Assembly: GCA_963748505.1 (NCBI GenBank)
Contig: CAVVJH010000003.1
Location: 438,960 to 502,959 of the forward strand
Direction of reading: 5' to 3'
Source of the DNA: Candidatus Dormiibacterota bacterium
Lineage (GTDB): Bacteria; Chloroflexota; Dormibacteria; Aeolococcales; Aeolococcaceae
DNA: 64,000 nucleotides
Shown here: positions 1 through 64,000 of the stretch, piece by piece
Numbering within the stretch: the first letter of the stretch is position 1
How the letters are laid out: the number at the start of each line of letters is the position of its first letter
Program-made: the position numbers and the translations under genes
The notes under the pieces: generated by a model
What the model saw: the letters and a program-made list of their open reading frames with translations, nothing else
Database searches by the model: none
What the model was told of the DNA's origin: nothing

Positions 1-448
1 TTTCGGCACCGGCGTGGTTCAGACGCCGCGAGCCCGCCGCGGTTGCCCACCACTCACGGGTGCCGGTGAGCGGCGTCGCGGCGGGCGGATAACGCAGATG
101 AGCATCGCGCGGGGCATCGCGCCAGATGAGGTTGCCGGTACCGACGGCGACCGTGCCGTCGACGAGCAACAGCTTGCCGTGCGCTGCCTCGGGACCCACA
201 CCGGCGACGCGGCACTCCCCGCCCGCAGCGATCAGCGCTCGCGCTGTTGCCGCATTGCCATCCGAGGCGTGCGCATCGAGCACGACGCGGACTCGGACAC
301 CGCGTGCAACCGCACGGCCCAGCGCCCAGCGGTACGAAGGACCCGCTTCATAGATGGCCGCGTCGATGCTGTGGCGCGCGCCGCCAAGAAGACGCATGAG
401 CATCGTCCCCGCCGCATCAGGACCGAGCGCGCAGGTCAGTATCGTCAT
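1..448 (-). CDS. Phospholipase D-family (HKD) protein; its 3' end runs off the window start
   Basis: Reverse translation gives MRLLGGARHSIDAAIYEAGPSYRWALGRAVARGVRVRVVLDAHASDGNAATARALIAAGGECRVAGVGPEAAHGKLLLVDGTVAVGTGNLIW, with an HxK(x)4D PLD motif (HGKLLLVD). It is not in the ORF track because it is open at the edge. Start is ATG at about 448 (alt 458). Confidence 0.6.
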   Translation of the reverse strand, partial: MTILTCALGPDAAGTMLMRLLGGARHSIDAAIYEAGPSYRWALGRAVARGVRVRVVLDAHASDGNAATARALIAAGGECRVAGVGPEAAHGKLLLVDGTVAVGTGNLIWRDAPRDAHLRYPPAATPLTGTREWWATAAGSRRLNHAGAE

Positions 449-566
449 GCGATACGTCGGCCGGCACGCGGCACAGAGCGCACCCCACCACGCTACGTGT
501 CGTGTACGCCGGTGACGCGTACGGTGTCATGACGCGACGCGCGTCACCGGATGTCGGCGCGACGAG

Positions 567-1085
567 CTAGGCCGTGGCCGGTCCCTGCTTGGCACTGAGC
601 GCTCTGAGTGCCTCGGCGTGCTGCTTCACGTGGGCGACGACATCGTCGAGCACCGTGTCCTGCGCCTGAAGATGTTGCTGCAGCTGGAGGCATTCGCTGA
701 GGATTGCCTCAGCGTCCTTGTAGGTCTGCTCCGACCGCTTGTCAGACGCCTTGCCTTGAATGTTCTGTCCCACGATGATGATGGGGAGCAGGACCAGCTG
801 GATGAACGTCTGCGCGATCCACGCGATGATGACGATCAACGATCCGCTCTTGATCGCCTCGGGAAGGCTGATGAACGCGAGGATGGTGAACGCGTACGCG
901 CACCACATCGTTCCGACGACCGCGGTGATGATCAACGCCACTCTGCCGTTGACACCCACGCTCTCGTCCTTGATCTTGACCGGCTTGTCGTTCCTGCGCT
1001 GCGCGATGCGCGGATGTTCGATGTGGTGGAACAGCTCCTCGACCTTGGGAATCGAAGGTGGCTTCTGCATTGGCTGATCCGTCAT
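567..1085 (-). CDS. DUF1003-family small membrane protein
   Basis: 172 aa with two predicted TM helices and a conserved C-terminal segment IAWIAQTFIQLVLLPIIIVGQNIQGKASDKRSEQTYKDAE typical of DUF1003. Local GC is lower than the surroundings. Confidence 0.6.
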   Translation of the reverse strand: MTDQPMQKPPSIPKVEELFHHIEHPRIAQRRNDKPVKIKDESVGVNGRVALIITAVVGTMWCAYAFTILAFISLPEAIKSGSLIVIIAWIAQTFIQLVLLPIIIVGQNIQGKASDKRSEQTYKDAEAILSECLQLQQHLQAQDTVLDDVVAHVKQHAEALRALSAKQGPATA

Positions 1086-1186
1086 CTACCGTCTCCTGAC
1101 ACTGGGCACCCTGAGGTGAGCGCCCGATTCGCGCGCAATCGTGCACGATGCGATCGGGTTTGAGTGGGGTCAGCGAGTGCGCCGCT

Positions 1187-1909
1187 TCAGGGGCGGCGCC
1201 GCAACATCGCCGGTGGTCGCGACCGGCGCAGGCTCCACGCGGGCTGTCGCTCAACGAATTCATACATCGCCGCGGGGCGACCCGGACCACCTTTCGCGAG
1301 AGTCCCGGTGGCGCGCACCAGCCCTGATGATTCCAGCTCACGCCGGAAATTCGAGGGCTCGTAGGTGACGCCGCTGATGGCCTCGAAGACCCGCCGCGCC
1401 TGCGGCATCGTGAACTGCTCCGGGAGCAGTCCGACGGCGATGTTCGACCACCAGAGCTTGCCGCGGAGCCGTTCGACGGCGTCATTGACGATGCGCGGAT
1501 GGTCGAACCCCAGCGGTGGCGACGCATCCACCGGCTCCCACCGCGCGCCGGTCCCCTCGGACCGGAGCACCGTCGCATCGATGAGGGCGAGATAGGCGAC
1601 CGTCGGAATCCAGCCCCGCGGATCGCGGTCGGGATCGCCATAGGTTTCGAGCTGCTCGAGGTAGACCGCACCGACGCCGGTTTTCTCGGTGAGCTTGCGT
1701 TGCGCCGTCTCCTCCGGCCGCTCGCTCGGGCTCATGAAGCCGCCGGGGAGCACCCACTTCCCGGCGAAGGGCGCCTCAGCCCGTTGCACGAGCAGCACGT
1801 GGAGCCGGCCCGAGAGTGGCGCGAGCACGACCGGCACCGCGTACACCCCTGCGGGGGCGGGGAACCCCGCGGAGTTGACGGCGGTCCAGTTGGCGTCGGT
1901 GGATGGCAT
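1187..1909 (-). CDS. Nudix hydrolase with C-terminal winged-helix (NrtR-like) domain
   Basis: Nudix box GKWVLPGGFMSPSERPEETAQRKLTEKTG, plus a C-terminal region resembling NrtR DNA-binding domains. The ORF-track start is 1984; the start chosen here is an internal ATG (MPSTDANW) that avoids overlap with the divergent gene. Confidence 0.65.
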   Translation of the reverse strand: MPSTDANWTAVNSAGFPAPAGVYAVPVVLAPLSGRLHVLLVQRAEAPFAGKWVLPGGFMSPSERPEETAQRKLTEKTGVGAVYLEQLETYGDPDRDPRGWIPTVAYLALIDATVLRSEGTGARWEPVDASPPLGFDHPRIVNDAVERLRGKLWWSNIAVGLLPEQFTMPQARRVFEAISGVTYEPSNFRRELESSGLVRATGTLAKGGPGRPAAMYEFVERQPAWSLRRSRPPAMLRRRP

Positions 1910-1946
1910 CGCGATCGATTGTGGCGACGCGCTAGGCTGCGTTGCG

Positions 1947-2774
1947 ATGGAGAGCGGGAATATCACCACCGCGAATGGCTTCAAAGGCGCCTACGCGGAA
2001 GTGTTCTCGAGAGTCGGTGCGCTCGCGGCGACACTCGACGATCGGCGCGCTCTGCTCCCGACCGGGTGCCCGGGTTGGACGGTGCGCGACCACGTGGCCC
2101 ATATCGTCGACCTGGAAAGCGTGCTGATCGGCAGGCAACGCGCCGATCACGACGTGCCCGAGGGCCTTCCCCACATTCGCAACAAACCCGGGGAGTTCAT
2201 GGAGATCGGCGTCGATGTCCGCCGCGCAGTCCCCCTTGCCGATCTGCTGGCCGAGTACCGGGAGGTCACCACCGAGCGGCTCGCGTCGCTCGCCACCCTC
2301 AACGATGCCCAGCTCGAGGAGATGGCGCCGGGCTTCTTCGGCACCGGAAAGCGCCGCTCCCTGCTCGCCATCCGCGTCTTCGACATCTGGGCGCACGAGC
2401 AGGATATTCGCCGCGCCCTCGGCGAAGCCGGTGGGCTCGACGGCATCGCGGGCCCGCACAGCCGCGAGCGGATGTTGATGGGCGCGGGGAGCGGGATTCA
2501 GGAGCGCATGGCTCCGCCTGCCGGCACCGTCGTCATGTTCGAGGTCACCGGCGCGGGTGGCGCGCTGCGCTCCATCGTCTTCGACGGCGAGCGCGGGCGC
2601 TCGGGAACGAAGGTACCCGAGGCAGCGAGGTCGACCTTGCGGCTTGACCTGCCCACCTTGACCGTGCTCGCCTGCGGTCGTGCTGACGATCCGGATGCGC
2701 GCTCACGGGTTATCGTCGAGGGTGACCAGAACTTTGGGCGTCAGGTCCTCGAAGACCTGGCGGTCACGCCGTGA
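1947..2774 (+). CDS. DinB-like / mycothiol-dependent maleylpyruvate-isomerase N-terminal domain protein (TIGR03083-like)
   Basis: MESGNITTANGFKGAYAEVFSRVGALAATLDDRRALLPTGCPGWTVRDHVAHIVDLE matches the actinobacterial TIGR03083/MDMPI_N family. The ORF track extends to 1689, but that region is antisense to the Nudix gene. Confidence 0.65.
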   Translation: MESGNITTANGFKGAYAEVFSRVGALAATLDDRRALLPTGCPGWTVRDHVAHIVDLESVLIGRQRADHDVPEGLPHIRNKPGEFMEIGVDVRRAVPLADLLAEYREVTTERLASLATLNDAQLEEMAPGFFGTGKRRSLLAIRVFDIWAHEQDIRRALGEAGGLDGIAGPHSRERMLMGAGSGIQERMAPPAGTVVMFEVTGAGGALRSIVFDGERGRSGTKVPEAARSTLRLDLPTLTVLACGRADDPDARSRVIVEGDQNFGRQVLEDLAVTP

Positions 2775-3277
2775 AAGGTGCCGTGCTCGCCGCGCTGGCG
2801 TCAGCGGTGATGCTCGCGGGCTGTGGTCTCCAGCAGGATCTGTCCAACGTGCCCTTCGGCAACGGACCGGTCGGCCCCGCACCACCGATTCGCGCGCCGA
2901 CCCTCACGGGGCCGCAGTACGACTGGTCGTCGACCCGGGGACATGTGCTCGTCGTCGATTTCTGGGGCTCGTGGTGCGAGCCGTGCCGTGCCGAGCAATC
3001 CGAGTTGAACAAGCTGGTGACCCAGTACGCGCCCAAAGGCGTGGTGTTCGTTGGCGTTGACCTCAAGGACAACAACCCCGCGGGCATGGCCTACGAGCGC
3101 AGCTTCAAGGTCGCCTATCCAAGCGTCAATGACTCGAGCCAAGTGATCGCCTCGGAGTACAACGTCATCGACCCACCGACGGTGGTCATCGTGGACGCCA
3201 AGGGCAACATCGTGGATCGGTTTCTCGGCACACTATCGGGCGTGAGCAACGACCTCAACCGTCTCCTGCCGTCGTGA
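2771..3277 (+). CDS. TlpA/ResA-like thiol:disulfide oxidoreductase lipoprotein
   Basis: Signal peptide with lipobox (LAGC), thioredoxin-fold WCEPC active site, and a GTGA start/stop overlap with the upstream gene. Confidence 0.8.
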   Translation: MKGAVLAALASAVMLAGCGLQQDLSNVPFGNGPVGPAPPIRAPTLTGPQYDWSSTRGHVLVVDFWGSWCEPCRAEQSELNKLVTQYAPKGVVFVGVDLKDNNPAGMAYERSFKVAYPSVNDSSQVIASEYNVIDPPTVVIVDAKGNIVDRFLGTLSGVSNDLNRLLPS

Positions 3278-4488
3278 CCCAGATCACCGTCTACGGCGCG
3301 CCGTGGTGTCCTGATTGCAAGCGCGCCAAGAAGTTTCTCGGCGAGCAGCGGGTCATGTTCGACTGGGTCGACATCGACCAGGACGCCGCCGGACTAGCGC
3401 ATGTTGAGGAGTTGCAGAAGGGCGGACGCACCATCCCGACGATCGTCTTCGACGGGGCGGAGATGCTCGTCGACCCGACCAACGAAGACCTGGCGCGCAA
3501 GCTCGGCCTCACGCTCGAAGCCAAGCGCGGCTGCTACGACCTCGCCATCATCGGTGGTGGGCCGGCCGGGCTCGCCGCGGCCATCTACGCGGCCCGCGAA
3601 GGAATCGACGCCGTCGTCGTCGAACGCAGCGGGCTCGGAGGACAGGCCGGCGTCACCGAGCGCATCGACAACTATCCAGGCTTTCCCGACGGTGTCGGCG
3701 GCGCCGACCTGGCAGAGCGCTTCATCGCCCAGGCGCGGCGCTACGAGGTCGAACTGCTGAGCGCCGTGAGCGTTGAGAGCATCGCAACCGGAGGGTCCGA
3801 GAACGGCGACGTATGCCTGAAGCTCGCGAGCGGTCAGGAGATCGAGACCCACGCCGCGCTCATCGCGACCGGTTCTTCGTATCGGCGCCTCGGCATCCCC
3901 GGCGAGGAGGACCTCATCGGCGCCGAAGTCCACTTCTGCGCCACCTGCGACGGTCCCTTCTACCGCGGCGCCGAGGAGCTTCTGGTCATCGGTGGCGGTA
4001 ACTCGGCGCTCGAGGAAGGACTCTTTCTCCTGAAATTCGCGAAGCAGATCCGCATCGTCCAGCGTGATCCGGAGCTGACCGCGTCACGGCTGGTGCAGGA
4101 CAAGGTCAACAACGACCCTCGCTTCATCGTGCACCGCAATACCGAGGTGGTCGAGCTCACCGGCAAGGGCAAGCTCGAGTCGGTCCGGCTCCGCGACCGG
4201 GCCACCGGCGAGGAGCTGGTGGTCCACCCTCGCGCCGCGTTCGTGTTCATCGGCCTCGACCCCAACACTGCCTTCCTCCGCGGCAGCGTCGACCTCGACG
4301 CCCGCGGCTTTGTCGACGACAAGGGCGGTTTCAAGACCTCGATTGCCGGGGTCTTCGCCGCCGGCGACGTCCGGCGTGGCTCCACCAAGCAGCTCGGGTC
4401 GGCCGTGGGTGACGGCATTGCGGCGCTGATCGCCATTCGCGAGTATCTCCAGGAACACCACGACGTGGCTCCGCATCCCGAGGATTGA
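3274..4488 (+). CDS. trxB: Glutaredoxin-like (NrdH/YruB-type) domain fused to thioredoxin-disulfide reductase
   Basis: N-terminal about 80 aa reads VYGAPWCPDCKRAKKFLGEQRVMFDWVDID...TIPTIVFDG (CPDC redoxin). The remainder is a class-II pyridine-nucleotide disulfide oxidoreductase with GGGPAGLAAA FAD site, CATC redox-active disulfide and GGGNSALEEG NADPH site. ATGA overlap with the TlpA gene. Confidence 0.85.
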   Translation: MTQITVYGAPWCPDCKRAKKFLGEQRVMFDWVDIDQDAAGLAHVEELQKGGRTIPTIVFDGAEMLVDPTNEDLARKLGLTLEAKRGCYDLAIIGGGPAGLAAAIYAAREGIDAVVVERSGLGGQAGVTERIDNYPGFPDGVGGADLAERFIAQARRYEVELLSAVSVESIATGGSENGDVCLKLASGQEIETHAALIATGSSYRRLGIPGEEDLIGAEVHFCATCDGPFYRGAEELLVIGGGNSALEEGLFLLKFAKQIRIVQRDPELTASRLVQDKVNNDPRFIVHRNTEVVELTGKGKLESVRLRDRATGEELVVHPRAAFVFIGLDPNTAFLRGSVDLDARGFVDDKGGFKTSIAGVFAAGDVRRGSTKQLGSAVGDGIAALIAIREYLQEHHDVAPHPED

Positions 4489-4498
4489 AGCGGGCGCG

Positions 4499-4528
4499 AT
4501 TGCAGGGTGCTATAGTGCGCAACGCAAT
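4499..4528 (+). promoter_or_regulatory. Putative PadR promoter/operator: imperfect inverted repeat ATTGCagggtGC-TATAGT-GCgcaacGCAAT centred on a TATAGT -10-like hexamer
   Basis: TATAGT lies at 4511-4516, 12 nt upstream of the PadR ATG, flanked by ATTGC...GCAAT arms. A short or leaderless transcript is implied. Confidence 0.35.
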
Positions 4529-5242
4529 ATGGAAACCCGCACGCAACCGAAGGACATGGTCGCCCTCACGACCCTGGGACTGCTCAGCGAGCAGCCCTGC
4601 CATCCGTACGAGATCCAGCGCCTGCTGAAGGAACGCCACAAGTCGTACGCGGTCGGCAAGACCAGGACCCTGTATCGAGCCATCGATGAGCTGGAGGCCG
4701 CCGGCTACATCGAGCCACTCGAGACCAGCCGCGAAGGGCGGCGGCCCGAGCGCACCGTCTACCGGATCACCGTCGAAGGGCGCGAGGAACTCGAGAACTG
4801 GCTCGGCGACCTGCTCGCCACGCCGGTGAGCGAGGTACCGGTGTTCAGCGTCGCGGTCGGCCTGCTTGGGTACATCGGCCAGGACCGCGCCGAATCGGCG
4901 CTTGCCAGCCGGCTGGTGAGCCTGCAGGCACGCAACCTCGCGCTCGAGGCGACCCTGCGCCTGGCCCAGGACGACCTCGGGCTGCCTCGCCTCGTGCTCC
5001 TCGAGCTCGAGCACGCGATCGCGCTGGGAACGGGCGAGCTCAACTGGGTGCGCTCGTTGATCGCCGACATGCAGTCCGGCGCGCTGGTGTGGAACGAGGC
5101 GCTCATCCGGGCCCACTTCGAGGCGATGCACGCCGCGGACGCGGCGCGGCGCGCTCGCCACGCGGACCATCACCTCACCAGGCTCCCGCACATCGCGGAG
5201 CCGCACATACAGACAGCCGGCAAGCGGGAGGAAACGCAATGA
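4529..5242 (+). CDS. PadR-family transcriptional regulator (with C-terminal extension)
   Basis: Winged-helix PadR signature LLSEQPCHPYEIQRLLKERHKSYAVGKTRTLYRAIDELEAAGYIE. ATGA overlap with the downstream ABC ATPase suggests a PadR-ABC operon. Confidence 0.85.
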   Translation: METRTQPKDMVALTTLGLLSEQPCHPYEIQRLLKERHKSYAVGKTRTLYRAIDELEAAGYIEPLETSREGRRPERTVYRITVEGREELENWLGDLLATPVSEVPVFSVAVGLLGYIGQDRAESALASRLVSLQARNLALEATLRLAQDDLGLPRLVLLELEHAIALGTGELNWVRSLIADMQSGALVWNEALIRAHFEAMHAADAARRARHADHHLTRLPHIAEPHIQTAGKREETQ

Positions 5243-6183
5243 TCGAAACCCACAATCTGCGAAGAACATTCAAGAGCCGCAAGGGCCCGGTGGAGGCGGT
5301 CGCCGGCGTGGACCTCGACGTCAAGAAGGGCGAGATCTTCGGCTTCCTCGGCCCCAACGGCGCCGGGAAGACAACCACACTGCGCATGCTGTCGACGCTG
5401 CTGCCGCCGACCTCGGGTGAAGCAACGGTCGCGGGCTTCGACCTCCGGCGCGACGCCGCCAAGGTGCGCTACGAGATCGGCTACGTGAGTCAGGAAGGCA
5501 GCAGCGCGCCGGAAGTACCGGGGCGCACCGAGCTGATCATCCAGGGCCGCCTCTACGGCATGACCAAGGTGCGCGCCCAGGAACGCGCGCAGGAGCTCAT
5601 CACCTCGCTCGAGCTCGAGGACTGCGCCGACCGGCAGACCAAGACCTACTCGGGTGGGCAGCGGCGCCGGCTCGATATCGGTGTCGGGCTCATGCACCTG
5701 CCCCAACTCCTGTTCCTCGACGAGCCCACGACGGGTCTCGATCCACAAAGTCGCGCGCGCATGTGGGACGAGGTGCGCAGGCTGCGCGACACCGGTACGA
5801 CCGTGTTCCTCACGACGCACTACCTCGAGGAGGCGGACGCGCTCTCCGACCGCATCGCGATCATCGACCACGGCAAGATCGTGGCGCTGGGCACGCCCGA
5901 CGAATTGAAGCGGCAGGTGGCGGGCGACGTGGTCGTGGTGGGCACCGACAACGCGAGCGATCGCGTGCTCGAGCTGCTCAAGGGACAGCCGTTCGTACGA
6001 GAGGCAACCGCCGGCGAGGGAGTCGTGCGTTTCTACGTCGATCGAGGCGAGACCGCCATGCCGCAGATCATTCGCGCGCTCGACACCGCCGGGATTCCAA
6101 TCGCATCACTGTCACTCAACCGACCAAGCCTCGACGACGTGTTCCTGCGTCAGACCGGACGCTCGCTCCGCGAAGCGGCCTAG
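5239..6183 (+). CDS. ABC transporter ATP-binding protein (ABC-2/DrrA-like exporter)
   Basis: Walker A GPNGAGKTT, signature YSGGQRRRLDIG, Walker B LLFLDEPTTGLD, plus a C-terminal accessory domain. Start refined to the ATG at MIETHNL. Confidence 0.9.
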   Translation: MIETHNLRRTFKSRKGPVEAVAGVDLDVKKGEIFGFLGPNGAGKTTTLRMLSTLLPPTSGEATVAGFDLRRDAAKVRYEIGYVSQEGSSAPEVPGRTELIIQGRLYGMTKVRAQERAQELITSLELEDCADRQTKTYSGGQRRRLDIGVGLMHLPQLLFLDEPTTGLDPQSRARMWDEVRRLRDTGTTVFLTTHYLEEADALSDRIAIIDHGKIVALGTPDELKRQVAGDVVVVGTDNASDRVLELLKGQPFVREATAGEGVVRFYVDRGETAMPQIIRALDTAGIPIASLSLNRPSLDDVFLRQTGRSLREAA

Positions 6184-6194
6184 GAGATCCGCTC

Positions 6195-6956
6195 ATGAAA
6201 CTGCTCAAAGACACCTGGCTGATGTTTCAGCGCTATCTCTTCGTGTTTCTTCGCAATCCAGCGTGGGTCGCGATCGGTGTCATTCAGCCGCTGCTGTACC
6301 TGGTGCTCTTCGCGCCGCTCTTGAAGTCGCTGGTCAACGTGCAGGGCTTTCCTGCCGGAGGTGCGTACAACGTGTTCGTCCCGGGCCTGCTCATCCAGCT
6401 CGGACTCTTCGGTGCGAGCGGCGTCGGCTTCGGGCTCATCGCTGAGCTGCGTGCCGGCGTCATCGAGCGATTCCGGGTCACGCCGGTCAGCCGCTTCGCG
6501 CTGCTGCTCGGTCGCGCGCTGCGCGACATTCTCACCATGGTCGTGCAGTCGTTGATCCTGTTGCTGCTCGCGATTCCGTTCGGGCTGAAGCCCACGTTCG
6601 TCGGAATCGTGATCATGCTCGGGCTGGTTGCGCTGATCGGTCTCGGCATGTCATCACTCGCCTATGCCGCGGCGCTGGCCTTGAAGAGCGAAGACTCGTA
6701 CGCGCCACTGATCTTCACGCTGTCCTTGCCGCTGCTGCTCCTGAGCGGCGTGCTCCTGCCCTTGAACCTCGCACCGCAGTGGTTGCAGGACATCGGGAAA
6801 GCCAATCCGCTCTCCTACGCAGTCAATGCCGCGCGCGATCTCTTCAACGGCAGGGGAGCCGACGCGGCGGTGTTCGAAGGGCTCGCCATCATGGCCGTGC
6901 TGGCACTGGTCGGTGTCGTGATCGGCGCGCGCCGGTTCAGCCGGGCGATCGCCTGA
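6195..6956 (+). CDS. ABC-2 type transporter permease
   Basis: Six predicted TM segments. An AGGAG RBS at 6183-6187 lies 8 nt upstream of ATG 6195. The ORF-track 5' extension is spurious. Confidence 0.85.
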   Translation: MKLLKDTWLMFQRYLFVFLRNPAWVAIGVIQPLLYLVLFAPLLKSLVNVQGFPAGGAYNVFVPGLLIQLGLFGASGVGFGLIAELRAGVIERFRVTPVSRFALLLGRALRDILTMVVQSLILLLLAIPFGLKPTFVGIVIMLGLVALIGLGMSSLAYAAALALKSEDSYAPLIFTLSLPLLLLSGVLLPLNLAPQWLQDIGKANPLSYAVNAARDLFNGRGADAAVFEGLAIMAVLALVGVVIGARRFSRAIA

Positions 6957-6965
6957 GGAACGCTC

Positions 6966-7355
6966 TCAACTCCTGAGCGCGGGAGTGTTCTCGAAGCACG
7001 AGCGGACCACCGCGCCCAGCCCTGGGAGGCTGAAGGGCTTGGTGATCAGGTGGTTCGCTCCGGCGAGACGCGCGCGCTCCACGTCGGCATCCGCCGACAG
7101 CGAGGTGAAGACGAGCACCGGCATCGACTGCGTCTCCGGTTTGGCGCGGATGCTTCGACAGACCTCGATGCCGTCGACGCCCGGCATCATGACGTCGAGA
7201 ATCGCAAGGTCGAACTGCTCACTCTCGAGCACGGACAGCGCTTCGGTGCCGTCCTGTACCTCTCTGACTTCGAATCCTTCCATGCTGAGATACAGCCCGA
7301 CGACGTGCAGCAAGCGCGGTTCGTCGTCAGCGAGAAGGATGCGCTGCTGGGTCAA
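6966..7355 (-). CDS. Orphan response-regulator receiver domain (CheY-like, no output domain)
   Basis: TQQRILLADDEPRLLHVVGLYLSMEGFEVREVQDGTEALSVLESEQFDLAILDVMMPGVDGIEVCRSIRAKPETQSMPVLVFTSLSADADVERARLAGANHLITKPF carries the phosphoacceptor Asp and the T/K residues. A TTG start with a GGGAGG RBS fits better than the long ORF-track 5' extension. Confidence 0.7.
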   Translation of the reverse strand: MTQQRILLADDEPRLLHVVGLYLSMEGFEVREVQDGTEALSVLESEQFDLAILDVMMPGVDGIEVCRSIRAKPETQSMPVLVFTSLSADADVERARLAGANHLITKPFSLPGLGAVVRSCFENTPALRS

Positions 7356-7630
7356 CGGATGCGGCCTCCCGGGCGCGTGGACAGGTGCGTCATGCCAGTA
7401 TCGAGCGGGGCGCCCAATCGAATTGGGGGACCATCGTTCCGTCACCGGGCGGCGACATGTGGCCGAGGTGCGCGCGGCCGGGGACCCGACTGTGCTGGAT
7501 GATGGCGCGATGGTGGTCGAACGTGCGTCCGGCGAGCGAGGACTCACCGTCTGTGGCTGATCCCGACGCACCACGCCGCGGGACGCGGAGGATCCTCACC
7601 GAACCGCGGCGTCCGGCCTGGATCCGCGAG

Positions 7631-8959
7631 ATGCCCTCGGCACCCTGGCTCGCGGTGGGCACCGTCTGTGTCGGTGCGTTCATGGGGCAGCTCGACGCCA
7701 GCATCGTCACCACCGCGCTGCCATTCATCCAGGCCAACCTACACGCATCCATCGCTGCTGTCGAATGGGTCGTGCTCGTCTACGTGCTGGTGCTGGCTGG
7801 GACGGTGGCGGCCGTCGGCAAAATCGCCGATCGAATCGGCCGCAAGTTGCTCTACACGTATGGGTTCGCGATCTTCGTCGCGGGGTCCGCCGCGTGCGCA
7901 TACGCACCCTCGCTTGGACTGCTCGTGGCTGCGCGATTGGTGCAGGCGATCGGCGCTGTGATGCTGCAGGCGAACTCCTACGCGCTGATCCGTGATGTGT
8001 TGCCCACCTCGCGGCTCGGCGCAGGCCTTGGCATACAGGGTGCCGCGCAGGCGATTGGCTTGAGCGTCGGGCCGGCACTCGGCGGCGCGCTCACCGCCCT
8101 GGGTGGCTGGCGGCTCATCTTCCTGGTGAATGTCCCGATCGGCCTCATCGGGCTCGGGCTCGGATGGTTCCTGCTGCCGAGGAGCACCCATCACGACCGC
8201 GAGAGTCGCATCGATCCCTCGGGGACGCTGCTGCTCGCCGCGATCCCGGCCGCTGTCCTTGCGGGACTCTCGTTCGCCGCGCAGGCCGACAAACCCGCAT
8301 GGACCGAACCGGTATTGATCGGCATCGCGCTCATCCTCGTCATCGCGGCCGTGCTGCGGCAGCGAGGGGTGCCGGGCTCGGTGGTCGATGCAGCGCTGAT
8401 TCGGCTTCCTCCATTTGTCGCCGGCGTCAGCGCGGCCTTGCTCTCCTACACCGTCCTGTTCGGGTGCCTGGTCGCGGTGCCGTTCTCGCTCGAGAAGACC
8501 CAGCATGTCGGGGCCCTGACCGCCGGGCTGGAGCTGAGTGCGCTGCCGGTGGCGCTGGCGCTGGTGGCGCCGCTCGGCGGGCTGATCCGCGACCGGGTGG
8601 GGCCGCGGGTGCCGACCGGCGCCGGGATGCTGCTCACGGCCGCCGGCATGGGCGTGCTGGCGGCGTCGGAGACACGTCCGGGCCTGCTGGTCGTGGCGCT
8701 GGTCATCGCGGGCGCCGGGATGGGACTGTTCGTCGCCGCCAACAATGCCTCCACCATGTTCGCGGCGCCGCGACAACGAGCTGGCGCGGCAGGCGGGCTG
8801 CTCAACATGGCCCGCGGGCTGGGCACCGCACTCGGCGTATCGGTCACGTCGCTGGTGTTCGCCACCGGGCGAGGCTTGACCTCAGTCGCGATCCTGCTGC
8901 TCGCCATCGCGCTCCTGACCGGCGCGGTGAGCGTCACCTGGACAAGGTCCGGCGCCTGA
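7631..8959 (+). CDS. MFS transporter (DHA-type drug/H+ antiporter-like)
   Basis: About 14 TM segments with MFS motifs (GKIADRIGRK, LVQAIGAVM). Start refined to MPSAPW. Confidence 0.85.
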   Translation: MPSAPWLAVGTVCVGAFMGQLDASIVTTALPFIQANLHASIAAVEWVVLVYVLVLAGTVAAVGKIADRIGRKLLYTYGFAIFVAGSAACAYAPSLGLLVAARLVQAIGAVMLQANSYALIRDVLPTSRLGAGLGIQGAAQAIGLSVGPALGGALTALGGWRLIFLVNVPIGLIGLGLGWFLLPRSTHHDRESRIDPSGTLLLAAIPAAVLAGLSFAAQADKPAWTEPVLIGIALILVIAAVLRQRGVPGSVVDAALIRLPPFVAGVSAALLSYTVLFGCLVAVPFSLEKTQHVGALTAGLELSALPVALALVAPLGGLIRDRVGPRVPTGAGMLLTAAGMGVLAASETRPGLLVVALVIAGAGMGLFVAANNASTMFAAPRQRAGAAGGLLNMARGLGTALGVSVTSLVFATGRGLTSVAILLLAIALLTGAVSVTWTRSGA

Positions 8960-8971
8960 CGCGCGACTGAC

Positions 8972-10031
8972 TTAGCCCGGCTCCGCCGGATACCACCTTT
9001 CGGGCCGTCCAGGTTTGCGCCGCGCCCGGCCGGTGCTTTCCAGGAGGACGAGGTGGGCGAGCGTCTCCCCAACGGCGGCGCGCCGCATGAAACCGCGGAT
9101 CTGAACTCCAGTCCCGCGACCAGTGCATATGGAGGGTGATGTCCCAGCAGGTCGCGCCCGGCGATGCCGCGATGACGGCCGCTGCCTCATCGAGCCGGTT
9201 GCGGTGGTGAACGAGCAACTCGTCGACCCGTGCGTCCAGCCCTCGGAAGCGCCACTGATGGGCCGGAAGCACTTCATCAACGTCGAGATCGCGCACAGCA
9301 CGCAGCGCATCGAGAAAGTCGGCGAGCGGGTTGGTCGGCTGCTGCACGTGCACGGCCACGCTGGGGCTGATCCGCGGGAGGACGTGATCGCCGCTGAACA
9401 GCAAGCGTCCCCGCCGGTCGAGAAAGCAGACATGCCCTGGCGAGTGTCCCGGCGTGTGCAGAGTGACGAGATCCCAACCCGGGATCGCCACCGCCACGCG
9501 GTCCTCGAGCAGCACGTCGGGATCGGCGACGGCGACAAGCTCGCGAATCCCCAGCGACGCGCTGGTGAGATCGCCTCTGATTTCCTCGGGCACCCCGGCG
9601 ACGACCAGGAGATCGTCCATGTCGGCCATGAGCCGGTCCATGCCGGGTCCATATCGGCCCCCGATCAACGCCGCGTCGGCGGGGTGGAGCGCCACCCAGG
9701 CTCCGGATGCCTCGCGCAGCCGGCCCGCGAGTCCGTAGTGATCGGGGTGGATATGGGTGACCAGGATCGCCTGCACGTCGCTCGGCCTGTAGCCGGCGAC
9801 CGCCATCCCGGCCACGAGTTCGCTCCACGCCTCCTCGGTGCTCCACCCCGTGTCGATCACGGCGAGGCCGCGGTCGAGCTCGAGCAGGTAGACGAGGACG
9901 TAGCGCAGCGGGTTGTTCGGAATCGGCACGGGCACCGACCACAGGCCTGGGCGCACGCGCTCCACCTCCGGCAGCCCAACGGAATCCCAGGAGCGCCGCT
10001 GGGCGATCCCGGTGACTTCGACGCCGCCCAT
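8972..10031 (-). CDS. MBL-fold metallo-hydrolase (apparent frameshift near 9090)
   Basis: THIHPDHYG (HxHxDH), later His/Asp ligands, and HTPGHSPGH. The conserved C-terminus (...FMRRAAVGETLAHLVLLESTGRARR...) continues in a different frame that ends at 8972, so one indel is implied. It lies 11 nt downstream of the hydrolase gene stop, in an operon. Confidence 0.75.
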
Positions 10032-10041
10032 GCGTCCGGGC

Positions 10042-10857
10042 TCAGCCCCTGCCGGTCGGGTGAGCGTCGAGGTGGTCGAGCACCACGTCCGCAACATCGT
10101 CCCAGTGCTCGTCAGGGATCCAGTGGGAGCCACCCTCGAGCTCGAGCAGGTGGTAGTCGCCGGTGCAGTGCCTGGCGGTGAGCTCGGTTGCCTCGCGCGT
10201 GAACACGGGCTCCTGGTCTCCCCAGATATGCAGCACCGGGATGCTGACCGGACCGGAGGGCACGAGCTCGGTGCCCATCGCTCGATACCAGTTGAAGGCG
10301 CCGGTGGGGCCGATCGCTCGGAGTGCTGCCACGTCGCGATGCGCGTGTTCCGGGCTGAGCCCGGTGGCCGTGAACAGGGTCTCCGCGATGATCCCGCCCG
10401 CGGCCTCGAACAGCGTCTCGGCAACGTAGGGCAGGCGCACCGCGCCGATGTACGCGAGACGGACTCGCTGGTTCGCGCTGTGGAGCGCCTCGCGCAGCGC
10501 GGCGCTGTGGGGTGTGGCCACCGCGATCAGCGACGCCACGCGCTCGGGATGCGTGCCCGCGAGGGTCCAGGCCACAACGCCGCCCCAGTCGTGGCCGGCG
10601 AGGTGGAAGCGCTCGCGTCCCAACGCTGACGCGATGGCGAGCGCATCCGCGGCGAGCTCGCTCATCCGGTAGGCGTCGACCTCGGCTGGGTACGCACCGG
10701 CCGAATACCCACGCTGGCTTGGTGCGACCGCACGGTAGCCCGCCGCCGCAAGCGTGTTCAGGGCGTTGTGCCAGCAACTCCCGGTCTGCGGGAATCCGTG
10801 CAGCAGCAGGACCAGCTCGCCGCTCGCGGGACCCGCGACGAGCGCGTCGAAGCGCAT
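10042..10857 (-). CDS. Alpha/beta-fold hydrolase
   Basis: HGFPQTGSCW, nucleophile elbow GHDWGG, and a C-terminal His. Start refined to MRFDALV. Confidence 0.85.
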   Translation of the reverse strand: MRFDALVAGPASGELVLLLHGFPQTGSCWHNALNTLAAAGYRAVAPSQRGYSAGAYPAEVDAYRMSELAADALAIASALGRERFHLAGHDWGGVVAWTLAGTHPERVASLIAVATPHSAALREALHSANQRVRLAYIGAVRLPYVAETLFEAAGGIIAETLFTATGLSPEHAHRDVAALRAIGPTGAFNWYRAMGTELVPSGPVSIPVLHIWGDQEPVFTREATELTARHCTGDYHLLELEGGSHWIPDEHWDDVADVVLDHLDAHPTGRG

Positions 10858-10963
10858 GCCCCGTGCCGCTATGGTCGTGCGTCGAACCGCCACTGCGACC
10901 CAGCGTAGCAGGCACGGCGCGCATCCAATCCGCGCACCGGCCGGCATCCTGCACCATGCGGAC

Positions 10964-11758
10964 ATGACCGACGCGCTGTTCACGCCCGACAAGGCTCGAT
11001 ACATGCCCAGCGACCACACGAGAGGTCCCTGGGACCGCGCGGCGATGCATGGCGGTCCACCGGCGGCGCTGTTGGGCCGGGCCATGGAGTCGCTGCCCAC
11101 GGATATTCCGATGATGGTGGTCCGCACCACCGTGGAGATCTTCCGTCCGGTTCCACTCCGGCCGGTGGAGATCAAGGCTCGCATCGAGCGTGAAGGACGC
11201 CGCGTCCAGTTGCTGAGCGCGACGCTCACTGACGGCAACACCGAGCTCTGCCGGGCCACTGCATGGCGCATGCGCACCGCCGAGCTCGGTCTCGATGGGA
11301 CCGAGTCCGCGATGCCGTTGACACCTCCCGCGGAGTCGATGCCCCACGTCCCCGAAAGCGACGATCCCGCATTCCACCGCACCGGCGTTGAAATGCGCTA
11401 CGCGCACGGCTCCTTCGCCGAACAGGGTCCGGCCGCGGCGTGGATCCGCCTCGCGATGCCGCTCGTCGCCGGTGAGACGCCGTCCCCGTTGCAGCGCACT
11501 CTCGCCGCTGCCGACTTCGGCAACGGTGTCAGCTCAGCGTTGCCCTGGGGTCAATTTCGCTTTATCAATACCGACCTGACCGTCTACCTGCACCGCCTGC
11601 CCGACGGCGAGTGGGTGTGCCTCGACTCCGCAACCGTGGTCGAGTCGCGCGGCATCGGTCTCGCGCAAAGCCAGCTCTACGACGAACGGGGAACGGTGGG
11701 TCGCTCCCTGCAGGCCCTGTTCATCGACCGTGTCACGACCGCGCCGCCTGGTATGTGA
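10964..11758 (+). CDS. Thioesterase-like (hotdog fold, acyl-CoA thioesterase TesB-like) protein
   Basis: MTDALFTPDKARYMPSDHTRGPWDRAAMHGGPPAALLG... resembles thioesterase-superfamily/TesB-like proteins. It is divergent from the hydrolase-MBL pair. Confidence 0.6.
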   Translation: MTDALFTPDKARYMPSDHTRGPWDRAAMHGGPPAALLGRAMESLPTDIPMMVVRTTVEIFRPVPLRPVEIKARIEREGRRVQLLSATLTDGNTELCRATAWRMRTAELGLDGTESAMPLTPPAESMPHVPESDDPAFHRTGVEMRYAHGSFAEQGPAAAWIRLAMPLVAGETPSPLQRTLAAADFGNGVSSALPWGQFRFINTDLTVYLHRLPDGEWVCLDSATVVESRGIGLAQSQLYDERGTVGRSLQALFIDRVTTAPPGM

Positions 11759-11783
11759 TCCGCTGACGATCAGGTGGTTGGGA

Positions 11784-12368
11784 TCACGCGAGCCATCCCC
11801 AACTCGACGCCATCGTGGCAAGGTCCGCTTCGCCCTTCGAACGCAGGGCCGGCGCCACATCCAACTCAACGACGTACACGACCGCCTCGTGCTTGACGAG
11901 GATGTCTTCCTGGATATTCGAATCCCCCGCATCTGCGTAGCTGAACTCCGCCTCGAGCCCGCTCTCGCTGCCGACTGCGATGGCGCGTGCGTGTTGCAGC
12001 CCGACGACGTTCGTCACGCCTTTTGGAATGCCGACAAGATCGAGGGCCAATGCCGAGAGCGTGAGCGTCGACGCATTCTTGAGCCCTTCACTCTGGAGCG
12101 CTGCAATGGGGATCGTGGTCACCGAGATACCGATGGCGCCGGTCACCGGAATCCCCAATGGGCTGAGGGTGCCCTTGGAAGCAAGGGCATACCGCGTGGC
12201 GCCGTGGACCTGGGTCACCTGCTTGCTCCATCCGCTGGGATACGCGGCGATGAACGTTGAGTCGCTGAGCCGCTGTCCCTGAGATTGAGGGATGCCGGTG
12301 GCGGCCGCGGTGGAGGCTGCACACGCGGTCAAACCCAACGCAGCGCAGGCGGTCACGATCCGGAGCAT
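11784..12368 (-). CDS. Lipoprotein of unknown function
   Basis: Signal peptide with lipobox (LTAC); mature part has no recognisable domain. Confidence 0.6.
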   Translation of the reverse strand: MLRIVTACAALGLTACAASTAAATGIPQSQGQRLSDSTFIAAYPSGWSKQVTQVHGATRYALASKGTLSPLGIPVTGAIGISVTTIPIAALQSEGLKNASTLTLSALALDLVGIPKGVTNVVGLQHARAIAVGSESGLEAEFSYADAGDSNIQEDILVKHEAVVYVVELDVAPALRSKGEADLATMASSWGWLA

Positions 12369-12493
12369 CGAGTCGCACTCTAGGCAAGCAACCCCGATCG
12401 ACTGGTCACGACGCTGCGACAGATCGCCTCCGGTCGGCGTCCAGACCTCTGGAGTCGATTCGCTCGCCGGGTGGCCGTCCCGGCGCCTGTCGG

Positions 12494-13204
12494 TCAGGCC
12501 CCGAGCAGGGTCTGCACGCGTGGGTCGCCGCGGATGGGCGTCAGGTCCGGGTCCTCGAGTGCGAAGGGCACGAGGTCAGGGCTGACGCGCAGCGCTTCGC
12601 GCAACAGCGGGAGCGCCTCCTCGGCGCGTCCGTTGCGCGCGTAGAAACAGGCGAGGTTGTAGTCGGCGATCACCTGCTCTTCGGGGAAGAGTTCGACACC
12701 GATCTGATGCGCCCACAGGGCGACCGCCTCGGCGCCCTCGGGATCGTCATGCTCGCCAGCCCAGGAGGACACGTGCTGGGCGACATGTCCGTGCCCGTTG
12801 CCGGGAATGAGATGCCAGAGCGCTGAACCCTCCGGCCGCTCCCGAAGCAGGTCGTCCGCGCTGCTCGCGGCCACTGCCTCCCTCAATGCTGCGTAGCTCG
12901 TGGTCACGCCGGCACGAACGTCGGCCGCCGTGTCGTCGCGGTGCGCCTCGTAGATCACCGCGTTGCGCGCGTCCAGGTCGCGATCGTCAACCGGTCCCTC
13001 GGGCTCTTCGCCGCGGCCCACGGATTGCAGGATGTGTGCCGCGTGTTCGCGCCAGGCGTTCAGATGCGCAACGTTGTCCTTCGCCGTCCACTGCCCGGCC
13101 ACCGGCGCCGGCTGGTCATCACACAATGCGATCAGCGCCTCTTCCTGGGCGCGCGCACGATCGAGCGATTCGAGCAGGCGGTCGCGGAGCGATGCTTCGG
13201 TCAC
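12494..13204 (-). CDS. DinB-like four-helix-bundle domain protein with C-terminal TPR-like tail
   Basis: WTAKDNVAHLNAWREHAAHIL and downstream His residues fit the DinB_2/MDMPI_N-like fold. C-terminal LACFYARNGRAEEALPLLREAL is TPR-like. Its GTG start overlaps (GTGA) the stop of the upstream nuclease-helicase gene, indicating translational coupling. Confidence 0.6.
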   Translation of the reverse strand: MTEASLRDRLLESLDRARAQEEALIALCDDQPAPVAGQWTAKDNVAHLNAWREHAAHILQSVGRGEEPEGPVDDRDLDARNAVIYEAHRDDTAADVRAGVTTSYAALREAVAASSADDLLRERPEGSALWHLIPGNGHGHVAQHVSSWAGEHDDPEGAEAVALWAHQIGVELFPEEQVIADYNLACFYARNGRAEEALPLLREALRVSPDLVPFALEDPDLTPIRGDPRVQTLLGA

Positions 13205-16200
13205 GCGGGCAGCATAACGGCGCCCACCGCGACATCGCTCCACTCCGCTGCCATCTCGACGTACCGGCAGAGCGCATTGACCAGTCGCATCTGCTCCGGC
13301 GTGTGACAGCGGGCGCGGAGCAACTCCGGTGAGCACACCAGCACGGACACGCCGCGTGCGCGCGACACGGCGACGTTGAGCCGGTTGAGACTGAACAGAA
13401 ACTCGAGGTTTCGCGGCAGGTCCAGGACGCTCGAGGTCGCCATGGAAAAGATGCTGACCGCAGCTTCCTGTCCCTGGAAACGGTCGACAGTGCCGACGCG
13501 TGCGCCGGCTGGCAACGCTTCGACCAGACACGCCACCTGCGCGTTGTAGGGCGCGACCACGACGATGTCGTCGAGCGTCAGGCGGCGCTCCGCACCTGCG
13601 CCGTCTCGCCAGATGGACCCGGTGAGTTGATCGACGATCTCGCGGACCCGCGAGGCTTCCGCCTCGGAGTGCACACGGTCACCGGTATGCACGACCTGCG
13701 CCGTGCGCAGGCCGGTCAGGAGGTTGCCATCGTCGAGCACTGCCTGCGTGGCGCACGAGGGCTCCGAGCCGAGCCTGCCGCCGTAGAACGAACGCGACAC
13801 GAAGGCGCAGACGTCCGGATGCATACGCCAGGTGCGGTCCAGGAGCACGCCGCGGTCGGGCGCGATGGTCACGTCATCACCGAGCAGATGGTCGAGCGCC
13901 GAGACACCGACACCGGGCGGGTGACTTCCCTGCAGCGGCTGCGCAAGCTGGCGTGGGTCGCCGACGAGCACCAGGTGCTGTGCCGCACGTGAGACCGCGA
14001 GCACGTCGGCCAGCGACATCTGGCCCGCCTCGTCGACGATGAGCGTGTCGAAACGCTGCTCGACGCCGGGGCGCGCGAAGTGCCACGAGGTCGCGCCGAC
14101 GACGTCGACGGCAGCATCGTCGAGTGCGGTTTCGACGTCGCCATTCGTCCTCGCCATCCGAATGCCGTCGGTGCCGTCCCCCGATCCGCGCAGATGGAGC
14201 ATCCGCGGCATCCAGCCGCGTGCCGGTGCCAGCTCCTCGACTTTGGCGAGGAGTGTCCGGATCGCGTTGTGCGAGAGCGCCGTCACGCCAATCGGCCCGC
14301 GACCCTGCTGCAGCAAGGCAAGGATCGCTTCCGCAGCGGTATGCGTCTTCCCGGCGCCGGGTGGGCCCTGGATCGGCAGACAGCCCTCGTCGAGCGAGAG
14401 GATGAGCCGGATCGCCGCCGCACTCGCTGACTCGTCCGGCTCGCGGGTCGCACACCCGGCACCGTTGAGCAGTCGCGGCGGTACGCGAAGCAGCAGATCT
14501 CTCGCGGGCCGCCAGTCGCCATCAGCGGCGATGCCGTTGGCGACGATCCACCTGCCGAGGTCGAGCAACAACTCCTGCTGCGCGTTGGTCGGAATCGGCC
14601 GCGAGGGAATCAAGAACCGCACGAGGCCCGAACGCGCATTGGCAGCGGTGCGCGACAAGGTGACCTCCCCGCGGCCCGAGTCGATCTCGATCACCTCCCC
14701 GACGGCGGTTGCGCCGCCGCTCCTGGTCTTCGCTTGCGGATCGAGCGGGTTGTCACCGCTGCTGATGTGGTGCTCCTGAGGCTCGAACCGGTAGCGCTCG
14801 ATAAGACGCCCGTCCTGATCGTGGGAGCCGATCAAGGTGAGGGGTCCGAGCGCGTAGGTGTCGCGCTCGAGTTCTTCGGGAGTCATGGCGAGCTGGTCGA
14901 AGTGACGCCACCATCCAACCTTGCCTTCGCGACGGTGAAACGAGAGCAGGGGCGCGAGCAGCCCGGCCCCACGCTGCACGTCGTTGCGTTGCTCAGGGTC
15001 CTCGGGTATCGATGCGACCAGCGCGTCTGCAACCGCTTGCGTCGCGGCGATCTTCGCGTCCTGCGTTTCCGACGTCTCGTCGATCGTCACCGGACGCTCG
15101 ATCGGGGCGCCACGGAGCGCCTCCTCAGCGACACGACGTGACTCGAGCCAGTCGCGCAAGAGTTCAAGTCGAACTCGCAGTCGCGCTGGTTGTACAGAGC
15201 GATCTCGTCGAGGAGCGCACCGTCGCCGCTGCGGCCATCCTCCCGGCTGACCAGCCAGCGCTCGTACATCACCATGCTCCCCGCGGCATCGGCGATCAAC
15301 TCGACGCGCGGCGGCATGTAGAGCCGCTCCACTTTCTTGAGCGAATACGAGTCGGTGGAGAGGCGTATTCCCTGGCGGACCACGCGGTAGAGATCGACGA
15401 GGATCTCATTGCGCAGTAACCGGTCCACCTCCTCCTCGCGCGTGCCGTGACGGCTCATCAGCCGGCGCAACGCCGTCTTCTCGTAGGCGGCGTAATGGTA
15501 GATGTGCATGTCGGGAAAGCGATTGAGCTTCGCGATGGCGAAATCGACGAAATCCTCGAACGCCTGCCGTTCTCCGGCGTCGTCGTGCCCCCACCAGGCG
15601 GAGTACGTGCCGCCGGCGTCGACTGCCCCAAAGAGATACTCGAGGGGCGTATCGCGCGCAAGGCCGTCGCCCTCCATGTCGAAGAAGACATCTCCCGGCG
15701 ACGGCGCGGGCAGCGAGCACAGTCCGCGTCCCACCTCCCAGGCGTCGAGGAGTTGGTGGCGCGGCGAGCCATCGGAATACGGGCCCTCGTGCTGCAACGC
15801 CGCCTGGGCTCGTAGCTCACGAAACGTCGCCACGTCCATGTGCGCCGGCGGCTCCCGGTCGGGTGACTGCTGCGCGAGCGCGGTCATGGTCGGGATCCCG
15901 TCCGACCGGAGCGCGAGCACCTGTCCGGATCGCATGCGCGCGACCTGGGACAGATGGTCGTCCTCGCGTCGCCGCGCCACGCAGCCTGCGTTGTACCCGC
16001 AGGTGTTGCAGTGAGCGACCGGGTCTGGATAGGTTTCCCCGACCTCGGCGAGCATCGTGGACTCGAAATCGCGCTTGACGGTCGCGTGGTAGGCGGAGAA
16101 CTCATCCAGCCGATACGAATGCTCCACACCGTCGCCGAGGATGACGTGCAGCATCGCCGGTGTCAGCCCTTGCAGGCGCTCGAGATGCGCTGAGTATTCG

Positions 16201-16670
16201 CAGAGCTGCAGCAACGCCTCCGAGCGCACGCGGCGAGCCAGCTTCGCGTCGGCGGCTTCGTACGAGAACGGCCAGCGCGCACTCGGCGTCTCGACCCGGA
16301 TCAGGAAGTCTGCCCGGCCCATCCAGCGGCCGTCGAAGAAGGTGGGCTGGTAGATGACGTCGTAGCCGGCGCTCATCGCCTGGACGGTGTCGGCTTCGAG
16401 CGCGTGCAGCTCGGATGCCGAGCTCGCGAAGCGGTCCTGTTCGTCGTCGAACGCCTTGATGCGAAGGCCGCGAGCTCGGAGGGCCTCGAGATGGCCCTGT
16501 TCGTGCCCGGCGCCGAGCCGGGAGAGCACCTCGCTCAGCGCCGACTCGTCCCGCTCGATGACCTCGCCTCGTGCGGCACGCCGCTTCAGCGTCACCAGAT
16601 GGCCGCAGGCGAGGAAGTCGCAGAGGTCAGTCGCGGTGTAGACGGGCCTGCCGTCCTTGAGGAAGCGCAT
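13201..16670 (-). CDS. Cas4-like RecB-family nuclease (TM0106 family) + RNase H-like domain + SF1B (DNA2/Upf1-like) helicase fusion, about 1150 aa; one apparent frameshift near 15160-15180
   Basis: The N-terminal ORF (16670..15087) reads MRFLKDGRPVYTATDLCDFLACGHLV... with PD-(D/E)xK residues, an HCNTCGYNAGC Cys cluster and an RNase H-like DVFFDMEGD...IYHYAAYEK segment. The C-terminal ORF (15159..13201) carries helicase motifs GPPGAGKTHT, LIVDEAGQMSL and VAVSRARGVSVLV. The two ORFs overlap by 73 nt, and the conserved ...YNQRDC|RxxLELLRDWLE... junction is restored by a 1-nt insertion. Confidence 0.8.
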
Positions 16671-16919
16671 CAGCGCACCATCCTCGCGCGCCGGAGGCTG
16701 CGCTCGCGCGGCAGCGGCAGGCTGAGCTGACGGCTCGACCGCCGGTCCAGCGGCGCTCGATCGGGTGGCGGGCCGGCGATACCGGCGGGCCTGGTCGAGC
16801 GCGTGAATGCCGAACGCGAAGAGGTCCGACCTCGCTGCGAGCAGCGCCTGAGCACGCCCGAGATAGGACCCTTCCGGAGGCGGTGCGGGAGTGACCATGC
16901 GGCGACCATGCCGCGAGGC

Positions 16920-16939
16920 CGCGACAGGTGCCTGTCGCG
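16920..16939. promoter_or_regulatory. Perfect inverted repeat CGCGACAGG-TG-CCTGTCGCG in the divergent intergenic region between the nuclease-helicase operon and the GNAT-WYL operon
   Basis: 9-bp arms with a 2-bp spacer, 14 nt upstream of the GNAT ATG. Candidate operator, possibly for the adjacent WYL regulator. Confidence 0.45.
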
Positions 16940-16952
16940 ATAGGGTGCGCGG

Positions 16953-17477
16953 ATGCCCGTGGAGATCGAAATCCGCCCCGTTCGCGCCGCCGAGTACTCC
17001 GCCGCGGGTGAGGCGACGGCCCTCGCGTATCAGGAGTTCGCAGCGTCGAGATCGCCGGGTTGGCACGCCTACATCGCGAGGATCGCCGACGTCGCCGCCC
17101 GGGCTGATCGGACCACCGTGCTGGTCGCACTCGCCGACGGCGTCATCGCCGGCTCAGCGACACTCGAGCTCGACCAGCGCATGAACGCATCAGCCGAACC
17201 ACTCGCAGGCGACGAAGCGCACCTCCGGATGCTCGGCGTCCACCCGGCCCACCGCGGGCGCGGCATCGGACGGGCCCTGGTGACAGCAAGCGTCGACCTG
17301 GCGCGAGCACGCGGAAAACGCCGCCTCACCCTGGACACGTCGCCGGTGATGCTCGCCGCCCAGAACATGTACGCAGGGATGGGCTTCACCGCGTCAGGCG
17401 CACACCGCTCACCCGACGGCGTCGACCTGCTCGGTTACACACGGGACATCGTGTCAGAGCCCTCGATGAATCGCTAG
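16953..17477 (+). CDS. GNAT-family N-acetyltransferase
   Basis: Acetyl-CoA binding motif RMLGVHPAHRGRGIGRALV. It sits 9 nt upstream of the WYL regulator, so it is probably co-transcribed. Confidence 0.85.
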   Translation: MPVEIEIRPVRAAEYSAAGEATALAYQEFAASRSPGWHAYIARIADVAARADRTTVLVALADGVIAGSATLELDQRMNASAEPLAGDEAHLRMLGVHPAHRGRGIGRALVTASVDLARARGKRRLTLDTSPVMLAAQNMYAGMGFTASGAHRSPDGVDLLGYTRDIVSEPSMNR

Positions 17478-17486
17478 GCTCATCGC

Positions 17487-18484
17487 GTGCCAGGCGACTA
17501 CGAGAAGGGAGAGAAGGAATACCGCGTCATCAAGCTCTTCACGCGCCTCTGCGAGACCGCGGTCGGCTTGTCGACGCGGCAGCTGGCCGATGAGCTGGAG
17601 GTCGATCAGCGAACCATCCAGCGCTACGTCAAGACGCTGCGCGACAGCGCCGGCATCGACATCGAGTCGCGTGGCGGCAAGTGGCGCATCGGCAAGCGCA
17701 GCCTGCTCCCACCGCTGCAGCTTGATCAGTATCAGGCGACCCTGCTCCTGGTGGCGGTTCGCCTGCTGCAGCAGGTCCGCACCGAGCAGGACCCGGCCCT
17801 CATCGGCGCCCTCGCGCAGCTGTCTCGCGCGCTGAGCATCCCGATCGTCAGCGAGTACCTCCTGAGCACGCTGGCCGCAGCCGAGCGACAGCCGGCGAAC
17901 AGCGCGCGCCTGAAGGTGGAGCGCGCGGTCATCGACGGGTTCGTACACCATCGCGAGGTCGAGGTCCGCTACGTCGACGGCCAGGGCCACGAGAGCAAAC
18001 GCGACCTCCGCCCCTACTTCATCCAGCCCACTGCCGAAGGCCGCCACATCTACGTGCTCGCTCTCGACTCGGTCTCACGGGAGGTGCGGTCACTGCGTCT
18101 CGATCGCATCCGCGACGCACGCGTCCTGCCGACGACGTTCACGGTTCCCGAGAGCTTCGACATCGACGCCGCCCTCGGCGCCTCGTGGGGATCTGGCAGG
18201 GTCAGGGTGGCGATCGAATCGTCCTGCGCTTTCCCGCCGCGGTGCGTCAGTGGGTGGACGAGAGCCCGTGGCCGCCGAAGACCAAGCGCAGGGATCTGCC
18301 CGACGGCAGCCTCGAGGTCCGGCTCGAGGTGTCCGGCGAAGCCGAGATGCGTCCCTGGCTGCTCCGATGGGGTGAGAACGTCGAGGTCATCGCGCCCGAA
18401 TCGCTGCGGACCTTCATGGCCCAGACCCACGCGGCAGCGGCGGCACTGTACGCGTCGAATCACGCCGATCGGGGTAGAAAATAG
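17487..18484 (+). CDS. WYL-domain transcriptional regulator (HTH-WYL-WCX), apparent -1 frameshift in a G-run at about 18185
   Basis: N-terminal HTH (LSTRQLADELEVDQRTIQRYVKTL), a WYL region (VEVRYVDGQGHESKRDLRPYFIQPTAEGRHIYVLALDS...LRLDRI), and a WCX domain read in the next frame (IWQGQGGDRIVLRFPAAVRQWVDESPWPP...LLRWGENVEVIAPESLRTFM). The frame switch falls at tcgtGGGGatc. Confidence 0.8.
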
Positions 18485-18488
18485 CCAT

Positions 18489-18890
18489 ATGGACGAGAAG
18501 ATCAAACTCACCGACGACGAATGGCGCCAGAAGCTGACCCCGGAACAGTTCAACGTGCTCCGTAAGGCGAGCACCGAGCGCGCATTCACCGGACAGTACG
18601 TGCACGTGGACGACAAGGGCGTCTATCACTGCGCGGGCTGTGGCGCCGAGCTCTTCAACTCCGACACCAAATTCAACTCCGGCACCGGCTGGCCGAGCTT
18701 CTACGAGCCGATTTTCGCGGGTGCGGTTGAGAAGCACCGCGACTGGAGCATGGGGCTCCCGCGCACGGAGATTCGCTGCGCAACCTGCGGCGGCCACCTG
18801 GGGCATGTGTTCAACGACGGACCGCAGCCCACCGGCGAGCGCTACTGCATGAACTCCTGCGCGCTCAAGCTGGAAAAGACCCCCAGCTGA
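18489..18890 (+). CDS. msrB: Peptide-methionine (R)-S-oxide reductase
   Basis: CxxC...CxxC zinc site (CAGCGAELF...CATCGGHLGHVF) and the catalytic RYCMNS motif. Confidence 0.9.
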   Translation: MDEKIKLTDDEWRQKLTPEQFNVLRKASTERAFTGQYVHVDDKGVYHCAGCGAELFNSDTKFNSGTGWPSFYEPIFAGAVEKHRDWSMGLPRTEIRCATCGGHLGHVFNDGPQPTGERYCMNSCALKLEKTPS

Positions 18891-20935
18891 TCACGCAGCT
18901 GGAGCCCTCGCCCAGGGCTCGCGCTGTCCTCGAACAGACCTTCGGCTTTGCCGACTTCCGCCCCGGACAGGCCGACGTCATCGCCGCGGCGGAGGCGCAG
19001 TCGGACGTCCTCTTCGTCGCCCCGACGGGCTCCGGCAAGAGCATCGCCTACTGGGTGCCGGGGGTTGTCGGCGGCGGGCTGACCCTGGTCGTGTCACCGC
19101 TCATCGCGCTGATGGTCGATCAGGTCGCCCGTCTCAACGCGTTGGGCATTCCGGCCGCCTGCCTGCACAGTCAGGTGAGCGCCGCGACGCGGGCGGAGGC
19201 CATGCGTGCCGCCGTGGCGGGCGAGTTGCGGTTTCTCTACCTCGCGCCGGAGCGGATCGGCGCGCCCGGCGTGCTCGACAGCCTCGGCAAGCTCACGGTC
19301 GCGCGCTTCGTCGTTGACGAGGCGCATTGCATCTCGAGCTGGGGGCACGACTTCCGCCCCGACTACCGTCGCCTCGGGGACGCGATCACGGCCTGCGGCC
19401 GGCCGCCGGTCGGCGCGTTCACCGCGACCGCGACGCCGCGGGTTCGACAGGACATCGCTGCGAGCCTCGGGCTGCGCAGCCCCGTCGAGCGCGTCAGCGG
19501 ATTCGTGCGCGAGAACTTGACGATGTCCGTGGTGCGCTGCCGCGGTGCGGCGGAGAAACGCAGCGCACTCGCGGGACTGGTCCGTCGCGGCAGTGGCCGC
19601 GCACTCATCTACTGCGGCAGCCGCAAGACGACGGAGAGCGTGACCGAGACGCTCTCCGTGGCGGGCGTATCCGTCGCCGCGTACCACGGAGCGCTCGACG
19701 GCGACACGCGGCAGCGCGTTTACGAGCGCTACGCGTCAGGCGCTCTGCACGTCATCGCAGCCACCTCGGCGTTCGGGATGGGAGTCGACTTTCCGGATAT
19801 CCGCCGCGTCATTCATCACGATTTCCCCGGGAGCATCGAGGAGTACTACCAGCAGGCGGGGCGAGCGGGACGAGACGGCGAGCCGTCCGAATGCATCCTG
19901 CTCTACAGCGCCGCGGATCGACAGCTGCAGGAGTTCTTCATCGAGCAGGCATTCCCGGAGCGCGACACGGTCCGTTCCGTGTATCGCGAGTTGTTGCGCG
20001 AGGGCAGCGATGCCATCGATGACTGGGACCGTCGCGGCGTCGCTGCCAATGCAGCGCGTGCCGCGCTGGACCTTCTCCGCCGCGCCGGCGTGATCCAAAC
20101 CGACGGCAGCATCCGGCGGCTGACCGGCGCGCCGGTCGACTTCGACGAGCAGGCCCTGCTCAAGGCCAACGCCTACGCGCGCGTCAACCAGGTGATGGAC
20201 TACGCGGGCTTTCGCGGCTGCCGCCATGCGCGCATCGCTGATTATTTCGGCGAGGAGGGCGTCGCGAGGACCTGCCACGCCTGCGACAACTGCCTCGACG
20301 AGAACCGCACGGCCCTGGTGGTCGTCGATCCGGCCGATGTCGCCGCAGTGCTCGCCTGCGTGGCGAGATTCGACGGCCACCTCGGCGGCGTCCGGCTCGC
20401 GTCGATCCTTCGCGGCACCACCGACACCTGGACATCGTCGCGTCAGTGGGTCACCGAGCTGGCGTTTTTCGGCGCGCTGCGCACGTGGGACCTGGAGCGG
20501 ATTCGCGATCTGCTCGAGCGGCTTGTCGAAGTCGGCTGCGTCAGCCGCGGGCACGGCGAAAAGCCCACCCTCGGTATCACCCAACGCGGCAGCGCGGTGC
20601 TGCGCGGCGACGAGGATGTCGAAGTGGATATCGCCGTACTGTCGCGACGCCCGCAGCCGGCAGGTCGCGTCAAGGGTTCCGGCGGCAGCGCACTCGACAG
20701 CGATGCCAGCGACCTGGTCCGCGCGCGCTTCGAGGCGCTGCGAGGCTGGCGCCTCGAAGTGGCACGTCGTGCCCAGGTACCGCCATACGTCGTCTTTCAC
20801 GACCGCACGCTCGCGGAGATTGCGCAGCGACGGCCGGGTTCGATGGCGGCGCTGGGAACCATCGCCGGAATCGGACCCGCAAAGCTGGACCGTTACGGCG
20901 AGCTGGTCCTCACCGTCCTCCGCGACGGCGACTGA
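18887..20935 (+). CDS. recQ: RecQ-family ATP-dependent DNA helicase (5' end uncertain: no canonical start codon upstream of the conserved N-terminus)
   Basis: In-frame from about 18887: LEQTFGFADFRPGQADVIAAAEAQSDVLFVAPTGSGKSIAYWVPG (motif 0 and Walker A), DEAHCISSWGHDFRPDY, a Zn-binding CxxC...C, RQC, and a C-terminal HRDC (LRGWRLEVARRAQVPPYVVFHDRTLAEIA). The ORF-track start (GTG 19055) would delete Walker A. The open frame begins after a TGA at 18728 and contains only CTG/ATC candidates. Confidence 0.75.
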   Translation: MITQLEPSPRARAVLEQTFGFADFRPGQADVIAAAEAQSDVLFVAPTGSGKSIAYWVPGVVGGGLTLVVSPLIALMVDQVARLNALGIPAACLHSQVSAATRAEAMRAAVAGELRFLYLAPERIGAPGVLDSLGKLTVARFVVDEAHCISSWGHDFRPDYRRLGDAITACGRPPVGAFTATATPRVRQDIAASLGLRSPVERVSGFVRENLTMSVVRCRGAAEKRSALAGLVRRGSGRALIYCGSRKTTESVTETLSVAGVSVAAYHGALDGDTRQRVYERYASGALHVIAATSAFGMGVDFPDIRRVIHHDFPGSIEEYYQQAGRAGRDGEPSECILLYSAADRQLQEFFIEQAFPERDTVRSVYRELLREGSDAIDDWDRRGVAANAARAALDLLRRAGVIQTDGSIRRLTGAPVDFDEQALLKANAYARVNQVMDYAGFRGCRHARIADYFGEEGVARTCHACDNCLDENRTALVVVDPADVAAVLACVARFDGHLGGVRLASILRGTTDTWTSSRQWVTELAFFGALRTWDLERIRDLLERLVEVGCVSRGHGEKPTLGITQRGSAVLRGDEDVEVDIAVLSRRPQPAGRVKGSGGSALDSDASDLVRARFEALRGWRLEVARRAQVPPYVVFHDRTLAEIAQRRPGSMAALGTIAGIGPAKLDRYGELVLTVLRDGD

Positions 20936-20948
20936 TCGAAACGCACCG

Positions 20949-22229
20949 CTAGTGTGCGGCGAGGGACAGCTTCACCTGACCGGTGGCATACGCCGGCGGC
21001 CAGACGACCACGCTCACTCGCGGCGCCTGCCACTGCCAGACGACTGCCGCCGCGCGCGTGTTCTGCCCGAGTTGATCCGGGGCCCTCGAGAAGCGCACCC
21101 CGCCGCCGTTGGACAGGCTGCCATTGGGCAGGTCAAGCGTGCGCGCCGCAGTGGCGATGCTCTGCGCGCTGCCGCTGGTTGCCCTGCCGAGCACATCGGC
21201 AAACAGGACCCAGGCAGCGCTGAAACCGGCGATGCCCTCCTCGTCGGGGACGGCTTGACCGGTGCGCTGGTGCCACATCGCCGCGAACTTGTTGTAGAGG
21301 GCGCGCGCATGCGGGTCGAGCGCGTTCGGGTTGAAGTTGGCCTGCGGGCGATCGGACGCGAAGACTCCGACTGCGCCGGATCCGAGCACGTTGCCGAAGT
21401 CCTGATCGCACTGCGCCATGGTGGTACCCATGAAGACTTTCACCTGCAGCCCGGCGGCGAGGAACGCGCGCCGGAACGCGATGCCGTCCTGGATGTGTGA
21501 GGAGAGCACCAGGATGTCCGGCTTCTCGGTGGCCAGTGCCTGCATGACAGGCGCCCAGTCCGGCGTGTACGGGTTGTAGACGGACTCGCCGCTGATGGCC
21601 AGGCCGCCGGACTCGAGGGCGACACGCGTGGCGTCGGCGACCGAGTGCCCGTATTCGTCGTCAGCGGTGACGAACGACACGCGCAGCCTCGTGACGGGAA
21701 TGCCGAGACGGGGCACCAGCTGGCTGATGATGAACTGGCCCGAGTTGCTGCCCAGCTCCGCACCGTCGACGCCGACGCGGAAGACGAGCGGCGAGCCCTG
21801 TCCGGTCACGCGGTCGGCGACCGCTCCGGTCTCCCAGTAGACCATGCCGTCCGCCGCAACCGCGGCCGCCGCGGGGATGGAAAGCTGCGACGAGTATGCG
21901 CCAATCACGGCAGGAACTCCGTCGGCGTGGAGGCTCGAGACTGCAGCGGCGATCTGGCCCTGGTCCTCGACGTTGCGCACATCGATGGAGACGGGGTGCC
22001 CGTTGACACCACCGGAGGCGTTGACCATCTGCGCGGCCAGCGTCGCGCCGATGTACTCGTCGGTGGAGCCCGGGGTGGTGCTCCCGGAGAGCGGGAAGAT
22101 CGCGCCGATCCGCAGCGGCGCCGGCCCTGCCGCGGCGGCGCTCGCGCAGGCCGCCACCAGACCCGGCAGGATCAGCGCGGCGAGCAATCCCAGGGAGCGA
22201 GGCCGTCCGGCGCCGGAATCCGGGTGCAC
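20949..22229 (-). CDS. ABC transporter substrate-binding lipoprotein (LivJ/branched-chain amino acid-binding family)
   Basis: Lipoprotein signal peptide (LVAAC) and periplasmic binding protein type-I fold signatures. Confidence 0.75.
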   Translation of the reverse strand: MHPDSGAGRPRSLGLLAALILPGLVAACASAAAAGPAPLRIGAIFPLSGSTTPGSTDEYIGATLAAQMVNASGGVNGHPVSIDVRNVEDQGQIAAAVSSLHADGVPAVIGAYSSQLSIPAAAAVAADGMVYWETGAVADRVTGQGSPLVFRVGVDGAELGSNSGQFIISQLVPRLGIPVTRLRVSFVTADDEYGHSVADATRVALESGGLAISGESVYNPYTPDWAPVMQALATEKPDILVLSSHIQDGIAFRRAFLAAGLQVKVFMGTTMAQCDQDFGNVLGSGAVGVFASDRPQANFNPNALDPHARALYNKFAAMWHQRTGQAVPDEEGIAGFSAAWVLFADVLGRATSGSAQSIATAARTLDLPNGSLSNGGGVRFSRAPDQLGQNTRAAAVVWQWQAPRVSVVVWPPAYATGQVKLSLAAH

Positions 22230-22238
22230 CGGGCGATC

Positions 22239-23135
22239 TTAACCCTCGACGCCCTGGGGCAGCGTCGGTTCGAGTTCGAGCCGCCGGGCCATCGCTCTGC
22301 TCCGGCGAGCGCCGAGGCTCTCGGCAACACGAACCACGACGTAGAGGCCGGTGGAGATGGTCGTGATGAAAAAGCTCACCGGATAGGGCGTGAAGTACGC
22401 GACGAAGAGGCCGATCCAGGTCGAGGCGAGCGCAATCACCACGCCGACGACCAGCGCCTGCAGCGGGCTGCGACAAATGCGTTCGGCGATAGCCGCCGGG
22501 GTGACGACCAGCGCGAAGATGAGCAGGATCCCGACGACCTGCACGGAGACCGCAACCGCGAGCCCGACGGTCATGACAAACGCGATCGACAGCGCTTGTA
22601 CGGGTACGCCTCGCGCCTCCGCGACGTCCTCATCGATGGACGCGAAGAGCAGCGGCCGGTACATGGCCGCGATCAATATCAACGTGAGCACGCCGATTGC
22701 GAGCGTGAGCGCGACCTGCCCCTGCTCGACGCCGAGGATCTCCCCGAAGAGGATGGAGACGACGAAGTTGGCGTTGAATCCTTTGTACAGCGCGAGAAAC
22801 AGGACGCCGAGGCCGAGCGCGAAGGCGAGCACGATGCCGATCACCGTGTCGCGGTCATGCAGGCGACGGCCGAGTGCTCCGACAACCCCACCCGCGCAGA
22901 CGCAGGACACCACCAGCCCGACGATCGGCTGCAGCCCGATCAAGGCCGCACCTGCAGCGCCCGCGAAGCCGATGTGGGACAGCGCATGCGCGGCGAATGC
23001 CGTGCGCCGCAGGATCACGAAGTAGCCGACCACCCCGGCCACCACCGACACGATCGCGCCGATCTCGAATGCGCTGACCATGAACTGGTACGACAGCATC
23101 TGGCCGATATCCGAGAAGAGATTCCAGGTGAACAT
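22239..23135 (-). CDS. Metal ABC transporter permease (ZnuB/TroCD, ABC-3 family)
   Basis: 8 TM segments starting MFTWNLFSDIGQMLSYQFMV. The ORF-track 5' extension is discarded. Confidence 0.85.
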   Translation of the reverse strand: MFTWNLFSDIGQMLSYQFMVSAFEIGAIVSVVAGVVGYFVILRRTAFAAHALSHIGFAGAAGAALIGLQPIVGLVVSCVCAGGVVGALGRRLHDRDTVIGIVLAFALGLGVLFLALYKGFNANFVVSILFGEILGVEQGQVALTLAIGVLTLILIAAMYRPLLFASIDEDVAEARGVPVQALSIAFVMTVGLAVAVSVQVVGILLIFALVVTPAAIAERICRSPLQALVVGVVIALASTWIGLFVAYFTPYPVSFFITTISTGLYVVVRVAESLGARRSRAMARRLELEPTLPQGVEG

Positions 23136-23139
23136 CGCG

Positions 23140-23967
23140 TCAGTGCCCGTGCGCGTGCGGGTGCGCGGTTTCCTCGTCGAGCCCCACGACGAAGCGACGG
23201 CCACGGCTGTCGGTGAGCACCTCGATCGGAGCGCCGTACAGTGCTGAGAGCACGGGGCCGGAGACGACCTCATCCGGCGTGCCGGTGGCGACCCCGCCCC
23301 CGGCCACGTAGCAGACCCGGTCGATCACGCGACGCAGCGGGTTGAGATCGTGCGCGACGAGCATCACCGCGATCCCGCGATCGCGAGCGACGTCCTCGAT
23401 GACCTCGACCATCGCCGCCTCATTGCGCACATCGAGGTTGGCGAGCGGCTCGTCGAGGAGCAACAATTTCGGATCGCCCACCAGGGCCTGCGCGAGCAGC
23501 AACCGCTGGCGTTCGCCGCCCGACATCTCGCTCACGCGGCGCGCCGCGTATTCGGTGGCCCGCACCGCGCTGACCGCCGTAGCGACCGTCTCCTGCAGGT
23601 TTCGCGACTGCATCGGCAGGCGGAATCCCCAGCGGTGGCCGTCGATGCCGAAGCCAACCAGGTCGGTACCGCGCACCGCGGCCCCGGCATCGAGCGTGCG
23701 GCCCTGGGGGACGTAGCCGATGTCGGGGCTGCCTCGACGCGGTGGCGACCCCAGCACCGTCAATTCGCCGGCCAGGGGCGGCAGCAGCCCGAGGAGCATG
23801 CGGAGCAGTGTCGACTTGCCCGCACCATTCGGCCCCAGCACGGCGACGAACTCGCCCTGGGCGATCGAGAAGTTCGCGCCACTCCAGACTGTGTTGCCGG
23901 GATAGCCGGCGGCGAGGTCCACTGCGGTGATGACCGGCGTCCCCATCGTCGGCGCGATCGACCTCAC
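23140..23967 (-). CDS. Metal ABC transporter ATP-binding protein (ZnuC/MntA-like)
   Basis: Walker A GPNGAGKST, signature MSGGERQRLLLAQAL, Walker B LLLLDEP. ATGA overlap with the upstream substrate-binding protein gene. Confidence 0.9.
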   Translation of the reverse strand: MRSIAPTMGTPVITAVDLAAGYPGNTVWSGANFSIAQGEFVAVLGPNGAGKSTLLRMLLGLLPPLAGELTVLGSPPRRGSPDIGYVPQGRTLDAGAAVRGTDLVGFGIDGHRWGFRLPMQSRNLQETVATAVSAVRATEYAARRVSEMSGGERQRLLLAQALVGDPKLLLLDEPLANLDVRNEAAMVEVIEDVARDRGIAVMLVAHDLNPLRRVIDRVCYVAGGGVATGTPDEVVSGPVLSALYGAPIEVLTDSRGRRFVVGLDEETAHPHAHGH

Positions 23968-24887
23968 CGCCCGAGCAGGCCGGCGTTGAGCCCGTTGATA
24001 AGCGCGTTCAGCTGACCGTCCATCCAGTCCTCGAACGTCGCGATCGGAGGCTGTATGGTCTCCGACACGCCGACGAGGGGAATGTCCTGCTGCGCCGCCT
24101 CCTTCTTGAGCTGGGTGGTGAGCGGGGTCACCGTCTGGCTGTTGAACACCAGCACGCGAAACGCCTTGGCCCGGATCTGGTCGGTGAAGGTCACGACACT
24201 CGACGCCGGAGGGTCATTGCCCTCTGCGACCGCATCCATGAAAGCGGGTGGAGTGACCAGGTCGAGCTTGGTTGCCTGCGCCATGTACTGGAAGATGCTC
24301 TCCGTCGACGCCACCGGGACTCCCGCGAAGTGCTGCTGGATGTAGGCGACGCTCTGTTTGTATGGTGCCAGCAGCGCCATGAAGGCCGACGCCTGCGCCG
24401 CGAAGTACGAGGACTGGGCGGGCCGGAGCGCTTCGTAGTCCCTGGTGATCCGCGCGATCACCTGATCGACGAACGCCGGGTCGTACCAGAAGTGGGGGTT
24501 GTCGCCGGCAACCTTGCCGACCAGCTTGGCGACGTCGAGCAGTTTCCGGCTCGCCTCCGGTTGCGCGGCCAGCAATTGGTCAGCCCAGGTGTCGTATCCG
24601 GCGCCGTTCACGATCACGTAGTTGGCCGTCGCCATGAGCCGGGCGTCCTCGGGGCTGCTCTCGTACTCGTGAGGATCGGCGTTCGGGTCGGTGACGATGC
24701 TGGTCACCTCGACCTGATTGCCACCAAGCTGCGCAGCGATGCTCCCCCAGGTGTTCTCGGCGGCGACCACGACCAGGCGGCTCCCCTGCGATCCATGACC
24801 GGCACCGCCCCCTGCGGCGCAGCTCGAGATCAGCGAGGGCACCAACAACGCTCCGAGCAGTGTCAGGAAGCTCTTCGATGCAGTCAT
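23964..24887 (-). CDS. Metal ABC transporter substrate-binding lipoprotein (TroA/ZnuA cluster-9 family)
   Basis: Lipobox (ISSC) and cluster-9 binding protein signatures. It is first in the znuA-C-B-type operon on the minus strand. Confidence 0.85.
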   Translation of the reverse strand: MTASKSFLTLLGALLVPSLISSCAAGGGAGHGSQGSRLVVVAAENTWGSIAAQLGGNQVEVTSIVTDPNADPHEYESSPEDARLMATANYVIVNGAGYDTWADQLLAAQPEASRKLLDVAKLVGKVAGDNPHFWYDPAFVDQVIARITRDYEALRPAQSSYFAAQASAFMALLAPYKQSVAYIQQHFAGVPVASTESIFQYMAQATKLDLVTPPAFMDAVAEGNDPPASSVVTFTDQIRAKAFRVLVFNSQTVTPLTTQLKKEAAQQDIPLVGVSETIQPPIATFEDWMDGQLNALINGLNAGLLGR

Positions 24888-24919
24888 GAGACCGAAGTCT
24901 ACATGACACTCAGTATCGT

Positions 24920-25688
24920 TTAGCTTGCGCCGCTCATCAACGCCACCAGCCCGTCATGGAGCACCCCGTTTGTGGTGACCACGTTCCCGGAGTCGATCCG
25001 GTCCCTCCCTGCGAAGTCGCTGAACCGTCCGCCCGCCTCGGCGATGATGACCTGGATCGCAGCGACGTCCCAGGGGTGCACCCGAGCCTCGAGCGCGACG
25101 TCGATGACCCCTTCCGCGACCAGCATGTGCTGCCAGAAATCACCAAAGCCACGAAAGACCCGGGCGCCTTCCAGAAGCGTGCGAAAGCCGGGGCCGGCCG
25201 GGCCCGAGTCGAAATCGCGAACGTCGGTGCACGAGACATACGCGTCCTCGAGTTCGGGCGGTACGGGACACATGGACGCGCTGCTTTGAGTCGGTGAAGG
25301 CGCCCTGACCGGTGGCCGCCCACCAGCGCCGGCCCAGAGCGGGTGCGGAGACGACGCCGCAGACGGCGCGCTCACCCCGTACCAGTGCGATCAAGGTGGC
25401 CCACACCGGAACGCCATTGGCGTAGTTGACGGTTCCGTCGATCGGGTCGAGCAGCCAGCGCCACTCCGAATCGCCGGCGCCCCCGTACTCCTCGCCGACG
25501 ATCGCCTGCTCCGGACGCAAGCGCTGGAGGGCGTCACGCAGGGCTTGCTCGGTGGCCGTGTCCGCGTCGGTCACCGGGCTGCTGTCGGACTTGGTCTCTA
25601 TTCGCAGATCGGGAGCGCGGAAGCGCGCAAGGGTGATCGCGTCAGCGATATCGGCGAGCTCGAGCGCGACTTCGAGGTGGGATTTCAT
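24920..25688 (-). CDS. Inositol monophosphatase / histidinol-phosphatase (HisN) family protein, apparent frameshift at about 25290
   Basis: N-terminal part LDPIDGTVNYANGVPVWATLIALV (the IMPase DPIDGT motif). The C-terminal part WDVAAIQVIIAEAGGRFSDFAG is read in a second frame. The frames join in a gCCCg run. Confidence 0.75.
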
Positions 25689-26960
25689 GGCTGGCCCACC
25701 AGTTTCCCGACCGGCATGGACACCAGGTCGGTGCCGGTCCGCACCTCGGCCGGCGCGGAGCCTCGGAGCAGGTCGGCTGTCACCAATGCGATCACGACCG
25801 CGACGATCGCCGAGGACAGGACGCCCTCGACACCGACCCATGGGCCATCAAAGATCCCCACCACCGTGTTGGTCAGCAAGGTGCCCGCAGTGAGCAGCGC
25901 CGGGACGGCCAGGCGCCAGTTGAGCGCGGTGCCGGGGCGCGCCAGCCACCAGATCGTCCCGAAGACATACGCCTCGAAGAAGTAGTACGGGAAGACAGCC
26001 TTGGCGACGAGCGGGAAGCAGCAGGACGAAATCACCAGCAGACCGATCATTCCCGTTGGGGTCGTCGCCATGGCGCGGGTTCCGTCGCAGCACCAGCGCG
26101 GCGAGCACGAACGCGATCGCTGCCGCGATGTAGACATCGCCGCGCTGCGCGGCCCCGGCGAGTATGGTCTGCCGCAACACGAACCAGAACGAGCCACCTT
26201 CGATCGGAAGACTGCTCCGGTACGTGAACAGCGAATGCACCACCGCTCCCCCGTCGGCGAGGAGCAGGGGCACGAGAGCGGCGGCGATGGTGATCCCCGC
26301 GACGACCACCGTGATCAGCGCCGACCTCGGGCGGCGTGTTCCCAGCGGGAGCAACACGAACGGGATCACGCAGAACGCCGCGGTGGTTCGTGCGAGCATC
26401 GCCGCGCCGAGCGCAACACCGGCTCCCACCGATCGATCGGCGAGGGCCCACCGCACGGCCAGCAGGAGGAGACAGATCTCCACCGGCTGCTCGACATGAC
26501 CGTACTCGAGCACGGCCATCCAGAGAGTCGGTGCAAGCAGCAGGGTTGCCGCGACTGCAACCGGCCACTCGACCACGCCACGCGCCAGTGTGATCAGACG
26601 GACTGATTGGTAGGCGAGCAGGAGCGCAAACAGCGCGACCATCGCGTCAGTGATGGCGGCGCGCGGACCCAGGCTGCTCGCCCACCCGAGGGCGTTGGCC
26701 AGGGCCGCGACCGGTACCAGTTGCACCAGTCCGAGCGGGCCGTTCGCATTGGGGTAGATGTCGTGCGCGTGCGCGGCGTAGATCTGCAGCGGGTGGCCGG
26801 CGACCACGGTCTCCGCCGACGGCCAGAAGAAGAGGTCGAGGTCCGATCGCGTGGTCTTCAGCACCAGCGCGATGAGCGCCGAAGCCAGGACATAGCCCAC
26901 CGCGAGGCCGGGGGTGATGAAGCGCCTGCCCACCGGCGCATTCTGCCCGGTGCCGGTCAC
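25685..26960 (-). CDS. Polytopic membrane protein, GT87/DUF2029-like (putative glycosyl/mannosyl-transferase), apparent frameshift at about 26050
   Basis: At least 10 TM segments. The C-terminal conserved KAVFPYYFFEAYVFGTIWW block continues in a different frame. Confidence 0.6.
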
Positions 26961-27023
26961 GGTCGCGATGCGTGGGTTTCAACCGGCAACCGGTTGCGCC
27001 TCGTTCTTCGTACGCTCCTTGCA

Positions 27024-27722
27024 ATGAGTGATCGTCCCGGTGACCAGCTCACTCCCGCGAGCACGGTCGCGCTGCTCCGCGATGTCGAGGGAGGTGTGGA
27101 GGTCTGCATGCTCCGCCGCCCGAACCGGAGCAGTTTCGCTGCCGACGCGTTCGTCTTTCCGGGCGGGGCGCTCGACCCGGGCGACGGCATTGGCGATGCG
27201 GCCTATGCGGTAGCCGGAATCCGCGAAGTCCTCGAGGAGGTCGGCATTCTCATCGGCGGCCCAGCGCCCGGAAGCGGCGATGACAAGCTCGACGAACGCA
27301 TCGCCCTGGCGCGTGCCGAGGTCCTTGCGGGGTCCGATTTCGCGGAGGCGCTCCGCGCGCACCAGCTGGTCGTCACCCCGGACCTCCTCGTCTACATCGG
27401 GCACTTCATCACGCCGCCACGGGAAGGGCGCCGCTATGACACCCGCTTCTTCGCGCTTGCCGTCACCGATCGCCGAGAGGTACGCGTGCACGCTGCCGAG
27501 GCCGTGGAAGGCGGTTGGCACCGTCCCGAATCGATGCTCTCGCTCACCATGCCGGCGATCATGCCGCCCACGCGAATGATGTGCCACGAGTTCGCGCAAC
27601 TCGGCTCAGTGCAGGCGATCGTGGCCACCCTCGGCGCCCACCCGATCGAGGTGACCAGCATCACGCCGGAGATCATCGCCACCTGGCTCGCGCTCGAGCA
27701 CGAGCGGCCCGCGCCCTCATGA
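27024..27722 (+). CDS. Nudix hydrolase (CoA-pyrophosphatase-like, non-canonical Nudix box)
   Basis: VFPGGALDPGDG...AYAVAGIREVLEEVG. ATGA overlap with the downstream MBL gene. Confidence 0.7.
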   Translation: MSDRPGDQLTPASTVALLRDVEGGVEVCMLRRPNRSSFAADAFVFPGGALDPGDGIGDAAYAVAGIREVLEEVGILIGGPAPGSGDDKLDERIALARAEVLAGSDFAEALRAHQLVVTPDLLVYIGHFITPPREGRRYDTRFFALAVTDRREVRVHAAEAVEGGWHRPESMLSLTMPAIMPPTRMMCHEFAQLGSVQAIVATLGAHPIEVTSITPEIIATWLALEHERPAPS

Positions 27723-28534
27723 GCACGACGACGCGCGTGCTCGCGCCCAATCCGTCCGTCTTCACCGGACGCGGGACCAACACCTACCTGGTGGGCGGCG
27801 GACCGTCACTGATATGCATCGATCCCGGGCCGGATGACGATTCGCACCTCGCCGCCATCCACGCTGCGACCGAGCAACGTGGCGCGCGTATCGCTGTCAT
27901 TGCGCTCACCCATTCGCACTCGGACCACCGCCCCCTCGCGGCCCGGCTCGCGCAGCAGACGGGAGCAACCGTGCTGTGCTTCGACCCGTCCGCCGGTGAC
28001 GACCACGCAGTCGCGCTCGCCGACGGCGACGTCGTGGACGGCGGCGACGCACAGCTGATCGCAGTGCACACGCCAGGTCACACCCGCGACCACCTGTGCT
28101 TCTTCGAGCCAGAGTCGCACACGCTGTACACGGGCGACCACGTGCTCAATGGCACCACCTCGGTGGTGATCCCCGGCGAAGGCGACATGAGGGACTACAT
28201 CGAGTCCTTGCGTCGCATTCAGTCGCTCGAGCCGGCGAGGCTCTTTCCCGGGCACGGTGAGCGCGTCGACGATGCGCCGGGTCTGATCGCCGAGTACATC
28301 GCGCATCGACTGGAACGCGAGGCGCAGGTGCTCGCCGCCGCGCAGGGCCGTGACGAATTCATCCCGATGGATCTGGTCCGAACTCTCTACGCAGGCTATC
28401 CGGAAGCGGTGTATCCGCTCGCCGCGATGACGGTCCAGTCGCACCTCGAAAAGCTCGTGCAAGACGGACTCCTCGATGCGGTCGGCGCCGCGAATCCTGA
28501 CGCGCCGCCACGCTTCGTGGCGCGTCCCGACTGA
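27719..28534 (+). CDS. MBL-fold metallo-hydrolase
   Basis: THSHSDH, HTPGHTRDH and FPGHGE motifs. Confidence 0.85.
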   Translation: MSTTTRVLAPNPSVFTGRGTNTYLVGGGPSLICIDPGPDDDSHLAAIHAATEQRGARIAVIALTHSHSDHRPLAARLAQQTGATVLCFDPSAGDDHAVALADGDVVDGGDAQLIAVHTPGHTRDHLCFFEPESHTLYTGDHVLNGTTSVVIPGEGDMRDYIESLRRIQSLEPARLFPGHGERVDDAPGLIAEYIAHRLEREAQVLAAAQGRDEFIPMDLVRTLYAGYPEAVYPLAAMTVQSHLEKLVQDGLLDAVGAANPDAPPRFVARPD

Positions 28535-29746
28535 TCAGCTTCTGCGGATCTTTCCGAGGGCCGTGCGATCGAGATGGTCGACGATGATCATCTCCTGCGG
28601 GAGCTTGTGCCTGGCGATCGTGGTCGCCGCGTGCTCACGGAGCAACTCGAGTGTTGGCAGAACGCCGGGACTGCGGGGCACCACGCGTGCCACGACGCGC
28701 TCACCCCAGTCGCGGTCGGCCGCCCCGGACACCAGCACCGCCTCGACATCCGCATGTCCTGACAAGGCGGCCTCGACCTCTGCCGGCCAGATCTTCTCTC
28801 CACCGCTGACGATGACATCGGCAAGCCGGCCCTTCACGACGACGGTCCCGTCATCCGTGACCTCACCACCATCGCCGGTGCGCAGCCAGCCGTCCTCGGT
28901 GAACGCGGCCGCGGTGGCTTCAGGATCCAACCGGTAGCCGCGCATCAGCGTGGGGCCGCTGATCAAAAGTTCACCGCTCGGAGCGCAGCGAACCGCAACG
29001 CCCGCAAGCGGCCGTCCCCCGTACACGACCCCGCCGCATGTCTCCGACATCCCATAGGTCTGCACCGCGCGCACGCCTGCCTTTGCGGCGCGAATCGCAA
29101 ATCCGGCGTCCATGCCCGAGCCGCCGACGAGCACCGCGCGGAAATGGCTGAGCTCCGCGTCGGCATCCAGCAGGCGAACCAGTTGCGTGGGGACCATCGA
29201 CGTGTAGCGCGCGTCAACCGTCGCGGCAACCACCCTGGGGGTGAGCCGGCGGCGAAAGGTGATCGGCGCGCCCAGGAGCAGGTGCCGGTACACCACGAGC
29301 AGTCCACCGATGTGCGCCAGCGGCAGGCATGAGAGCCAGCGGTCCTTGAGGCGTGCTCCGATGGCGCTTGCGGATGCGGTGATCGCCGCCTCCAGTGCTG
29401 CCATGCTCAGCTCGGCGAGCCGGGGTTGCCCCGACGTTCCCGAGGTCGCAATCACCAGCGCCATCTCCGGCTCGATGCCGACACCTTCGACCCGACGCGC
29501 CTCCTCAGCGTCGATGACGACCGTCGGTCGTGCTCGCGCGAGCAGTGTGTGCTGCTCGGTCAGCGTCAAACGCACATCGATCGGCAGCACGGCGGCGCCA
29601 ACCTCGCGGGCCGCACGCAGGATCGGAATCCACGAGCGCCCGGGGGCCAGTGCCACCGCGATGAGATCCCCGGATCGCACGACGTGCCCGAGCGCAGACG
29701 CTGACATCGTCGCCGAGGGTACCCCGGGCGCCGCCCCGAAGCCCAT
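28535..29746 (-). CDS. menE: o-Succinylbenzoate--CoA ligase (short actinobacterial form)
   Basis: AMP-binding motifs [17 protein letters not shown] and GDGG, set in the men cluster. The start may be internal (MSASALG, about 29707). Confidence 0.8.
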
Positions 29747-29786
29747 CGGGATACCATCCGAAGCGACTGTTCGAGTTCAGCATGAG

Positions 29787-30611
29787 GTGTATCGCATCGT
29801 GGAGTGGGTCGCATCCGGCGAGTGGGAGGACATCCGCTACGAGACCGCGGGCGGCATCGCCAAGCTGACCATCAACCGGCCGGAGGTTCGCAACGCCTTT
29901 CGACCAACCACGCTCTTCGAGCTGAACCGCGCCTTCGAGACTGCCCGCGACGACCCGGAGATCGGCGTGATCATCCTCACCGGCGAGGGCACCAAAGCCT
30001 TCTGCTCCGGCGGTGACCAGCGAATTCGTGGCGACGACGGCTATCGCGATCCCGCGGGCATCGGCCGGCTCAACGTGCTCGACCTGCAGGTGCAGATTCG
30101 CCGGTTGCCCAAGCCGGTGGTGGCGATGGTGGCCGGCTACGCGATCGGTGGCGGCCACGTGCTCCACCTGGTCTGCGACCTGACCATCGCCGCCGACAAC
30201 GCACGTTTCGGACAGACCGGGCCAAAAGTGGGGTCGTTCGACGCCGGCTACGGCGCCGGGTTGCTGGCACGCACCATCGGCCTGAAGCGCGCCAAGGAGA
30301 TCTGGTTCCTGTGCGAGCAGTACGACGCCGAGACCGCCGAGCGCTGGGGTCTGGTCAACCGCGTGGTGCCGGTCGACAAGCTCGAGGAGGAAACCGTCGC
30401 GGTCTGCAACCGGATGCTCGAAATGAGTCCATTGGCGCTGCGCCTGCTCAAAGCCGGTTTCAACGCGGACAGCGATGGCCTCGCGGGCGTCCAGCAGCTT
30501 GCCGGCGATGCGACCCTCCTCTTCTATATGAGCGAGGAGGCGCAGGAGGGCCGCAACGCCTACGTGGAAAAGCGCAAACCTGACTTCGCGAAGTTTCCGC
30601 ACCGGCCGTGA
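29787..30611 (+). CDS. menB: 1,4-Dihydroxy-2-naphthoyl-CoA synthase
   Basis: Crotonase fold: [43 protein letters not shown]. The only in-frame start before the conserved block is GTG 29787. Confidence 0.85.
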
Positions 30612-31507
30612 TCGCTGAAGCGGCGCCCACACCGGGACCGCTCGCCGTCTGGTGGATCGGTGCGCGACCGCGCACGCTGGTCGCCGCGATCGTGCCGGTC
30701 CTGGTCGGTGCCTCCTGGGCAGGACGGCACGCGATCTCGATTCCGCGGTCGCTCCTCGCGCTGCTGGTCGCGATCGCCCTCCAGATCGCCGTGAACTACG
30801 CCAACGACTACTTCGACGGCGTCAGTGGTGTCGACACCGCGGCGCGCACCGGCCCGCGACGGCTGGTGGCTTCCGGGCTCGCGCCCCCACGTGCGGTGGC
30901 GACGGCTGCCGTTGTGATGGTCTGCATCGCCGCGGTTGCCGGCCTGGTGCTCGCATACCTGACGACCCCGTGGCTCATCGCGGCCGGTGCTGCGGCGGTG
31001 GTCGCGCTGGTGCTCTACTCGGGCGGACCTCGTCCCTACGCCGCCAGCGGCCTCGGCGAGATATCGGTGTTCGTGTTCTTCGGCCTGGTGGCGGTGTGCG
31101 GCACCGCGTTTGTGCAACAGGACCGTCTCGACGCGAGTGTCCTGTGGCTTGCGGTGCCGGTCGGCCTCCTGGCCTGCGCGCTGCTCATGGCCAACAACCT
31201 GCGCGATATCCCCACCGACGCCGCCGTGGGCAAGCGAACCCTTGCGGTCCGCATCGGCGCCCAGCGCAGTCGCGTCTTACTGGTGGCGACGGTGCTGATC
31301 GCCCTGGTGCTGCCGTCGGTGGGTGCGCTGGTGCGGTCCTTGCCCTGGCTGGTCCTGCTCAGCCTCGCGACGCTGCCGCTGGCGATTGCCCCGCTGCGCA
31401 CCGTGCTCACCGCAGAGGGGCGTGCGCTGGTCCCGGCGCTGATCGGCATCACCCGGCTGCAACTCGCGTTCGGCGTTGTCCTCGCCGGAGCGTTGCTCGC
31501 CTCATGA
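30608..31507 (+). CDS. menA: 1,4-Dihydroxy-2-naphthoate polyprenyltransferase
   Basis: UbiA-family motifs NYANDYFDG and [15 protein letters not shown] overlap with menB. Confidence 0.9.
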
Positions 31508-32361
31508 GGCGTCTCCAGTTCACTGTCGCCCTGCGCCACCCGGTCATGGGCGTCACCGAGCGCATCGGGTGGCTCGTCGAAGGACCGCTTGGGTGGGGAG
31601 AGTTCTCCCCGCTCCCGAGTTGGAAGGAGCCCGAGCGTTCGGCTGCGATGCGTTCTGCCGTCGAGGCGGCCGAGGTGCCATTTCCCACCGCGTTGCGCGA
31701 TCGAGTCGCCGTCAACGCAATGGTTCCTCGGCTCCTTCCCGACGTTGCGGCGGCGCTCGCGTTGCGCTCCGAGTGCGGCACGATCAAGGTCAAGGTCGGC
31801 GACGAGGACTCGGTTGACCGCGTCGCGGCAGTTCGCTCAGCCTGCGGGCCCGGGGTGCGCATCAAACTCGACGCCAACGGTGCCTGGGACGTCGACACCG
31901 CGCTGCGCATGATCGGTCAGCTGCGCACCTATGACATCGAGCTGATCGAGGATCCGGTTGCGACACTCGAGGAGCTCGCCGCCATACGTGGCCGTGCCGG
32001 CATCCCGGTCGCGGCGGAGTCCTGCATCCGCACCCTTGCGGACGCGCGCCGTCTGCGTGAGCTCGAAGCCGTTGATGCGATTGTCCTCAAGCCACAACGG
32101 ATCGGCGGTGTGCGCGAGGCATTGCGCGCCGCCGACGTCAGTGGTGTACCCGCGATTGCGTCGAGCGCGCTCGAGACATCGGTTGGTCTTGCAGCGGTGG
32201 TCGCGCTCGCAGCTGCGCTGCCCGAGTCGCCGTTTGCGCACGGCGCCGGCACGGCGCTCCTGCTGGCATCTGACGTGGTCACGGATCCGCTCATCCCCGT
32301 GGACGGGTGGCTCAAGCCGTACCGTCCTGATCTCGACCTGGACACGCTGCTCACCGGATGA
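31504..32361 (+). CDS. menC: o-Succinylbenzoate synthase
   Basis: Enolase-superfamily residues (KVKVG, IKLDANGAW, EDP). ATGA overlap with menA. Confidence 0.85.
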   Translation: MRRLQFTVALRHPVMGVTERIGWLVEGPLGWGEFSPLPSWKEPERSAAMRSAVEAAEVPFPTALRDRVAVNAMVPRLLPDVAAALALRSECGTIKVKVGDEDSVDRVAAVRSACGPGVRIKLDANGAWDVDTALRMIGQLRTYDIELIEDPVATLEELAAIRGRAGIPVAAESCIRTLADARRLRELEAVDAIVLKPQRIGGVREALRAADVSGVPAIASSALETSVGLAAVVALAAALPESPFAHGAGTALLLASDVVTDPLIPVDGWLKPYRPDLDLDTLLTG

Positions 32362-34091
32362 TCGACCCGGGCGAAGGCGACGTCGCACTGTCCTGCGTGA
32401 CGGCGCTGCTCGACCAGCTGGTGCACGGAGGCGTGGCGCACATGTGCATGACGCCCGGGTCGCGCTCGACGCCGATTGCGCTGGCCGCGGCGCGTCACCC
32501 CGGCATCACGCTGCACGTTCACGTCGACGAACGTTCGTCGGCGTATTTCGGGCTCGGGATCGCGCGCGCATCCGGCGCTCCGGTCGCGATGTTCTGCACC
32601 TCCGGAACAGCGGCGGCGAATCACTTCCCGGCGGTGGTCGAAGCCGCGATGTCCCGCGTGCCGCTCATCGTGATCACCGCCGATCGGCCCCCGGAGATGC
32701 ACGGTGTCGGCGCCAATCAAACCATTGACCAGCAGCATCTCTTCGGCACGTACGTCAAGTGGTTCCACGATCCCGGAGTGCCGGAGGCCGGTGAGCGAGC
32801 GCGACAGCAGTGGGCCATGGTCGGCAACAACGCGATCACCCATGCCGTCCTGCTTCCGCCACCCGGTCCGGTGCATCTCAACCTGCCATTCCGCGAGCCC
32901 CTGTTGCCGTCGCGACGGGATGGGTCAATCGAGACGCCAATCGCCGCGCCTGCCCAGTACACAGTGAGCGACACCGGCCCCGATCGCATGTCGGCGTTCG
33001 CACGCGAGGTGAGCACCGGGCACCGCATCCTCGTCGTCGCGGGCGGCCTTCGAGTGTCGCCGGTGGGGCTTGCCGAACTGTGCTACGAACGCGGCTGGCC
33101 GCTCCTCGCCGAACCGCTTTCGGGGGCACGCACACCTGCGGCGCCGGATGGTTTCGGCGGTGCACTGACGGCCGGAACTTTGCTCGCCGCCGACCTGGGT
33201 TTCGCCGCCGGCCATCGACCGGACCTCGTCATCCAATTCGGCGCTGCGCCGACGTCGCGAAGCACGCAATCGCTGGTGCGCGCGGCAGACCGTCTGCTGA
33301 TCGTCGACCCGGACTCGATCGTCGGGGATCCGGATCGGCGTTCGACGCTCAGGCTCGAGCGCGACGCTGCCGAGGTCGTCACATCCCTGCGCGCCAACCG
33401 GTCGACGTTGCCGCCGATCAGCGCCGATTGGTACAGCGACTGGCACAACGCCGACGCCACCGTGCGAATCACGGTGGACGCGTTGCTCGACGACTGGGAG
33501 GAGCCGTTCGAGGGACGCATCGCGCGCGACCTGACTGCTGCCATCCCGGAGTCCGGCCTCCTGTTCGCGGGATCCAGCATGCCGATTCGCGACCTCGACG
33601 CATACATGGCACCGCGTGCCGGGATGCGGGTGCTCGCCAACCGCGGTGCGAGCGGCATCGACGGACTGGTGTCGACGGCACTCGGCATCGCGGCGGTCGC
33701 GCAGCCCACCTATGCACTGATTGGTGATCTCTCGTTGCTGCACGACGCGGCCGGGTTGCTCTGGGGCGCTCGGCGCTCTCGAGGGGCGGTGATCGTGGTC
33801 GTGGACAACGACGGTGGCGGCATCTTTTCGATGCTGCCGCAGGCGTCGCTTGCGCACGACGAGTTCGAACAGCTCTTCGGGACGCCTCACGAACTCGACA
33901 TCGAGTCGATTGCGCGCAACGCCGGAGCCGGAGTCCGCACTGTCGATCGGGCGCAGGTGCTTGTTCCGGCTCTCCACGAAGCCGGGATCGCCGGCGGCGT
34001 GCAGGTGATCCGGGTTCGTGTGGATCGAGCGCGCGCGGTCGAGCTGCGCAAACAGGTCACCAGCGCGGTCGCGGCCGCACTCGCGACCTAG
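32358..34091 (+). CDS. menD: 2-Succinyl-5-enolpyruvyl-6-hydroxy-3-cyclohexene-1-carboxylate synthase
   Basis: ThDP-binding GDLSLLHD...NDGGGIF. ATGA overlap with menC. Confidence 0.9.
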   Translation: MIDPGEGDVALSCVTALLDQLVHGGVAHMCMTPGSRSTPIALAAARHPGITLHVHVDERSSAYFGLGIARASGAPVAMFCTSGTAAANHFPAVVEAAMSRVPLIVITADRPPEMHGVGANQTIDQQHLFGTYVKWFHDPGVPEAGERARQQWAMVGNNAITHAVLLPPPGPVHLNLPFREPLLPSRRDGSIETPIAAPAQYTVSDTGPDRMSAFAREVSTGHRILVVAGGLRVSPVGLAELCYERGWPLLAEPLSGARTPAAPDGFGGALTAGTLLAADLGFAAGHRPDLVIQFGAAPTSRSTQSLVRAADRLLIVDPDSIVGDPDRRSTLRLERDAAEVVTSLRANRSTLPPISADWYSDWHNADATVRITVDALLDDWEEPFEGRIARDLTAAIPESGLLFAGSSMPIRDLDAYMAPRAGMRVLANRGASGIDGLVSTALGIAAVAQPTYALIGDLSLLHDAAGLLWGARRSRGAVIVVVDNDGGGIFSMLPQASLAHDEFEQLFGTPHELDIESIARNAGAGVRTVDRAQVLVPALHEAGIAGGVQVIRVRVDRARAVELRKQVTSAVAAALAT

Positions 34092-34097
34092 CCCGGC

Positions 34098-35276
34098 TCA
34101 GTCCTCGGCGGGCTCCACTCCGAGTGCGCGCAGCATGATGCCGAACTTTGCCTCGGTCTCCAGGTCTTCCGCGGCCGGGTCCGACCCGGCAACGATGCCC
34201 GCGCCGGCATGGAGGCGTGCTGTCGCGCCGGAGACTTCAGCGCATCGCAACGTGATCGCCCACTCACCGTCGCCGTTCGCGTCCACCCATCCAACCAGCC
34301 CGGAGTAGAAGCGGCGTTCCACGCTTTCCAGTCGCGCGATCAGCGCAGCCGCTGCAGCCCGCGGCGTCCCGCAGATCGCGGGAGTCGGATGCAGCGCTGC
34401 AGCGAGTGTCAGCGCGTCCGGCGCGTCCGGCTTGAGCGTGCCGCGCAGCGCTGTGCGGAGGTGCCACAGCGTTGCCGTTGGCGACAACGACGGCTCCGCA
34501 TCCACCACGAGGTTCGAGCAGAAGGGTGCGAGTGCGTCCGCGACCGCATCAGCGACAAGCCTGTGTTCGCGCTGCTCCTTCAAGGTGCCGAGCAGCTGCC
34601 GGGCAATCTCGGCGTCCTTGACCGGGTCGGCGCTCCGCCGCGCCGTGCCCGCCAATGGCTCGCTGGAGACGAGCCGACCCTCCCGGCGCACCAGCAGCTC
34701 AGGTGACGCGCCGACCAGGGTCGACGCACCAGGCAGGCCGACCAGGAACACAAAGCTCCCGGGCTCGGCCTCGCCAAGACGCCGGGCGATGACCCGCGGA
34801 TCGATCGGCGAGCCGGCGGTGACCACGAGCGATCGAGCGAGCACCACCTTCTCGACGCCGCCGTGCTCGATCGCCGCCAGCGCAGCTTCGACGGCCGCCT
34901 CGTATTCAACCGGAAGTGGATCGGGAATCAACTCCGTGACCTTCCAGTCGACCTCTGGGCTCACGCGGCGCAGGGATCGAATCCCCCCGAGACCGGGGAT
35001 CCGGAGCACTGCGTCACAGGAGCCGTCGTACGGCAGCGCGCCCATCGCGATTCCGGTTCCCCCGATCTCGGCCAACGCGCGCTGCGCGAGATCCGCGGCG
35101 CGCCCGACGTGGTCGGCGCCGGCCGGCACGACCACGCTTGTGCTGGAGCTCTCCGCGCTGAGCCGCGTCGCCCCGTGCTGGAGCACGACACCCTGGCGCT
35201 CGTCGTACCACTCGAAGGGATCGCCGGTGTCTCGCCGCTCTCTCACGTCCTCGGGTGCGGGTCGCGTTGCGCTCAC
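34098..35276 (-). CDS. menF: Isochorismate synthase
   Basis: Chorismate-binding C-terminal motifs (PTPAICGTP, AGAGIVAGSDP...E). Confidence 0.85.
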   Translation of the reverse strand: MSATRPAPEDVRERRDTGDPFEWYDERQGVVLQHGATRLSAESSSTSVVVPAGADHVGRAADLAQRALAEIGGTGIAMGALPYDGSCDAVLRIPGLGGIRSLRRVSPEVDWKVTELIPDPLPVEYEAAVEAALAAIEHGGVEKVVLARSLVVTAGSPIDPRVIARRLGEAEPGSFVFLVGLPGASTLVGASPELLVRREGRLVSSEPLAGTARRSADPVKDAEIARQLLGTLKEQREHRLVADAVADALAPFCSNLVVDAEPSLSPTATLWHLRTALRGTLKPDAPDALTLAAALHPTPAICGTPRAAAAALIARLESVERRFYSGLVGWVDANGDGEWAITLRCAEVSGATARLHAGAGIVAGSDPAAEDLETEAKFGIMLRALGVEPAED

Positions 35277-35965
35277 GGTCGAGCTCCGATCAAGAGTTGG
35301 GCGGCGCCGAAGCCGAGCGAGACCCGGCGGCAGTGGGTGAAACCGGCATCGCTGAGGAGTTGGACGAGCTCCTTCGGCGACGGGAGGTACGCGGTCGATG
35401 CGGGCAGGTAGTGATAGGCGCGTCGGTCGGAGATCAGTCCACCGACCAGTGGGACGATCCGTCGGAAATAGAGTCCATGCAGGAGGCGCACCAGTGGATT
35501 CGGTGGTTCGGACACTTCGAGAAAGACGGCCCGGCCCCCTGGGCGGATCACCCGGGCCGCCTCGTTGAAGCAGGCGCCGATGTCGACAACGTTGCGCAGG
35601 GCGAAGCCGCTGACCGTGCCATCGACCGAAGCATCACGTAGCGGCAGCTGCAGCGCGTCGGCCCGAACCAGGGGCGCCGACGTGTGTGCTTTGGCGAGCA
35701 TCCCTGCGGCCATGTCGACGCCAACTGCCCGGTGCGCTTCGCGCCCCAGGACCCTGCAGAAGTCGCCCGTCCCGCAGCCGATGTCCACGACCTGGGAACC
35801 GGGTTCGAGGCGTAGCTCACGGACAGCGCGACGACGCCAGCCCGCGTCCAGGCCAAAGGTCATGATCCGGTTCACCAACTCGTAGCGGGGTGCGATGCGG
35901 TCGAACATCTCCTCGACGGCTCGCGCCTTCCGCTCGCCGATGGGAAGTTCGGCCGCGGTCACCAA
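35273..35965 (-). CDS. menG: Demethylmenaquinone methyltransferase
   Basis: UbiE/MenG SAM methyltransferase with VVDIGCGTGD. GTGA overlap with menF. Confidence 0.85.
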   Translation of the reverse strand: MVTAAELPIGERKARAVEEMFDRIAPRYELVNRIMTFGLDAGWRRRAVRELRLEPGSQVVDIGCGTGDFCRVLGREAHRAVGVDMAAGMLAKAHTSAPLVRADALQLPLRDASVDGTVSGFALRNVVDIGACFNEAARVIRPGGRAVFLEVSEPPNPLVRLLHGLYFRRIVPLVGGLISDRRAYHYLPASTAYLPSPKELVQLLSDAGFTHCRRVSLGFGAAQLLIGARP

Positions 35966-36094
35966 TCCACTCTATCAATCGGTCCCCAAACCACTGCAGT
36001 TCCCGCAGCACTGCGCGGTATGACCGATTTGCGATTGGTACCATTCGCCACCGGGCGGGGCGGCACGGTTGCGGACAGGAGGGCTCGGCTCACC

Positions 36095-38197
36095 ATGAGT
36101 TGACTGGCGCGAGCGCTCACCGGCGCTGCATGGGCGTTGGTCGCATGTGGCGTTGCGATGACCTCGGTCGACGCCGGAAGCCTCTCGAGCCTCAGCTCGG
36201 GAAAATTCGTTGCGGTTCCGGAATCCATGCTTCCCTCCGGCACGGCTACCTACGACGACGCCACCTGCCCCAGTGACACGCGGTGCTATGCCGTCGGTGT
36301 GGGCGACGGCCACGGCGTCCTCACCACCAGCGGCGACGCCGGTCGTACCTGGAGCTCGTCGGCGTTGCCCAACACCAGCGGCCAGACGGACTTCTCGATC
36401 TCGTGCCCGTCAGCCGCGGTCTGCTACGTCGCCGGCACCAACTACTCGGGTGGGACCACAGTGCTCAGCACTGCAAATTCAGGCGCGTCGTGGTCCGTCG
36501 GCACGGTGCCAACGGGTCAGATCATCACGTCGATCGGCTGCGGATCGGTCAGCGCGTGTGTCGCGCTTGGGAGCAACATCCCAGCGAGGGAAGCGACATC
36601 GGTGCTGACCACATCGGACGGCGGAAGGACGTGGGTGCTGCGCCCCTCTCCGACCAACGGCCTGGTCACGGTGCGGTGCGCGGACACGGAGCATTGCTGG
36701 GCTGCTGGTGACGGCGCCTGGTTCAGCGCAGATCTCGGCGCCAGCTGGCAGGACCGCTCACCGCCGGCCGGTCCACCATGCAACACCGCGATCTGTGATG
36801 TGTACTACAGCAAGACGATCGACGTCGAGTTCCAGTCTCACACCGACGGTTGGGTGGTTGGGGGAGATCAATGTGGTGGCGTGCAAGTGACGTCCTGCCA
36901 TGGCGTCGCCTTTCACACCACCGACCTGGGTGCGACCTGGTCGGTCTCCAGGGCCTCGCTCGGCTTTCCGTTCGGCTGGCAGATCGCCTGCCAGGGCGCG
37001 ACCTGTGTGGTCGTGGATCAAGGTTTCACCTTCTCGGTGATTGCGACGACGACCGACAACGGTTCGACGCTCAGGCAGATGCAGCAGGTGCACACCTCGA
37101 TCAACGCGCTTGCATGCACCCCATCGCGCTCGCTGTGCATCGCTGCCGGTGGCAACGGAAAGGTTCCCGCGCTCCTGACTCTCGGCGTGATCGGCGCAGC
37201 GACCCCGCCGGCATCGATGCTCTCCACGGTTGGTGGTTCACTGGCGACGCCGGCGACGCTGCTGGGCGCATCGCTCGGCTCCCTGGTCAGCGCCCTCATC
37301 ACCGTCGCGTTGATCCTGCTGATCACGTTTCCATCCCAGCTGTTCAACCGCACCTACGACGAGAATCACACGCGGATCCGCGCGTGGTGGGAGCATCGAA
37401 TGCGCTGGCTCGGACGCATGCGAAGGCGCGACGCGCATGTCGATCCGTCGCTGCGCGGACTGCTCAGCTTCACCGTGGTCCTGGCTGCCGGCGGCGTGCT
37501 GGCGGCAACCCTCGACCCAGGGTTCGGTATGAATCTCCGCTCGCTCGCACTCTTCATCGGCGCGGTCCTGGCGATCGTCGCCGGAGTCACGGTTAGCGCG
37601 CTTGCCGCCGGCATCTACCGGAGCACGAATCACCATGTCGGTCATTGGCGACTCCGCGCGTTGCCGAGCGCGTTGCTCATCGCAGTTGCCTGCGTGCTGG
37701 TGTCACGCATCACGGACTTCCAGCCCGGGTATCTCTACGGCCTCATCGGTGGCGTCGTGTTCACAGGCCGCCTGAACGCCGTGCAGGAAGGACACGAAGT
37801 GGCGGTCGCGTCGCTCGGCACGCTGGCGGCCAGCATCGCTGCGTGGTTGCTCTGGGTGCCGGTTTCGAGCGCCGCCGCTGCCGACCCATCGAACTTCGGA
37901 CTCGCGCTCAGCGAAAACTTCCTTGCGGCGCTCTTCCTGAGCGGCATGGTGGGGCTGGTGATCAGCCTGGTCCCCTTGCGCTTTCTCCCCGGCGAGCGCC
38001 TGGCGCAGTGGCATTGGGGCGCGTGGGCAGCGCTGTTCGGCGTTGCCTGCCTGGCAGTGATCGAGGTGATGCTGCGCCCGCAAACGCGACCCGCGCATCA
38101 ATCCTTCGCGCCCTTCTGGACAACGCTTGGGTTGTTCCTCGCGTTCGGAGTCGCCTCGGTCCTGTTCTGGGCCTACTTCAAGGTTCGCAGCGCTTGA
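36095..38197 (+). CDS. Fusion of a secreted BNR/Ycf48-like Cys-rich beta-propeller with a C-terminal polytopic membrane domain (about 8 TM helices); probable lipoprotein signal peptide; in-frame TGA at codon 3
   Basis: An AGGAGG RBS precedes ATG 36095. Translation gives M-S-*-LARALTGAAWALVAC (lipobox LVAC). There are about 6 blades carrying [ST]xDxGx[TS]W and C-x4-5-C-[YW]-A-x-G, for example TTSGDAGRTW, TTSDGGRTW, TTDLGATW, CPSDTRCYAVG and CPSAAVCYVAG. The C-terminal about 350 aa is hydrophobic with no recognised family. The ORF track starts at TTG 36137. Confidence 0.7.
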
Positions 38198-38262
38198 TCT
38201 GATCGTGCGCTGGCACGACAGACGGTCGGCATGATCCCGCGGTTCGTCTACCCTGGGACCGT

Positions 38263-39063
38263 GATGGCGGCGATCGCGAGGCAACTAACCTGACAGTCAC
38301 CGAGGCGGCTGGCGCGTCCACCACGGCGCCCGACGCCCGGCCGGTCGCGGCGCGAACCACCGACGCGGTCAAGGAGTACGGCCGGGGCGATGCCATGGTG
38401 CGTGCGCTGGATGGGATCAGCATCTCGTTCGCGAAGGGCCAGTTCAGCGCGATCATGGGGCCGTCCGGATCGGGCAAGTCCACGCTCCTGCACTGCCTCG
38501 CCGGGCTCGACCGGCTCACGTCGGGGACGATCCACATCGGTGACGCGGAGCTGGGGACCCTCAACGACCGTCAGCTGACCCTGCTGCGCCGCGAGCGGGT
38601 CGGATTCATCTTTCAGTCGTTCAACCTGGTACCGACACTTTCCGCTCTCGACAACATCGTGTTGCCGCTGACGATCGCGGGACGCAAGCCCGATCCCGCG
38701 GCGCTCGCCGACGTGGTGCGCATCACCGGTCTCGGCGATCGCCTGAAGCACCGGCCCAATCAGCTCTCCGGCGGACAGCAGCAACGTGTCGCCGCCGCAC
38801 GGGCGATTGTGAGCCAGCCCCAGATCATCTTCGCGGACGAGCCCACCGGGAACCTCAACTCCAAGGCCAGTGCCGATCTGCTCGACTTCCTCCGCCACGC
38901 GGTCAACGACCTCGGGCAGACGATCATCATGGTGACGCACGACCCGCTCGCCGCCGCGCACGCCGATCGCGTCGTGTTTCTCGCCGACGGCCATGTCGTG
39001 AGTGAGCTGCAATCACCAACAGCGGACAGCATCCTCGACGTCATGCGCCATCTCGGTGGTTGA
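38263..39063 (+). CDS. MacB/LolD-type ABC transporter ATP-binding protein (N-terminus disrupted by an in-frame TGA at 38290; first canonical ATG at 38395)
   Basis: Walker A GPSGSGKST, Q-loop, signature LSGGQQQRVAAARAI, Walker B IIFADEPTGNLD. The conserved ...TTDAVKEYGRGDAMVRALDGISISF block is in-frame upstream of ATG 38395 but lacks a start. ATG 38263 (MAAIARQLT) is followed by TGA. Confidence 0.8.
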   Translation, partial: DGGDREATNLTVTEAAGASTTAPDARPVAARTTDAVKEYGRGDAMVRALDGISISFAKGQFSAIMGPSGSGKSTLLHCLAGLDRLTSGTIHIGDAELGTLNDRQLTLLRRERVGFIFQSFNLVPTLSALDNIVLPLTIAGRKPDPAALADVVRITGLGDRLKHRPNQLSGGQQQRVAAARAIVSQPQIIFADEPTGNLNSKASADLLDFLRHAVNDLGQTIIMVTHDPLAAAHADRVVFLADGHVVSELQSPTADSILDVMRHLGG

Positions 39064-39085
39064 CGCGTCCGCGAGGCGCTGACCG

Positions 39086-41623
39086 ATGATCGGCGTCAGC
39101 CTGCGAAGCCTGCTGAGCCACAAGCTCCGGCTTGCGCTCACCACGATTGCGGTGATTCTCGGCGTGTCCTTCGTCGCCGGGACGTTCATCCTCACGGACA
39201 CCATCAACTCGACCTTCACCAGCATCTTCGCGACCGCGAATGCGGGCGTTGCGGTGACGGTGCATGGACACGCGATTGCAGGCGATTCCGGCGGCATCGG
39301 CGGCGGACAGAACCATCCGGTCCCCACCTCGCTGCTGGCGACCGTGCGCGCGGTTCCGGGCGTCAAGGACGCGGTGGGCAACATCTTCCGCGAGGGCGCC
39401 ACCCTGATCGGCCACGACGGCAAGCCGATCGGCGGCAACGGCCCGCCCACCTTTGGTGCCAACTGGATCACCGACACTGCGATCTCGCCATACCACCTGC
39501 GCAGCGGCACGCCACCGGTGGGAGCGAACGATGTCGTGGTCGACGCGGGTACCGCAGCCAAGCACGGACTCGCCGTGGGGCAGTCGCTCCCGATCGTCTT
39601 CCTCGGTGGAGTTGAGGAGCACTTCACGATCACCGGGATCGCCGGGTATGGCAGCTCGGACAACCTGGCGGGCGCGACCATCGCGCTCTTCGCGGAAGCG
39701 ACAGCCCAGCGCGTGCTCGAAGGTCAGGGCAAGTACGACAGCATCCTCGTGAGCGCGCAGAGCGGCGTCACCGACGTCGTGTTGCGCGAGCGCCTCGCCA
39801 AAGCGATCCCAAGCTACGCCGAGGCGGAGACCGGCCAGCAGGCGGCGGCGGCGGCCGAGCAGAGCACCGAGTCCACCATCAGCACGTTCATCGGCACGCC
39901 GCTGCTCGTGTTCGCGTTCATCTCGCTCTTCGTGGGCAGCTTCCTGATCATCAACACCTTCAACATCCTGGTGGCGCAGCGCACGCGGGAACTGGCGCTG
40001 CTGCGAGCGCTCGGCGCCACGCGCGCCCAGGTGATGACCTCGGTGCTGGTGGAGGCCGCGGTGACCGGGCTGGTCGCCTCGATCCTCGGCTTTGCCGCGG
40101 GCATTCTCATCGCCCGCGCGCTGCTGTCGCTGTTCGGATCCGCAGCGACCGGCGGGGTGACCCTGCTGCCGCGCACCTTCATCGTCGCGGTGCTGGTGGG
40201 CACCGTCGTCACCGTGATCGCAGCAACGCTGCCCGCGCGGAGGGCAACGCGCATCGCACCTGTGGCCGCGTTGTCGGAAGCGCTGCCGGAGACGCAACCG
40301 CTCCCACGCCGTCGCGTGCTGATCGGCCTGATCATCTTCGTGCTCGGTTGCGCGGCGCTGGTCACCGGGCTCTTCACCTCGAACAGCGTGACCCTGCAGC
40401 TCATCGGCGCCGGCTTCCTCGGCGTCTTTCTCGGCGTCGCACTGCTGGCGCCGCTGCTCGTGGTCCCGGTCGCCTCGGTGATCGGGTGGCCGGTGCGACG
40501 GCTTCGGGGGGCGTCCGGTCTGCTCGCCGGGGAGAACGCACGCCGCAACCCACGACGCACCGCGCTGACGGCGGCGGCACTGATGATCGGGCTCGCCCTC
40601 GTGACCTGCGTCGCGGTGCTCACCGACTCGGTGCGCGTCTCGACCAACAACGCGATCGAAGGCACATTGAAGGCGGACTACATCGTCTTCGCTGAGGGCC
40701 CTGACTTCAACACGCAGGCGGCGCAGGCGCTGGCCACGGACTCGGCGCTCACCGACGTGACCGAGGTTCGCACCACCTCCGTGCTCATCGGGGGAAGCTC
40801 GCAGAGCATCTTCGCCATCGATCCTTCGAGCCTCGCGTCCGTCCTCTCGCTGACGATGATCTCGGGCGACCCGTCGGCCATCGCCTCCACGAACACCGCG
40901 CTGCTCGACTCCACGGAGGCGGCCGCCGCCGACGTGCACCAGGGACAGATGGTGACGTTCAACTTTCCACAAGGTGGCGCCGTTCGCGTGCGGGTCGGCG
41001 GTATCTACACGGCCAATGCGCTGGTGAGCGGGTACATCGTCTCACTGGCGACGATGCAACCCAATGTGCCCGACGCACGAGACGACATCGTGCTTGCCAA
41101 TGCCGCGCCCGGCGTCTCAGCAGGCGCCGCGGAGCGCGCCTTGCATCAGGACGTCGGTGCGTTCCCGCTGCTGAAGGCGATGAGCCGCTCGGAGTACCGC
41201 ACCTTCGTGGGCGCCTCACTCGACAGCTTCCTCAACTTGATCACGACGCTGCTCGCATTCGCGATCATCATCGCCGTGCTCGGTATCGCCAATACGCTCG
41301 CGCTGAGCGTGCTCGAGCGCACGCGCGAGATCGGTGTGTTGCGCGCACTCGGCATGACGCGCTCGCAGACACGATCGATGGTGCGTTGGGAGTCGGTGAT
41401 CATCTCGCTGCTCGGGGCGGTGCTCGGGTTGACCGTGGGTCTCGGACTCGGCGTTGTGGTGGCGGGTTCGCTGCACGATCTCGGCATCACCAACGTCGCG
41501 ATACCGGGTGGCAATCTGGTCCTCTACGCGATCGCCGCAGGTGTGTTCGGCGTGCTGGCGGCAATCATCCCAACCATACGCGCAGCGCGAATCGATATCC
41601 TCCGAGCGATCGCGACAGAATAG
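39086..41623 (+). CDS. MacB-type ABC transporter permease with two FtsX domains (845 aa)
   Basis: Two 4-TM FtsX modules, each preceded by a large extracytoplasmic domain. There is a 23-nt gap after the ATPase gene. Confidence 0.85.
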   Translation: MIGVSLRSLLSHKLRLALTTIAVILGVSFVAGTFILTDTINSTFTSIFATANAGVAVTVHGHAIAGDSGGIGGGQNHPVPTSLLATVRAVPGVKDAVGNIFREGATLIGHDGKPIGGNGPPTFGANWITDTAISPYHLRSGTPPVGANDVVVDAGTAAKHGLAVGQSLPIVFLGGVEEHFTITGIAGYGSSDNLAGATIALFAEATAQRVLEGQGKYDSILVSAQSGVTDVVLRERLAKAIPSYAEAETGQQAAAAAEQSTESTISTFIGTPLLVFAFISLFVGSFLIINTFNILVAQRTRELALLRALGATRAQVMTSVLVEAAVTGLVASILGFAAGILIARALLSLFGSAATGGVTLLPRTFIVAVLVGTVVTVIAATLPARRATRIAPVAALSEALPETQPLPRRRVLIGLIIFVLGCAALVTGLFTSNSVTLQLIGAGFLGVFLGVALLAPLLVVPVASVIGWPVRRLRGASGLLAGENARRNPRRTALTAAALMIGLALVTCVAVLTDSVRVSTNNAIEGTLKADYIVFAEGPDFNTQAAQALATDSALTDVTEVRTTSVLIGGSSQSIFAIDPSSLASVLSLTMISGDPSAIASTNTALLDSTEAAAADVHQGQMVTFNFPQGGAVRVRVGGIYTANALVSGYIVSLATMQPNVPDARDDIVLANAAPGVSAGAAERALHQDVGAFPLLKAMSRSEYRTFVGASLDSFLNLITTLLAFAIIIAVLGIANTLALSVLERTREIGVLRALGMTRSQTRSMVRWESVIISLLGAVLGLTVGLGLGVVVAGSLHDLGITNVAIPGGNLVLYAIAAGVFGVLAAIIPTIRAARIDILRAIATE

Positions 41624-41630
41624 CCACCGG

Positions 41631-42569
41631 TCAGGAGGCGGTGTGGCCTCGATCCGGCACGAGCCGTTCGACCTGCAGGAATTCGGCCGGAGCGTGGTCG
41701 ACCTGCAGCGTGGTGTGCTCGACGTGAAAGCGCTCGTCGAGGAAGCGTTCGAGGTCGAGACGGATCAGGTGGCAGTCGTCCTTGGGATGCACCAGGACGT
41801 GCGCGGACAGCGACGGGAAACCCGAGGTCAGCTCCCAGACATGCAGGTCGTGGACGTTGACGACGTGCGGGTGGGCGGCCAGCGCCGCGCCGATCTCCTC
41901 GGGATCCAGGTCGGCCGGCGATGCTTCGAGGAGCACGCGACCGGCTTGCCCGAGGAGCCGTACGCCCGCATAGATCATCAGTGCAGCCACCACCACCGAC
42001 GCGATGGCATCAGCACGCTGGAATCCCGTGGTCACGATGACCACGCCCGCGATGAGCGTGCCGATCAGCGCGTAGAGGTCGGTGAGAATGTGGCGAAAGC
42101 TCGCCTGGATGTTGAGGCTCCGCCGGCCGGCGTGCGCGAGTTCGCGCGTCACGGCGAGGTTCACCACGATCCCGACAGCGGCGGTCGCGATGACCGCCCC
42201 ACCCTGCACCGGCGTGGGCGCTGCAAGGCGAAGCGCAGCCTCGAAGATGAGCACCGCCGCGAGCACGAGGAGCGTTGCACCGCTGATCAGGGCGGCAAGA
42301 ACCTCGGCGCGCTTGAGACCGAATGTCAGTCCGCCCTTCGGCGGGCGTTGGGCAAGGCGGAGCGCCACCAGCGAGACGCCGAGCGCCGCAACGTCGGTGA
42401 GCATGTGCCCGGCGTCCGAAAGCAGGGCGAGCGAGTGCGCGAGGAATGCCACCGTGACCTCGCCGACGATGAAGACGCCGATCAGACAGAGCGCGACAAC
42501 GAGTGGTCGCTGATCGGCCCCAACCTCGACCGGGTGTCGATGCATGCCGTCATGCGGCTCGCTGTGCAC
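41631..42569 (-). CDS. Cation diffusion facilitator (CzcD-like) transporter
   Basis: HSLALLSDAGHMLTD and a His-rich cytoplasmic C-terminus. Confidence 0.85.
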   Translation of the reverse strand: MHSEPHDGMHRHPVEVGADQRPLVVALCLIGVFIVGEVTVAFLAHSLALLSDAGHMLTDVAALGVSLVALRLAQRPPKGGLTFGLKRAEVLAALISGATLLVLAAVLIFEAALRLAAPTPVQGGAVIATAAVGIVVNLAVTRELAHAGRRSLNIQASFRHILTDLYALIGTLIAGVVIVTTGFQRADAIASVVVAALMIYAGVRLLGQAGRVLLEASPADLDPEEIGAALAAHPHVVNVHDLHVWELTSGFPSLSAHVLVHPKDDCHLIRLDLERFLDERFHVEHTTLQVDHAPAEFLQVERLVPDRGHTAS

Positions 42570-42611
42570 TCCTTCACCCTACTCCCGTGTCACGACGCGC
42601 GAAGGGACTGA

Positions 42612-43520
42612 TCACGCCCCGGCGACAGTCCGCTCCACGTCCCACCAGAGGGTGACCAGCGGCTCCGGTGCGCCCGCGGCCGACCAGTGGTTGCCGTGGC
42701 GCGCCAGGCGGTCCCCAAGGGCCTCAGCGACTGCCTCATCCTGGGCGGCGTCGAGGCAGAGACGGCGACGGACCGAGGCCACCGCATCCTCGCGGCGTCG
42801 GAATCCGCCCGGTCGATGGGGCACGACGGCTGCATGGCGGCGAACGTCGAAGCCGAGCCCACGAATCAATGACGCAGCATCGTCCGAGTCCGGCCGCGTG
42901 GGCCGCGCCAGCGCGTGAAAGCGCAGCCACAGGTCTGCCATCCACGCGGTCGGATGCCGGTTGGTGAGCTCGATGACGACACGTCGTCGCGCGTGCGCCG
43001 ACAGCGCCACCACAAAGGGCGCAAGGTCGGCGACGTTGTACACGACGTGGTTGCACACCACGACATCGGCGACCGGTACCTGCGCAGCAACCTCCGGCCA
43101 GCTCCCGGCGATCGGCTCTGCCACCGCGCCGGCACGACGCGCCTGGTCCTGGAATTCCTCGAGCAACGCCGCCGACGAATCGACGCCGATGATCACTGTG
43201 CAGTGCGAGTGCAAGGGGATGGATGCGGCGCCGGCGCCCACGCCGACGTCGAGCACGGTCCCTCCCGGTGGCAGGGCGTCGCGCGCAGTGCGGTTCGCGA
43301 AGGTCAGCGCACCCGGCGTCGCCAGCTCGGCGCGCGAGCGGAACAGCTCGGTCGGGAAACCCCACGGCGACTCCGGCGCGGCGGCGAGGATGCTCTCAGG
43401 GAGCGCCCACTGCAGCATCGCAGCGCGCCATTCTTCAGGACTCACGCTGCGATCATGCTCCCGAGGCAGTCGCCTGTTCCACACGCCGCCCGTAACTCGG
43501 CGCAGCATGCACCGTTCCAA
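42612..43520 (-). CDS. Class I SAM-dependent methyltransferase
   Basis: VLDVGVGAGAAS (motif I) and a Rossmann-like core. Confidence 0.65.
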   Translation of the reverse strand: MERCMLRRVTGGVWNRRLPREHDRSVSPEEWRAAMLQWALPESILAAAPESPWGFPTELFRSRAELATPGALTFANRTARDALPPGGTVLDVGVGAGAASIPLHSHCTVIIGVDSSAALLEEFQDQARRAGAVAEPIAGSWPEVAAQVPVADVVVCNHVVYNVADLAPFVVALSAHARRRVVIELTNRHPTAWMADLWLRFHALARPTRPDSDDAASLIRGLGFDVRRHAAVVPHRPGGFRRREDAVASVRRRLCLDAAQDEAVAEALGDRLARHGNHWSAAGAPEPLVTLWWDVERTVAGA

Positions 43521-43567
43521 ACACGCCGCGGGCGTGCAACACGCGCCGGGTCGCCGGAGGTCGTGTC

Positions 43568-44701
43568 ATGTCCCAGAGGAAGCGAACCGGAATCGTTGCG
43601 ATTCTTGGCGTCCTCGGCCTGGCCGGTTGCACTCCAGCGGCAAGCGTCTCGAGCCCGACCCCAACTCCCACTGCATCCTCTTCGACAACACCATCCCCGG
43701 TATCGACGCCTGCATCCCCCACGCCCACGCCCTCCCCGACGGGAGCCGTTCCCGCCAACTTCGACCCCGAGGCGATCACCGCGATCAGCCACAGCGAATA
43801 CTGGGTGCTGGGATCAACGGGCTGCACATCGGGCAGCTGCCCATCAGCGATCCTGCACACGACGAATGCCGGCGCGACCTTCCAGCCGATAGCAATTCCC
43901 GCGACCACCTCGGCGTCGGAATATCACCTCGACGTGCGTTTCGCCAACGCCGACGATGGTTGGGTGTACGGCAATCAGCTCTGGTCCACCCACGACGGCG
44001 GTGCCACATGGGAGCGCATCGAAACCAGTGTGACCAACATCCTGCAGCTCGAGCCCGGAGCCAACGGCAACGTCTATGCGGTGTTTCAGACCTGCACGAC
44101 GGGCCAGACTGCATGTGCCGGCACGCTGATGCGCTCACAGGCGAGCACCGATACCTGGACACGTGTTGTGCCACCCGGCAATCCACTCACCACGCCCGTC
44201 TTCGGCGTTCACGGCGACACGGTGTGGGTGATGTACTTCGGTCGCAGCACGCGACTTGCATACACCGGGTACAACGACGCCACCACCTGGTACTTCGGCT
44301 CGATGCCTTGCGAGCCGGATCTCGACGGTACGTACGACCCGGTGAGCAACAGTGTCGTCTGGGCCTTCTGTGCCACCGGCAACCAGGGCAACCCCTGGAT
44401 CTCGACCAACGGCGGCGCGGGCTTCCTACGTTCACCATCGCTCTTCGGCTTCGGCAACGGCGGTATGGTGGCGGCCACGTCACCGCAGCGCGCCTTCGTG
44501 GTCGGCCCCGGGATCGTCAGCGCACTGACGACCAACGGTGGTCAGACCTTTGTGGCCGCGCCGCAACTCGCCGGCGCGGTCTGGGCCGGCTTCACGGACG
44601 CGGAGGTCGGCTTCGCGGTCATCGTGCCGGCGACTGGCACCAACACGCTGCTCCGCACCATCGATGCGGGCGCGACCTGGTCACCGGTCGCCTTCTCGTG
44701 A
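43568..44701 (+). CDS. BNR/Ycf48-like beta-propeller lipoprotein with Pro/Thr-rich linker (paralog of the N-terminal domain of the 36095 gene)
   Basis: Lipobox LAGC and a PT-rich linker, then the repeats HTTNAGATF, STHDGGATW, TTNGGQTF and RTIDAGATWSP. Confidence 0.75.
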   Translation: MSQRKRTGIVAILGVLGLAGCTPAASVSSPTPTPTASSSTTPSPVSTPASPTPTPSPTGAVPANFDPEAITAISHSEYWVLGSTGCTSGSCPSAILHTTNAGATFQPIAIPATTSASEYHLDVRFANADDGWVYGNQLWSTHDGGATWERIETSVTNILQLEPGANGNVYAVFQTCTTGQTACAGTLMRSQASTDTWTRVVPPGNPLTTPVFGVHGDTVWVMYFGRSTRLAYTGYNDATTWYFGSMPCEPDLDGTYDPVSNSVVWAFCATGNQGNPWISTNGGAGFLRSPSLFGFGNGGMVAATSPQRAFVVGPGIVSALTTNGGQTFVAAPQLAGAVWAGFTDAEVGFAVIVPATGTNTLLRTIDAGATWSPVAFS

Positions 44702-44708
44702 TCCCGGG

Positions 44709-45134
44709 CTAACGCCGGGCTGGAACCACGACCACCGGGCACGGCGCGATCTGGAGCAAGCGATGGGCGACGCTGCCGAGCAACAGCCCCTTCAACGGTC
44801 CGCTCCCGACGCTGCCGAGCACGATGAGGTCGGCGCCGGCATCCATCGCCGCGTCGGCGATCGCGTGGGCCGGTCCGCTCACCTTGACCTGGTGCCGTTC
44901 GAACGTCGCGTCGAGCCCGTCGGCGGCGAGTGCAGCGACCTGGTCGCTGATCTTTTCGGAGATCTCCGGCTCGAGGGCCTGCACGTGATGAGCACCGCCG
45001 TGACCGGGCACCAGTTCGTCGACGTACACGACGATGACGCGGGCCTTCTGGTCGATCGCGAGATCCTTCCCGAAGGACACTGCGAGATCGCCGGCGTCTG
45101 AACCGTCGGTGGCAATCAGCACTACCTTGAACAT
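44709..45134 (-). CDS. Universal stress protein (UspA family)
   Basis: MFKVVLIATDGS...ADLIVLGSVGSGPLKGLLLGSVAHRLL. Confidence 0.85.
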   Translation of the reverse strand: MFKVVLIATDGSDAGDLAVSFGKDLAIDQKARVIVVYVDELVPGHGGAHHVQALEPEISEKISDQVAALAADGLDATFERHQVKVSGPAHAIADAAMDAGADLIVLGSVGSGPLKGLLLGSVAHRLLQIAPCPVVVVPARR

Positions 45135-45176
45135 GGCTTCACCTCAATGATTTCTCGATCGAGTCTAGCCCTGGCG

Positions 45177-45479
45177 CTAGAGGGCATGCACCGCCGCCGC
45201 GGTTGCACAGGCGCCAATCACCACCACGAGAAAGGGCGCCCGGATCGCAACCAGAACGAGCGCGACTCCCAATCCCGCGGCGCGTGAATCCAGCAGCAGG
45301 TGATTGCCGGTCGCGAAGGTGGAAACGGCGATCAACGCGCTCAGCAGCGTCACGGGAAGGGCCTCGAGCACCCGCCTCGCGACCGGCGATTCGAGGAATC
45401 GCGCCGGCACCACGAATCCTGCGAGCTTCAGCCCCGCGCACCCCAAGGATGCGATGAGCACGGTGAGCCACAGTCTCAT
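45177..45479 (-). CDS. azlD: Branched-chain amino acid exporter small subunit (AzlD family)
   Basis: 100-aa 3-TM protein immediately downstream of AzlC, with a 4-nt overlap. Confidence 0.7.
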   Translation of the reverse strand: MRLWLTVLIASLGCAGLKLAGFVVPARFLESPVARRVLEALPVTLLSALIAVSTFATGNHLLLDSRAAGLGVALVLVAIRAPFLVVVIGACATAAAVHAL

Positions 45480-46181
45480 CGGTCCACCGCAAGCAGGATG
45501 GCAACCGCCGCAAGGCCGCCGATGAGGATCGGCGCACCCACAGGCACCAGGGGAACGGCGGCGAGCGCAATCAGCCCGGCGCCCAGGGCTCCGAGGCGGA
45601 TGCGCGTGGTCGTGAGACGCGGCGCGAGGAGCGCAACAAACGCTGCCGGTCCTGCGACATCAAGCCCGGTTGTCGCAGGCGACCCAAACGCATTGCCGGC
45701 CAATGCGCCGACGAGAGTCGACACGTTCCACAGCACATAGACACAGATGGCCGTTGTCCAGAAGGCTCGGGCCGCGTGACCCGTAGCCGCCTTCACTCAC
45801 CGCCATCGCGGTGCTCTCATCGATGGTGGTCTCCGCCATCACCAGCCTGCGCCAACCGGATGGATGCAGCAACGCGTTGATGCGCGCGGCATACAGGCCG
45901 TTCCGCGCGCCAAGCAGCAGCGCGGTCCCGACCGCAGAGACATAGGAACCGCCACCACCGAGCACGCTGACCAGCGCGAACTGCGAAGCACCCGAGAAGA
46001 GCACCAGCGACATGAAGGAAACCTGCAACAGGCTCAGATGTGTCTCCACCGAGACCGCGCCAAAGGACAGACCGAAGGGCACCACGCTTACTCCGATCGT
46101 CAGGGCGCGGTTGCGGATACGGCGGCGTGCCGCCTGCTCCGATTCGACTTCGACTGGGTTGTCGTCGGGTGGTGCTGCCAT
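45476..46181 (-). CDS. azlC: Branched-chain amino acid exporter AzlC family, apparent frameshift at about 45810
   Basis: N-terminal frame ...FALVSVLGGGGSYVSAVGTALLLGARNGLYAARI...ETTIDESTAMAVSEG. C-terminal frame ...ARAFWTTAICVYVLWNVSTLVGALAGNAF...GLDVAGPAAFVALLAPRL. Confidence 0.7.
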
Positions 46182-46334
46182 GGCCGAGCAAGCCTAGGGA
46201 AAGACGCCGTCGCGAGCGCTGCCCGGTATCGCAAGCAGAGCTCACCGGCGTTGCGGCAAGCTCACACACCGCGTGCATTGAAGACCGGGCCTACCTGACG
46301 CGGGTACGCGCATTTTCTTGGGAGCAGACGACCT

Positions 46335-47273
46335 ATGAGCCGCGAACACGTGATCGACCCGCGCGTCATCCATCACGACTGGGACGAGACCGTCCCGCCA
46401 CTGCTGGAGATCGAGTCCGGTGACGTCGTCCACTTCGACCTTCTCGAAGCAGGGAACCGTCAGGTCAAGCCCGGCGATAGCTTCGCGGATGTGACCTTCG
46501 ATTTCGACACCCTCTACAACCTCAGCGGCCCCGTGACCATCGCCGGGGCCGAGCCCGGCGACACGCTCGCGATCGACGTGCTCGACCTGGAGCACGGCTC
46601 CTGGGGATGGACGGCAATCCTTCCCGGCTTCGGGCTGCTCCCCGACGATTTCCCGGACGGCTACCTGCGGACCTTCGACCTCGAAGGCAAAGAGGCGGCG
46701 GACTTTGGCGGCGGCATCACGGTGCCCTTACGGCCGTTCATGGGCGTCATGGGCGTGCAGCCCGGCGGCGGTGCCCGGCTCTCACCATTCCCACCGCACG
46801 CGGGTGGCGGCAACATCGACAACCGCCATCTCATCGCGGGCTCGCGACTGTACCTCCCCGTGTTCCTGCCGGGTGGGCTGTTCTCCTGCGGCGACCCGCA
46901 CGCCGTGCAGGGCGACGGGGAAGTGTGCGTCTCAGCCCTCGAGGGACCGCTCAAGGGCAGCCTGCGGTTGACGCTGCTGAAGCGCACCATTCCGGGCCCG
47001 GCGTACGTGACCGCACCGCGCACGGCGCGGCCGGCCGGTGGCTCCGATTACTGCACCATGGGCATCGCCTCGGACCTCATGGAAGGATCGAGGATGGCGG
47101 CCCGCGCCATGGTCGCGTGGTTGGGCGACGAGCACGGCCTTGCACCGCGCGACGCATATATGCTCTGCAGCCTCGCGGGGAACTTGAAGATCCTGGAGGT
47201 CGTCGATGCAGGGATGTGGAACGTGGGGATGTCCATGCCGCTGTCGATCTTTCCGGACGAAGCAGCAGGCTGA
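46335..47273 (+). CDS. Acetamidase/formamidase (FmdA_AmdA) family protein
   Basis: GGNIDNRHL...CGDPHAVQGDGEV. Confidence 0.8.
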   Translation: MSREHVIDPRVIHHDWDETVPPLLEIESGDVVHFDLLEAGNRQVKPGDSFADVTFDFDTLYNLSGPVTIAGAEPGDTLAIDVLDLEHGSWGWTAILPGFGLLPDDFPDGYLRTFDLEGKEAADFGGGITVPLRPFMGVMGVQPGGGARLSPFPPHAGGGNIDNRHLIAGSRLYLPVFLPGGLFSCGDPHAVQGDGEVCVSALEGPLKGSLRLTLLKRTIPGPAYVTAPRTARPAGGSDYCTMGIASDLMEGSRMAARAMVAWLGDEHGLAPRDAYMLCSLAGNLKILEVVDAGMWNVGMSMPLSIFPDEAAG

Positions 47274-47291
47274 TCGCGAGCCGGCGCTGCC

Positions 47292-48413
47292 ATGAGCGGT
47301 CGCACGGAACCACCCTTTCGCGCCGACCACGTCGGCAGCTTGCTGCGTCCCACGCGCTTGATGCAGGCGCGCGCACGCAGGTCAGCAGGCGAGATCTCCG
47401 CTGACGCGTTGCGTGACGTCGAGGATGATGCGATTCGCGGCGTCGTCGCCATGCAGCGCGACGTGGGGCTGCAATCTGCAACCGACGGGGAGTTCCGGCG
47501 TACGGCCTGGCACATGGACTTCATCTACGCGCTGGGCGGTGTCACGCAGGCCGACGAGAAGCTGCACGTGCAATTCTTCAACGACAAGGGGACGCTCGAT
47601 TTCGCACCTGCCGCACTGCGAATCACTGACCGCATCCGGCTCGGTGACACGATCTTCGCCGACCACCTTCGCTTTCTGCAGTCGACGTGCGCAGCCGGAG
47701 TCACACCCAAGCTCACCATCCCCTCGCCGAGCATGGTGCACTACCGAGGCGGGCGGGCCGCCATCGATCCCACGGTATATCCGGACATGGACGCGTTCTG
47801 GGACGACCTCATCGCCGCCTACCGTGACGAGGTCACGCGTCTCGGCGAGCTCGGCTGCACGTACCTGCAGCTCGACGACACCAGCCTCGCGTACCTCAAC
47901 GACCCGCGTCAGCGGGAGCTCATCGCCTCGCTCGGCGGTGATCGTGAGCATCAGCACGAGGTCTACATCAACAACCTCAACCGCGTGCTTGCCGCCAGGC
48001 CGCCGGGCATGCGCGTCACCACGCACATGTGTCGCGGCAACTTCCGTTCGTCGTGGGCCGCCGAGGGCGGCTATGACTTCGTCGCCGAAGCGTTGTTCGG
48101 TGAGCTCGACGTCGAGGGTTTCTTCCTCGAGTACGACAACTCGCGCTCGGGTGGCTTCGAGCCACTGCGCTTCGTGCCCAAGGACAAGTACGTCGTGCTC
48201 GGACTGGTGACGACCAAGCGCGGCGCCCTGGAGACCAAGGACGCACTGAAGCGACGCATCGATGAAGCTGCGAGGTACGTGCCACTCGAGCAACTCTGCC
48301 TGTCGCCGCAATGCGGCTTCTCCTCCACCGTCGAAGGCAACGTCCTGACGTACGACGAGGAAGTTGCCAAGCTGCGACTCATCGTCGAGACGGCGGCCGA
48401 AGTCTGGGGATAG
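47292..48413 (+). CDS. Cobalamin-independent methionine synthase catalytic-domain family protein (MetE C-terminal-like)
   Basis: RADHVGSLLRP...TTHMCRGNF...DNSRSGGFEPL (UROD/MetE-like TIM barrel). Confidence 0.75.
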   Translation: MSGRTEPPFRADHVGSLLRPTRLMQARARRSAGEISADALRDVEDDAIRGVVAMQRDVGLQSATDGEFRRTAWHMDFIYALGGVTQADEKLHVQFFNDKGTLDFAPAALRITDRIRLGDTIFADHLRFLQSTCAAGVTPKLTIPSPSMVHYRGGRAAIDPTVYPDMDAFWDDLIAAYRDEVTRLGELGCTYLQLDDTSLAYLNDPRQRELIASLGGDREHQHEVYINNLNRVLAARPPGMRVTTHMCRGNFRSSWAAEGGYDFVAEALFGELDVEGFFLEYDNSRSGGFEPLRFVPKDKYVVLGLVTTKRGALETKDALKRRIDEAARYVPLEQLCLSPQCGFSSTVEGNVLTYDEEVAKLRLIVETAAEVWG

Positions 48414-48439
48414 GCGGCATCGCGGGCACGCGGCGCACC

Positions 48440-49639
48440 GTGACCATCGCGACGGTGCGGCGCATGGCGGTGGCGTGTCAGCGCCTGAGCGGGCCGACGC
48501 CGGCGCCGGTGACCACCGAGGTCATCGTCGACCTGGTTCGCGCCATCGGCTGCCTGCAACTCGACCCGACCGCGATTGTCGCGCGCAATCACCTGCTCGT
48601 CCTCTTCAGCCGTCTCGGTGTGTTCGATCCGAAGCTGGTCGACACGCTGCTCTGGGATCAGCGGCTCCTCTACGAGTACTGGGCGCACCAGGCGTCGATC
48701 GTGCCCACCGCCGACCGTGCCCTCCACGCCGCACTGCCACCTCGGTCGGGGGATGCCCACCAGACCGAGCAATGGCTGAGCCGGCACGCGGACAAGGTTG
48801 ACCTCGTGCTCGAGCGCCTGCGCGGCAACGCGTCGGTGCGCGCGTCGGATTTCGAGGAACACACCGAGAAGTACCAGTCGGGCTGGGGAGCGCGTAGCCG
48901 GATCGCCGACTCACTCGGGTTGCTGTGGCTGCTCGGCCAGATCGTGCCCGCTGGACGCGACGGCGGCGGCAGGCGCTGGGCGATGGCCGACCGGTGGTTC
49001 GGAGCGCCGGTCGCCGACGTTCCCTCTCCGCACGAGGCCGTCCGCCGCGCCGCGACCCGGTCGCTACGAATGCTCGGGATCGCCACCAAGCAGCAGGTCC
49101 GAAAGCACTTCCTGCGCCGGCGCTATGCGGGATTGGACGGGATCTGGCAGGACCTCGAGCGCGAGGGTCTGATCGTTCCGGTCGACCCGGGTCTCCGGGG
49201 CGCGTGGTTCGTCCACGTCGACGATCTGCGCCTGCTGGATCGCATCGAGGCAGGCGAGTTCGAGCCGCGGACCACCTTCCTCTCGCCCTTCGACAACCTG
49301 ATCTGCGACCGCGACCGGACGCTGGCCATCTGGAGCTTCGATTTCAGGCTGGAGATCTACGTGCCCAAGTCAGATCGATGGGGCTACTTCGTGATGCCGC
49401 TCCTGCACGGCGACCAGGTCATCGCCCGCTTCGATCTCGCGGTGCGACGCGATCCTCGCCGGCTCGAGGTGGTCGGCGAGCGTTGGGAGCCGGGATGGTC
49501 GGGCCGCAGACGACCGCTGCTGCCGGTTCGGCGCGCGCTCCGGGATCTGTCTCGATTCGTCGGTGCGTCGCCAACTGCTCCACCACAGCCGAGGCTGTTG
49601 CGCACAACCGCGAAGTGGGGTCCGGAGCCGTCACAATAG
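48440..49639 (+). CDS. Winged-helix DNA glycosylase, AlkZ/YcaQ-like (interstrand-crosslink repair) family
   Basis: VRRMAVACQRL...VVDLVRAIGCLQLDPTAIVARNHLLVLFSRLGVFD matches the YcaQ/AlkZ N-terminal signature. Start is ambiguous (GTG 48440 or ATG 48464). Confidence 0.6.
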   Translation: MTIATVRRMAVACQRLSGPTPAPVTTEVIVDLVRAIGCLQLDPTAIVARNHLLVLFSRLGVFDPKLVDTLLWDQRLLYEYWAHQASIVPTADRALHAALPPRSGDAHQTEQWLSRHADKVDLVLERLRGNASVRASDFEEHTEKYQSGWGARSRIADSLGLLWLLGQIVPAGRDGGGRRWAMADRWFGAPVADVPSPHEAVRRAATRSLRMLGIATKQQVRKHFLRRRYAGLDGIWQDLEREGLIVPVDPGLRGAWFVHVDDLRLLDRIEAGEFEPRTTFLSPFDNLICDRDRTLAIWSFDFRLEIYVPKSDRWGYFVMPLLHGDQVIARFDLAVRRDPRRLEVVGERWEPGWSGRRRPLLPVRRALRDLSRFVGASPTAPPQPRLLRTTAKWGPEPSQ

Positions 49640-49720
49640 CGCGGGCTTGACGCTGCGGCTTGTATCCCGCAAAGTAGAGCAAGGGCGTCAAACGGGGCAA
49701 AGGTAGGAGGTCGTCGGGGG

Positions 49721-50677
49721 GTGCACATCGATCTTTTCGTCGCTGTTGCGGGTCTGATTGTCGGGTTCGCCGTCGGGTTGACCGGGATGGGCGGGGGCGC
49801 TTTGATGACCCCGATCCTGGTGCTCATCTTCGGCATCGCGCCGCTGGCCGCCGTGTCGAGCGACCTCGTCGCCTCCCTGATCATGAAGCCGATCGGCGCC
49901 GCCGTCCACGCCGGACGGGGCACCGTGCGCTGGAACCTCGCGGGCTGGCTCGCGATCGGCTCCGTCCCCGCCGCCTTCCTGGGCGTCGTCTTCCTGAAGT
50001 CGATCGGCAACGCCACGCGCATTCAGCAGGTCGTGAGCATCGCGCTCGGCTCGGTGCTCCTGCTCGCGGTCGGCGCGCTGCTCTTCAAGATGTATCTCGA
50101 TCACCGCAACGGCACTGCGCGTGGCGTCGACCAGAAGTTGCACGTGAAGAAGGTGCCGACCCTCGCGATCGGCGCGTCGATCGGGTTCATCGTCGGGATC
50201 ACGTCGGTGGGATCCGGAACCCTGGTCATCATCCTGCTGCTGTTCCTCTACCCGCGCCTTCGTGGGTCGCAGATGGTGGGCACGGACCTGGCGCAGGCGA
50301 TCCCGATGGTCGGCTCCGCAGCGCTGGCGCACATCGTGTTCGGGGACTTCAAGCTCGGGCTGACGCTGTCCATCCTCATCGGCAGCATCCCGGGCGTGCT
50401 CCTCGGTGCCAGCGTCTCGTCCTACGCACCGACGGCGTTCCTTCGCGGCGCGCTGGCGGCGGTGCTCCTCGTGTCCGGTCTCAAGCTGGTCAATGTGCCC
50501 ACCCTGGTCATCGGCGTCGTCCTGCTTGCATCGCTGATCGTGCTGGCCGGCGCCTGGCTGTACATCCGGTCGAGCGGTCGTACGCTTCGCGAGATCTCCG
50601 GCGAGACCGCGATCGAGGCGACGCCGGCGGCGACCGCACCCGTGCACGCCCCGGAGCCGGCACTGTCCCGACCGTAG
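49721..50677 (+). CDS. TauE/SafE-family sulfite/anion exporter
   Basis: Two repeats of a 4-TM unit with GMGGGALMTPILV. Confidence 0.8.
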   Translation: MHIDLFVAVAGLIVGFAVGLTGMGGGALMTPILVLIFGIAPLAAVSSDLVASLIMKPIGAAVHAGRGTVRWNLAGWLAIGSVPAAFLGVVFLKSIGNATRIQQVVSIALGSVLLLAVGALLFKMYLDHRNGTARGVDQKLHVKKVPTLAIGASIGFIVGITSVGSGTLVIILLLFLYPRLRGSQMVGTDLAQAIPMVGSAALAHIVFGDFKLGLTLSILIGSIPGVLLGASVSSYAPTAFLRGALAAVLLVSGLKLVNVPTLVIGVVLLASLIVLAGAWLYIRSSGRTLREISGETAIEATPAATAPVHAPEPALSRP

Positions 50678-50680
50678 GGG

Positions 50681-51499
50681 TCAGCGCGAGGGCGGACCCG
50701 CCTCGAGGCGACGGCGCACCTCGCGCATCCGCTCGTCGCTGTGATGGGGGAGCTCCCAGCGGGTCTCGAGCCACCAGGTGGCGCCGGCGTCCGCCCAGGG
50801 TTGGACTGTGCTGATGGCGGCCTCTCGATCGTCAGCAGGGGTCTCGCCGTCGAGGACCACGTCGAGGTCATCGCGGCCGCGCTCGGCACACCAGGCACGA
50901 AGATCGCGGAGGTCGTCAGGAGTGCCGGCGCGACCCTCGATCTGCCACTGCGGCACCACGCCGTCGCAGCGCAACACCCGGGTCATCGATTTCGGGCGCG
51001 GCCACACGCCGACCACCCAGATCGGAATCCGGGATTGCACCGGACTGCCGGCCTCGGCGAGGTCGGAGCGTACGGTCGCGTAGTTGTAGTGGCGTCCTCG
51101 GTAGCTCGTACGGCCTTCCCAGAGACCGCGGATCAGATCGATCCCTTCGTCGAGGTACTCGGCGCGCTCCCGAAGGCCGAGCACTTCGCCGGTGAGCGGC
51201 AGATCGGTCTCGATCGCGCCAAGGCCGACGGCGAGCATCGCCCGGCCGGCGGAGATCTGATCGAGGGTGACCACCTGGCTGGCGACCTTCCAGGGACGGC
51301 GCCAGGGGAGCGGAGTGAGCATGGTGCCGAGCCTGATGCGGGAGGTTCGGGCGGCGATTGCGGCGAGCAGCGACCAGGCGTCGACGCCGTAGGCAGCCTC
51401 CCAGACGAACACGCCATCCCAGCCCGACTGCTCGGCGAAGATCGCCTGCTCGAGCTGCTGGACTGCGGTCCCACCCGGAAGCACAACCCCGAAGTGCAT
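50681..51499 (-). CDS. LLM-class (luciferase-like) F420-dependent oxidoreductase
   Basis: MHFGVVLPGG...SGWDGVFVWEAAYGVDAWSLLAAIAARTSRIRLGTML. The ORF-track 5' extension is spurious. Confidence 0.8.
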   Translation of the reverse strand: MHFGVVLPGGTAVQQLEQAIFAEQSGWDGVFVWEAAYGVDAWSLLAAIAARTSRIRLGTMLTPLPWRRPWKVASQVVTLDQISAGRAMLAVGLGAIETDLPLTGEVLGLRERAEYLDEGIDLIRGLWEGRTSYRGRHYNYATVRSDLAEAGSPVQSRIPIWVVGVWPRPKSMTRVLRCDGVVPQWQIEGRAGTPDDLRDLRAWCAERGRDDLDVVLDGETPADDREAAISTVQPWADAGATWWLETRWELPHHSDERMREVRRRLEAGPPSR

Positions 51500-51595
51500 C
51501 CACTCCTCCTCATCCGGCCCCAAATGCGAGTGCGACGGTAGCACCGGATGTGGTGAACAGCGTTCCTTTTCCGGGTAGGCTCGCGTATCACCCCC

Positions 51596-52795
51596 GTGCT
51601 CAGCACTCACCCGCGCCCCCACCGCCGTCTCGCCATCGCCGCTGTCTTCGCCGCCGCCGTCGTCGCCGCCTGCGGCAGTCCGGGGGTGACGTCGCCAAGC
51701 GCGGCTCCGCCCACACCGACCGCGATCCCGACGCCGACCCCCTCGCCGACGCCGACGGCCGTGGTTTGCTCCAACGCCACGGTGCTTGCCACCTGGAGCC
51801 TCACCCGGCTCGCCGAGCAGACGCTGGTCATTCCGGTCGCGGAGACGGACGTGCCGTCGATCACCACCGAGATCGCAGCGGGCGCCGGCGGCGTGATCCT
51901 GTTCGGATCGACCGCTCCCTCGAACCTGGCAGCTGTACTGCACACCCTCGACGCTGCGGCACCGGGCGGCATCGCGCCGTTCGTCATGACCGACGAGGAA
52001 GGCGGCGTGGTCCAGCGGATGGCCAACCTGGTCGGGTCGATCCCGTCGGCGCGCGAGATGGCGGCGACCATGTCCGCCGCTCAGATTCAGGCGCTCGCGA
52101 CCACCGTCGCGAAGCGGATGCGCGCGGCCGGCGTGACCATGGACCTGGCCCCCGTCCTCGACCTCGACAACGGTACCGGCCCCAACAACCAGGATCCTGA
52201 CGGCACGAGATCATTCAGCCTCAACCCGGCGGTCGCTGCCGCTGACGGAACGGCCTTCATGGCAGGGCTGGAGGCGGGTGGGATAGTGCCCGTGATCAAG
52301 CACTTCCCCGGACTCGGGCAGGCGAGCCGGAACACCGACGTCGGACCGGCGACGACGCTCCCCTGGAGCACCCTCGAGCACGCGGGGTTGCTGCCCTTCG
52401 AGCACGCGATCAGCGCCGGGGCGCCGGTGGTGATGGTCGCCAACGCGGTGGTCCCGGGCCTCTCAACGCTGCCGGCGAGCATCTCCCCCGCCGTGATCAC
52501 CGGCGAGCTACGGGGACAGCTCGCCTACAAGGGTCTGGTCATGACCAACTCGCTGTCCTCCGGCGCACTGGTCGACATCGGATACTCGGTGCCAAAGGCG
52601 GTGGTTGCGGCCGAGGCGGCAGGTGCGGACATCGTGCTCTACACCGCGCCGGCGGCACAGGTTGCATCACTGACCAGCCAGACCGCCGCTGCGCTTGTGG
52701 CAGCCGTGGACGCGAACACGCTCAGCTATACGAAGTTGCTCAGTGCTGTCGAGCAGATTCTCGCCGCGAAAGGCGTCAACCTCTGCACCGGTTGA
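51596..52795 (+). CDS. Glycoside hydrolase family 3 (NagZ/LpqI-like beta-N-acetylhexosaminidase) lipoprotein
   Basis: Lipobox VAAC, a PT-rich linker, and GH3 N-terminal domain motifs (MTDEEGG, KHFPGLG). Confidence 0.8.
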   Translation: MLSTHPRPHRRLAIAAVFAAAVVAACGSPGVTSPSAAPPTPTAIPTPTPSPTPTAVVCSNATVLATWSLTRLAEQTLVIPVAETDVPSITTEIAAGAGGVILFGSTAPSNLAAVLHTLDAAAPGGIAPFVMTDEEGGVVQRMANLVGSIPSAREMAATMSAAQIQALATTVAKRMRAAGVTMDLAPVLDLDNGTGPNNQDPDGTRSFSLNPAVAAADGTAFMAGLEAGGIVPVIKHFPGLGQASRNTDVGPATTLPWSTLEHAGLLPFEHAISAGAPVVMVANAVVPGLSTLPASISPAVITGELRGQLAYKGLVMTNSLSSGALVDIGYSVPKAVVAAEAAGADIVLYTAPAAQVASLTSQTAAALVAAVDANTLSYTKLLSAVEQILAAKGVNLCTG

Positions 52796-52845
52796 CGTCG
52801 CGCCATCGTCATGGTGCAGCGTCGAATCCGCGCCTAGAATGCGCG

Positions 52846-54028
52846 GTGGGCAGAGGCATCGCGACGATCGCGTTTGGAGCCGTGTTGCTCTCCGCCTGTG
52901 GGTCCGCAGCGAAGACGGTGCCCTCGGTCTCACCGACGCCATCGCCGGTGCTGACGCCGCCACCGAGCGCGACGCCGGCCGGCACGCCATCACCCGCGCC
53001 GCCGGCGCTCGACGTCACGCCGCTTATCCCGGTGCTCGGCGCCGATGGCACCCTGCACCTGCTCGGCGAGGACGGCACGGCGTCGGCGTCGATCCCGGCC
53101 GCGACCAGCCTCGAGCTGTTCTCACCATTCGGGAATGCGTTCCTGGCCGGGAAGGTATCGAACGGACAGCTTTCGGCATTGGTCGCGCTGCAGCCCGATG
53201 GCATGATGCAAACCCTGCAGAGCATCTCTGATCCGTCGAAGGTATTCACCCCGACCGGAGCGGTCGACGGGCACGCGTTCGCATGGCTCGCCGGGACGGC
53301 ATACTCGAGCCCCTGCAACACCGGCATGAGCAGCGGAACGCTCGACGTCGAGACACCAGGCGGATCACCGACTGTCATCGCGCAGCTCCCGAGTGGCGGC
53401 GCAACGTCGGCATGGACGATCGGCGGATGGGTGGGAGACGACGTCTGGCTCGTGGAAACGTCGGGCTGCGTCGCTGCGGGCGGTGGCGGAACAGCGGCTG
53501 GTTTCATCGCCCATCGCTCCGGCGGTGCACTCACTGCAGTGCAACCCCAACTCGGTGGAGGCTGCGTGCTCGCTGCAGTCGCGGTCAACACGTCGATGCT
53601 GTGCGCGACGCAGCCCAAGTCGCCATCAGCAACCACATGGCGCTTCCTCAACACCGCAGCGGGCGTCACGCGGAACTTCAACGTCGGCGCGCTCGGCACC
53701 ATCTGCACCGGGCATGGATCGCTCCACGATTTCGAGGGGGTGACGCTGTCGGCCGACGCGGCCTACATGACCGTTGACGCCGGCTGCCTGCTGGGCACCA
53801 AGCGCTTCGACCAGCTGTTCATCGTCACGACCGCAACCGGCGCCGCACGACCGGTCGCGACCAGCACCTACCTGGCGGCGGAACTCGTGGCTGCCCGACG
53901 ACACCCTGCTGTGCGACGACCTGAGCAATCCAGGTGGCGCACTGGCCTACCTGGTGTCACCCACAGGCGTGGTCAGCGCATTCACCTCCGGCGACGCCAC
54001 CTGGGTCGGCGGCGGAGTCGACTGGTAG
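52846..54028 (+). CDS. Lipoprotein of unknown function with Pro-rich linker, apparent frameshift at about 53885 (gCCCg)
   Basis: GTG start gives MGRGIATIAFGAVLLSAC (lipobox). The C-terminus ...DDTLLCDDLSNPGGALAYLVSPTGVVSAFTSGDATWVGGGVDW is read in a second frame. Confidence 0.6.
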
Positions 54029-54034
54029 GCGGCG

Positions 54035-54899
54035 TCAGCTGTTGGTGTCTTCGGGAGGGACCAACGCCGGGTCCGGAAACTCGGCTGCCGGTGCCGTCAC
54101 GTCCGGATGCGTCGGGCAATTCGCGTCCAGTGTGTAGGACGTCATCGACAGCGATCCGTACGTATATCCGTCGACGAGCACGTCAAGCGTCTCAGCGGTT
54201 GCGCCGGCGACGCCCGCCAGGTACAGCAAAGGCAGAAAGTGGTCAGGGGTCGGCACCGCGAGCCGGAACTCCGGCCGCGCGTCGACGGTGAGCACATCGG
54301 TCGGCGCGTCCTGCATCTTTTCGCGCACGGCATCGTCAAAACGGTGCGCCCAGTCGAAGCCGCCGTCGGGGTTGCGGAAATCCATGCCGCCCAGGTTGTG
54401 CACGACATTGCCGCTGCTCACGATCAGCACACCCGATGTGCGCAGCGGTGCCAGTCGCGCGCCGATGTCAACGTGGTAGTCAAAAGGTTTGGCCGCGTTG
54501 ATCGAGAGCTGCACCACCGGGATGTCGGCGGCGGGAAACGCGTGCGCCAGCACCGACCAGGTGCCGTGATCAATACCCCAGCTGTCGTGGTCGAGCCCCA
54601 CCCACACCGGTTTGACGATTTCGGCGACCTCTTCGGCGAACACGGTGGATCCGGGTGCCGGGTACTCGAAATCGAACAACGCCTGCGGGAAGCCGTAGAA
54701 GTCGTGAATGGTGCGCGGCGTCGGCATCGCGGTCACCGCAGTCGAGCCGATGTACCAGTGCGCCGACCACGAGAATCGCCCGCGGACGGGGCACCGACGC
54801 ACCGAAGCCCGCCCACGCGGCGGTGTAGCGGTTGGTCTCCAGCGCGTTCATCGGGCTGCCGTGTCCGAGGAACACCGCCGGCATCGGCTTCTCAGCCAT
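54035..54899 (-). CDS. Extradiol ring-cleavage dioxygenase class III (LigB/YgiD, 4,5-DOPA dioxygenase-like), apparent frameshift at about 54757
   Basis: N-terminal frame MPAVFLGHGSPMNALETNRYTAAWAGFG...RAILVV, then SAHWYIGSTAVTAMPTPRTIHDFYGFP...SSGNVVHNL in a second frame. Confidence 0.75.
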
Positions 54900-54934
54900 G
54901 CCCGTATCCTACCGGCTGGTCCGGGGAGGCAGAT

Positions 54935-55888
54935 TCAGCTCTGGCGCTGCAACGCGATGGCGTTTCCGCCGGCTGCGATCGTCAGCGTGCTACCCGCGAC
55001 CCATGCCGGAGCCGTCTCGTCCTTCCCGAACGCATCGGAGCGCAACTGCCCCTGCGGGTCGACCGACCAGTGGCCGTTCACCTGGTGCCCGTTCGGCAAC
55101 GATCCGCTGAGGGTCCCGTCGGCGCTGAACACGACCGAGATGAAGCCGTTGCTCCACGAGCCGACGATCGCCTCCGCGAGCGGACGCCGGTCCTGCTGAT
55201 CGCCGGGCGGCGGTGTGGTCGAGCCGAGTACCTGCGCCTTGAATTGATCACCGATCGCCTGCATCTGCGCACGGGTCTCTGCCATCGAGACCTCGTCGTG
55301 GTGGTGCGCGCCTGCGGCCATGGTCTGCATCATCGAGCGCACCGAGGCGGCGTCCAGCTCCGGAATCACGGGGCCGGGGAGACGCTGCAGGTTGACGACG
55401 CGTTTGCTGCGCGGCAGATAGAAGACCCGCACGTAGCCCGCGTCCGGCGCCGCGTGGAACCCCGCGCTCCCAGTCTGGAGCCGCTTGCCGGCAACGTCCA
55501 GGTAATAGCGCTCAGTGGAGCTCGAGCCTGCGCTGGTCGTGGTAACTCGCTTGGTGATTGCCCCATCGACCGACACCACCGTGCCGTCCCGCACGTCGTT
55601 CGTGATCGAGTCGCCACCGGTCAGCGCGCGCACGATGAGCAACGCCGCAATCACGAAGCAGACGATGCCGACAATCGGCTTGAGGGTCGCGTCCTTCGCG
55701 GGCCCGGAGCTGAATGCCACCAGTGCGCCGATGATCACCACGATCGCAGCGAAGCTCAGCTCGGTCTTGCGAACTCCGCGCGACCGGCTTCGCCAGTTGC
55801 TTCGTTGCTGCTCGGTCAGGCGTCCGGCCTGATTGGTCTCGATGGCGCTTGAGGGGAACGGCCCCTCGTCACTCGCGGTGGTGGTCAT
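54935..55888 (-). CDS. Membrane-anchored protein of unknown function (2 TM helices plus an extracytoplasmic domain)
   Basis: Two hydrophobic helices (FAAIVVIIGALVAF, IVGIVCFVIAALLIV), with the remainder soluble and no motif match. Start chosen is MTTTASD. Confidence 0.5.
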   Translation of the reverse strand: MTTTASDEGPFPSSAIETNQAGRLTEQQRSNWRSRSRGVRKTELSFAAIVVIIGALVAFSSGPAKDATLKPIVGIVCFVIAALLIVRALTGGDSITNDVRDGTVVSVDGAITKRVTTTSAGSSSTERYYLDVAGKRLQTGSAGFHAAPDAGYVRVFYLPRSKRVVNLQRLPGPVIPELDAASVRSMMQTMAAGAHHHDEVSMAETRAQMQAIGDQFKAQVLGSTTPPPGDQQDRRPLAEAIVGSWSNGFISVVFSADGTLSGSLPNGHQVNGHWSVDPQGQLRSDAFGKDETAPAWVAGSTLTIAAGGNAIALQRQS

Positions 55889-55925
55889 TGGACGCTCCGT
55901 CAACGAATCCGGCGAGACCCATACG

Positions 55926-56501
55926 CTACCGAAATCGGGGCTGACACATCGCGCCTGGTCGGCCCCGAGCGGGCAGGTCGATCCCATAGCGCGTCTCGGG
56001 GATCCTGTTTCCAGCGCGGTCTTCATCGCGCTCCTCACCGGTCACCAACCATCCTCGCGCAGCATAGAAGCGTCGGGCGTTCTCGTTGTCGCGGAGCACC
56101 CAGAGCACTACTCGCGTGAAGCCCCGGGTCTGGAGCCGCAGCAGGGCGTCGTCGAGGAGCAGCCGGCCGATGCCCTGGCGCCACACGTTCGGATCGACGT
56201 GCAGCGAATAGATCTCGCCGACCGTGGTGGCGCGCGGCTCGACCCTCGGCCCGAAGCTGCACAGCCCCAGGATCCTGGTGCCTTCAACCGCGAGGGTCGT
56301 CTCGGTAGCCTCCACCTCCTCGGGCCCGAAGGTGCGCGCCCACCGGTCGACGCGGTTGTCGTGGGTGACGCCGTCGAGGTATTCGTCCGAGACGAGACCG
56401 CGATACGCCGCCAACCAGCTGGCGAGATGCATGGTCGCGATCGCGTCGACGTCGGCAGGGGTTGCGCGGCGGATGGTCGCGTTGGGATGGAGCCGCGGCA
56501 T
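55926..56501 (-). CDS. GNAT-family N-acetyltransferase
   Basis: RQGIGRLLLDDAL...RVVLWVLRDNENARRFYAARGW. Confidence 0.85.
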   Translation of the reverse strand: MPRLHPNATIRRATPADVDAIATMHLASWLAAYRGLVSDEYLDGVTHDNRVDRWARTFGPEEVEATETTLAVEGTRILGLCSFGPRVEPRATTVGEIYSLHVDPNVWRQGIGRLLLDDALLRLQTRGFTRVVLWVLRDNENARRFYAARGWLVTGEERDEDRAGNRIPETRYGIDLPARGRPGAMCQPRFR

Positions 56502-56622
56502 GCGTCCGATCCTACCCAGTCGCCCGGGGCGCCTTCCCCGGCGTTCCGCGGGCCGCTGGTAGCATGACCCGGCTGTCGGGAAGTCCCGATCCCGCGACGA
56601 TGACCTCCAGGAGGCCCGATTC

Positions 56623-57481
56623 TTGGCTCACCGCGGTGCGCGGATCGCGAGCGTCGCGATCGCACTCTCGACCTTCGGCTCCCTGCTGATCGCTCAGCAC
56701 GGTGACGCGGCACACCGCGCCACGCTCGAAGCGCAGGTGAGCGCGACCTCATCAACTGGCGCGTGGTGGGGCATCGACACCGTCGACAACGTGCAGACCG
56801 GCAACATCCTTGCGCAAACCACCAGCGAACTCGGCAGTCCGCAGTTCGTCGGCCGTTACCTCATCTACAGCAGCAGGATCGCCAGCGCCGAGGCGCAGTA
56901 CATCCACGCGCAGGGACTCTCGATCCTCCTCATCGATGACCCGAACCGCGCCTTCACCGGGGGCACGGTGGACGCGCAGCAGGCGATCGCGCAAGCGCAC
57001 ACGCTCGCCGTGCCGCAGGGCGTTGCCATCTTTCGCGATGTCGAGACCAGCGATCCCATCTCGTCGGCATATATCGCGGCCTACATCGCGGCGTTCACCG
57101 GGTCCGGCTACATTCCGGCGTTCTACGAGAATCCGATCAACGGGGCGTTCGCCGGCGCGTACTGCGGCCTGGTCGCAGCCAATCCCGCGGCGGTGCGCGG
57201 TGCGCTGCTGTACTCCAGTGAGCCGGAGCGCACTGGGAGTGACCCGCACCGCGCCGTCCGCCCACGCTACCAACCGAATCAACCCGGCTGCGCCAACCAC
57301 ACCGCTGCCTGGCAGTACCTGGAACGTCGGCCTCTTTCCGTCCGGCACGTTCCCGAACGTCGACGTCGACGAGTTACCGGCGCGGTTCTCGCACGTCCTC
57401 TGGTCCTCAGTCCGCGGAGGCTTACGCGGCGTTTCGCCGTGGACGGTAGATCACGATCAGGGTTTCGCCAGCGGGGCGTGA
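56623..57481 (+). CDS. Secreted DUF1906 / Rv2525c-like glycoside-hydrolase-like protein, apparent +1 frameshift at about 57318
   Basis: TTG start with an AGGAGG RBS 9 nt upstream. Signal peptide MAHRGARIASVAIALSTFGSLLIA. Family block VAIFRDVETSDPISSAYIAAYIAAFTGSGYIPAFYEN...AAWQY, then ...GTFPNVDVDEL in the next frame. Confidence 0.7.
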
Positions 57482-57992
57482 CGCGGCCAGATCAAAGTGC
57501 ATCGGCCGGTCGGTGTCATTGAACAACCGCTTGCCCTTGCCGAGCACCACCGGATAGACCATCAGGCGGTACTCGTCGATGAGGTCGTGCTCCTGCAGCG
57601 TGCGCACGAGCTGCCCGCTCCCATTGATCAGGATGTCGGCGTCGATCTCGTTCTTCAACGACCGCACTGCAGCCGGGATGTCACCGTTGATCACTGTCGT
57701 GTTGTTCCAGGTGCCCTCGGTGATGCTGGACGACACCAGGTACTTCGGCATCCCGTTCATCTTGTCCGCGAACTCGTCGTGCATGGTGGGCCAGGCCTTG
57801 GCGAAGCCCTCGTAAGTCTGACGACCGAGCAGGAGCGCGCCGGCCGCCATCACCTCGTCGAACTTGAACTTGTCGCCCTCCGGACCGCGGTTGAACTGGA
57901 AGGCCCAGCCGCCGCGCTCGAATTCACCGGCGCCCCGGGATCCTGAAACACCCCGTCCATGGTCACGAACTGCGAGACGACGATGCTGCCCA
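57422..57992 (-). CDS. Dihydrofolate-reductase-like (RibD C-terminal domain family) protein, apparent frameshift at about 57905
   Basis: GTG start with a GGGAGG RBS. N-terminal GSIVVSQFVTMDGVFQDPGAP, then ...WAFQFNRGPEGDKF...KYLVSSSITEGTWNNTTVINGDIPAAVRSLK...VYPVVLGKGKRLF in a second frame. Confidence 0.7.
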
Positions 57993-58097
57993 CTGCGCAC
58001 CTCCCAACTCATTGGCGTTGTTGCTGCGCCCTCGTCTGCCGTGCGCACCCAACGCACGCGCGACGTCCGCCCAGCCGGAGGCGTCATTCTGACCGGT

Positions 58098-58724
58098 GTG
58101 AGCACCGTCGACATCGTCCGCGGCATCACCCGGCCCAACTCCGCTGCCGCTCGTGCGTCGGTCGAGGTTGCGACAGCGTATTGCTCGCCTGCATTGGTGA
58201 ACCATTGCATTCGCTCGTACGTGTGGGCCGCGTTCTACGCAAGACGCGAGGAGATCACCTTCGACGCCGAACTGCTCTACGTCGCATCGATGCTGCATGA
58301 CATCGGGCTGATGGCCGCGTTCGACAGCCACACCATGCCGTTCGAGGAGGCGGGCGGCCACGTCGCCTGGGTGTTCGCCGCGGGCGCCGGATGGCCCCCG
58401 GAGCGTCGCACCCGCGCAGCCGAGATCATCGAGGCCCACATGCGCGGCACCGAGCGCGAGGACGACGTCGAGGGCTTCCTGCTTGCGCTCGCGACCAGCC
58501 TCGACATCTCCGGCCGCCATCCCGAATGGTGGCCGGCGGACTTCCGCGCTCAGGTGGTCGCACTGTACCCGCGCCTCACGCTCCGTGACGAGTTCCTGCG
58601 CTGCTTCGAGGACCAGGCGGCGCGGAAGCCGGAGAGCTCAGCCGCATCAGCCATGAGGAACGGCATCGCCGGCCGCCTGGCGGCCAATGTGCTCGACCAC
58701 CCCGACCCCGGTGCGCGGACTTAG
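58098..58724 (+). CDS. HD-domain phosphohydrolase-like protein
   Basis: CIRSYVWAAFYARREEITFDAELLYVASMLHDIGL (an H...HD motif). A GTG start is assumed. Confidence 0.6.
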   Translation: MSTVDIVRGITRPNSAAARASVEVATAYCSPALVNHCIRSYVWAAFYARREEITFDAELLYVASMLHDIGLMAAFDSHTMPFEEAGGHVAWVFAAGAGWPPERRTRAAEIIEAHMRGTEREDDVEGFLLALATSLDISGRHPEWWPADFRAQVVALYPRLTLRDEFLRCFEDQAARKPESSAASAMRNGIAGRLAANVLDHPDPGART

Positions 58725-58957
58725 CAGTCCACGCACGGGGTGAGGTCGTTGGACTTCAACTCACCGGCTGACGAGCGGGGGATGAGCACGACGCCACGCG
58801 GTGCCCAGAAGGCGCTCCAGGCGCGTGCAAAACGCCCTGGTCCAAGCAGCGCACGCGCTGCACGACGCTCCTGCGCACGGGTCCTCGCCATGAGGGCCTG
58901 GCGCATGTGCTCCTGCTCGGCAACCTGAGCCATCTCGATCAACTGGGGTCCGTACAT
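58721..58957 (-). CDS. Small hypothetical protein (78 aa)
   Basis: ATG-started ORF divergent from the CGNR regulator, immediately upstream of the repeat-containing low-GC intergenic region. No recognised domain. Confidence 0.35.
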   Translation of the reverse strand: MYGPQLIEMAQVAEQEHMRQALMARTRAQERRAARALLGPGRFARAWSAFWAPRGVVLIPRSSAGELKSNDLTPCVDC

Positions 58958-58992
58958 CTCACTGCCTCCGGGTTTGAATCACCATCTAAGGT

Positions 58993-59053
58993 GGTTTACT
59001 GGTGACATCTTACCGCAGCCACCGTAACTTGTCAAATGGGTATACTGGTGACG
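58993..59053. promoter_or_regulatory. Two direct repeats GGTtTACTGGTGACa / GGTaTACTGGTGACg, 46 bp apart, in a low-GC divergent promoter region
   Basis: Seen directly at 58993-59007 and 59039-59053. An AAGGAG RBS at 59065-59070 precedes ATG 59082. Confidence 0.5.
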
Positions 59054-59081
59054 ATGAACACCGCAAGGAGCGCTGTCTGAC

Positions 59082-59672
59082 ATGAGCGAAACCGAGGCCC
59101 GCGAGCCCGCGCCCGGGACGCTCCGCCTGGTCCAACGGTTCATCAACAGCGACGACCTGCTGGATGGCGTGGATCAGCTGCGCACCGTCCCGCTGGCGAC
59201 CGAGTGGTTGCACGACGCCATCGGCGTCTGGCTGAAGCTGTCCGAGAAGGATCGCGAACGGCTCATCGCCACCCGCGAGTCGCTTCGCGATCTGCTTGAG
59301 GCTCACAACGGAGAGAACGTCGATCCGGCCGTGACTGTGAGACTGCAGAAGCTGCTCGGCCGCGCACCGCTCCGTCCCATCCTTTCGGCCGACGGCGCCG
59401 CCCTGGCGGTTGACTGCGCCGGCGTGAATCAGTTCCTCGGGATGATCTCCACGGCGATCGTCGAGGCGACCCTGATGGACACGTGGTCGCGATTCAAGAT
59501 CTGCAAGAGCGAGCCCTGCCGCTGGGCGTACTACGACCACTCCAAGAACGGCTGCAGCTGCTGGTGCTCGATGCGCGTGTGCGGCTCGCGCGAAAAGGCA
59601 CGCACCTACCGTGCGCGCCAGAAGGCCGTGGTCGCCCACGAGCCGTCGGTTGAGCCGTTAGCTCAGAGCTGA
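59082..59672 (+). CDS. CGNR zinc-finger (ABATE domain) putative stress-responsive regulator
   Basis: C-terminal CxxC...CxxC-type motif WAYYDHSKNGCSCWCSMRVCGSREKARTYRAR, typical of CGNR zinc-finger proteins. Confidence 0.8.
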   Translation: MSETEAREPAPGTLRLVQRFINSDDLLDGVDQLRTVPLATEWLHDAIGVWLKLSEKDRERLIATRESLRDLLEAHNGENVDPAVTVRLQKLLGRAPLRPILSADGAALAVDCAGVNQFLGMISTAIVEATLMDTWSRFKICKSEPCRWAYYDHSKNGCSCWCSMRVCGSREKARTYRARQKAVVAHEPSVEPLAQS

Positions 59673-61148
59673 GCGAGGATCTCCTTCGCCGCGCGACCAC
59701 CCAACTCCACGGCGCCGTCCAGGAATCCCTGGTTGTTGATCGAGGTGTGCTCGCCCGCGAAGTGGACACGGCCCGCCGGCGCGGCGGCGGTTGCCCCGAA
59801 GGTTGCGTACTGGCCGACCTTGTAGAACGAGTAGGCGCCCTTGACCCATGGGTCGCGGGCCCAGTGATCCTCGTAGGAAGCGCCGGTGAACGCCGCACGA
59901 GTGCCCGGGAAGATCGGCTCGACACGATCGAGGAACCAGCTCGTGTCCCTGGCGGGCGATGGGCCGTGGGCGTCCCCGGTGAGCGTGTTCCGACCCACAT
60001 CCGCACCTGGGAAAGCGAGCAGCAACGCCGGAGCTCCCTCCGGACCGAGCGGCACCGAGCTCGTCCCAGCAGACGTCGAAGCTGTCGTGCGACGTGTACG
60101 CGACGCCGTTGAAGCCGTGCCGCGCCCAGGTCTTCTCGGCCACCTCGAGATGGATCTTGGCGTTGGATCCCATGCCCATCGTGTCGATCACGCGCAACTT
60201 GTCGGCGTCGAAACCGGAGCGGCTCAGGTCGACGTCCCGCAACAAGGTGAAGGGCAGCGCGAGCACCACGTAGTCCGCAATCACGTCGATGGTCCGGCCA
60301 CCGACCTCGAACGTCAAGGTGCGCGATCCATCGCTGTTCTCGCCCAGCGCGGTCAGGCGATGGCCCATCTCGATCGATCCCTCGGGCAGCTGCCCGGCCA
60401 TGCCGTGGACCATCTGATCGTTGCCACCGACGACGTGCCACCGCTCGTCGTAGCCGGGGAGGGGATCCAGCGACGTCCGGGGGTTCGCGCCGGTGAGACC
60501 GATCAGGTCGAGCGCCGACTGCTCCCCGGGATCACCGCCGTTCTCGGACACGGTGTTGGCGAGCATCAACTGCCCGAAGCGCGAGGTGCTGCCGATCGGC
60601 GTCTCGTCCAGCCACTCCGGCGCCGAGAGCTGATCCAGTCGCGCCAGCCCGCGCGCGGTGTTTCCCTCCTTGAGCGCGTGGTGGAACGCCTTGTAACCGA
60701 AGTGCTCCCAGTCGGCGCTCGCCTGCGCGTAGGTGTAGTAGCCACCGTTGAACCAGTAGATCTCCGGGAGTCCGCTGAGCTCACCGCCGTTGCAGTCCTC
60801 GAGCTCGAGCCCCAGCTCCGAGACGAGATTGAGCGCAGCGACCTGGTTGGAGTCGATGAACGCGCCGCCGTGCTCGGTGATCAGCCCGTTGGTGAAGTAG
60901 TCACGAAGCGACCAGCAGCGGCCGCCGATACGCTCGGGATGTCCTTCGTAGAGCGTCGACTGCAGGCGATGCCGCGTCCAGAGCACCTGGCTGCAGCGCA
61001 ACCCGGCGAGACCGGCGCCGACCACCGCGATGCGCGGCCTCGCGCTCGCTGACCGACGCGACGCTGCGAGCGCACGCGTGGCGGTGGGCCCGAAAGCAAT
61101 TCCTGCTCCGGCCAGCGCTGCGCCGGCGAGAAAACGACGCCGCGACAC
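59663..61148 (-). CDS. Tat-exported flavin-containing amine oxidase (MAO-like), apparent frameshift at about 60050
   Basis: GTG start gives a twin-arginine signal, SRRRFLAGAALAGAGIAF. FAD-binding VVGAGLAGL. The C-terminus ...RVHFAGEHTSINNQGFLDGAVELGGRAAKEIL is read in a second frame. Confidence 0.75.
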
Positions 61149-61434
61149 CGGCCGCGAGGCGCTCTTCCGCTGCTCGAGTTCCTCGAGGACTGCGTCGACC
61201 GGGAGGCTCCTGGCTTGGGCTGACGCATGGACGGCGAACATGCGCCGCATCGCCGCTGTCAGCGGCGTGCGCGACGAGCGCCGTCCGCCGATATTGCCAT
61301 CGAGTGGATCACTCATCCGGATCACCCCCTGCCGCGCAGCGCATCAACCGCCGGAGGCCAGGATAGCCAACGCGCGGCGCTGTCGTGACCACGATCCCGC
61401 GGGTCAAGCCGCTGCGGGCTTGCTGACGGGTCGA

Positions 61435-62291
61435 TCAGACCTCTCTGCGCCTGAAGCTCCAGACCGCGACACCGACGATCGCGATCACCCAGCAGGCCGT
61501 CCAGAGGAGGAAGGCGATCGAGGGCGGTGACTGCACGAAAAACGGGTTACCGGCGCGCTCCGTGGTCGCCCCCAGGACGTCCCGGTAGAGCACCGGCTCG
61601 AGCTCGTACACCGAGCCGCGCCAGAGTGCGTCGGTGGGCAGGAGCAGCTGGCTCACGGTGCCAGCGTTGGAGATCCCTGCGTTGCCGAAGACCTCCCCGA
61701 TTGCGCCGGCAACGCCGCCGATCCAGGCAAGAAGAAGAGCACGAGCGCGACCACGCCCGCGGTCATCCCGGAGAGCAGCGTGCTGAGCATCAGGGTGAGT
61801 GACATCACCACGATCCCCTCAGCGCTGAGGTAGGCGGCGAGCGCCACGGGTCCGGGCGGCACATAGCCGGTGGTGAGCCCGACGACCACCAGCTCCAGCG
61901 CTGTGGTCGCCGCGACGTAGACCACGATGAGCACGGCGAGCCCGAGCCACTTGCCGAGGACGACCTGATAGCGACTCACCGGACGCGCGAGCACCGCAAG
62001 CGCAACGCCGGACTCCAGCTCGCTGGAGATCGACGGCGATGCGACCACCACCGCGCTCAGCGCGAGCACGCCGCTGAACATGAATTCGACCAGGATGAGC
62101 ACCTGCGAGGTCGCGAGACGCAACTCCGAAGCCGGGATCGGTGTGCCGTCCGGATTGCTCAGCGTGGTCAGATGTTGAAAGCCCCAGCCCGTGAGACCGA
62201 TCACGATAACGGTGAGCATCGCCAGCGCCAGCAACAGCTTTCGCCTCGAAGCCTCGCGAATCGTCAGGCCTGCGATGGTCAGCGCTGCCAT
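61435..62291 (-). CDS. ABC-2 family transporter permease, apparent frameshift at about 61740
   Basis: N-terminal frame with 5 TM segments, then ...LAWIGGVAGAIGEVFGNAGISNAGTVSQLLLPTDALWRGSVYE...AFLLWTACWVIAIVGVAVWSF in the next frame (a single g is missing in ttgGcctgg). Confidence 0.7.
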
Positions 62292-63212
62292 TCGTGCGCC
62301 TCCGCGCCGAGGAGTGCGAGAAAGCGCTCCTCCAGCGTCTGCCGCACCGGTTCGACAGCGTAGACACGCGCACCACCGGCGACGACCTCCGCAACCAGGT
62401 CTGGCACCGTCGTTGCGTCGACACCGTCAACCACCACCCAGCCCTCGTGTTCGGCGACCTTCCCCGGCGCGCGAGGGCGGTCCGCATCACGTCGGTGAAA
62501 CCGGTCAGCCGCATGCGCACGCCGCCGGTGCCGAGCAGGTCGTCGAGCTTTCCGTGGCCAGCACCCTGCCGTTGGAAACGATCGCGGCGCGGTCGCAGAC
62601 CTGCTCAACCTCGCCGAGCAGATGTGAGTTGAGAAAGACTGCCGATCCGCGGTCGCGCAACTTCCGAATGATCGTGCGGGTATCCGCACGACCCACCGGA
62701 TCGAGTGCCGATGTCGGCTCGTCGAGGATGACAAGGTCGGGATTGCCGAGCAGTGCGACGCCCAGACCGAGTCGCTGTTGCATCCCCTTGGAGAAGGTCT
62801 GCACCTTCGCGTCGGCATGCCCGATCAGCCCCACGGTCGCCAGGGAATCCTTGATCTCACCGGCCCACTGCGGGCGCGCAATGCCGGCTAGTTTGCAGTG
62901 GAGCGCCAGCACCTCGCGCGCGCTCAGCCAGCTCTGATAGCGGAACAGCTCGGGCAGGTAGCCCACGCGGCTTCGTGTGCGGCGATCACCGGCCGGATGA
63001 CCCAGCACCCAGGCTTCGCCGCCAGTCGCACGGGTAAGGCCGAGCAGCAACTTGACCGCTGTCGTCTTGCCGCTGCCGTTGGGCCCCAGGAAACCGAACA
63101 CCTCGCCGCGCGGCACGACCATCGACAGCCCGGAGAGCGCGACCTCCGAGCCGTAGTGCTTGGTGAGCTCGAGCGTGCGAACGGCGGGCTCGTCTGACGG
63201 CGCAACCGCCAT
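62279..63212 (-). CDS. ABC transporter ATP-binding protein, two apparent frameshifts between about 62440 and 62520
   Basis: Walker A GPNGSGKTT, signature FSKGMQQRLGLGVAL, Walker B LVILDEPTSALD. The C-terminal domain is spread over three frames (...NGRVLAT | VRMRLTGFTDVMRTALA | GKVAEHEGWVVVDGV...EERFLALLG). Confidence 0.75.
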
Positions 63213-63990
63213 CAGTGCACGGAGCGCGCGACCGCGAGCGCCTGGTCCCCGCTGAGCGTCCCGGCGACGGCATACACGATGTGATTGTGCTGCCAGAGCA
63301 CTGCGCTCCCGAGTTGCGTCGAATCCCCGATCAGCAGGCCGGCGGCGCCGTTGATGTTCGCAGGGGACGCGCTCGCGAGATCGATCGGAATCGGCACCGG
63401 AATGGTCTGCTCGGGATCACCGAGGGCGCGAATCTCGGAGGCGACGCCGGCCGGAATGCCGGGGAGCGCAAGGAGATAGTGCTCGAGCTGCTGCACCGTC
63501 ACTCCGGTGGACGACACCATCGGCGTGCGTGAGGCGACGACCACGAACGCGTCGCCGGTTGGAATCCCACCGCCATGCAGCAGGGCGCTGACGTCGAGGC
63601 CGTACGACACCACGACGGCCGGTGCGATCGTGACCGTCAGCGTGCTGCCGTCCAGGCCGCGGGGCAGCGGCGGCAGTTGCTGACCGGCCCTGGCAGCCGC
63701 GGCACGCGCGAGTGCCGCGTTGAAGGTGAAGGACACCACTGTCCCCGAGATGTCCGCGTACGACGGCGTCGACGCGATGCCAGCGGGCACCTTGCCGACA
63801 CTGAGCGTCGAAAGCCCCGCGGCCCGAGCGGCGCTTGCGGCATCGGCCGACGGCGTGATGTTGAGTGGCGATGAGCCCCCGCTGACCGTGCCGTAGCTGT
63901 CGAGACCGGCGAGGGACCGACATGTCCGCGCTCGTGACCGGCACGGCCGCGAAGCGCGATGGCTGAAAGAGACTGAGGAAGTCCTGCGCG
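63212..63990 (-). CDS. Hypothetical exported protein upstream of the ABC exporter (5' end outside or at the window edge)
   Basis: An open frame runs upstream to at least 63900: ...LNITPSADAASAARAAGLSTLSVGKVPAGIASTPSYADISGTVVSF...AVAGTLSGDQALAVARSVH, with no recognised motif. Its stop abuts the ATPase start. Confidence 0.4.
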
Positions 63991-64000
63991 CCGCCGGTGA

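What the first reader, a model, noticed from the sequence alone, without database searches (positions are those of the whole stretch)
12494..18484. Candidate WYL-controlled nuclease-helicase module: a giant Cas4-like nuclease / RNase H-like / SF1B helicase gene coupled to a DinB-like+TPR gene, divergent from a GNAT-WYL regulator operon
The sequence shows an about 1150-aa protein. It combines a Cas4/RecB-type PD-(D/E)xK nuclease carrying a 4-Cys cluster, an RNase H-like (DnaQ-like) segment and a DNA2/Upf1-like SF1B helicase (TM0106-type architecture). Its stop overlaps (GTGA) the start of a DinB-fold protein with a TPR-like tail. Across a 280-bp intergenic region lies a GNAT-WYL regulator-msrB-recQ string. 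WYL regulators are established sensors that control DNA-damage regulons (PafBC, DriD) and anti-phage systems (BrxR, CapW). Nuclease fused to SF1 helicase is also the architecture of known defence proteins (Nhi-like). Whether this pair is a defence system or a damage-inducible repair module is open. The coupled DinB/TPR partner is not part of any described system that I recognise.
Basis: partly seen in the sequence, partly recalled or inferred. Interest (0 to 1): 0.75.

Follow-up and report, generated by a model that had tools for sequence, protein, structure and literature searches.

The report
WYL-regulated nuclease-helicase stress operon, Dormibacterota
A soil bacterium of the uncultured phylum Dormibacterota carries a probable DNA-damage sensor gene placed back to back with an operon for a large, uncharacterised DNA-cutting and DNA-unwinding enzyme; this is a new variant of a known kind of stress-response locus, and this copy of the sequence contains several reading-frame breaks.

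Summary
The big protein has a Cas4-like iron-sulfur nuclease, a DEDDy exonuclease and a Dna2/Upf1-like SF1B helicase. Its stop overlaps (GTGA) the start of a DinB-fold/TPR gene. It lies divergent from GNAT-WYL-msrB-recQ, and a perfect 20-bp palindrome sits at 16920-16939.

Three corrections are needed:
- The roughly 1150-aa protein is split into two ORFs here (indels at 15164 and 15173).
- The WYL gene is also frameshifted (18187-18190). Relatives have both genes intact, and other genes in the window carry similar indels, so these are probably assembly errors.
- The "280-bp intergenic region" encodes a conserved small protein of about 82 aa that is translationally coupled to the nuclease-helicase. 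The real divergent spacer is 54 bp.

The conserved core is GNAT-WYL, operator, small ORF and nuclease-helicase. It persists in Dormibacterota relatives with different flanking genes. The DinB/TPR gene is optional. Outside this clade, 78 of 80 nuclease-helicase loci lack all partner genes.

The operator half-sites (CGACAG) match the DriD consensus, and most DriD ssDNA-contact residues are kept. SiwR, a WYL activator divergent from DinB-like genes, is a published analogue.

The best reading is an ssDNA-triggered genotoxic-stress operon. Anti-phage defence is not excluded.

The parts
12494..13204 (-). DinB-fold / TPR-tail protein of 236 aa. GTG start. Optional third gene of the operon.
13201..16670 (-). 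Nuclease-helicase (NH), 1155-1156 aa when repaired. Domains: Cas4-like 4-Cys PD-(D/E)xK nuclease, DEDDy exonuclease, helical/beta-barrel linker, and SF1B helicase. It is broken in this window.
   Evidence: Two ORFs are listed. Invariant residues are C22/C221/C224/C230, D121/D141/K143/Q155/Y159, D331/E333/D426/Y493/D497, the GPPGxGKT Walker A motif and the DEAGQ Walker B motif. Orthologues of 1153-1167 aa are intact.
15160..15176 (-). Frame break inside NH. There are two 1-nt insertions relative to relatives, at 15164 and 15173.
   Evidence: Removing both insertions restores DCESTELLRDWLE, which matches the family motif.
16670..16898 (-). Conserved small ORF of about 77-82 aa. Motifs are YLxRAQALLAARxDLF and RQLxLPLPRERxxRRARMVR. 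Its stop overlaps the NH ATG (TGATG). It carries a 1-nt insertion near 16816 in this window.
   Evidence: It is present in all 20+ related loci, with the frame kept and indels in whole codons. The third codon position is the most variable (0.33/0.31/0.49). It has no Pfam match.
16905..16910 (-). -10-like hexamer CATGGT (consensus cAyCGT). It lies 9 nt from the operator and 6 nt before the small-ORF ATG, which implies a leaderless transcript.
   Evidence: C, A and T are invariant at this position in the alignment. The spacing is fixed in 19 of 21 loci. Promoter function is inferred.
16920..16939 (.). 20-bp palindromic operator CGCGACAGGCACCTGTCGCG. The core is GCGACAG-N5-TGTCG.
   Evidence: Positions 2-8 and 14-18 are invariant in 13 distinct sites. 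There are no matches in 81 unrelated loci.
16941..16946 (+). -10-like hexamer TAGGGT (TAnnnT). It abuts the operator and lies 6 nt before the GNAT ATG.
   Evidence: Relatives have TACGGT, TATCGT or TAAGGT. Function is inferred.
16953..17477 (+). GNAT acetyltransferase of 174 aa. It is the first gene of the regulator operon.
   Evidence: Pfam Acetyltransf_1 at 68 bits. It is conserved next to WYL in all core loci.
17487..18484 (+). HTH_11-WYL-WCX transcription factor, 332 aa when repaired. There is a 1-nt deletion in the G-run at 18187-18190.
   Evidence: The best PDB relatives are DriD (8tp8, 1.5e-16) and PafC. Orthologues are intact.
18489..18890 (+). msrB (methionine-R-sulfoxide reductase, SelR).
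   Evidence: Pfam SelR at 169 bits.
18890..20935 (+). recQ, 681 aa. It probably starts at an ATC codon that overlaps the msrB TGA.
   Evidence: A complete DEAD domain is obtained only if translation starts at 18890. Helicase_C, RecQ_Zn_bind, RQC and HRDC are all present.

Best explanation
This is a locally regulated genotoxic/oxidative-stress module of one Dormibacterota clade.

Regulator and operator. A homodimeric HTH-WYL-WCX regulator of the DriD/SiwR/PafBC type binds the 20-bp palindrome. The palindrome sits in the 54-bp spacer between two divergent promoters that are probably leaderless.

Trigger (inferred). Single-stranded DNA produced by damage binds the WYL/WCX cleft and switches the dimer to its active state.

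Activated operon (inferred). The operator lies at about -41 to -22 of the left promoter, which has no -35 element. From there the regulator recruits RNA polymerase. One translationally coupled mRNA is made: small ORF, then NH (TGATG overlap), then DinB/TPR (GTGA overlap).

Autoregulation (inferred). The same site abuts the -10 element of the GNAT-WYL-msrB-recQ promoter, so the regulator also controls its own operon.

The enzymes (inferred).
- NH works like a bacterial Dna2 with an added proofreading-type exonuclease. The SF1B motor moves 5'->3' on ssDNA. The iron-sulfur Cas4-like nuclease and the DEDDy 3'-5' exonuclease trim flaps, blocked ends or broken ends.
- The His-triad DinB/TPR protein is probably a thiol- or metal-dependent detoxifying or adduct-removing enzyme.
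- MsrB and RecQ add protein-oxidation and DNA repair functions.

Shown: gene content, domains, catalytic residues, gene overlaps, conservation of the core and of the operator, and similarity to DriD.
Inferred: ssDNA sensing, activation, leaderless promoters and substrates.
For: Architecture and catalytic residues:

Core conservation:
- The core is kept with the original flanks in L001, L003, L007, L083 and L201, and in 14 metagenome loci.
- It is also kept where flanks differ, in L202, L203/204 and L208.

Operator:
- GCGACAG-N5-TGTCG is invariant in 13 distinct sites.
- Its spacing to both -10-like hexamers and both start codons is fixed.
- It is absent from 81 unrelated loci.

Similarity to DriD:
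- The half-site CGACAG equals that of the crystallised DriD site ATACGACAGTTACTGTCGTAT (PMC10853764).
- The DriD base-contacting residues R37/T38 align to invariant R42/T43.
- Six of nine DriD ssDNA-contact residues are kept (PMC9186387).
- DriD sites replace the -35 element at a fixed distance from the -10 element (PMC13004042).

Published analogue:
- SiwR is an ssDNA-sensing WYL activator divergent from DinB-like genes, with a palindrome in a spacer of about 60 bp.

Repair and redox theme of the partner genes:
- msrB and recQ are in the regulator operon here.
- msrA lies near the module in L084 and L202.
- Lhr, RecQ, MDMPI/DinB_2 and MsrB surround a WYL paralogue in L209.

Context:
- The locus is stable and chromosomal, with housekeeping flanks.
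- No phage genomes carry NH.
Against: - There is no expression, binding or enzymatic data.
- The operator spacing is CGAC-N8-GTCG, against N7 for DriD, and the centre is GC-rich rather than AT-rich.
- Three DriD ssDNA contacts are not kept: R176, W206 (which is L in the window) and R288.
- Only one operator copy is visible, so nothing shows a wider damage regulon.
- ssDNA-sensing WYL regulators also control defence systems (CapW; PMC11662680).
- NH relatives sit on 69 plasmids, some next to defence-like genes. A few genomic NH loci neighbour Zorya, DISARM, Dpd or BREX-type proteins.
- The leaderless promoters are inferred from geometry alone. The sigma-70 consensus scan finds nothing.
- In this window NH, the small ORF and WYL are all out of frame.
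Confidence: 0.55

Rival explanations
1. The locus is an anti-phage or anti-plasmid defence gene. On this reading NH is a single-protein nuclease-helicase immunity factor in the manner of Nhi, possibly working with the small ORF. A CapW/BrxR-like WYL repressor keeps it off and releases it when infection or DNA damage produces ssDNA.
For: - WYL regulators are common next to defence systems, and CapW senses ssDNA (PMC9122601, PMC11662680).
- The NH helicase part matches the PADLOC models MkoA (1e-44), MkoC and DpdJ.
- NH relatives occur on 69 plasmids, 26 of them conjugative. Neighbours there include SNF2/VapBC/integrase/HNH, a helicase operon, or a multiubiquitin-E2-E1 cluster.
- Some genomic NH loci neighbour ZorA, DrmD, DpdE/F, BrxH, SngA/C or ZacC-like proteins.
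- NH has been lost from L084/085.
Against: - No PADLOC model covers the whole protein or defines a system here. The matches are helicase-domain only, and there is no PLD partner as Mokosh requires.
- The Dormibacterota locus is stable and vertically syntenic, with housekeeping flanks and no integrase or island.
- The operon partners are MsrB, RecQ and a DinB-like enzyme.
- The WYL protein matches DriD and PafC among solved structures. No BrxR or CapW chain is matched at E<=0.01.
- Most of the roughly 75 immediate neighbours of distant NH genes are ordinary metabolic or transport genes.
- There are no homologues in 50,697 phage genomes. The few IMG/VR hits lie at contig edges.
Confidence: 0.25
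2. There is no functional module. On this reading the WYL protein only autoregulates its own GNAT-WYL operon through the palindrome. NH, the small ORF and DinB/TPR are merely neighbours kept by slow genome rearrangement in this clade.
For: - 78 of 80 NH loci from other lineages lack WYL, GNAT and DinB.
- DinB/TPR and NH each occur alone.
- Much of the surrounding region is syntenic as well.
- DriD homologues carry a site about 17 nt upstream of their own start codon. That matches the 13-nt distance to the GNAT ATG.
- The WYL paralogue in L209 has no NH nearby.
Against: - The core arrangement survives changes of both flanks (L202, L203/204).
- The distances from operator to the -10-like hexamer and to the small-ORF start are fixed at 9 nt and 21 nt in 19 of 21 loci. 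Such constancy would not be expected if only the GNAT side mattered.
- The spacer is only 54 bp, so any protein on the operator necessarily overlaps the left promoter.
Confidence: 0.12
3. In this particular genome the module is decaying. On this reading the frameshifts in NH, the small ORF and WYL are real inactivating mutations and not sequencing errors.
For: - Three of the five frameshifted genes found in about 23 kb belong to the module.
- The indels are private to the window relative to two independent relatives.
- NH has demonstrably been lost in L084/085.
Against: - Indels of the same kind hit unrelated genes, Lactamase_B at 9105 and Inositol_P at 25253.
- NH is the largest target in the region.
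- Other megabase-scale assemblies also show truncated NH fragments of 685-840 aa (P0081, P0084, P0086). That is typical of indel errors in long-read assemblies.
- Apart from the indels, the coding sequence shows no stops or decay. The repaired NH is 92% identical to L201 over its full length.
Confidence: 0.15

Closest known systems
SiwR with msmeg_1357-56 of Mycobacterium smegmatis (Keller et al. 2023, PMC10693628)
   Same: Both have a WYL-domain transcription factor encoded divergently from an operon that includes a DinB-superfamily protein. Both have a very short spacer (about 60 bp there, 54 bp here) holding a palindrome of about 19-20 bp that overlaps the -10 to -35 region. SiwR senses ssDNA and is induced by genotoxic and oxidative stress.
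   Different: The SiwR targets are two small DinB-like proteins only. Here the main target is a 1155-aa nuclease-exonuclease-helicase preceded by a small ORF, and the DinB-like gene is optional and carries a TPR tail. The regulator here is co-transcribed with GNAT, msrB and recQ. Orthology to SiwR was not tested. The phylum also differs.
DriD of Caulobacter crescentus
   Same: DriD is the best solved-structure match (8tp8, E 1.5e-16) and has the same HTH-WYL-WCX layout. The operator half-site CGACAG is identical to that of the DriD consensus site. The base-reading Arg-Thr pair of the recognition helix is kept. Six of nine ssDNA-contact residues are kept. In both, the site lies where a -35 element would be and close to the regulator's own start codon.
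   Different: The half-site spacing is one base longer (N8 against N7), and the centre is GC-rich. Identity is low and significant only over the WYL-WCX part. Only one site is visible here, whereas DriD has a multi-gene regulon (didA, recA, recJ, bapE, dnaG). The target genes are unrelated.
Eukaryotic Dna2 nuclease-helicase
   Different: NH has an extra DEDDy (PolB-type) exonuclease domain between nuclease and helicase. Sequence similarity to Dna2 is limited to the helicase (E 1e-7), and TM-scores are only 0.37-0.40. The NH nuclease is closer to Cas4. No RPA-type partner is known.
TM0106 family RecB-like putative nuclease (TIGR03491); NCBI annotates full-length relatives with this name
   Same: The N-terminal 509 residues match the full model at 224 bits. 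NCBI gives full-length relatives this name.
   Different: The name covers only the nuclease and RNase H-like half of the protein. No member appears to have been characterised. Full-text searches for TM0106 returned nothing relevant.
Nhi and Mokosh (MkoA) defence helicase-nucleases
   Same: They also combine an SF1 Upf1-like helicase with a nuclease function. The helicase part matches the PADLOC MkoA model at 1e-44.
   Different: The matches are to the helicase domain only. There is no PLD nuclease or MkoB partner. The nuclease types differ, the locus is not in a defence island, and no defence phenotype is known.

Membership tests
TM0106 family RecB-like nuclease (TIGR03491) | Full-length match to the family HMM above the curated cutoff | tested here: met
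   224.1 bits against a cutoff of 97.45. Residues 12-509 cover model positions 2-462 of 462. The sequence tested was the repaired one.
Cas4/RecB-type PD-(D/E)xK nuclease with iron-sulfur cluster | Catalytic D...D/ExK and QxxxY motifs, plus one N-terminal Cys and a C-terminal CxxCx5C | tested here: met
DEDDy 3'-5' exonuclease (RNase_H_2, PF13482) | Pfam match above the gathering score and the DxE...D...Yx3D acidic residues | tested here: met
SF1B Upf1/Dna2-like helicase (AAA_11/AAA_12) | Both Pfam halves above threshold, with Walker A, Walker B and arginine-finger motifs | tested here: met
Dna2 orthologue | Sequence-level orthology over both nuclease and helicase, with the same domain set | tested here: not met
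   Only the helicase aligns by sequence (E 1.4e-7). NH has an extra DEDDy domain. TM-scores are 0.37-0.40. NH works like Dna2 but is not a member.
HTH-WYL-WCX transcription factors | N-terminal HTH, central WYL domain and C-terminal WCX domain | tested here: met
   HTH_11 scores 33 bits, WYL 38 bits and WCX 60 bits, all above the gathering scores. The sequence tested was repaired at 18187-18190. Orthologues of 332 aa are intact.
DriD-type ssDNA-activated activator | Palindromic CGAC-N7-GTCG operator at the -35 position and near its own start codon | tested here: inconclusive
   The half-sites are identical (CGACAG), but the spacing is N8. The position fits: centred at about -31.5 for the left promoter and 13 nt from the GNAT ATG. 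The promoters themselves are inferred.
DriD-type ssDNA-activated activator | Conserved ssDNA-contact residues in the WYL domain and linker | tested here: inconclusive
   Six of nine are kept or conservatively replaced: Y162, R172, Y189, R201, R204 and W237. Three are not.
DriD-type ssDNA-activated activator | ssDNA binding and transcription activation | not testable with these tools
   This needs EMSA or fluorescence polarisation, and in vitro transcription.
SiwR-like WYL/DinB module | WYL transcription factor divergent from an operon containing a DinB-superfamily gene, with a palindrome in a short spacer | tested here: met
   The layout is met in the window and in 20+ relatives. It is compared with PMC10693628. 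Orthology of the regulator to SiwR was not tested.
DinB/YfiT-like four-helix-bundle superfamily | DinB fold and His triad | tested here: met
TPR end-of-group domain (NF047558) | HMM match above the cutoff at the C-terminus | tested here: met
   60 bits against a cutoff of 32, at residues 182-234.
Known anti-phage systems (PADLOC v2.0.0) | Full-length match to a system protein, plus the required partner genes | tested here: not met
   There are only partial helicase-domain matches (MkoA, MkoC, DpdJ). No PLD/MkoB, Dpd or other partner genes are present. GNAT has no match, and DinB/TPR has only a weak one. Whether this library holds an Nhi model is not known to me.

The most novel reading that the evidence does not exclude
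The small ORF and the triple-domain nuclease-helicase may together form a previously unrecognised, ssDNA-inducible bacterial counterpart of Dna2-type end processing. Alternatively they may be a new single-enzyme defence factor. A DriD-like WYL sensor would switch it on through a DriD-like operator with +1 spacing. If so, this would be the first functional and regulatory handle on the TM0106 nuclease-helicase family, which has thousands of members across at least eight phyla and on plasmids and no characterised member. It would also show a LexA-independent damage response of the PafBC/DriD type in the uncultured phylum Dormibacterota.
Probability: 0.3. Interest if true: 0.65.

Novelty: new variant of a known kind. 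Interest (0 to 1): 0.45.

Why it matters
WYL regulators that sense ssDNA are emerging as a second, LexA-independent route to the bacterial DNA-damage response. PafBC, DriD, SiwR and an Acinetobacter regulator are examples. They also act as switches for phage defence.

This locus would extend that logic to Dormibacterota, a phylum with no cultured model. It would also link the regulator to the TM0106 nuclease-exonuclease-helicase, a large enzyme family that is widespread and has no known function.

The very compact, strongly conserved 54-bp control region makes the hypothesis directly testable. It contains one operator, two -10-like elements and two apparently leaderless start codons. A few oligonucleotides and one purified protein would suffice.

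The practical caveat is that this window's copy carries frame-breaking indels. Any cloning should therefore use an intact relative, for example the L201 or L001 sequences.

Tried and rejected
1. Programmed frameshift in NH or WYL: rejected. All relatives encode single intact ORFs, and the same kind of indel hits unrelated genes.

2. recQ truncated or frameshifted: rejected. This was my first impression. The frame is open back to the msrB stop. The gene is complete if it starts at ATC 18890, and L007 has ATG at that position.

3. NH-DinB/TPR as a family-wide two-gene system: rejected.
- tblastn on 80 genome loci found no such pairing outside the clade.
- All-against-all clustering of 2,484 flank ORFs found no neighbour shared by more than 9 loci.
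- Pfam scans of about 150 immediate neighbours found no WYL or DinB.

4. Mokosh, Dpd, Hhe or Gabija membership: rejected. The matches are to the helicase domain only.

5. The palindrome as a chance match or a terminator: rejected.
- An exact core match occurs once per locus, and only in syntenic loci.
- It lies between divergent start codons.
- The terminator scan found nothing there.

6. Literature on TM0106 and on Rv1251c. From memory, Rv1251c might be the mycobacterial homologue. The searches found nothing functional, and I could not verify the homology with these tools.

7. Exact-sequence look-up of the window's DinB/TPR protein: not on record.

8. Pfam search of the small ORF: no family.

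9. An early msrB query of mine was one base out of frame. MsrB presence in relatives therefore rests on the Pfam SelR calls and on the corrected query.

Full report
**What is in the sequence**

The window has 68% G+C. Its proteins match metagenome-assembled genomes of Candidatus Dormibacterota best.

On the minus strand:
- A 236-aa gene lies at 12494..13204. Its GTG start overlaps the TGA of the upstream gene, giving GTGA at 13204..13201.
In this window it is not one ORF. ORF 15087..17066 and ORF 13201..15159 lie in different frames.
- Relatives read ...YNxRDCE-ST-x-LLRDWLE... at the junction. Against both L001 and L201 the window has two extra bases, at 15164 and 15173. Removing them gives a 1155-aa protein that is 92% identical to the L201 protein and 88% identical to the L001 protein.

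On the plus strand:
- GNAT lies at 16953..17477.
- An HTH_11-WYL-WCX regulator lies at 17487..18484. It lacks one G in the run 18187-18190, so as written it reads on into the msrB frame.
- msrB lies at 18489..18890.
- recQ follows. It is intact if it starts at the ATC that overlaps the msrB stop.

**Are the frame breaks biology?**

I translated the 21 genes of L001 and searched them against the window. Four are split across frames: Inositol_P, Lactamase_B, NH and WYL. The small ORF described below is a fifth. The same private indels appear against the independent relative L201.

All relatives carry intact genes: NH of 1153-1167 aa and WYL of 332 aa. Several other megabase-scale assemblies show truncated NH fragments. 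Assembly indels are therefore the most likely cause, at about 80-85%. Real decay of the module in this strain remains possible. Only the reads can decide.

**Domain assignments**

For the nuclease-helicase (NH):
- The repaired NH matches TIGR03491 (TM0106) at 224 bits over residues 12-509. It also matches RNase_H_2 (328-509) and AAA_11/AAA_12 (751-1114).
- In 64 homologues the invariant residues include three sets.
  - The Cas4/RecB set: C22, D121, D141, K143, Q155, Y159, C221, C224 and C230.
  - A complete DEDDy set: D331, E333, D426, Y493 and D497.
  - The helicase Walker A and Walker B motifs and the arginine finger.
- An AF2 model of the 88%-identical orthologue is confident, with pLDDT 89.5 and pTM 0.87.
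- Foldseek ranks Dna2 nuclease-helicase first, with a co-linear alignment at E 1e-27.

For the partner protein:
- It has a high-confidence DinB fold, with pLDDT 92.8.
- It has an invariant His triad (H47, H140, H144) and a TPR end-of-group tail at 60 bits.

**A missed gene and the real control region**

The supposed 280-bp intergenic region encodes a small protein. In every related locus an ORF of 76-86 codons starts 21 nt from the palindrome and ends with a TGA that overlaps the NH ATG (TGATG). This holds in all but L208. Conserved motifs are YLxRAQALLAARxDLF and RQLxLPLPRERxxRRARMVR. Indels come in whole codons, and the third codon position is the most variable (0.33/0.31/0.49). It has no Pfam family. 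In the window, a 1-nt insertion near 16816 fuses its first part in frame to NH. That explains why ORF listing extends the NH ORF to 17066.

The gap between the divergent start codons (16898 on the minus strand, 16953 on the plus strand) is only 54 bp. At its centre lies the perfect palindrome CGCGACAGG-CA-CCTGTCGCG (16920-16939).

- In 21 loci (13 distinct sequences), positions 2-8 (GCGACAG) and 14-18 (TGTCG) never vary.
- A TAnnnT hexamer abuts the palindrome on the GNAT side, 6 nt before the GNAT start codon.
- A cAyCGT hexamer lies 9 nt away on the other side, 6 nt before the small-ORF start codon.
- The core pattern occurs once in the window, once in each syntenic locus, and never in 81 unrelated loci.

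The geometry implies two leaderless divergent transcripts. The operator would lie at about -41 to -22 of the left promoter and at about -33 to -14 of the right one. This is inference, since no transcript data exist.

**Is it a conserved module?**

Starting from NH:
- A scan of one genome per species returned 80 loci from Dormibacterota, Chloroflexota, Acidobacteriota, Actinomycetota, Bacteroidota, Alphaproteobacteria, Eremiobacterota and others.
- Only the two closest loci (74% identity) have DinB/TPR, GNAT, WYL, msrB and recQ.
- In the other 78, clustering of all flank ORFs finds no neighbour shared by more than 9 loci.
- Pfam scans of the immediate neighbours of those 78 loci find no WYL or DinB family.

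Starting from DinB/TPR:
- The family is small, with 119 clusters.
- In 80 metagenome loci, the 25 most similar members (45-66% identity) all have NH directly upstream.
- All 14 of those with enough DNA also have the small ORF, GNAT and the operator.
- The 55 more distant members (38-46%) have none of these.

Exceptions are informative:
- L084/085 keep GNAT-WYL-msrB-recQ, the operator, the small ORF and DinB/TPR, but have lost NH.
- L203/204 and L208 keep GNAT-WYL, the operator, the small ORF and NH, but have no DinB/TPR.
- L086-088 have DinB/TPR next to Ldh and MoxR/VWA genes.

The core survives with different flanking genes in L202 (acetate kinase and phosphoketolase) and in L203/204 (peptide ABC transporter, PAS-GGDEF-EAL). 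At least twelve further WYL/NH pairs share contig lengths in the two homologue tables.

My conclusion is that the conserved unit within this Dormibacterota clade is GNAT-WYL, operator, small ORF and NH. DinB/TPR, msrB and recQ are accessories. NH elsewhere is a stand-alone gene.

**What the regulator resembles**

- Among solved structures, the WYL protein matches Caulobacter DriD best (8tp8, E 1.5e-16), then PafC/PafBC. No BrxR or CapW chain is matched at E<=0.01.
- The DriD consensus site is ATACGAC-N7-GTCGTAT, and the crystallised site is ATACGACAGTTACTGTCGTAT (PMC10853764). The operator here has the same CGACAG half-sites with one extra central base.
- DriD R37/T38, which read the conserved G, align to invariant R42/T43.
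- Of the nine DriD residues that contact ssDNA (PMC9186387), six are kept: Y162, R172, Y189, R201, R204 and W237. Three are not.
- DriD sites sit where a -35 element would be, at a fixed distance from the -10 element, in promoters that lack a -35 element. A site also lies about 17 nt before driD's own start codon. Both features fit this spacer.
- The closest published locus architecture is SiwR of M. smegmatis. It is an ssDNA-binding WYL activator divergent from a DinB_2/DUF664 operon, with a 19-bp palindrome in a spacer of about 60 bp. It is induced by H2O2, zeocin and other genotoxic stress (PMC10693628). WYL-controlled DinB-like genes are therefore already described.

**Repair or defence?**

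For repair or stress:
- The regulator's operon carries msrB and recQ.
- msrA lies beside the module in L084 and L202.
- A WYL paralogue in L209 sits among Lhr, RecQ, MDMPI/DinB_2 and MsrB genes.
- The locus is chromosomal, syntenic and flanked by transport, hydrolase and redox genes.
- NH is Dna2-like.
- No phage genome encodes NH, and the few IMG/VR hits lie at contig edges.

For defence:
- ssDNA-sensing WYL repressors such as CapW control immune systems.
- NH relatives (37-42% identity) occur on 69 of 72,556 plasmids. Some lie next to SNF2/VapBC/integrase/HNH genes, a helicase operon, or a multiubiquitin-E2-E1 cluster.
- A minority of genomic NH loci neighbour proteins that match ZorA, DrmD, DpdE/F, BrxH, Sng or ZacC models.
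- PADLOC gives only helicase-domain matches for NH and no system.

I put the damage or stress reading at about 0.55 and defence at about 0.25.

**Verdict**

A WYL-controlled nuclease-helicase module is well supported by comparative evidence within one Dormibacterota clade. The DinB/TPR coupling is optional and has a published precedent.
- It is a new variant of a known kind, namely WYL-regulated genotoxic-stress loci.
- It is moderately interesting because it gives a testable regulatory handle on a large uncharacterised enzyme family in an uncultured phylum.

Noticed in passing
window 16670-16898 (-): There is a conserved small protein gene of about 82 aa. It has an Arg-rich C-terminus and the motifs YLxRAQALLAARxDLF and RQLxLPLPRER. 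It lies in what looked like intergenic DNA and is translationally coupled to the nuclease-helicase (TGATG). It has no Pfam family and is retained even where NH is deleted (L084). Its function is unknown.
   Followed up: partly
window 18888-18892: recQ has no ATG, GTG or TTG start upstream of its Walker A motif. It most likely starts at an ATC codon overlapping the msrB stop (TGATC). The same ATC is present in L001, L003 and L084, while L007 has ATG at that position. Gene callers truncate the protein by 39-59 residues as a result.
   Followed up: partly
window 9105 and 25253 (also 15164, 15173, 16816, 18190): Frame-breaking 1-nt indels private to this window also split a Lactamase_B-fold gene and an Inositol_P gene. 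This amounts to about one indel per 3-4 kb of the roughly 23 kb compared with L001 (86% nt identity) and L201 (88%), and it points to assembly errors throughout the window.
   Followed up: partly
L084 7700-8010 and L085 (same region); L085 1042-1725: One Dormibacterota lineage has cleanly lost the 3.5-kb nuclease-helicase gene. The small ORF now ends 4 nt before the DinB/TPR start. L085 also carries an rve-family integrase gene (rve/rva_4) a few kb away and a broken msrB.
   Followed up: partly
L209 5013-5032: An operator-like palindrome, GGCGACAGCAGTCTGTCGCC, lies about 2 kb from a 57%-identical WYL paralogue that has no NH nearby. It sits between the 3' ends of an MDMPI/DinB_2 gene and a YceI gene. 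The locus also holds Lhr, MarR, MsrB and RecQ genes. This may indicate a second regulon or a different role for the motif.
   Followed up: no
L207 (Phenylobacterium plasmid pA) 2624-9357; L206 (Ensifer plasmid) 1-9363; L205 (Roseomonas plasmid) 1-11844: Plasmid-borne NH homologues sit co-directionally after other gene sets. In Phenylobacterium these are multiubiquitin, E2, ThiF-E1, DUF6527 and a hypothetical gene. In Ensifer it is a pair comprising a helicase-related gene and a 1034-aa hypothetical gene. In Roseomonas it lies among SNF2, VapBC, integrase and HNH genes. These may be defence-island contexts for the family.
   Followed up: no
L086-L088 and 55 loci of L111-L168: A second, more distant branch of the DinB/TPR family (38-46% identity, about 216-232 aa) is never next to NH or WYL. 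In L086/087 it lies between a lactate/malate dehydrogenase gene and MoxR-type AAA/VWA genes.
   Followed up: no
window about 2550-4490 (by synteny with L001 21525-23468): The neighbourhood holds further redox and stress genes: a thioredoxin-fold AhpC/TSA gene, a glutaredoxin-fused pyridine-nucleotide disulfide oxidoreductase, and another MDMPI_N/DinB_2 protein. This fits an oxidative-stress theme around the module.
   Followed up: no

Follow-up and report, generated by a model that had tools for sequence, protein, structure and literature searches.

The WYL-domain regulator encoded in this Dormibacterota DNA very likely has a palindromic operator of its own, and sequence comparison places that operator in a short gap between two divergent transcription units. 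The stretch analyzed, which we call the window, is 64,000 nucleotides long and has a GC content of 68%. The original prediction had reported a perfect 9-2-9 palindrome upstream of a GNAT acetyltransferase gene, and this palindrome is present with perfect arms (Table 1); in the window its core reads CGACAG-GTGC-CTGTCG. The motif CGACA-N6-TGTCGC was kept in 37 of 37 loci that carry an orthologous WYL regulator. Our reading is built on four observations, namely, the conservation of the site, its geometry, the family of the neighboring regulator, and the retention of that protein's DNA-reading residues.

The control region had been taken to span 282 bp (16671-16952), with a nuclease-helicase gene heading the leftward unit. 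Most of that region turned out to be a conserved small gene that had gone unnoticed and that precedes the nuclease-helicase gene. Since 16670-16898 is a gene, the real intergenic gap is 16899-16952, or 54 bp. In relatives, the small open reading frame (ORF) starts at a conserved ATG (TCCATG on the plus strand) 22 to 23 nt to the left of the site. Pairwise differences at its three codon positions were 0.29, 0.25, and 0.46, which is a coding pattern. In the window, the ORF begins at 16898 (MVTPAPPPEGSYLGRAQALLAARSDLF), a 1-nt insertion near 16816 shifts its frame, and the conserved C terminus, which ends in RQLSLPLPRERSLRRARMVR before the stop codon, is read in another frame, ending at 16670. 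The small-ORF TGA overlaps the ATG of the nuclease-helicase gene as TGATG, and the small gene is translationally coupled to it. Because the conserved upstream peptide shares the nuclease's frame in the window, it could be taken for an extension of that protein's N terminus; this reading was rejected, since relatives encode the peptide in an ORF of its own that terminates at TGATG.

Table 1. Features of the divergent locus, in window coordinates
Feature	Coordinates	Strand	Remarks
DinB_2/DUF1706-like + TPR protein	12494-13204	minus	GTG start overlaps helicase stop as GTGA
TM0106-type RecB-like nuclease + SF1 helicase fusion	13201-16670	minus	RNase_H_2/TIGR03491, E 3e-75
Small ORF	16670-16898	minus	ATG 16898-16896; TGA stop 16672-16670; 64-89 aa in relatives
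QLSLPL codons	16712-16729	minus	Sole segment of the small protein kept across all lineages
Tandem 11-mer GACCATGCGGC/GACCATGCCGC	16893-16914	unstranded	10/11 bases identical
-10-like hexamer CATGGT (nAnnnT)	16905-16910	minus	10 nt downstream of TGTCGC; 6 nt before small-ORF ATG
Palindrome CGCGACAGG-TG-CCTGTCGCG	16920-16939	unstranded	Perfect 9-nt arms, 2-nt center; proposed WYL operator
Left half-site GCGACA	16921-16926		Reads TGTCGC on minus strand; ~-28..-23 of inferred small-ORF promoter; CGACA invariant in 31 close sequences
Right half-site TGTCGC	16933-16938		~-20..-15 of inferred GNAT promoter; TGTCGCG invariant in 31 close sequences
-10-like hexamer TAGGGT (TAnnnT)	16941-16946	plus	6 nt before GNAT ATG; abuts palindrome
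GNAT acetyltransferase	16953-17477	plus	First rightward gene; Pfam Acetyltransf_1, E 1e-18
wHTH-WYL-WCX regulator, DriD/PafBC family	17487-18484	plus	Pfam HTH_11, WYL, WCX; proposed palindrome binder
MsrB (methionine-R-sulfoxide reductase)	18489-18890	plus	Starts 4 nt after WYL stop

Farther to the left, the DinB-like gene is probably the third and last gene of the leftward operon; locus L031 has a DinB_2 gene at the same position. On the rightward side, the N terminus of the GNAT protein is conserved from the start codon on, and a recQ gene follows msrB. Across close and distant lineages, msrB lies directly or shortly downstream of the WYL gene in all 37 loci, a neighborhood that hints at a tie between the regulator and the repair of oxidative damage.

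The start of recQ drew our attention separately. At ~18890, a conserved N terminus that includes the Walker A motif precedes the first ATG, GTG, or TTG codon. RecQ begins with ATG (MPLEPS...) in 25 loci. In the window and in L013, L014, L018, L030, and L001, the only near-cognate candidates are ATC codons, joined by CTG in the window and L001, and these candidates overlap or abut the MsrB stop codon. This pattern in the sequences suggests that recQ has a noncanonical start codon in the window and these five loci.

Judged by its shape, the palindrome is unexceptional. It had been ranked first among the dyad symmetries of the window, but a perfect 10-7-10 inverted repeat within the recQ coding region (CGGAGAGCGT-GACCGAG-ACGCTCTCCG, 19632-19658) has longer arms. 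Perfect inverted repeats with arms of at least 9 nt and loops of at most 8 nt number 2 in the window and 8.4 +/- 3.5 in dinucleotide shuffles, for which the expectation is ~0.04 per 282 bp. The tandem repeat that had been noted just upstream is likewise present, and tandem 11-mers with at least 10/11 identity occur once in the window and 1.1 times in shuffles. Because the counts of both the palindrome and the tandem repeat are within chance, their significance rests on conservation.

We therefore looked at that conservation. Scanning the WYL protein, with its reading frame repaired, against reference genomes gave 30 close loci at 73 to 91% protein identity, 29 of them labeled Candidatus Dormibacterota and 1 labeled Saccharimonadales. 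L001 is the nearest of these, with 86% DNA identity to the window. Seven distant homologues (55 to 64% identity in the WYL protein) were added through the contigs that encode them. Absence of the palindrome from orthologous intergenic regions would have refuted the original prediction; the core was found there in 37/37 loci. GCGACA-N6-TGTCGC occurred as a single copy at a constant place in each of the 30 close loci, with an ACGACA variant in 4 of them, and all seven distant loci retained the site. In every one of the 37 WYL-anchored loci, the site lay no more than ~2 kb from the WYL gene.

An alignment of 84 columns and 31 close sequences located the fixed positions. Invariant columns comprised CGACA, TGTCGCG, the TA...T directly downstream, and the GNAT start codon, together with a leftmost CA.G and with an A and a T that lie five bases apart. 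The flanking intergenic columns were variable, while the core, the A and T positions of both -10-like hexamers, and both start codons were fixed. Within the palindrome, the six central bases were free to vary, as was the outermost pair: five pairs were constant, the outermost pair held in 4/31 sequences, and the innermost held in 11/31 (7 G-C, 2 A-U, and 2 G-U). Since these outer and inner pairs are broken in most relatives, perfect 9-2-9 symmetry is confined to the window and L001. A pair-count test of the 31 sequences for compensatory change in the palindrome pairs found none.

A search for further copies of the site gave only chance-level near matches in the window and, in 480 kb of related loci, one match, which lies in a coding region of L036; no second operator copy was found, and no wider regulon emerged.

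With invariant half-sites, a spacing fixed across 37 loci, and no hairpin covariation, the palindrome behaves as a protein operator, in line with the role first proposed for it. The WYL protein is the best candidate binder, again as had been suggested. Its best match among solved structures was DriD (8tp8, E 5e-14), followed by PafC (E 6e-9). Two arginines, R42 and R46, were invariant in Dormibacteria WYL proteins and align with Arg37 and Arg41 of DriD. The window has only one WYL gene, and the distant loci likewise have a single one; as the regulator is encoded by a single gene, it is presumably a homodimer.

The bases around the palindrome suggest where the two divergent promoters lie. The minus strand reads TGTCGC-GGCCTCGCGG-CATGGT-CGCCGC-ATG, that is, TGTCGC-N10-nAnnnT-N6-ATG, and the seven distant loci all had TGTCGC-N10-nAnnnT-N6/7 followed by ATG or GTG. 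Columns A19 and T23 of the alignment, both invariant, correspond to T(-7) and A(-11) of this hexamer, whose first base was C or G and never T. CATGGT is also the second unit of the tandem repeat. The original prediction had treated the tandem GACCATGC motif as an element in its own right, but its conserved positions are the small-ORF start codon (CAT on the plus strand) and positions 2 and 6 of the hexamer. The tandem repeat is therefore not a separate element.

On the plus strand, the sequence reads TGTCGCG(A)-TAGGGT-N6-ATG. The T, A, and final T of this hexamer were invariant, and it lay 6 to 8 nt before the start codon in all GNAT-type loci; orthologues had TA[GC]GGT or TATCGT, with GTG or ATG 6 to 8 nt farther on. 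Given that TAGGGT lies 6 nt before the GNAT ATG, the GNAT mRNA is probably leaderless. Leaderless mRNAs with a TANNNT -10 element are a known actinobacterial architecture. In a set comprising the window and loci L013, L018, and L031 to L037, TANNNT occurred 6 to 8 nt before a candidate ATG or GTG in 34 cases among ~140 genes (about a quarter of genes), compared with ~1 case per other offset, which suggests that Dormibacterota commonly have leaderless mRNAs whose -10 element resembles the actinobacterial one. A scan for a consensus sigma-70 -35/-10 pair and for a terminator found none.

From conservation and spacing, we infer transcription start sites at 16953 for the rightward unit and 16898 for the leftward unit. 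With these starts, the palindrome would span about -33 to -14 of the rightward promoter and about -41 to -22 of the leftward one, with the proximal half-site of the latter at -28 to -23. The putative -10 elements of both units flank the site in this clade.

Another damage-response operator was set aside. The LexA box (Cheo box or actinobacterial SOS box) is a palindrome of the GAAC-N4-GTTC type, and direct reading of 16899-16952 against this consensus agreed with the earlier statement that there is no match.

Among the closest known systems is DriD, a homodimer with the consensus ATACGAC(X)7GTCGTAT and the crystallized site ATACGACAGTTACTGTCGTAT (PMC10853764), in which Arg37 and Arg41 read guanines. 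DriD boxes lie across the -35 position, and their distance to the -10 element is constant (PMC13004042); at the bidirectional driD/CCNA_03891 promoter of Caulobacter crescentus, the DriD box activates the divergent operon and not driD. The locus resembles this system in having a wHTH-WYL-WCX regulator with both base-reading arginine equivalents and palindromic CGAC(AG)/(CT)GTCG half-sites. The CGxC/GxCG half-sites that characterize DriD appear as CGAC and GTCG, which were invariant in the 31 close and 7 distant sequences. Placement also agrees: the site lies in a divergent promoter next to the regulator gene, 13 nt before the start of the GNAT-WYL operon, it covers the presumed -35 position, and its N10 interval to the putative minus-strand -10 hexamer is fixed. 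The spacer does not agree, however. DriD boxes have an AT-rich spacer of 7 nt (6 to 7 nt), whereas the spacer here is 8 nt in every locus and GC rich in the window (AGGTGCCT). The two systems also differ in host, an alphaproteobacterium as opposed to Dormibacterota; in that transcripts here appear leaderless, with the regulator second in a GNAT-WYL-MsrB unit; and in their targets, which here are the small QLSLPL protein and the nuclease-helicase.

The leftward promoter also resembles those of PafBC, which recognizes tGTCgg(N10)tA(N3)T, with the upstream element at -23 to -28 and no -35 element (PMC8635444). The minus strand has the same element and the same N10 interval in TGTCGC-N10-nAnnnT, it lacks a -35 element, and its context is one of DNA repair; the hexamer A and final T are kept, and the first base is C or G. 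It had been stated that the palindrome does not match the spacing of this motif, known as RecA-NDp. That is true of the plus strand, TGTCGCGA-TAGGGT, but not of the minus strand, where TGTCGC-N10-CATGGT has exactly this spacing. PafBC is a heterodimer that binds a nonpalindromic site, and only together with RNA polymerase, whereas this locus has a single WYL gene and a palindrome of two half-sites.

A third relative is SiwR of Mycobacterium smegmatis, a homodimeric WYL activator with a ~19-bp palindrome between the -10 and -35 positions (PMC10693628). Its site lies in a divergent gap of ~60 bp, and its targets include DinB-family genes (PMC10693628). The corresponding values here are a 20-bp palindrome, about -33 to -14 of the inferred GNAT promoter, and a 54-bp gap, and a DinB_2-like gene ends the leftward operon. 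The half-sites here are DriD-like, however, and the main targets differ. The GGA triplet that SiwR sites have at -26 is absent; the window has CAGGTG there, and the inner positions vary among orthologues. Finally, CapW-type wHTH-WYL-WCX proteins are described as single-stranded DNA (ssDNA)-sensing repressors (PMC11662680). The CapW/BrxR proteins share with this locus the domain architecture and palindromes in their own promoter regions, along with ssDNA sensing. They repress phage defense operons, in contrast to the repair-type neighbors and the activator-class promoter geometry seen here.

These comparisons lead us to the following model. A WYL homodimer would bind the palindrome, each recognition helix reading one CGAC/GTCG half-site through the two arginines. 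The site would replace the -35 element in the minus-strand promoter TGTCGC-N10-nAnnnT-N6/7-ATG, and this promoter would drive a leaderless operon for the small QLSLPL protein, the RecB-like nuclease/SF1 helicase, and the DinB-like protein. If the analogy with DriD and PafBC holds, ssDNA derived from damage would bind the WYL domain, and the ssDNA-bound regulator would recruit RNA polymerase to a promoter that is weak on its own. In this clade, the site would also abut the TAGGGT -10 element of the divergent, leaderless GNAT-WYL-MsrB operon; as the site adjoins both promoters, one bound dimer would sit in both. We hold the full mechanism, including activation of the leftward promoter by the WYL regulator, to be the probable one, with less assurance than we attach to the operator itself. 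The GC-rich center, the 8-nt spacer, and the lack of a T-initial minus-strand hexamer are counterpoints to a DriD/PafBC activator model.

Could the palindrome be something other than a site for an activator? At this composition, ~8 perfect inverted repeats with 9-bp arms are expected per 64 kb, so a palindrome without function might be met by chance; yet the core is invariant in 37 loci whose regulators are only 55 to 91% identical, while adjacent noncoding bases vary, and this conservation effectively refutes chance, to which we give next to no weight. A hairpin would be another way to use the symmetry: as a cruciform, or as a terminator or stabilizer of an RNA, for instance that of the yceI gene that some relatives have upstream. 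In its favor, an 8-bp stem can be formed by the window sequence, and L034, L036, and L037 have a yceI gene in the same orientation a short way upstream of the site. Against this, there is no covariation, the pairs beside the invariant core are lost with no compensating change, the 54-nt gap has an unexceptional folding energy (z = -1.6), there is no T-run or terminator-like site at the palindrome, and the palindrome would be untranscribed in the window if the inferred start sites are right. A role as a hairpin is thus very improbable, and a structured RNA or intrinsic terminator was rejected as a candidate for want of covariation, a T-run, and a family in Rfam, where a search gave no match.

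If the palindrome is a protein-binding site, the protein might be some other factor, such as a global regulator or MarR, whose gene lies within 1 to 2 kb of the site in L034, L036, and L037. We consider this improbable: the site is near the WYL gene in 37/37 WYL-anchored loci, window-type loci lack MarR, the half-sites agree with the ones that the closest characterized WYL protein recognizes, and the residues that would read them are invariant. A more serious contender has the WYL dimer itself working in the manner of CapW/BrxR, as a repressor that blocks one or both promoters until ssDNA releases it. The ssDNA-sensing repression described for CapW-type proteins is in keeping with this, as is the plus strand, where the site touches the consensus-like TAGGGT and a bound protein can occlude RNA polymerase; the placement there, at about -33 to -14, could equally serve repression. 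SiwR, however, activates from the same position between -10 and -35, the closest sequence relatives, DriD and PafC, are activators, and 37/37 loci keep the PafBC-type -26 spacing with a weak nAnnnT and no -35 element, as is typical of activator-dependent promoters. Repression therefore seems to us rather unlikely, and activation by the WYL regulator is the reading with which we continue.

The distant loci show which part of the arrangement is conserved. In L033, L034, L036, and L037, the site is flanked by neither the GNAT gene nor the nuclease-helicase gene, and its plus side lacks a TAnnnT; the site itself, the small ORF, and the minus-strand hexamer at its usual spacing persist. What is conserved as a unit is therefore the operator together with the small-ORF promoter, and joint use of the site by the GNAT-WYL promoter is a trait of the window's clade. 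The idea of an operator common to both divergent units thus holds within that clade, with the amendment that the small ORF is the lead gene on the left. In the lineage of the four distant loci, the operator and small ORF adjoin genes for Lhr helicase, DinB/MDMPI_N, YceI, and MarR; in L037 (3794-4100), the small ORF is directly upstream of the Lhr gene on the same strand.

The small ORF gave no family match in Pfam or NCBIfam. A profile search collected 71 homologue clusters, all of them "hypothetical" or nameless; those with taxon labels were all Dormibacteria, except for one Deferrimicrobium record. In an alignment of 20 diverse family members, the Q, L, L, and P of QLxLP were invariant. Across all lineages, one tyrosine and QLxLP were invariant, and the last residue of the motif was L, M, or I (QLxLP[LMI]). 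QLSLPL is the beta-clamp-binding hexapeptide of Escherichia coli Hda (PMC3836487) and has been used as a "strong" clamp binder (PMC4478557). The small protein carries this Hda-type form of the QLxLxL hexapeptide and from its motif is predicted to bind the clamp. We offer tentatively, and with more doubt than belief, the proposal that the small protein occupies the beta sliding clamp as a WYL-controlled effector and that its promoter looks like an evolutionary intermediate between the DriD and PafBC types, a DriD-type palindrome having its proximal half-site exactly at the -26 position of PafBC. If this is true, a damage-inducible small protein would pause replication or would tether the co-translated nuclease-helicase (Lhr in another lineage) to the clamps of damaged forks. 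It would then be an undescribed effector of an SOS-independent damage response.

The window copy of this module carries lesions. Relative to L001 and all other relatives, it has uncompensated indels at ~16816 in the small ORF; at ~15163-15172 in the nuclease-helicase gene, which is a single ORF of 1139 to 1167 aa in relatives and is split by this frameshift in the window; and at 18191 in the WYL gene, where a 1-nt deletion puts the WCX domain in another frame. The other genes compared within 11.5 kb had compensated indels only. By a rough estimate, such clustering within the module has a probability of ~0.07, which is not statistically decisive. The three indels reflect either assembly error or real decay of the module, and in this genome the circuit may not be functional.

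A literature search returned no report on the regulation of DNA repair in Dormibacterota, a phylum of uncultured soil bacteria. The locus probably adds a switch of the DriD/PafBC/SiwR class in this phylum, and it would extend to it the model in which WYL regulators of that kind govern the response to DNA damage. It would also link the palindromic DriD box with the half-site element of PafBC through a common sequence and spacing. The circuit it outlines is sharply defined, with a 20-bp site, a candidate regulator, two inferred leaderless starts, and few target genes. Its most interesting lead is the unannotated protein with the clamp-binding motif, which points to the core regulated product.
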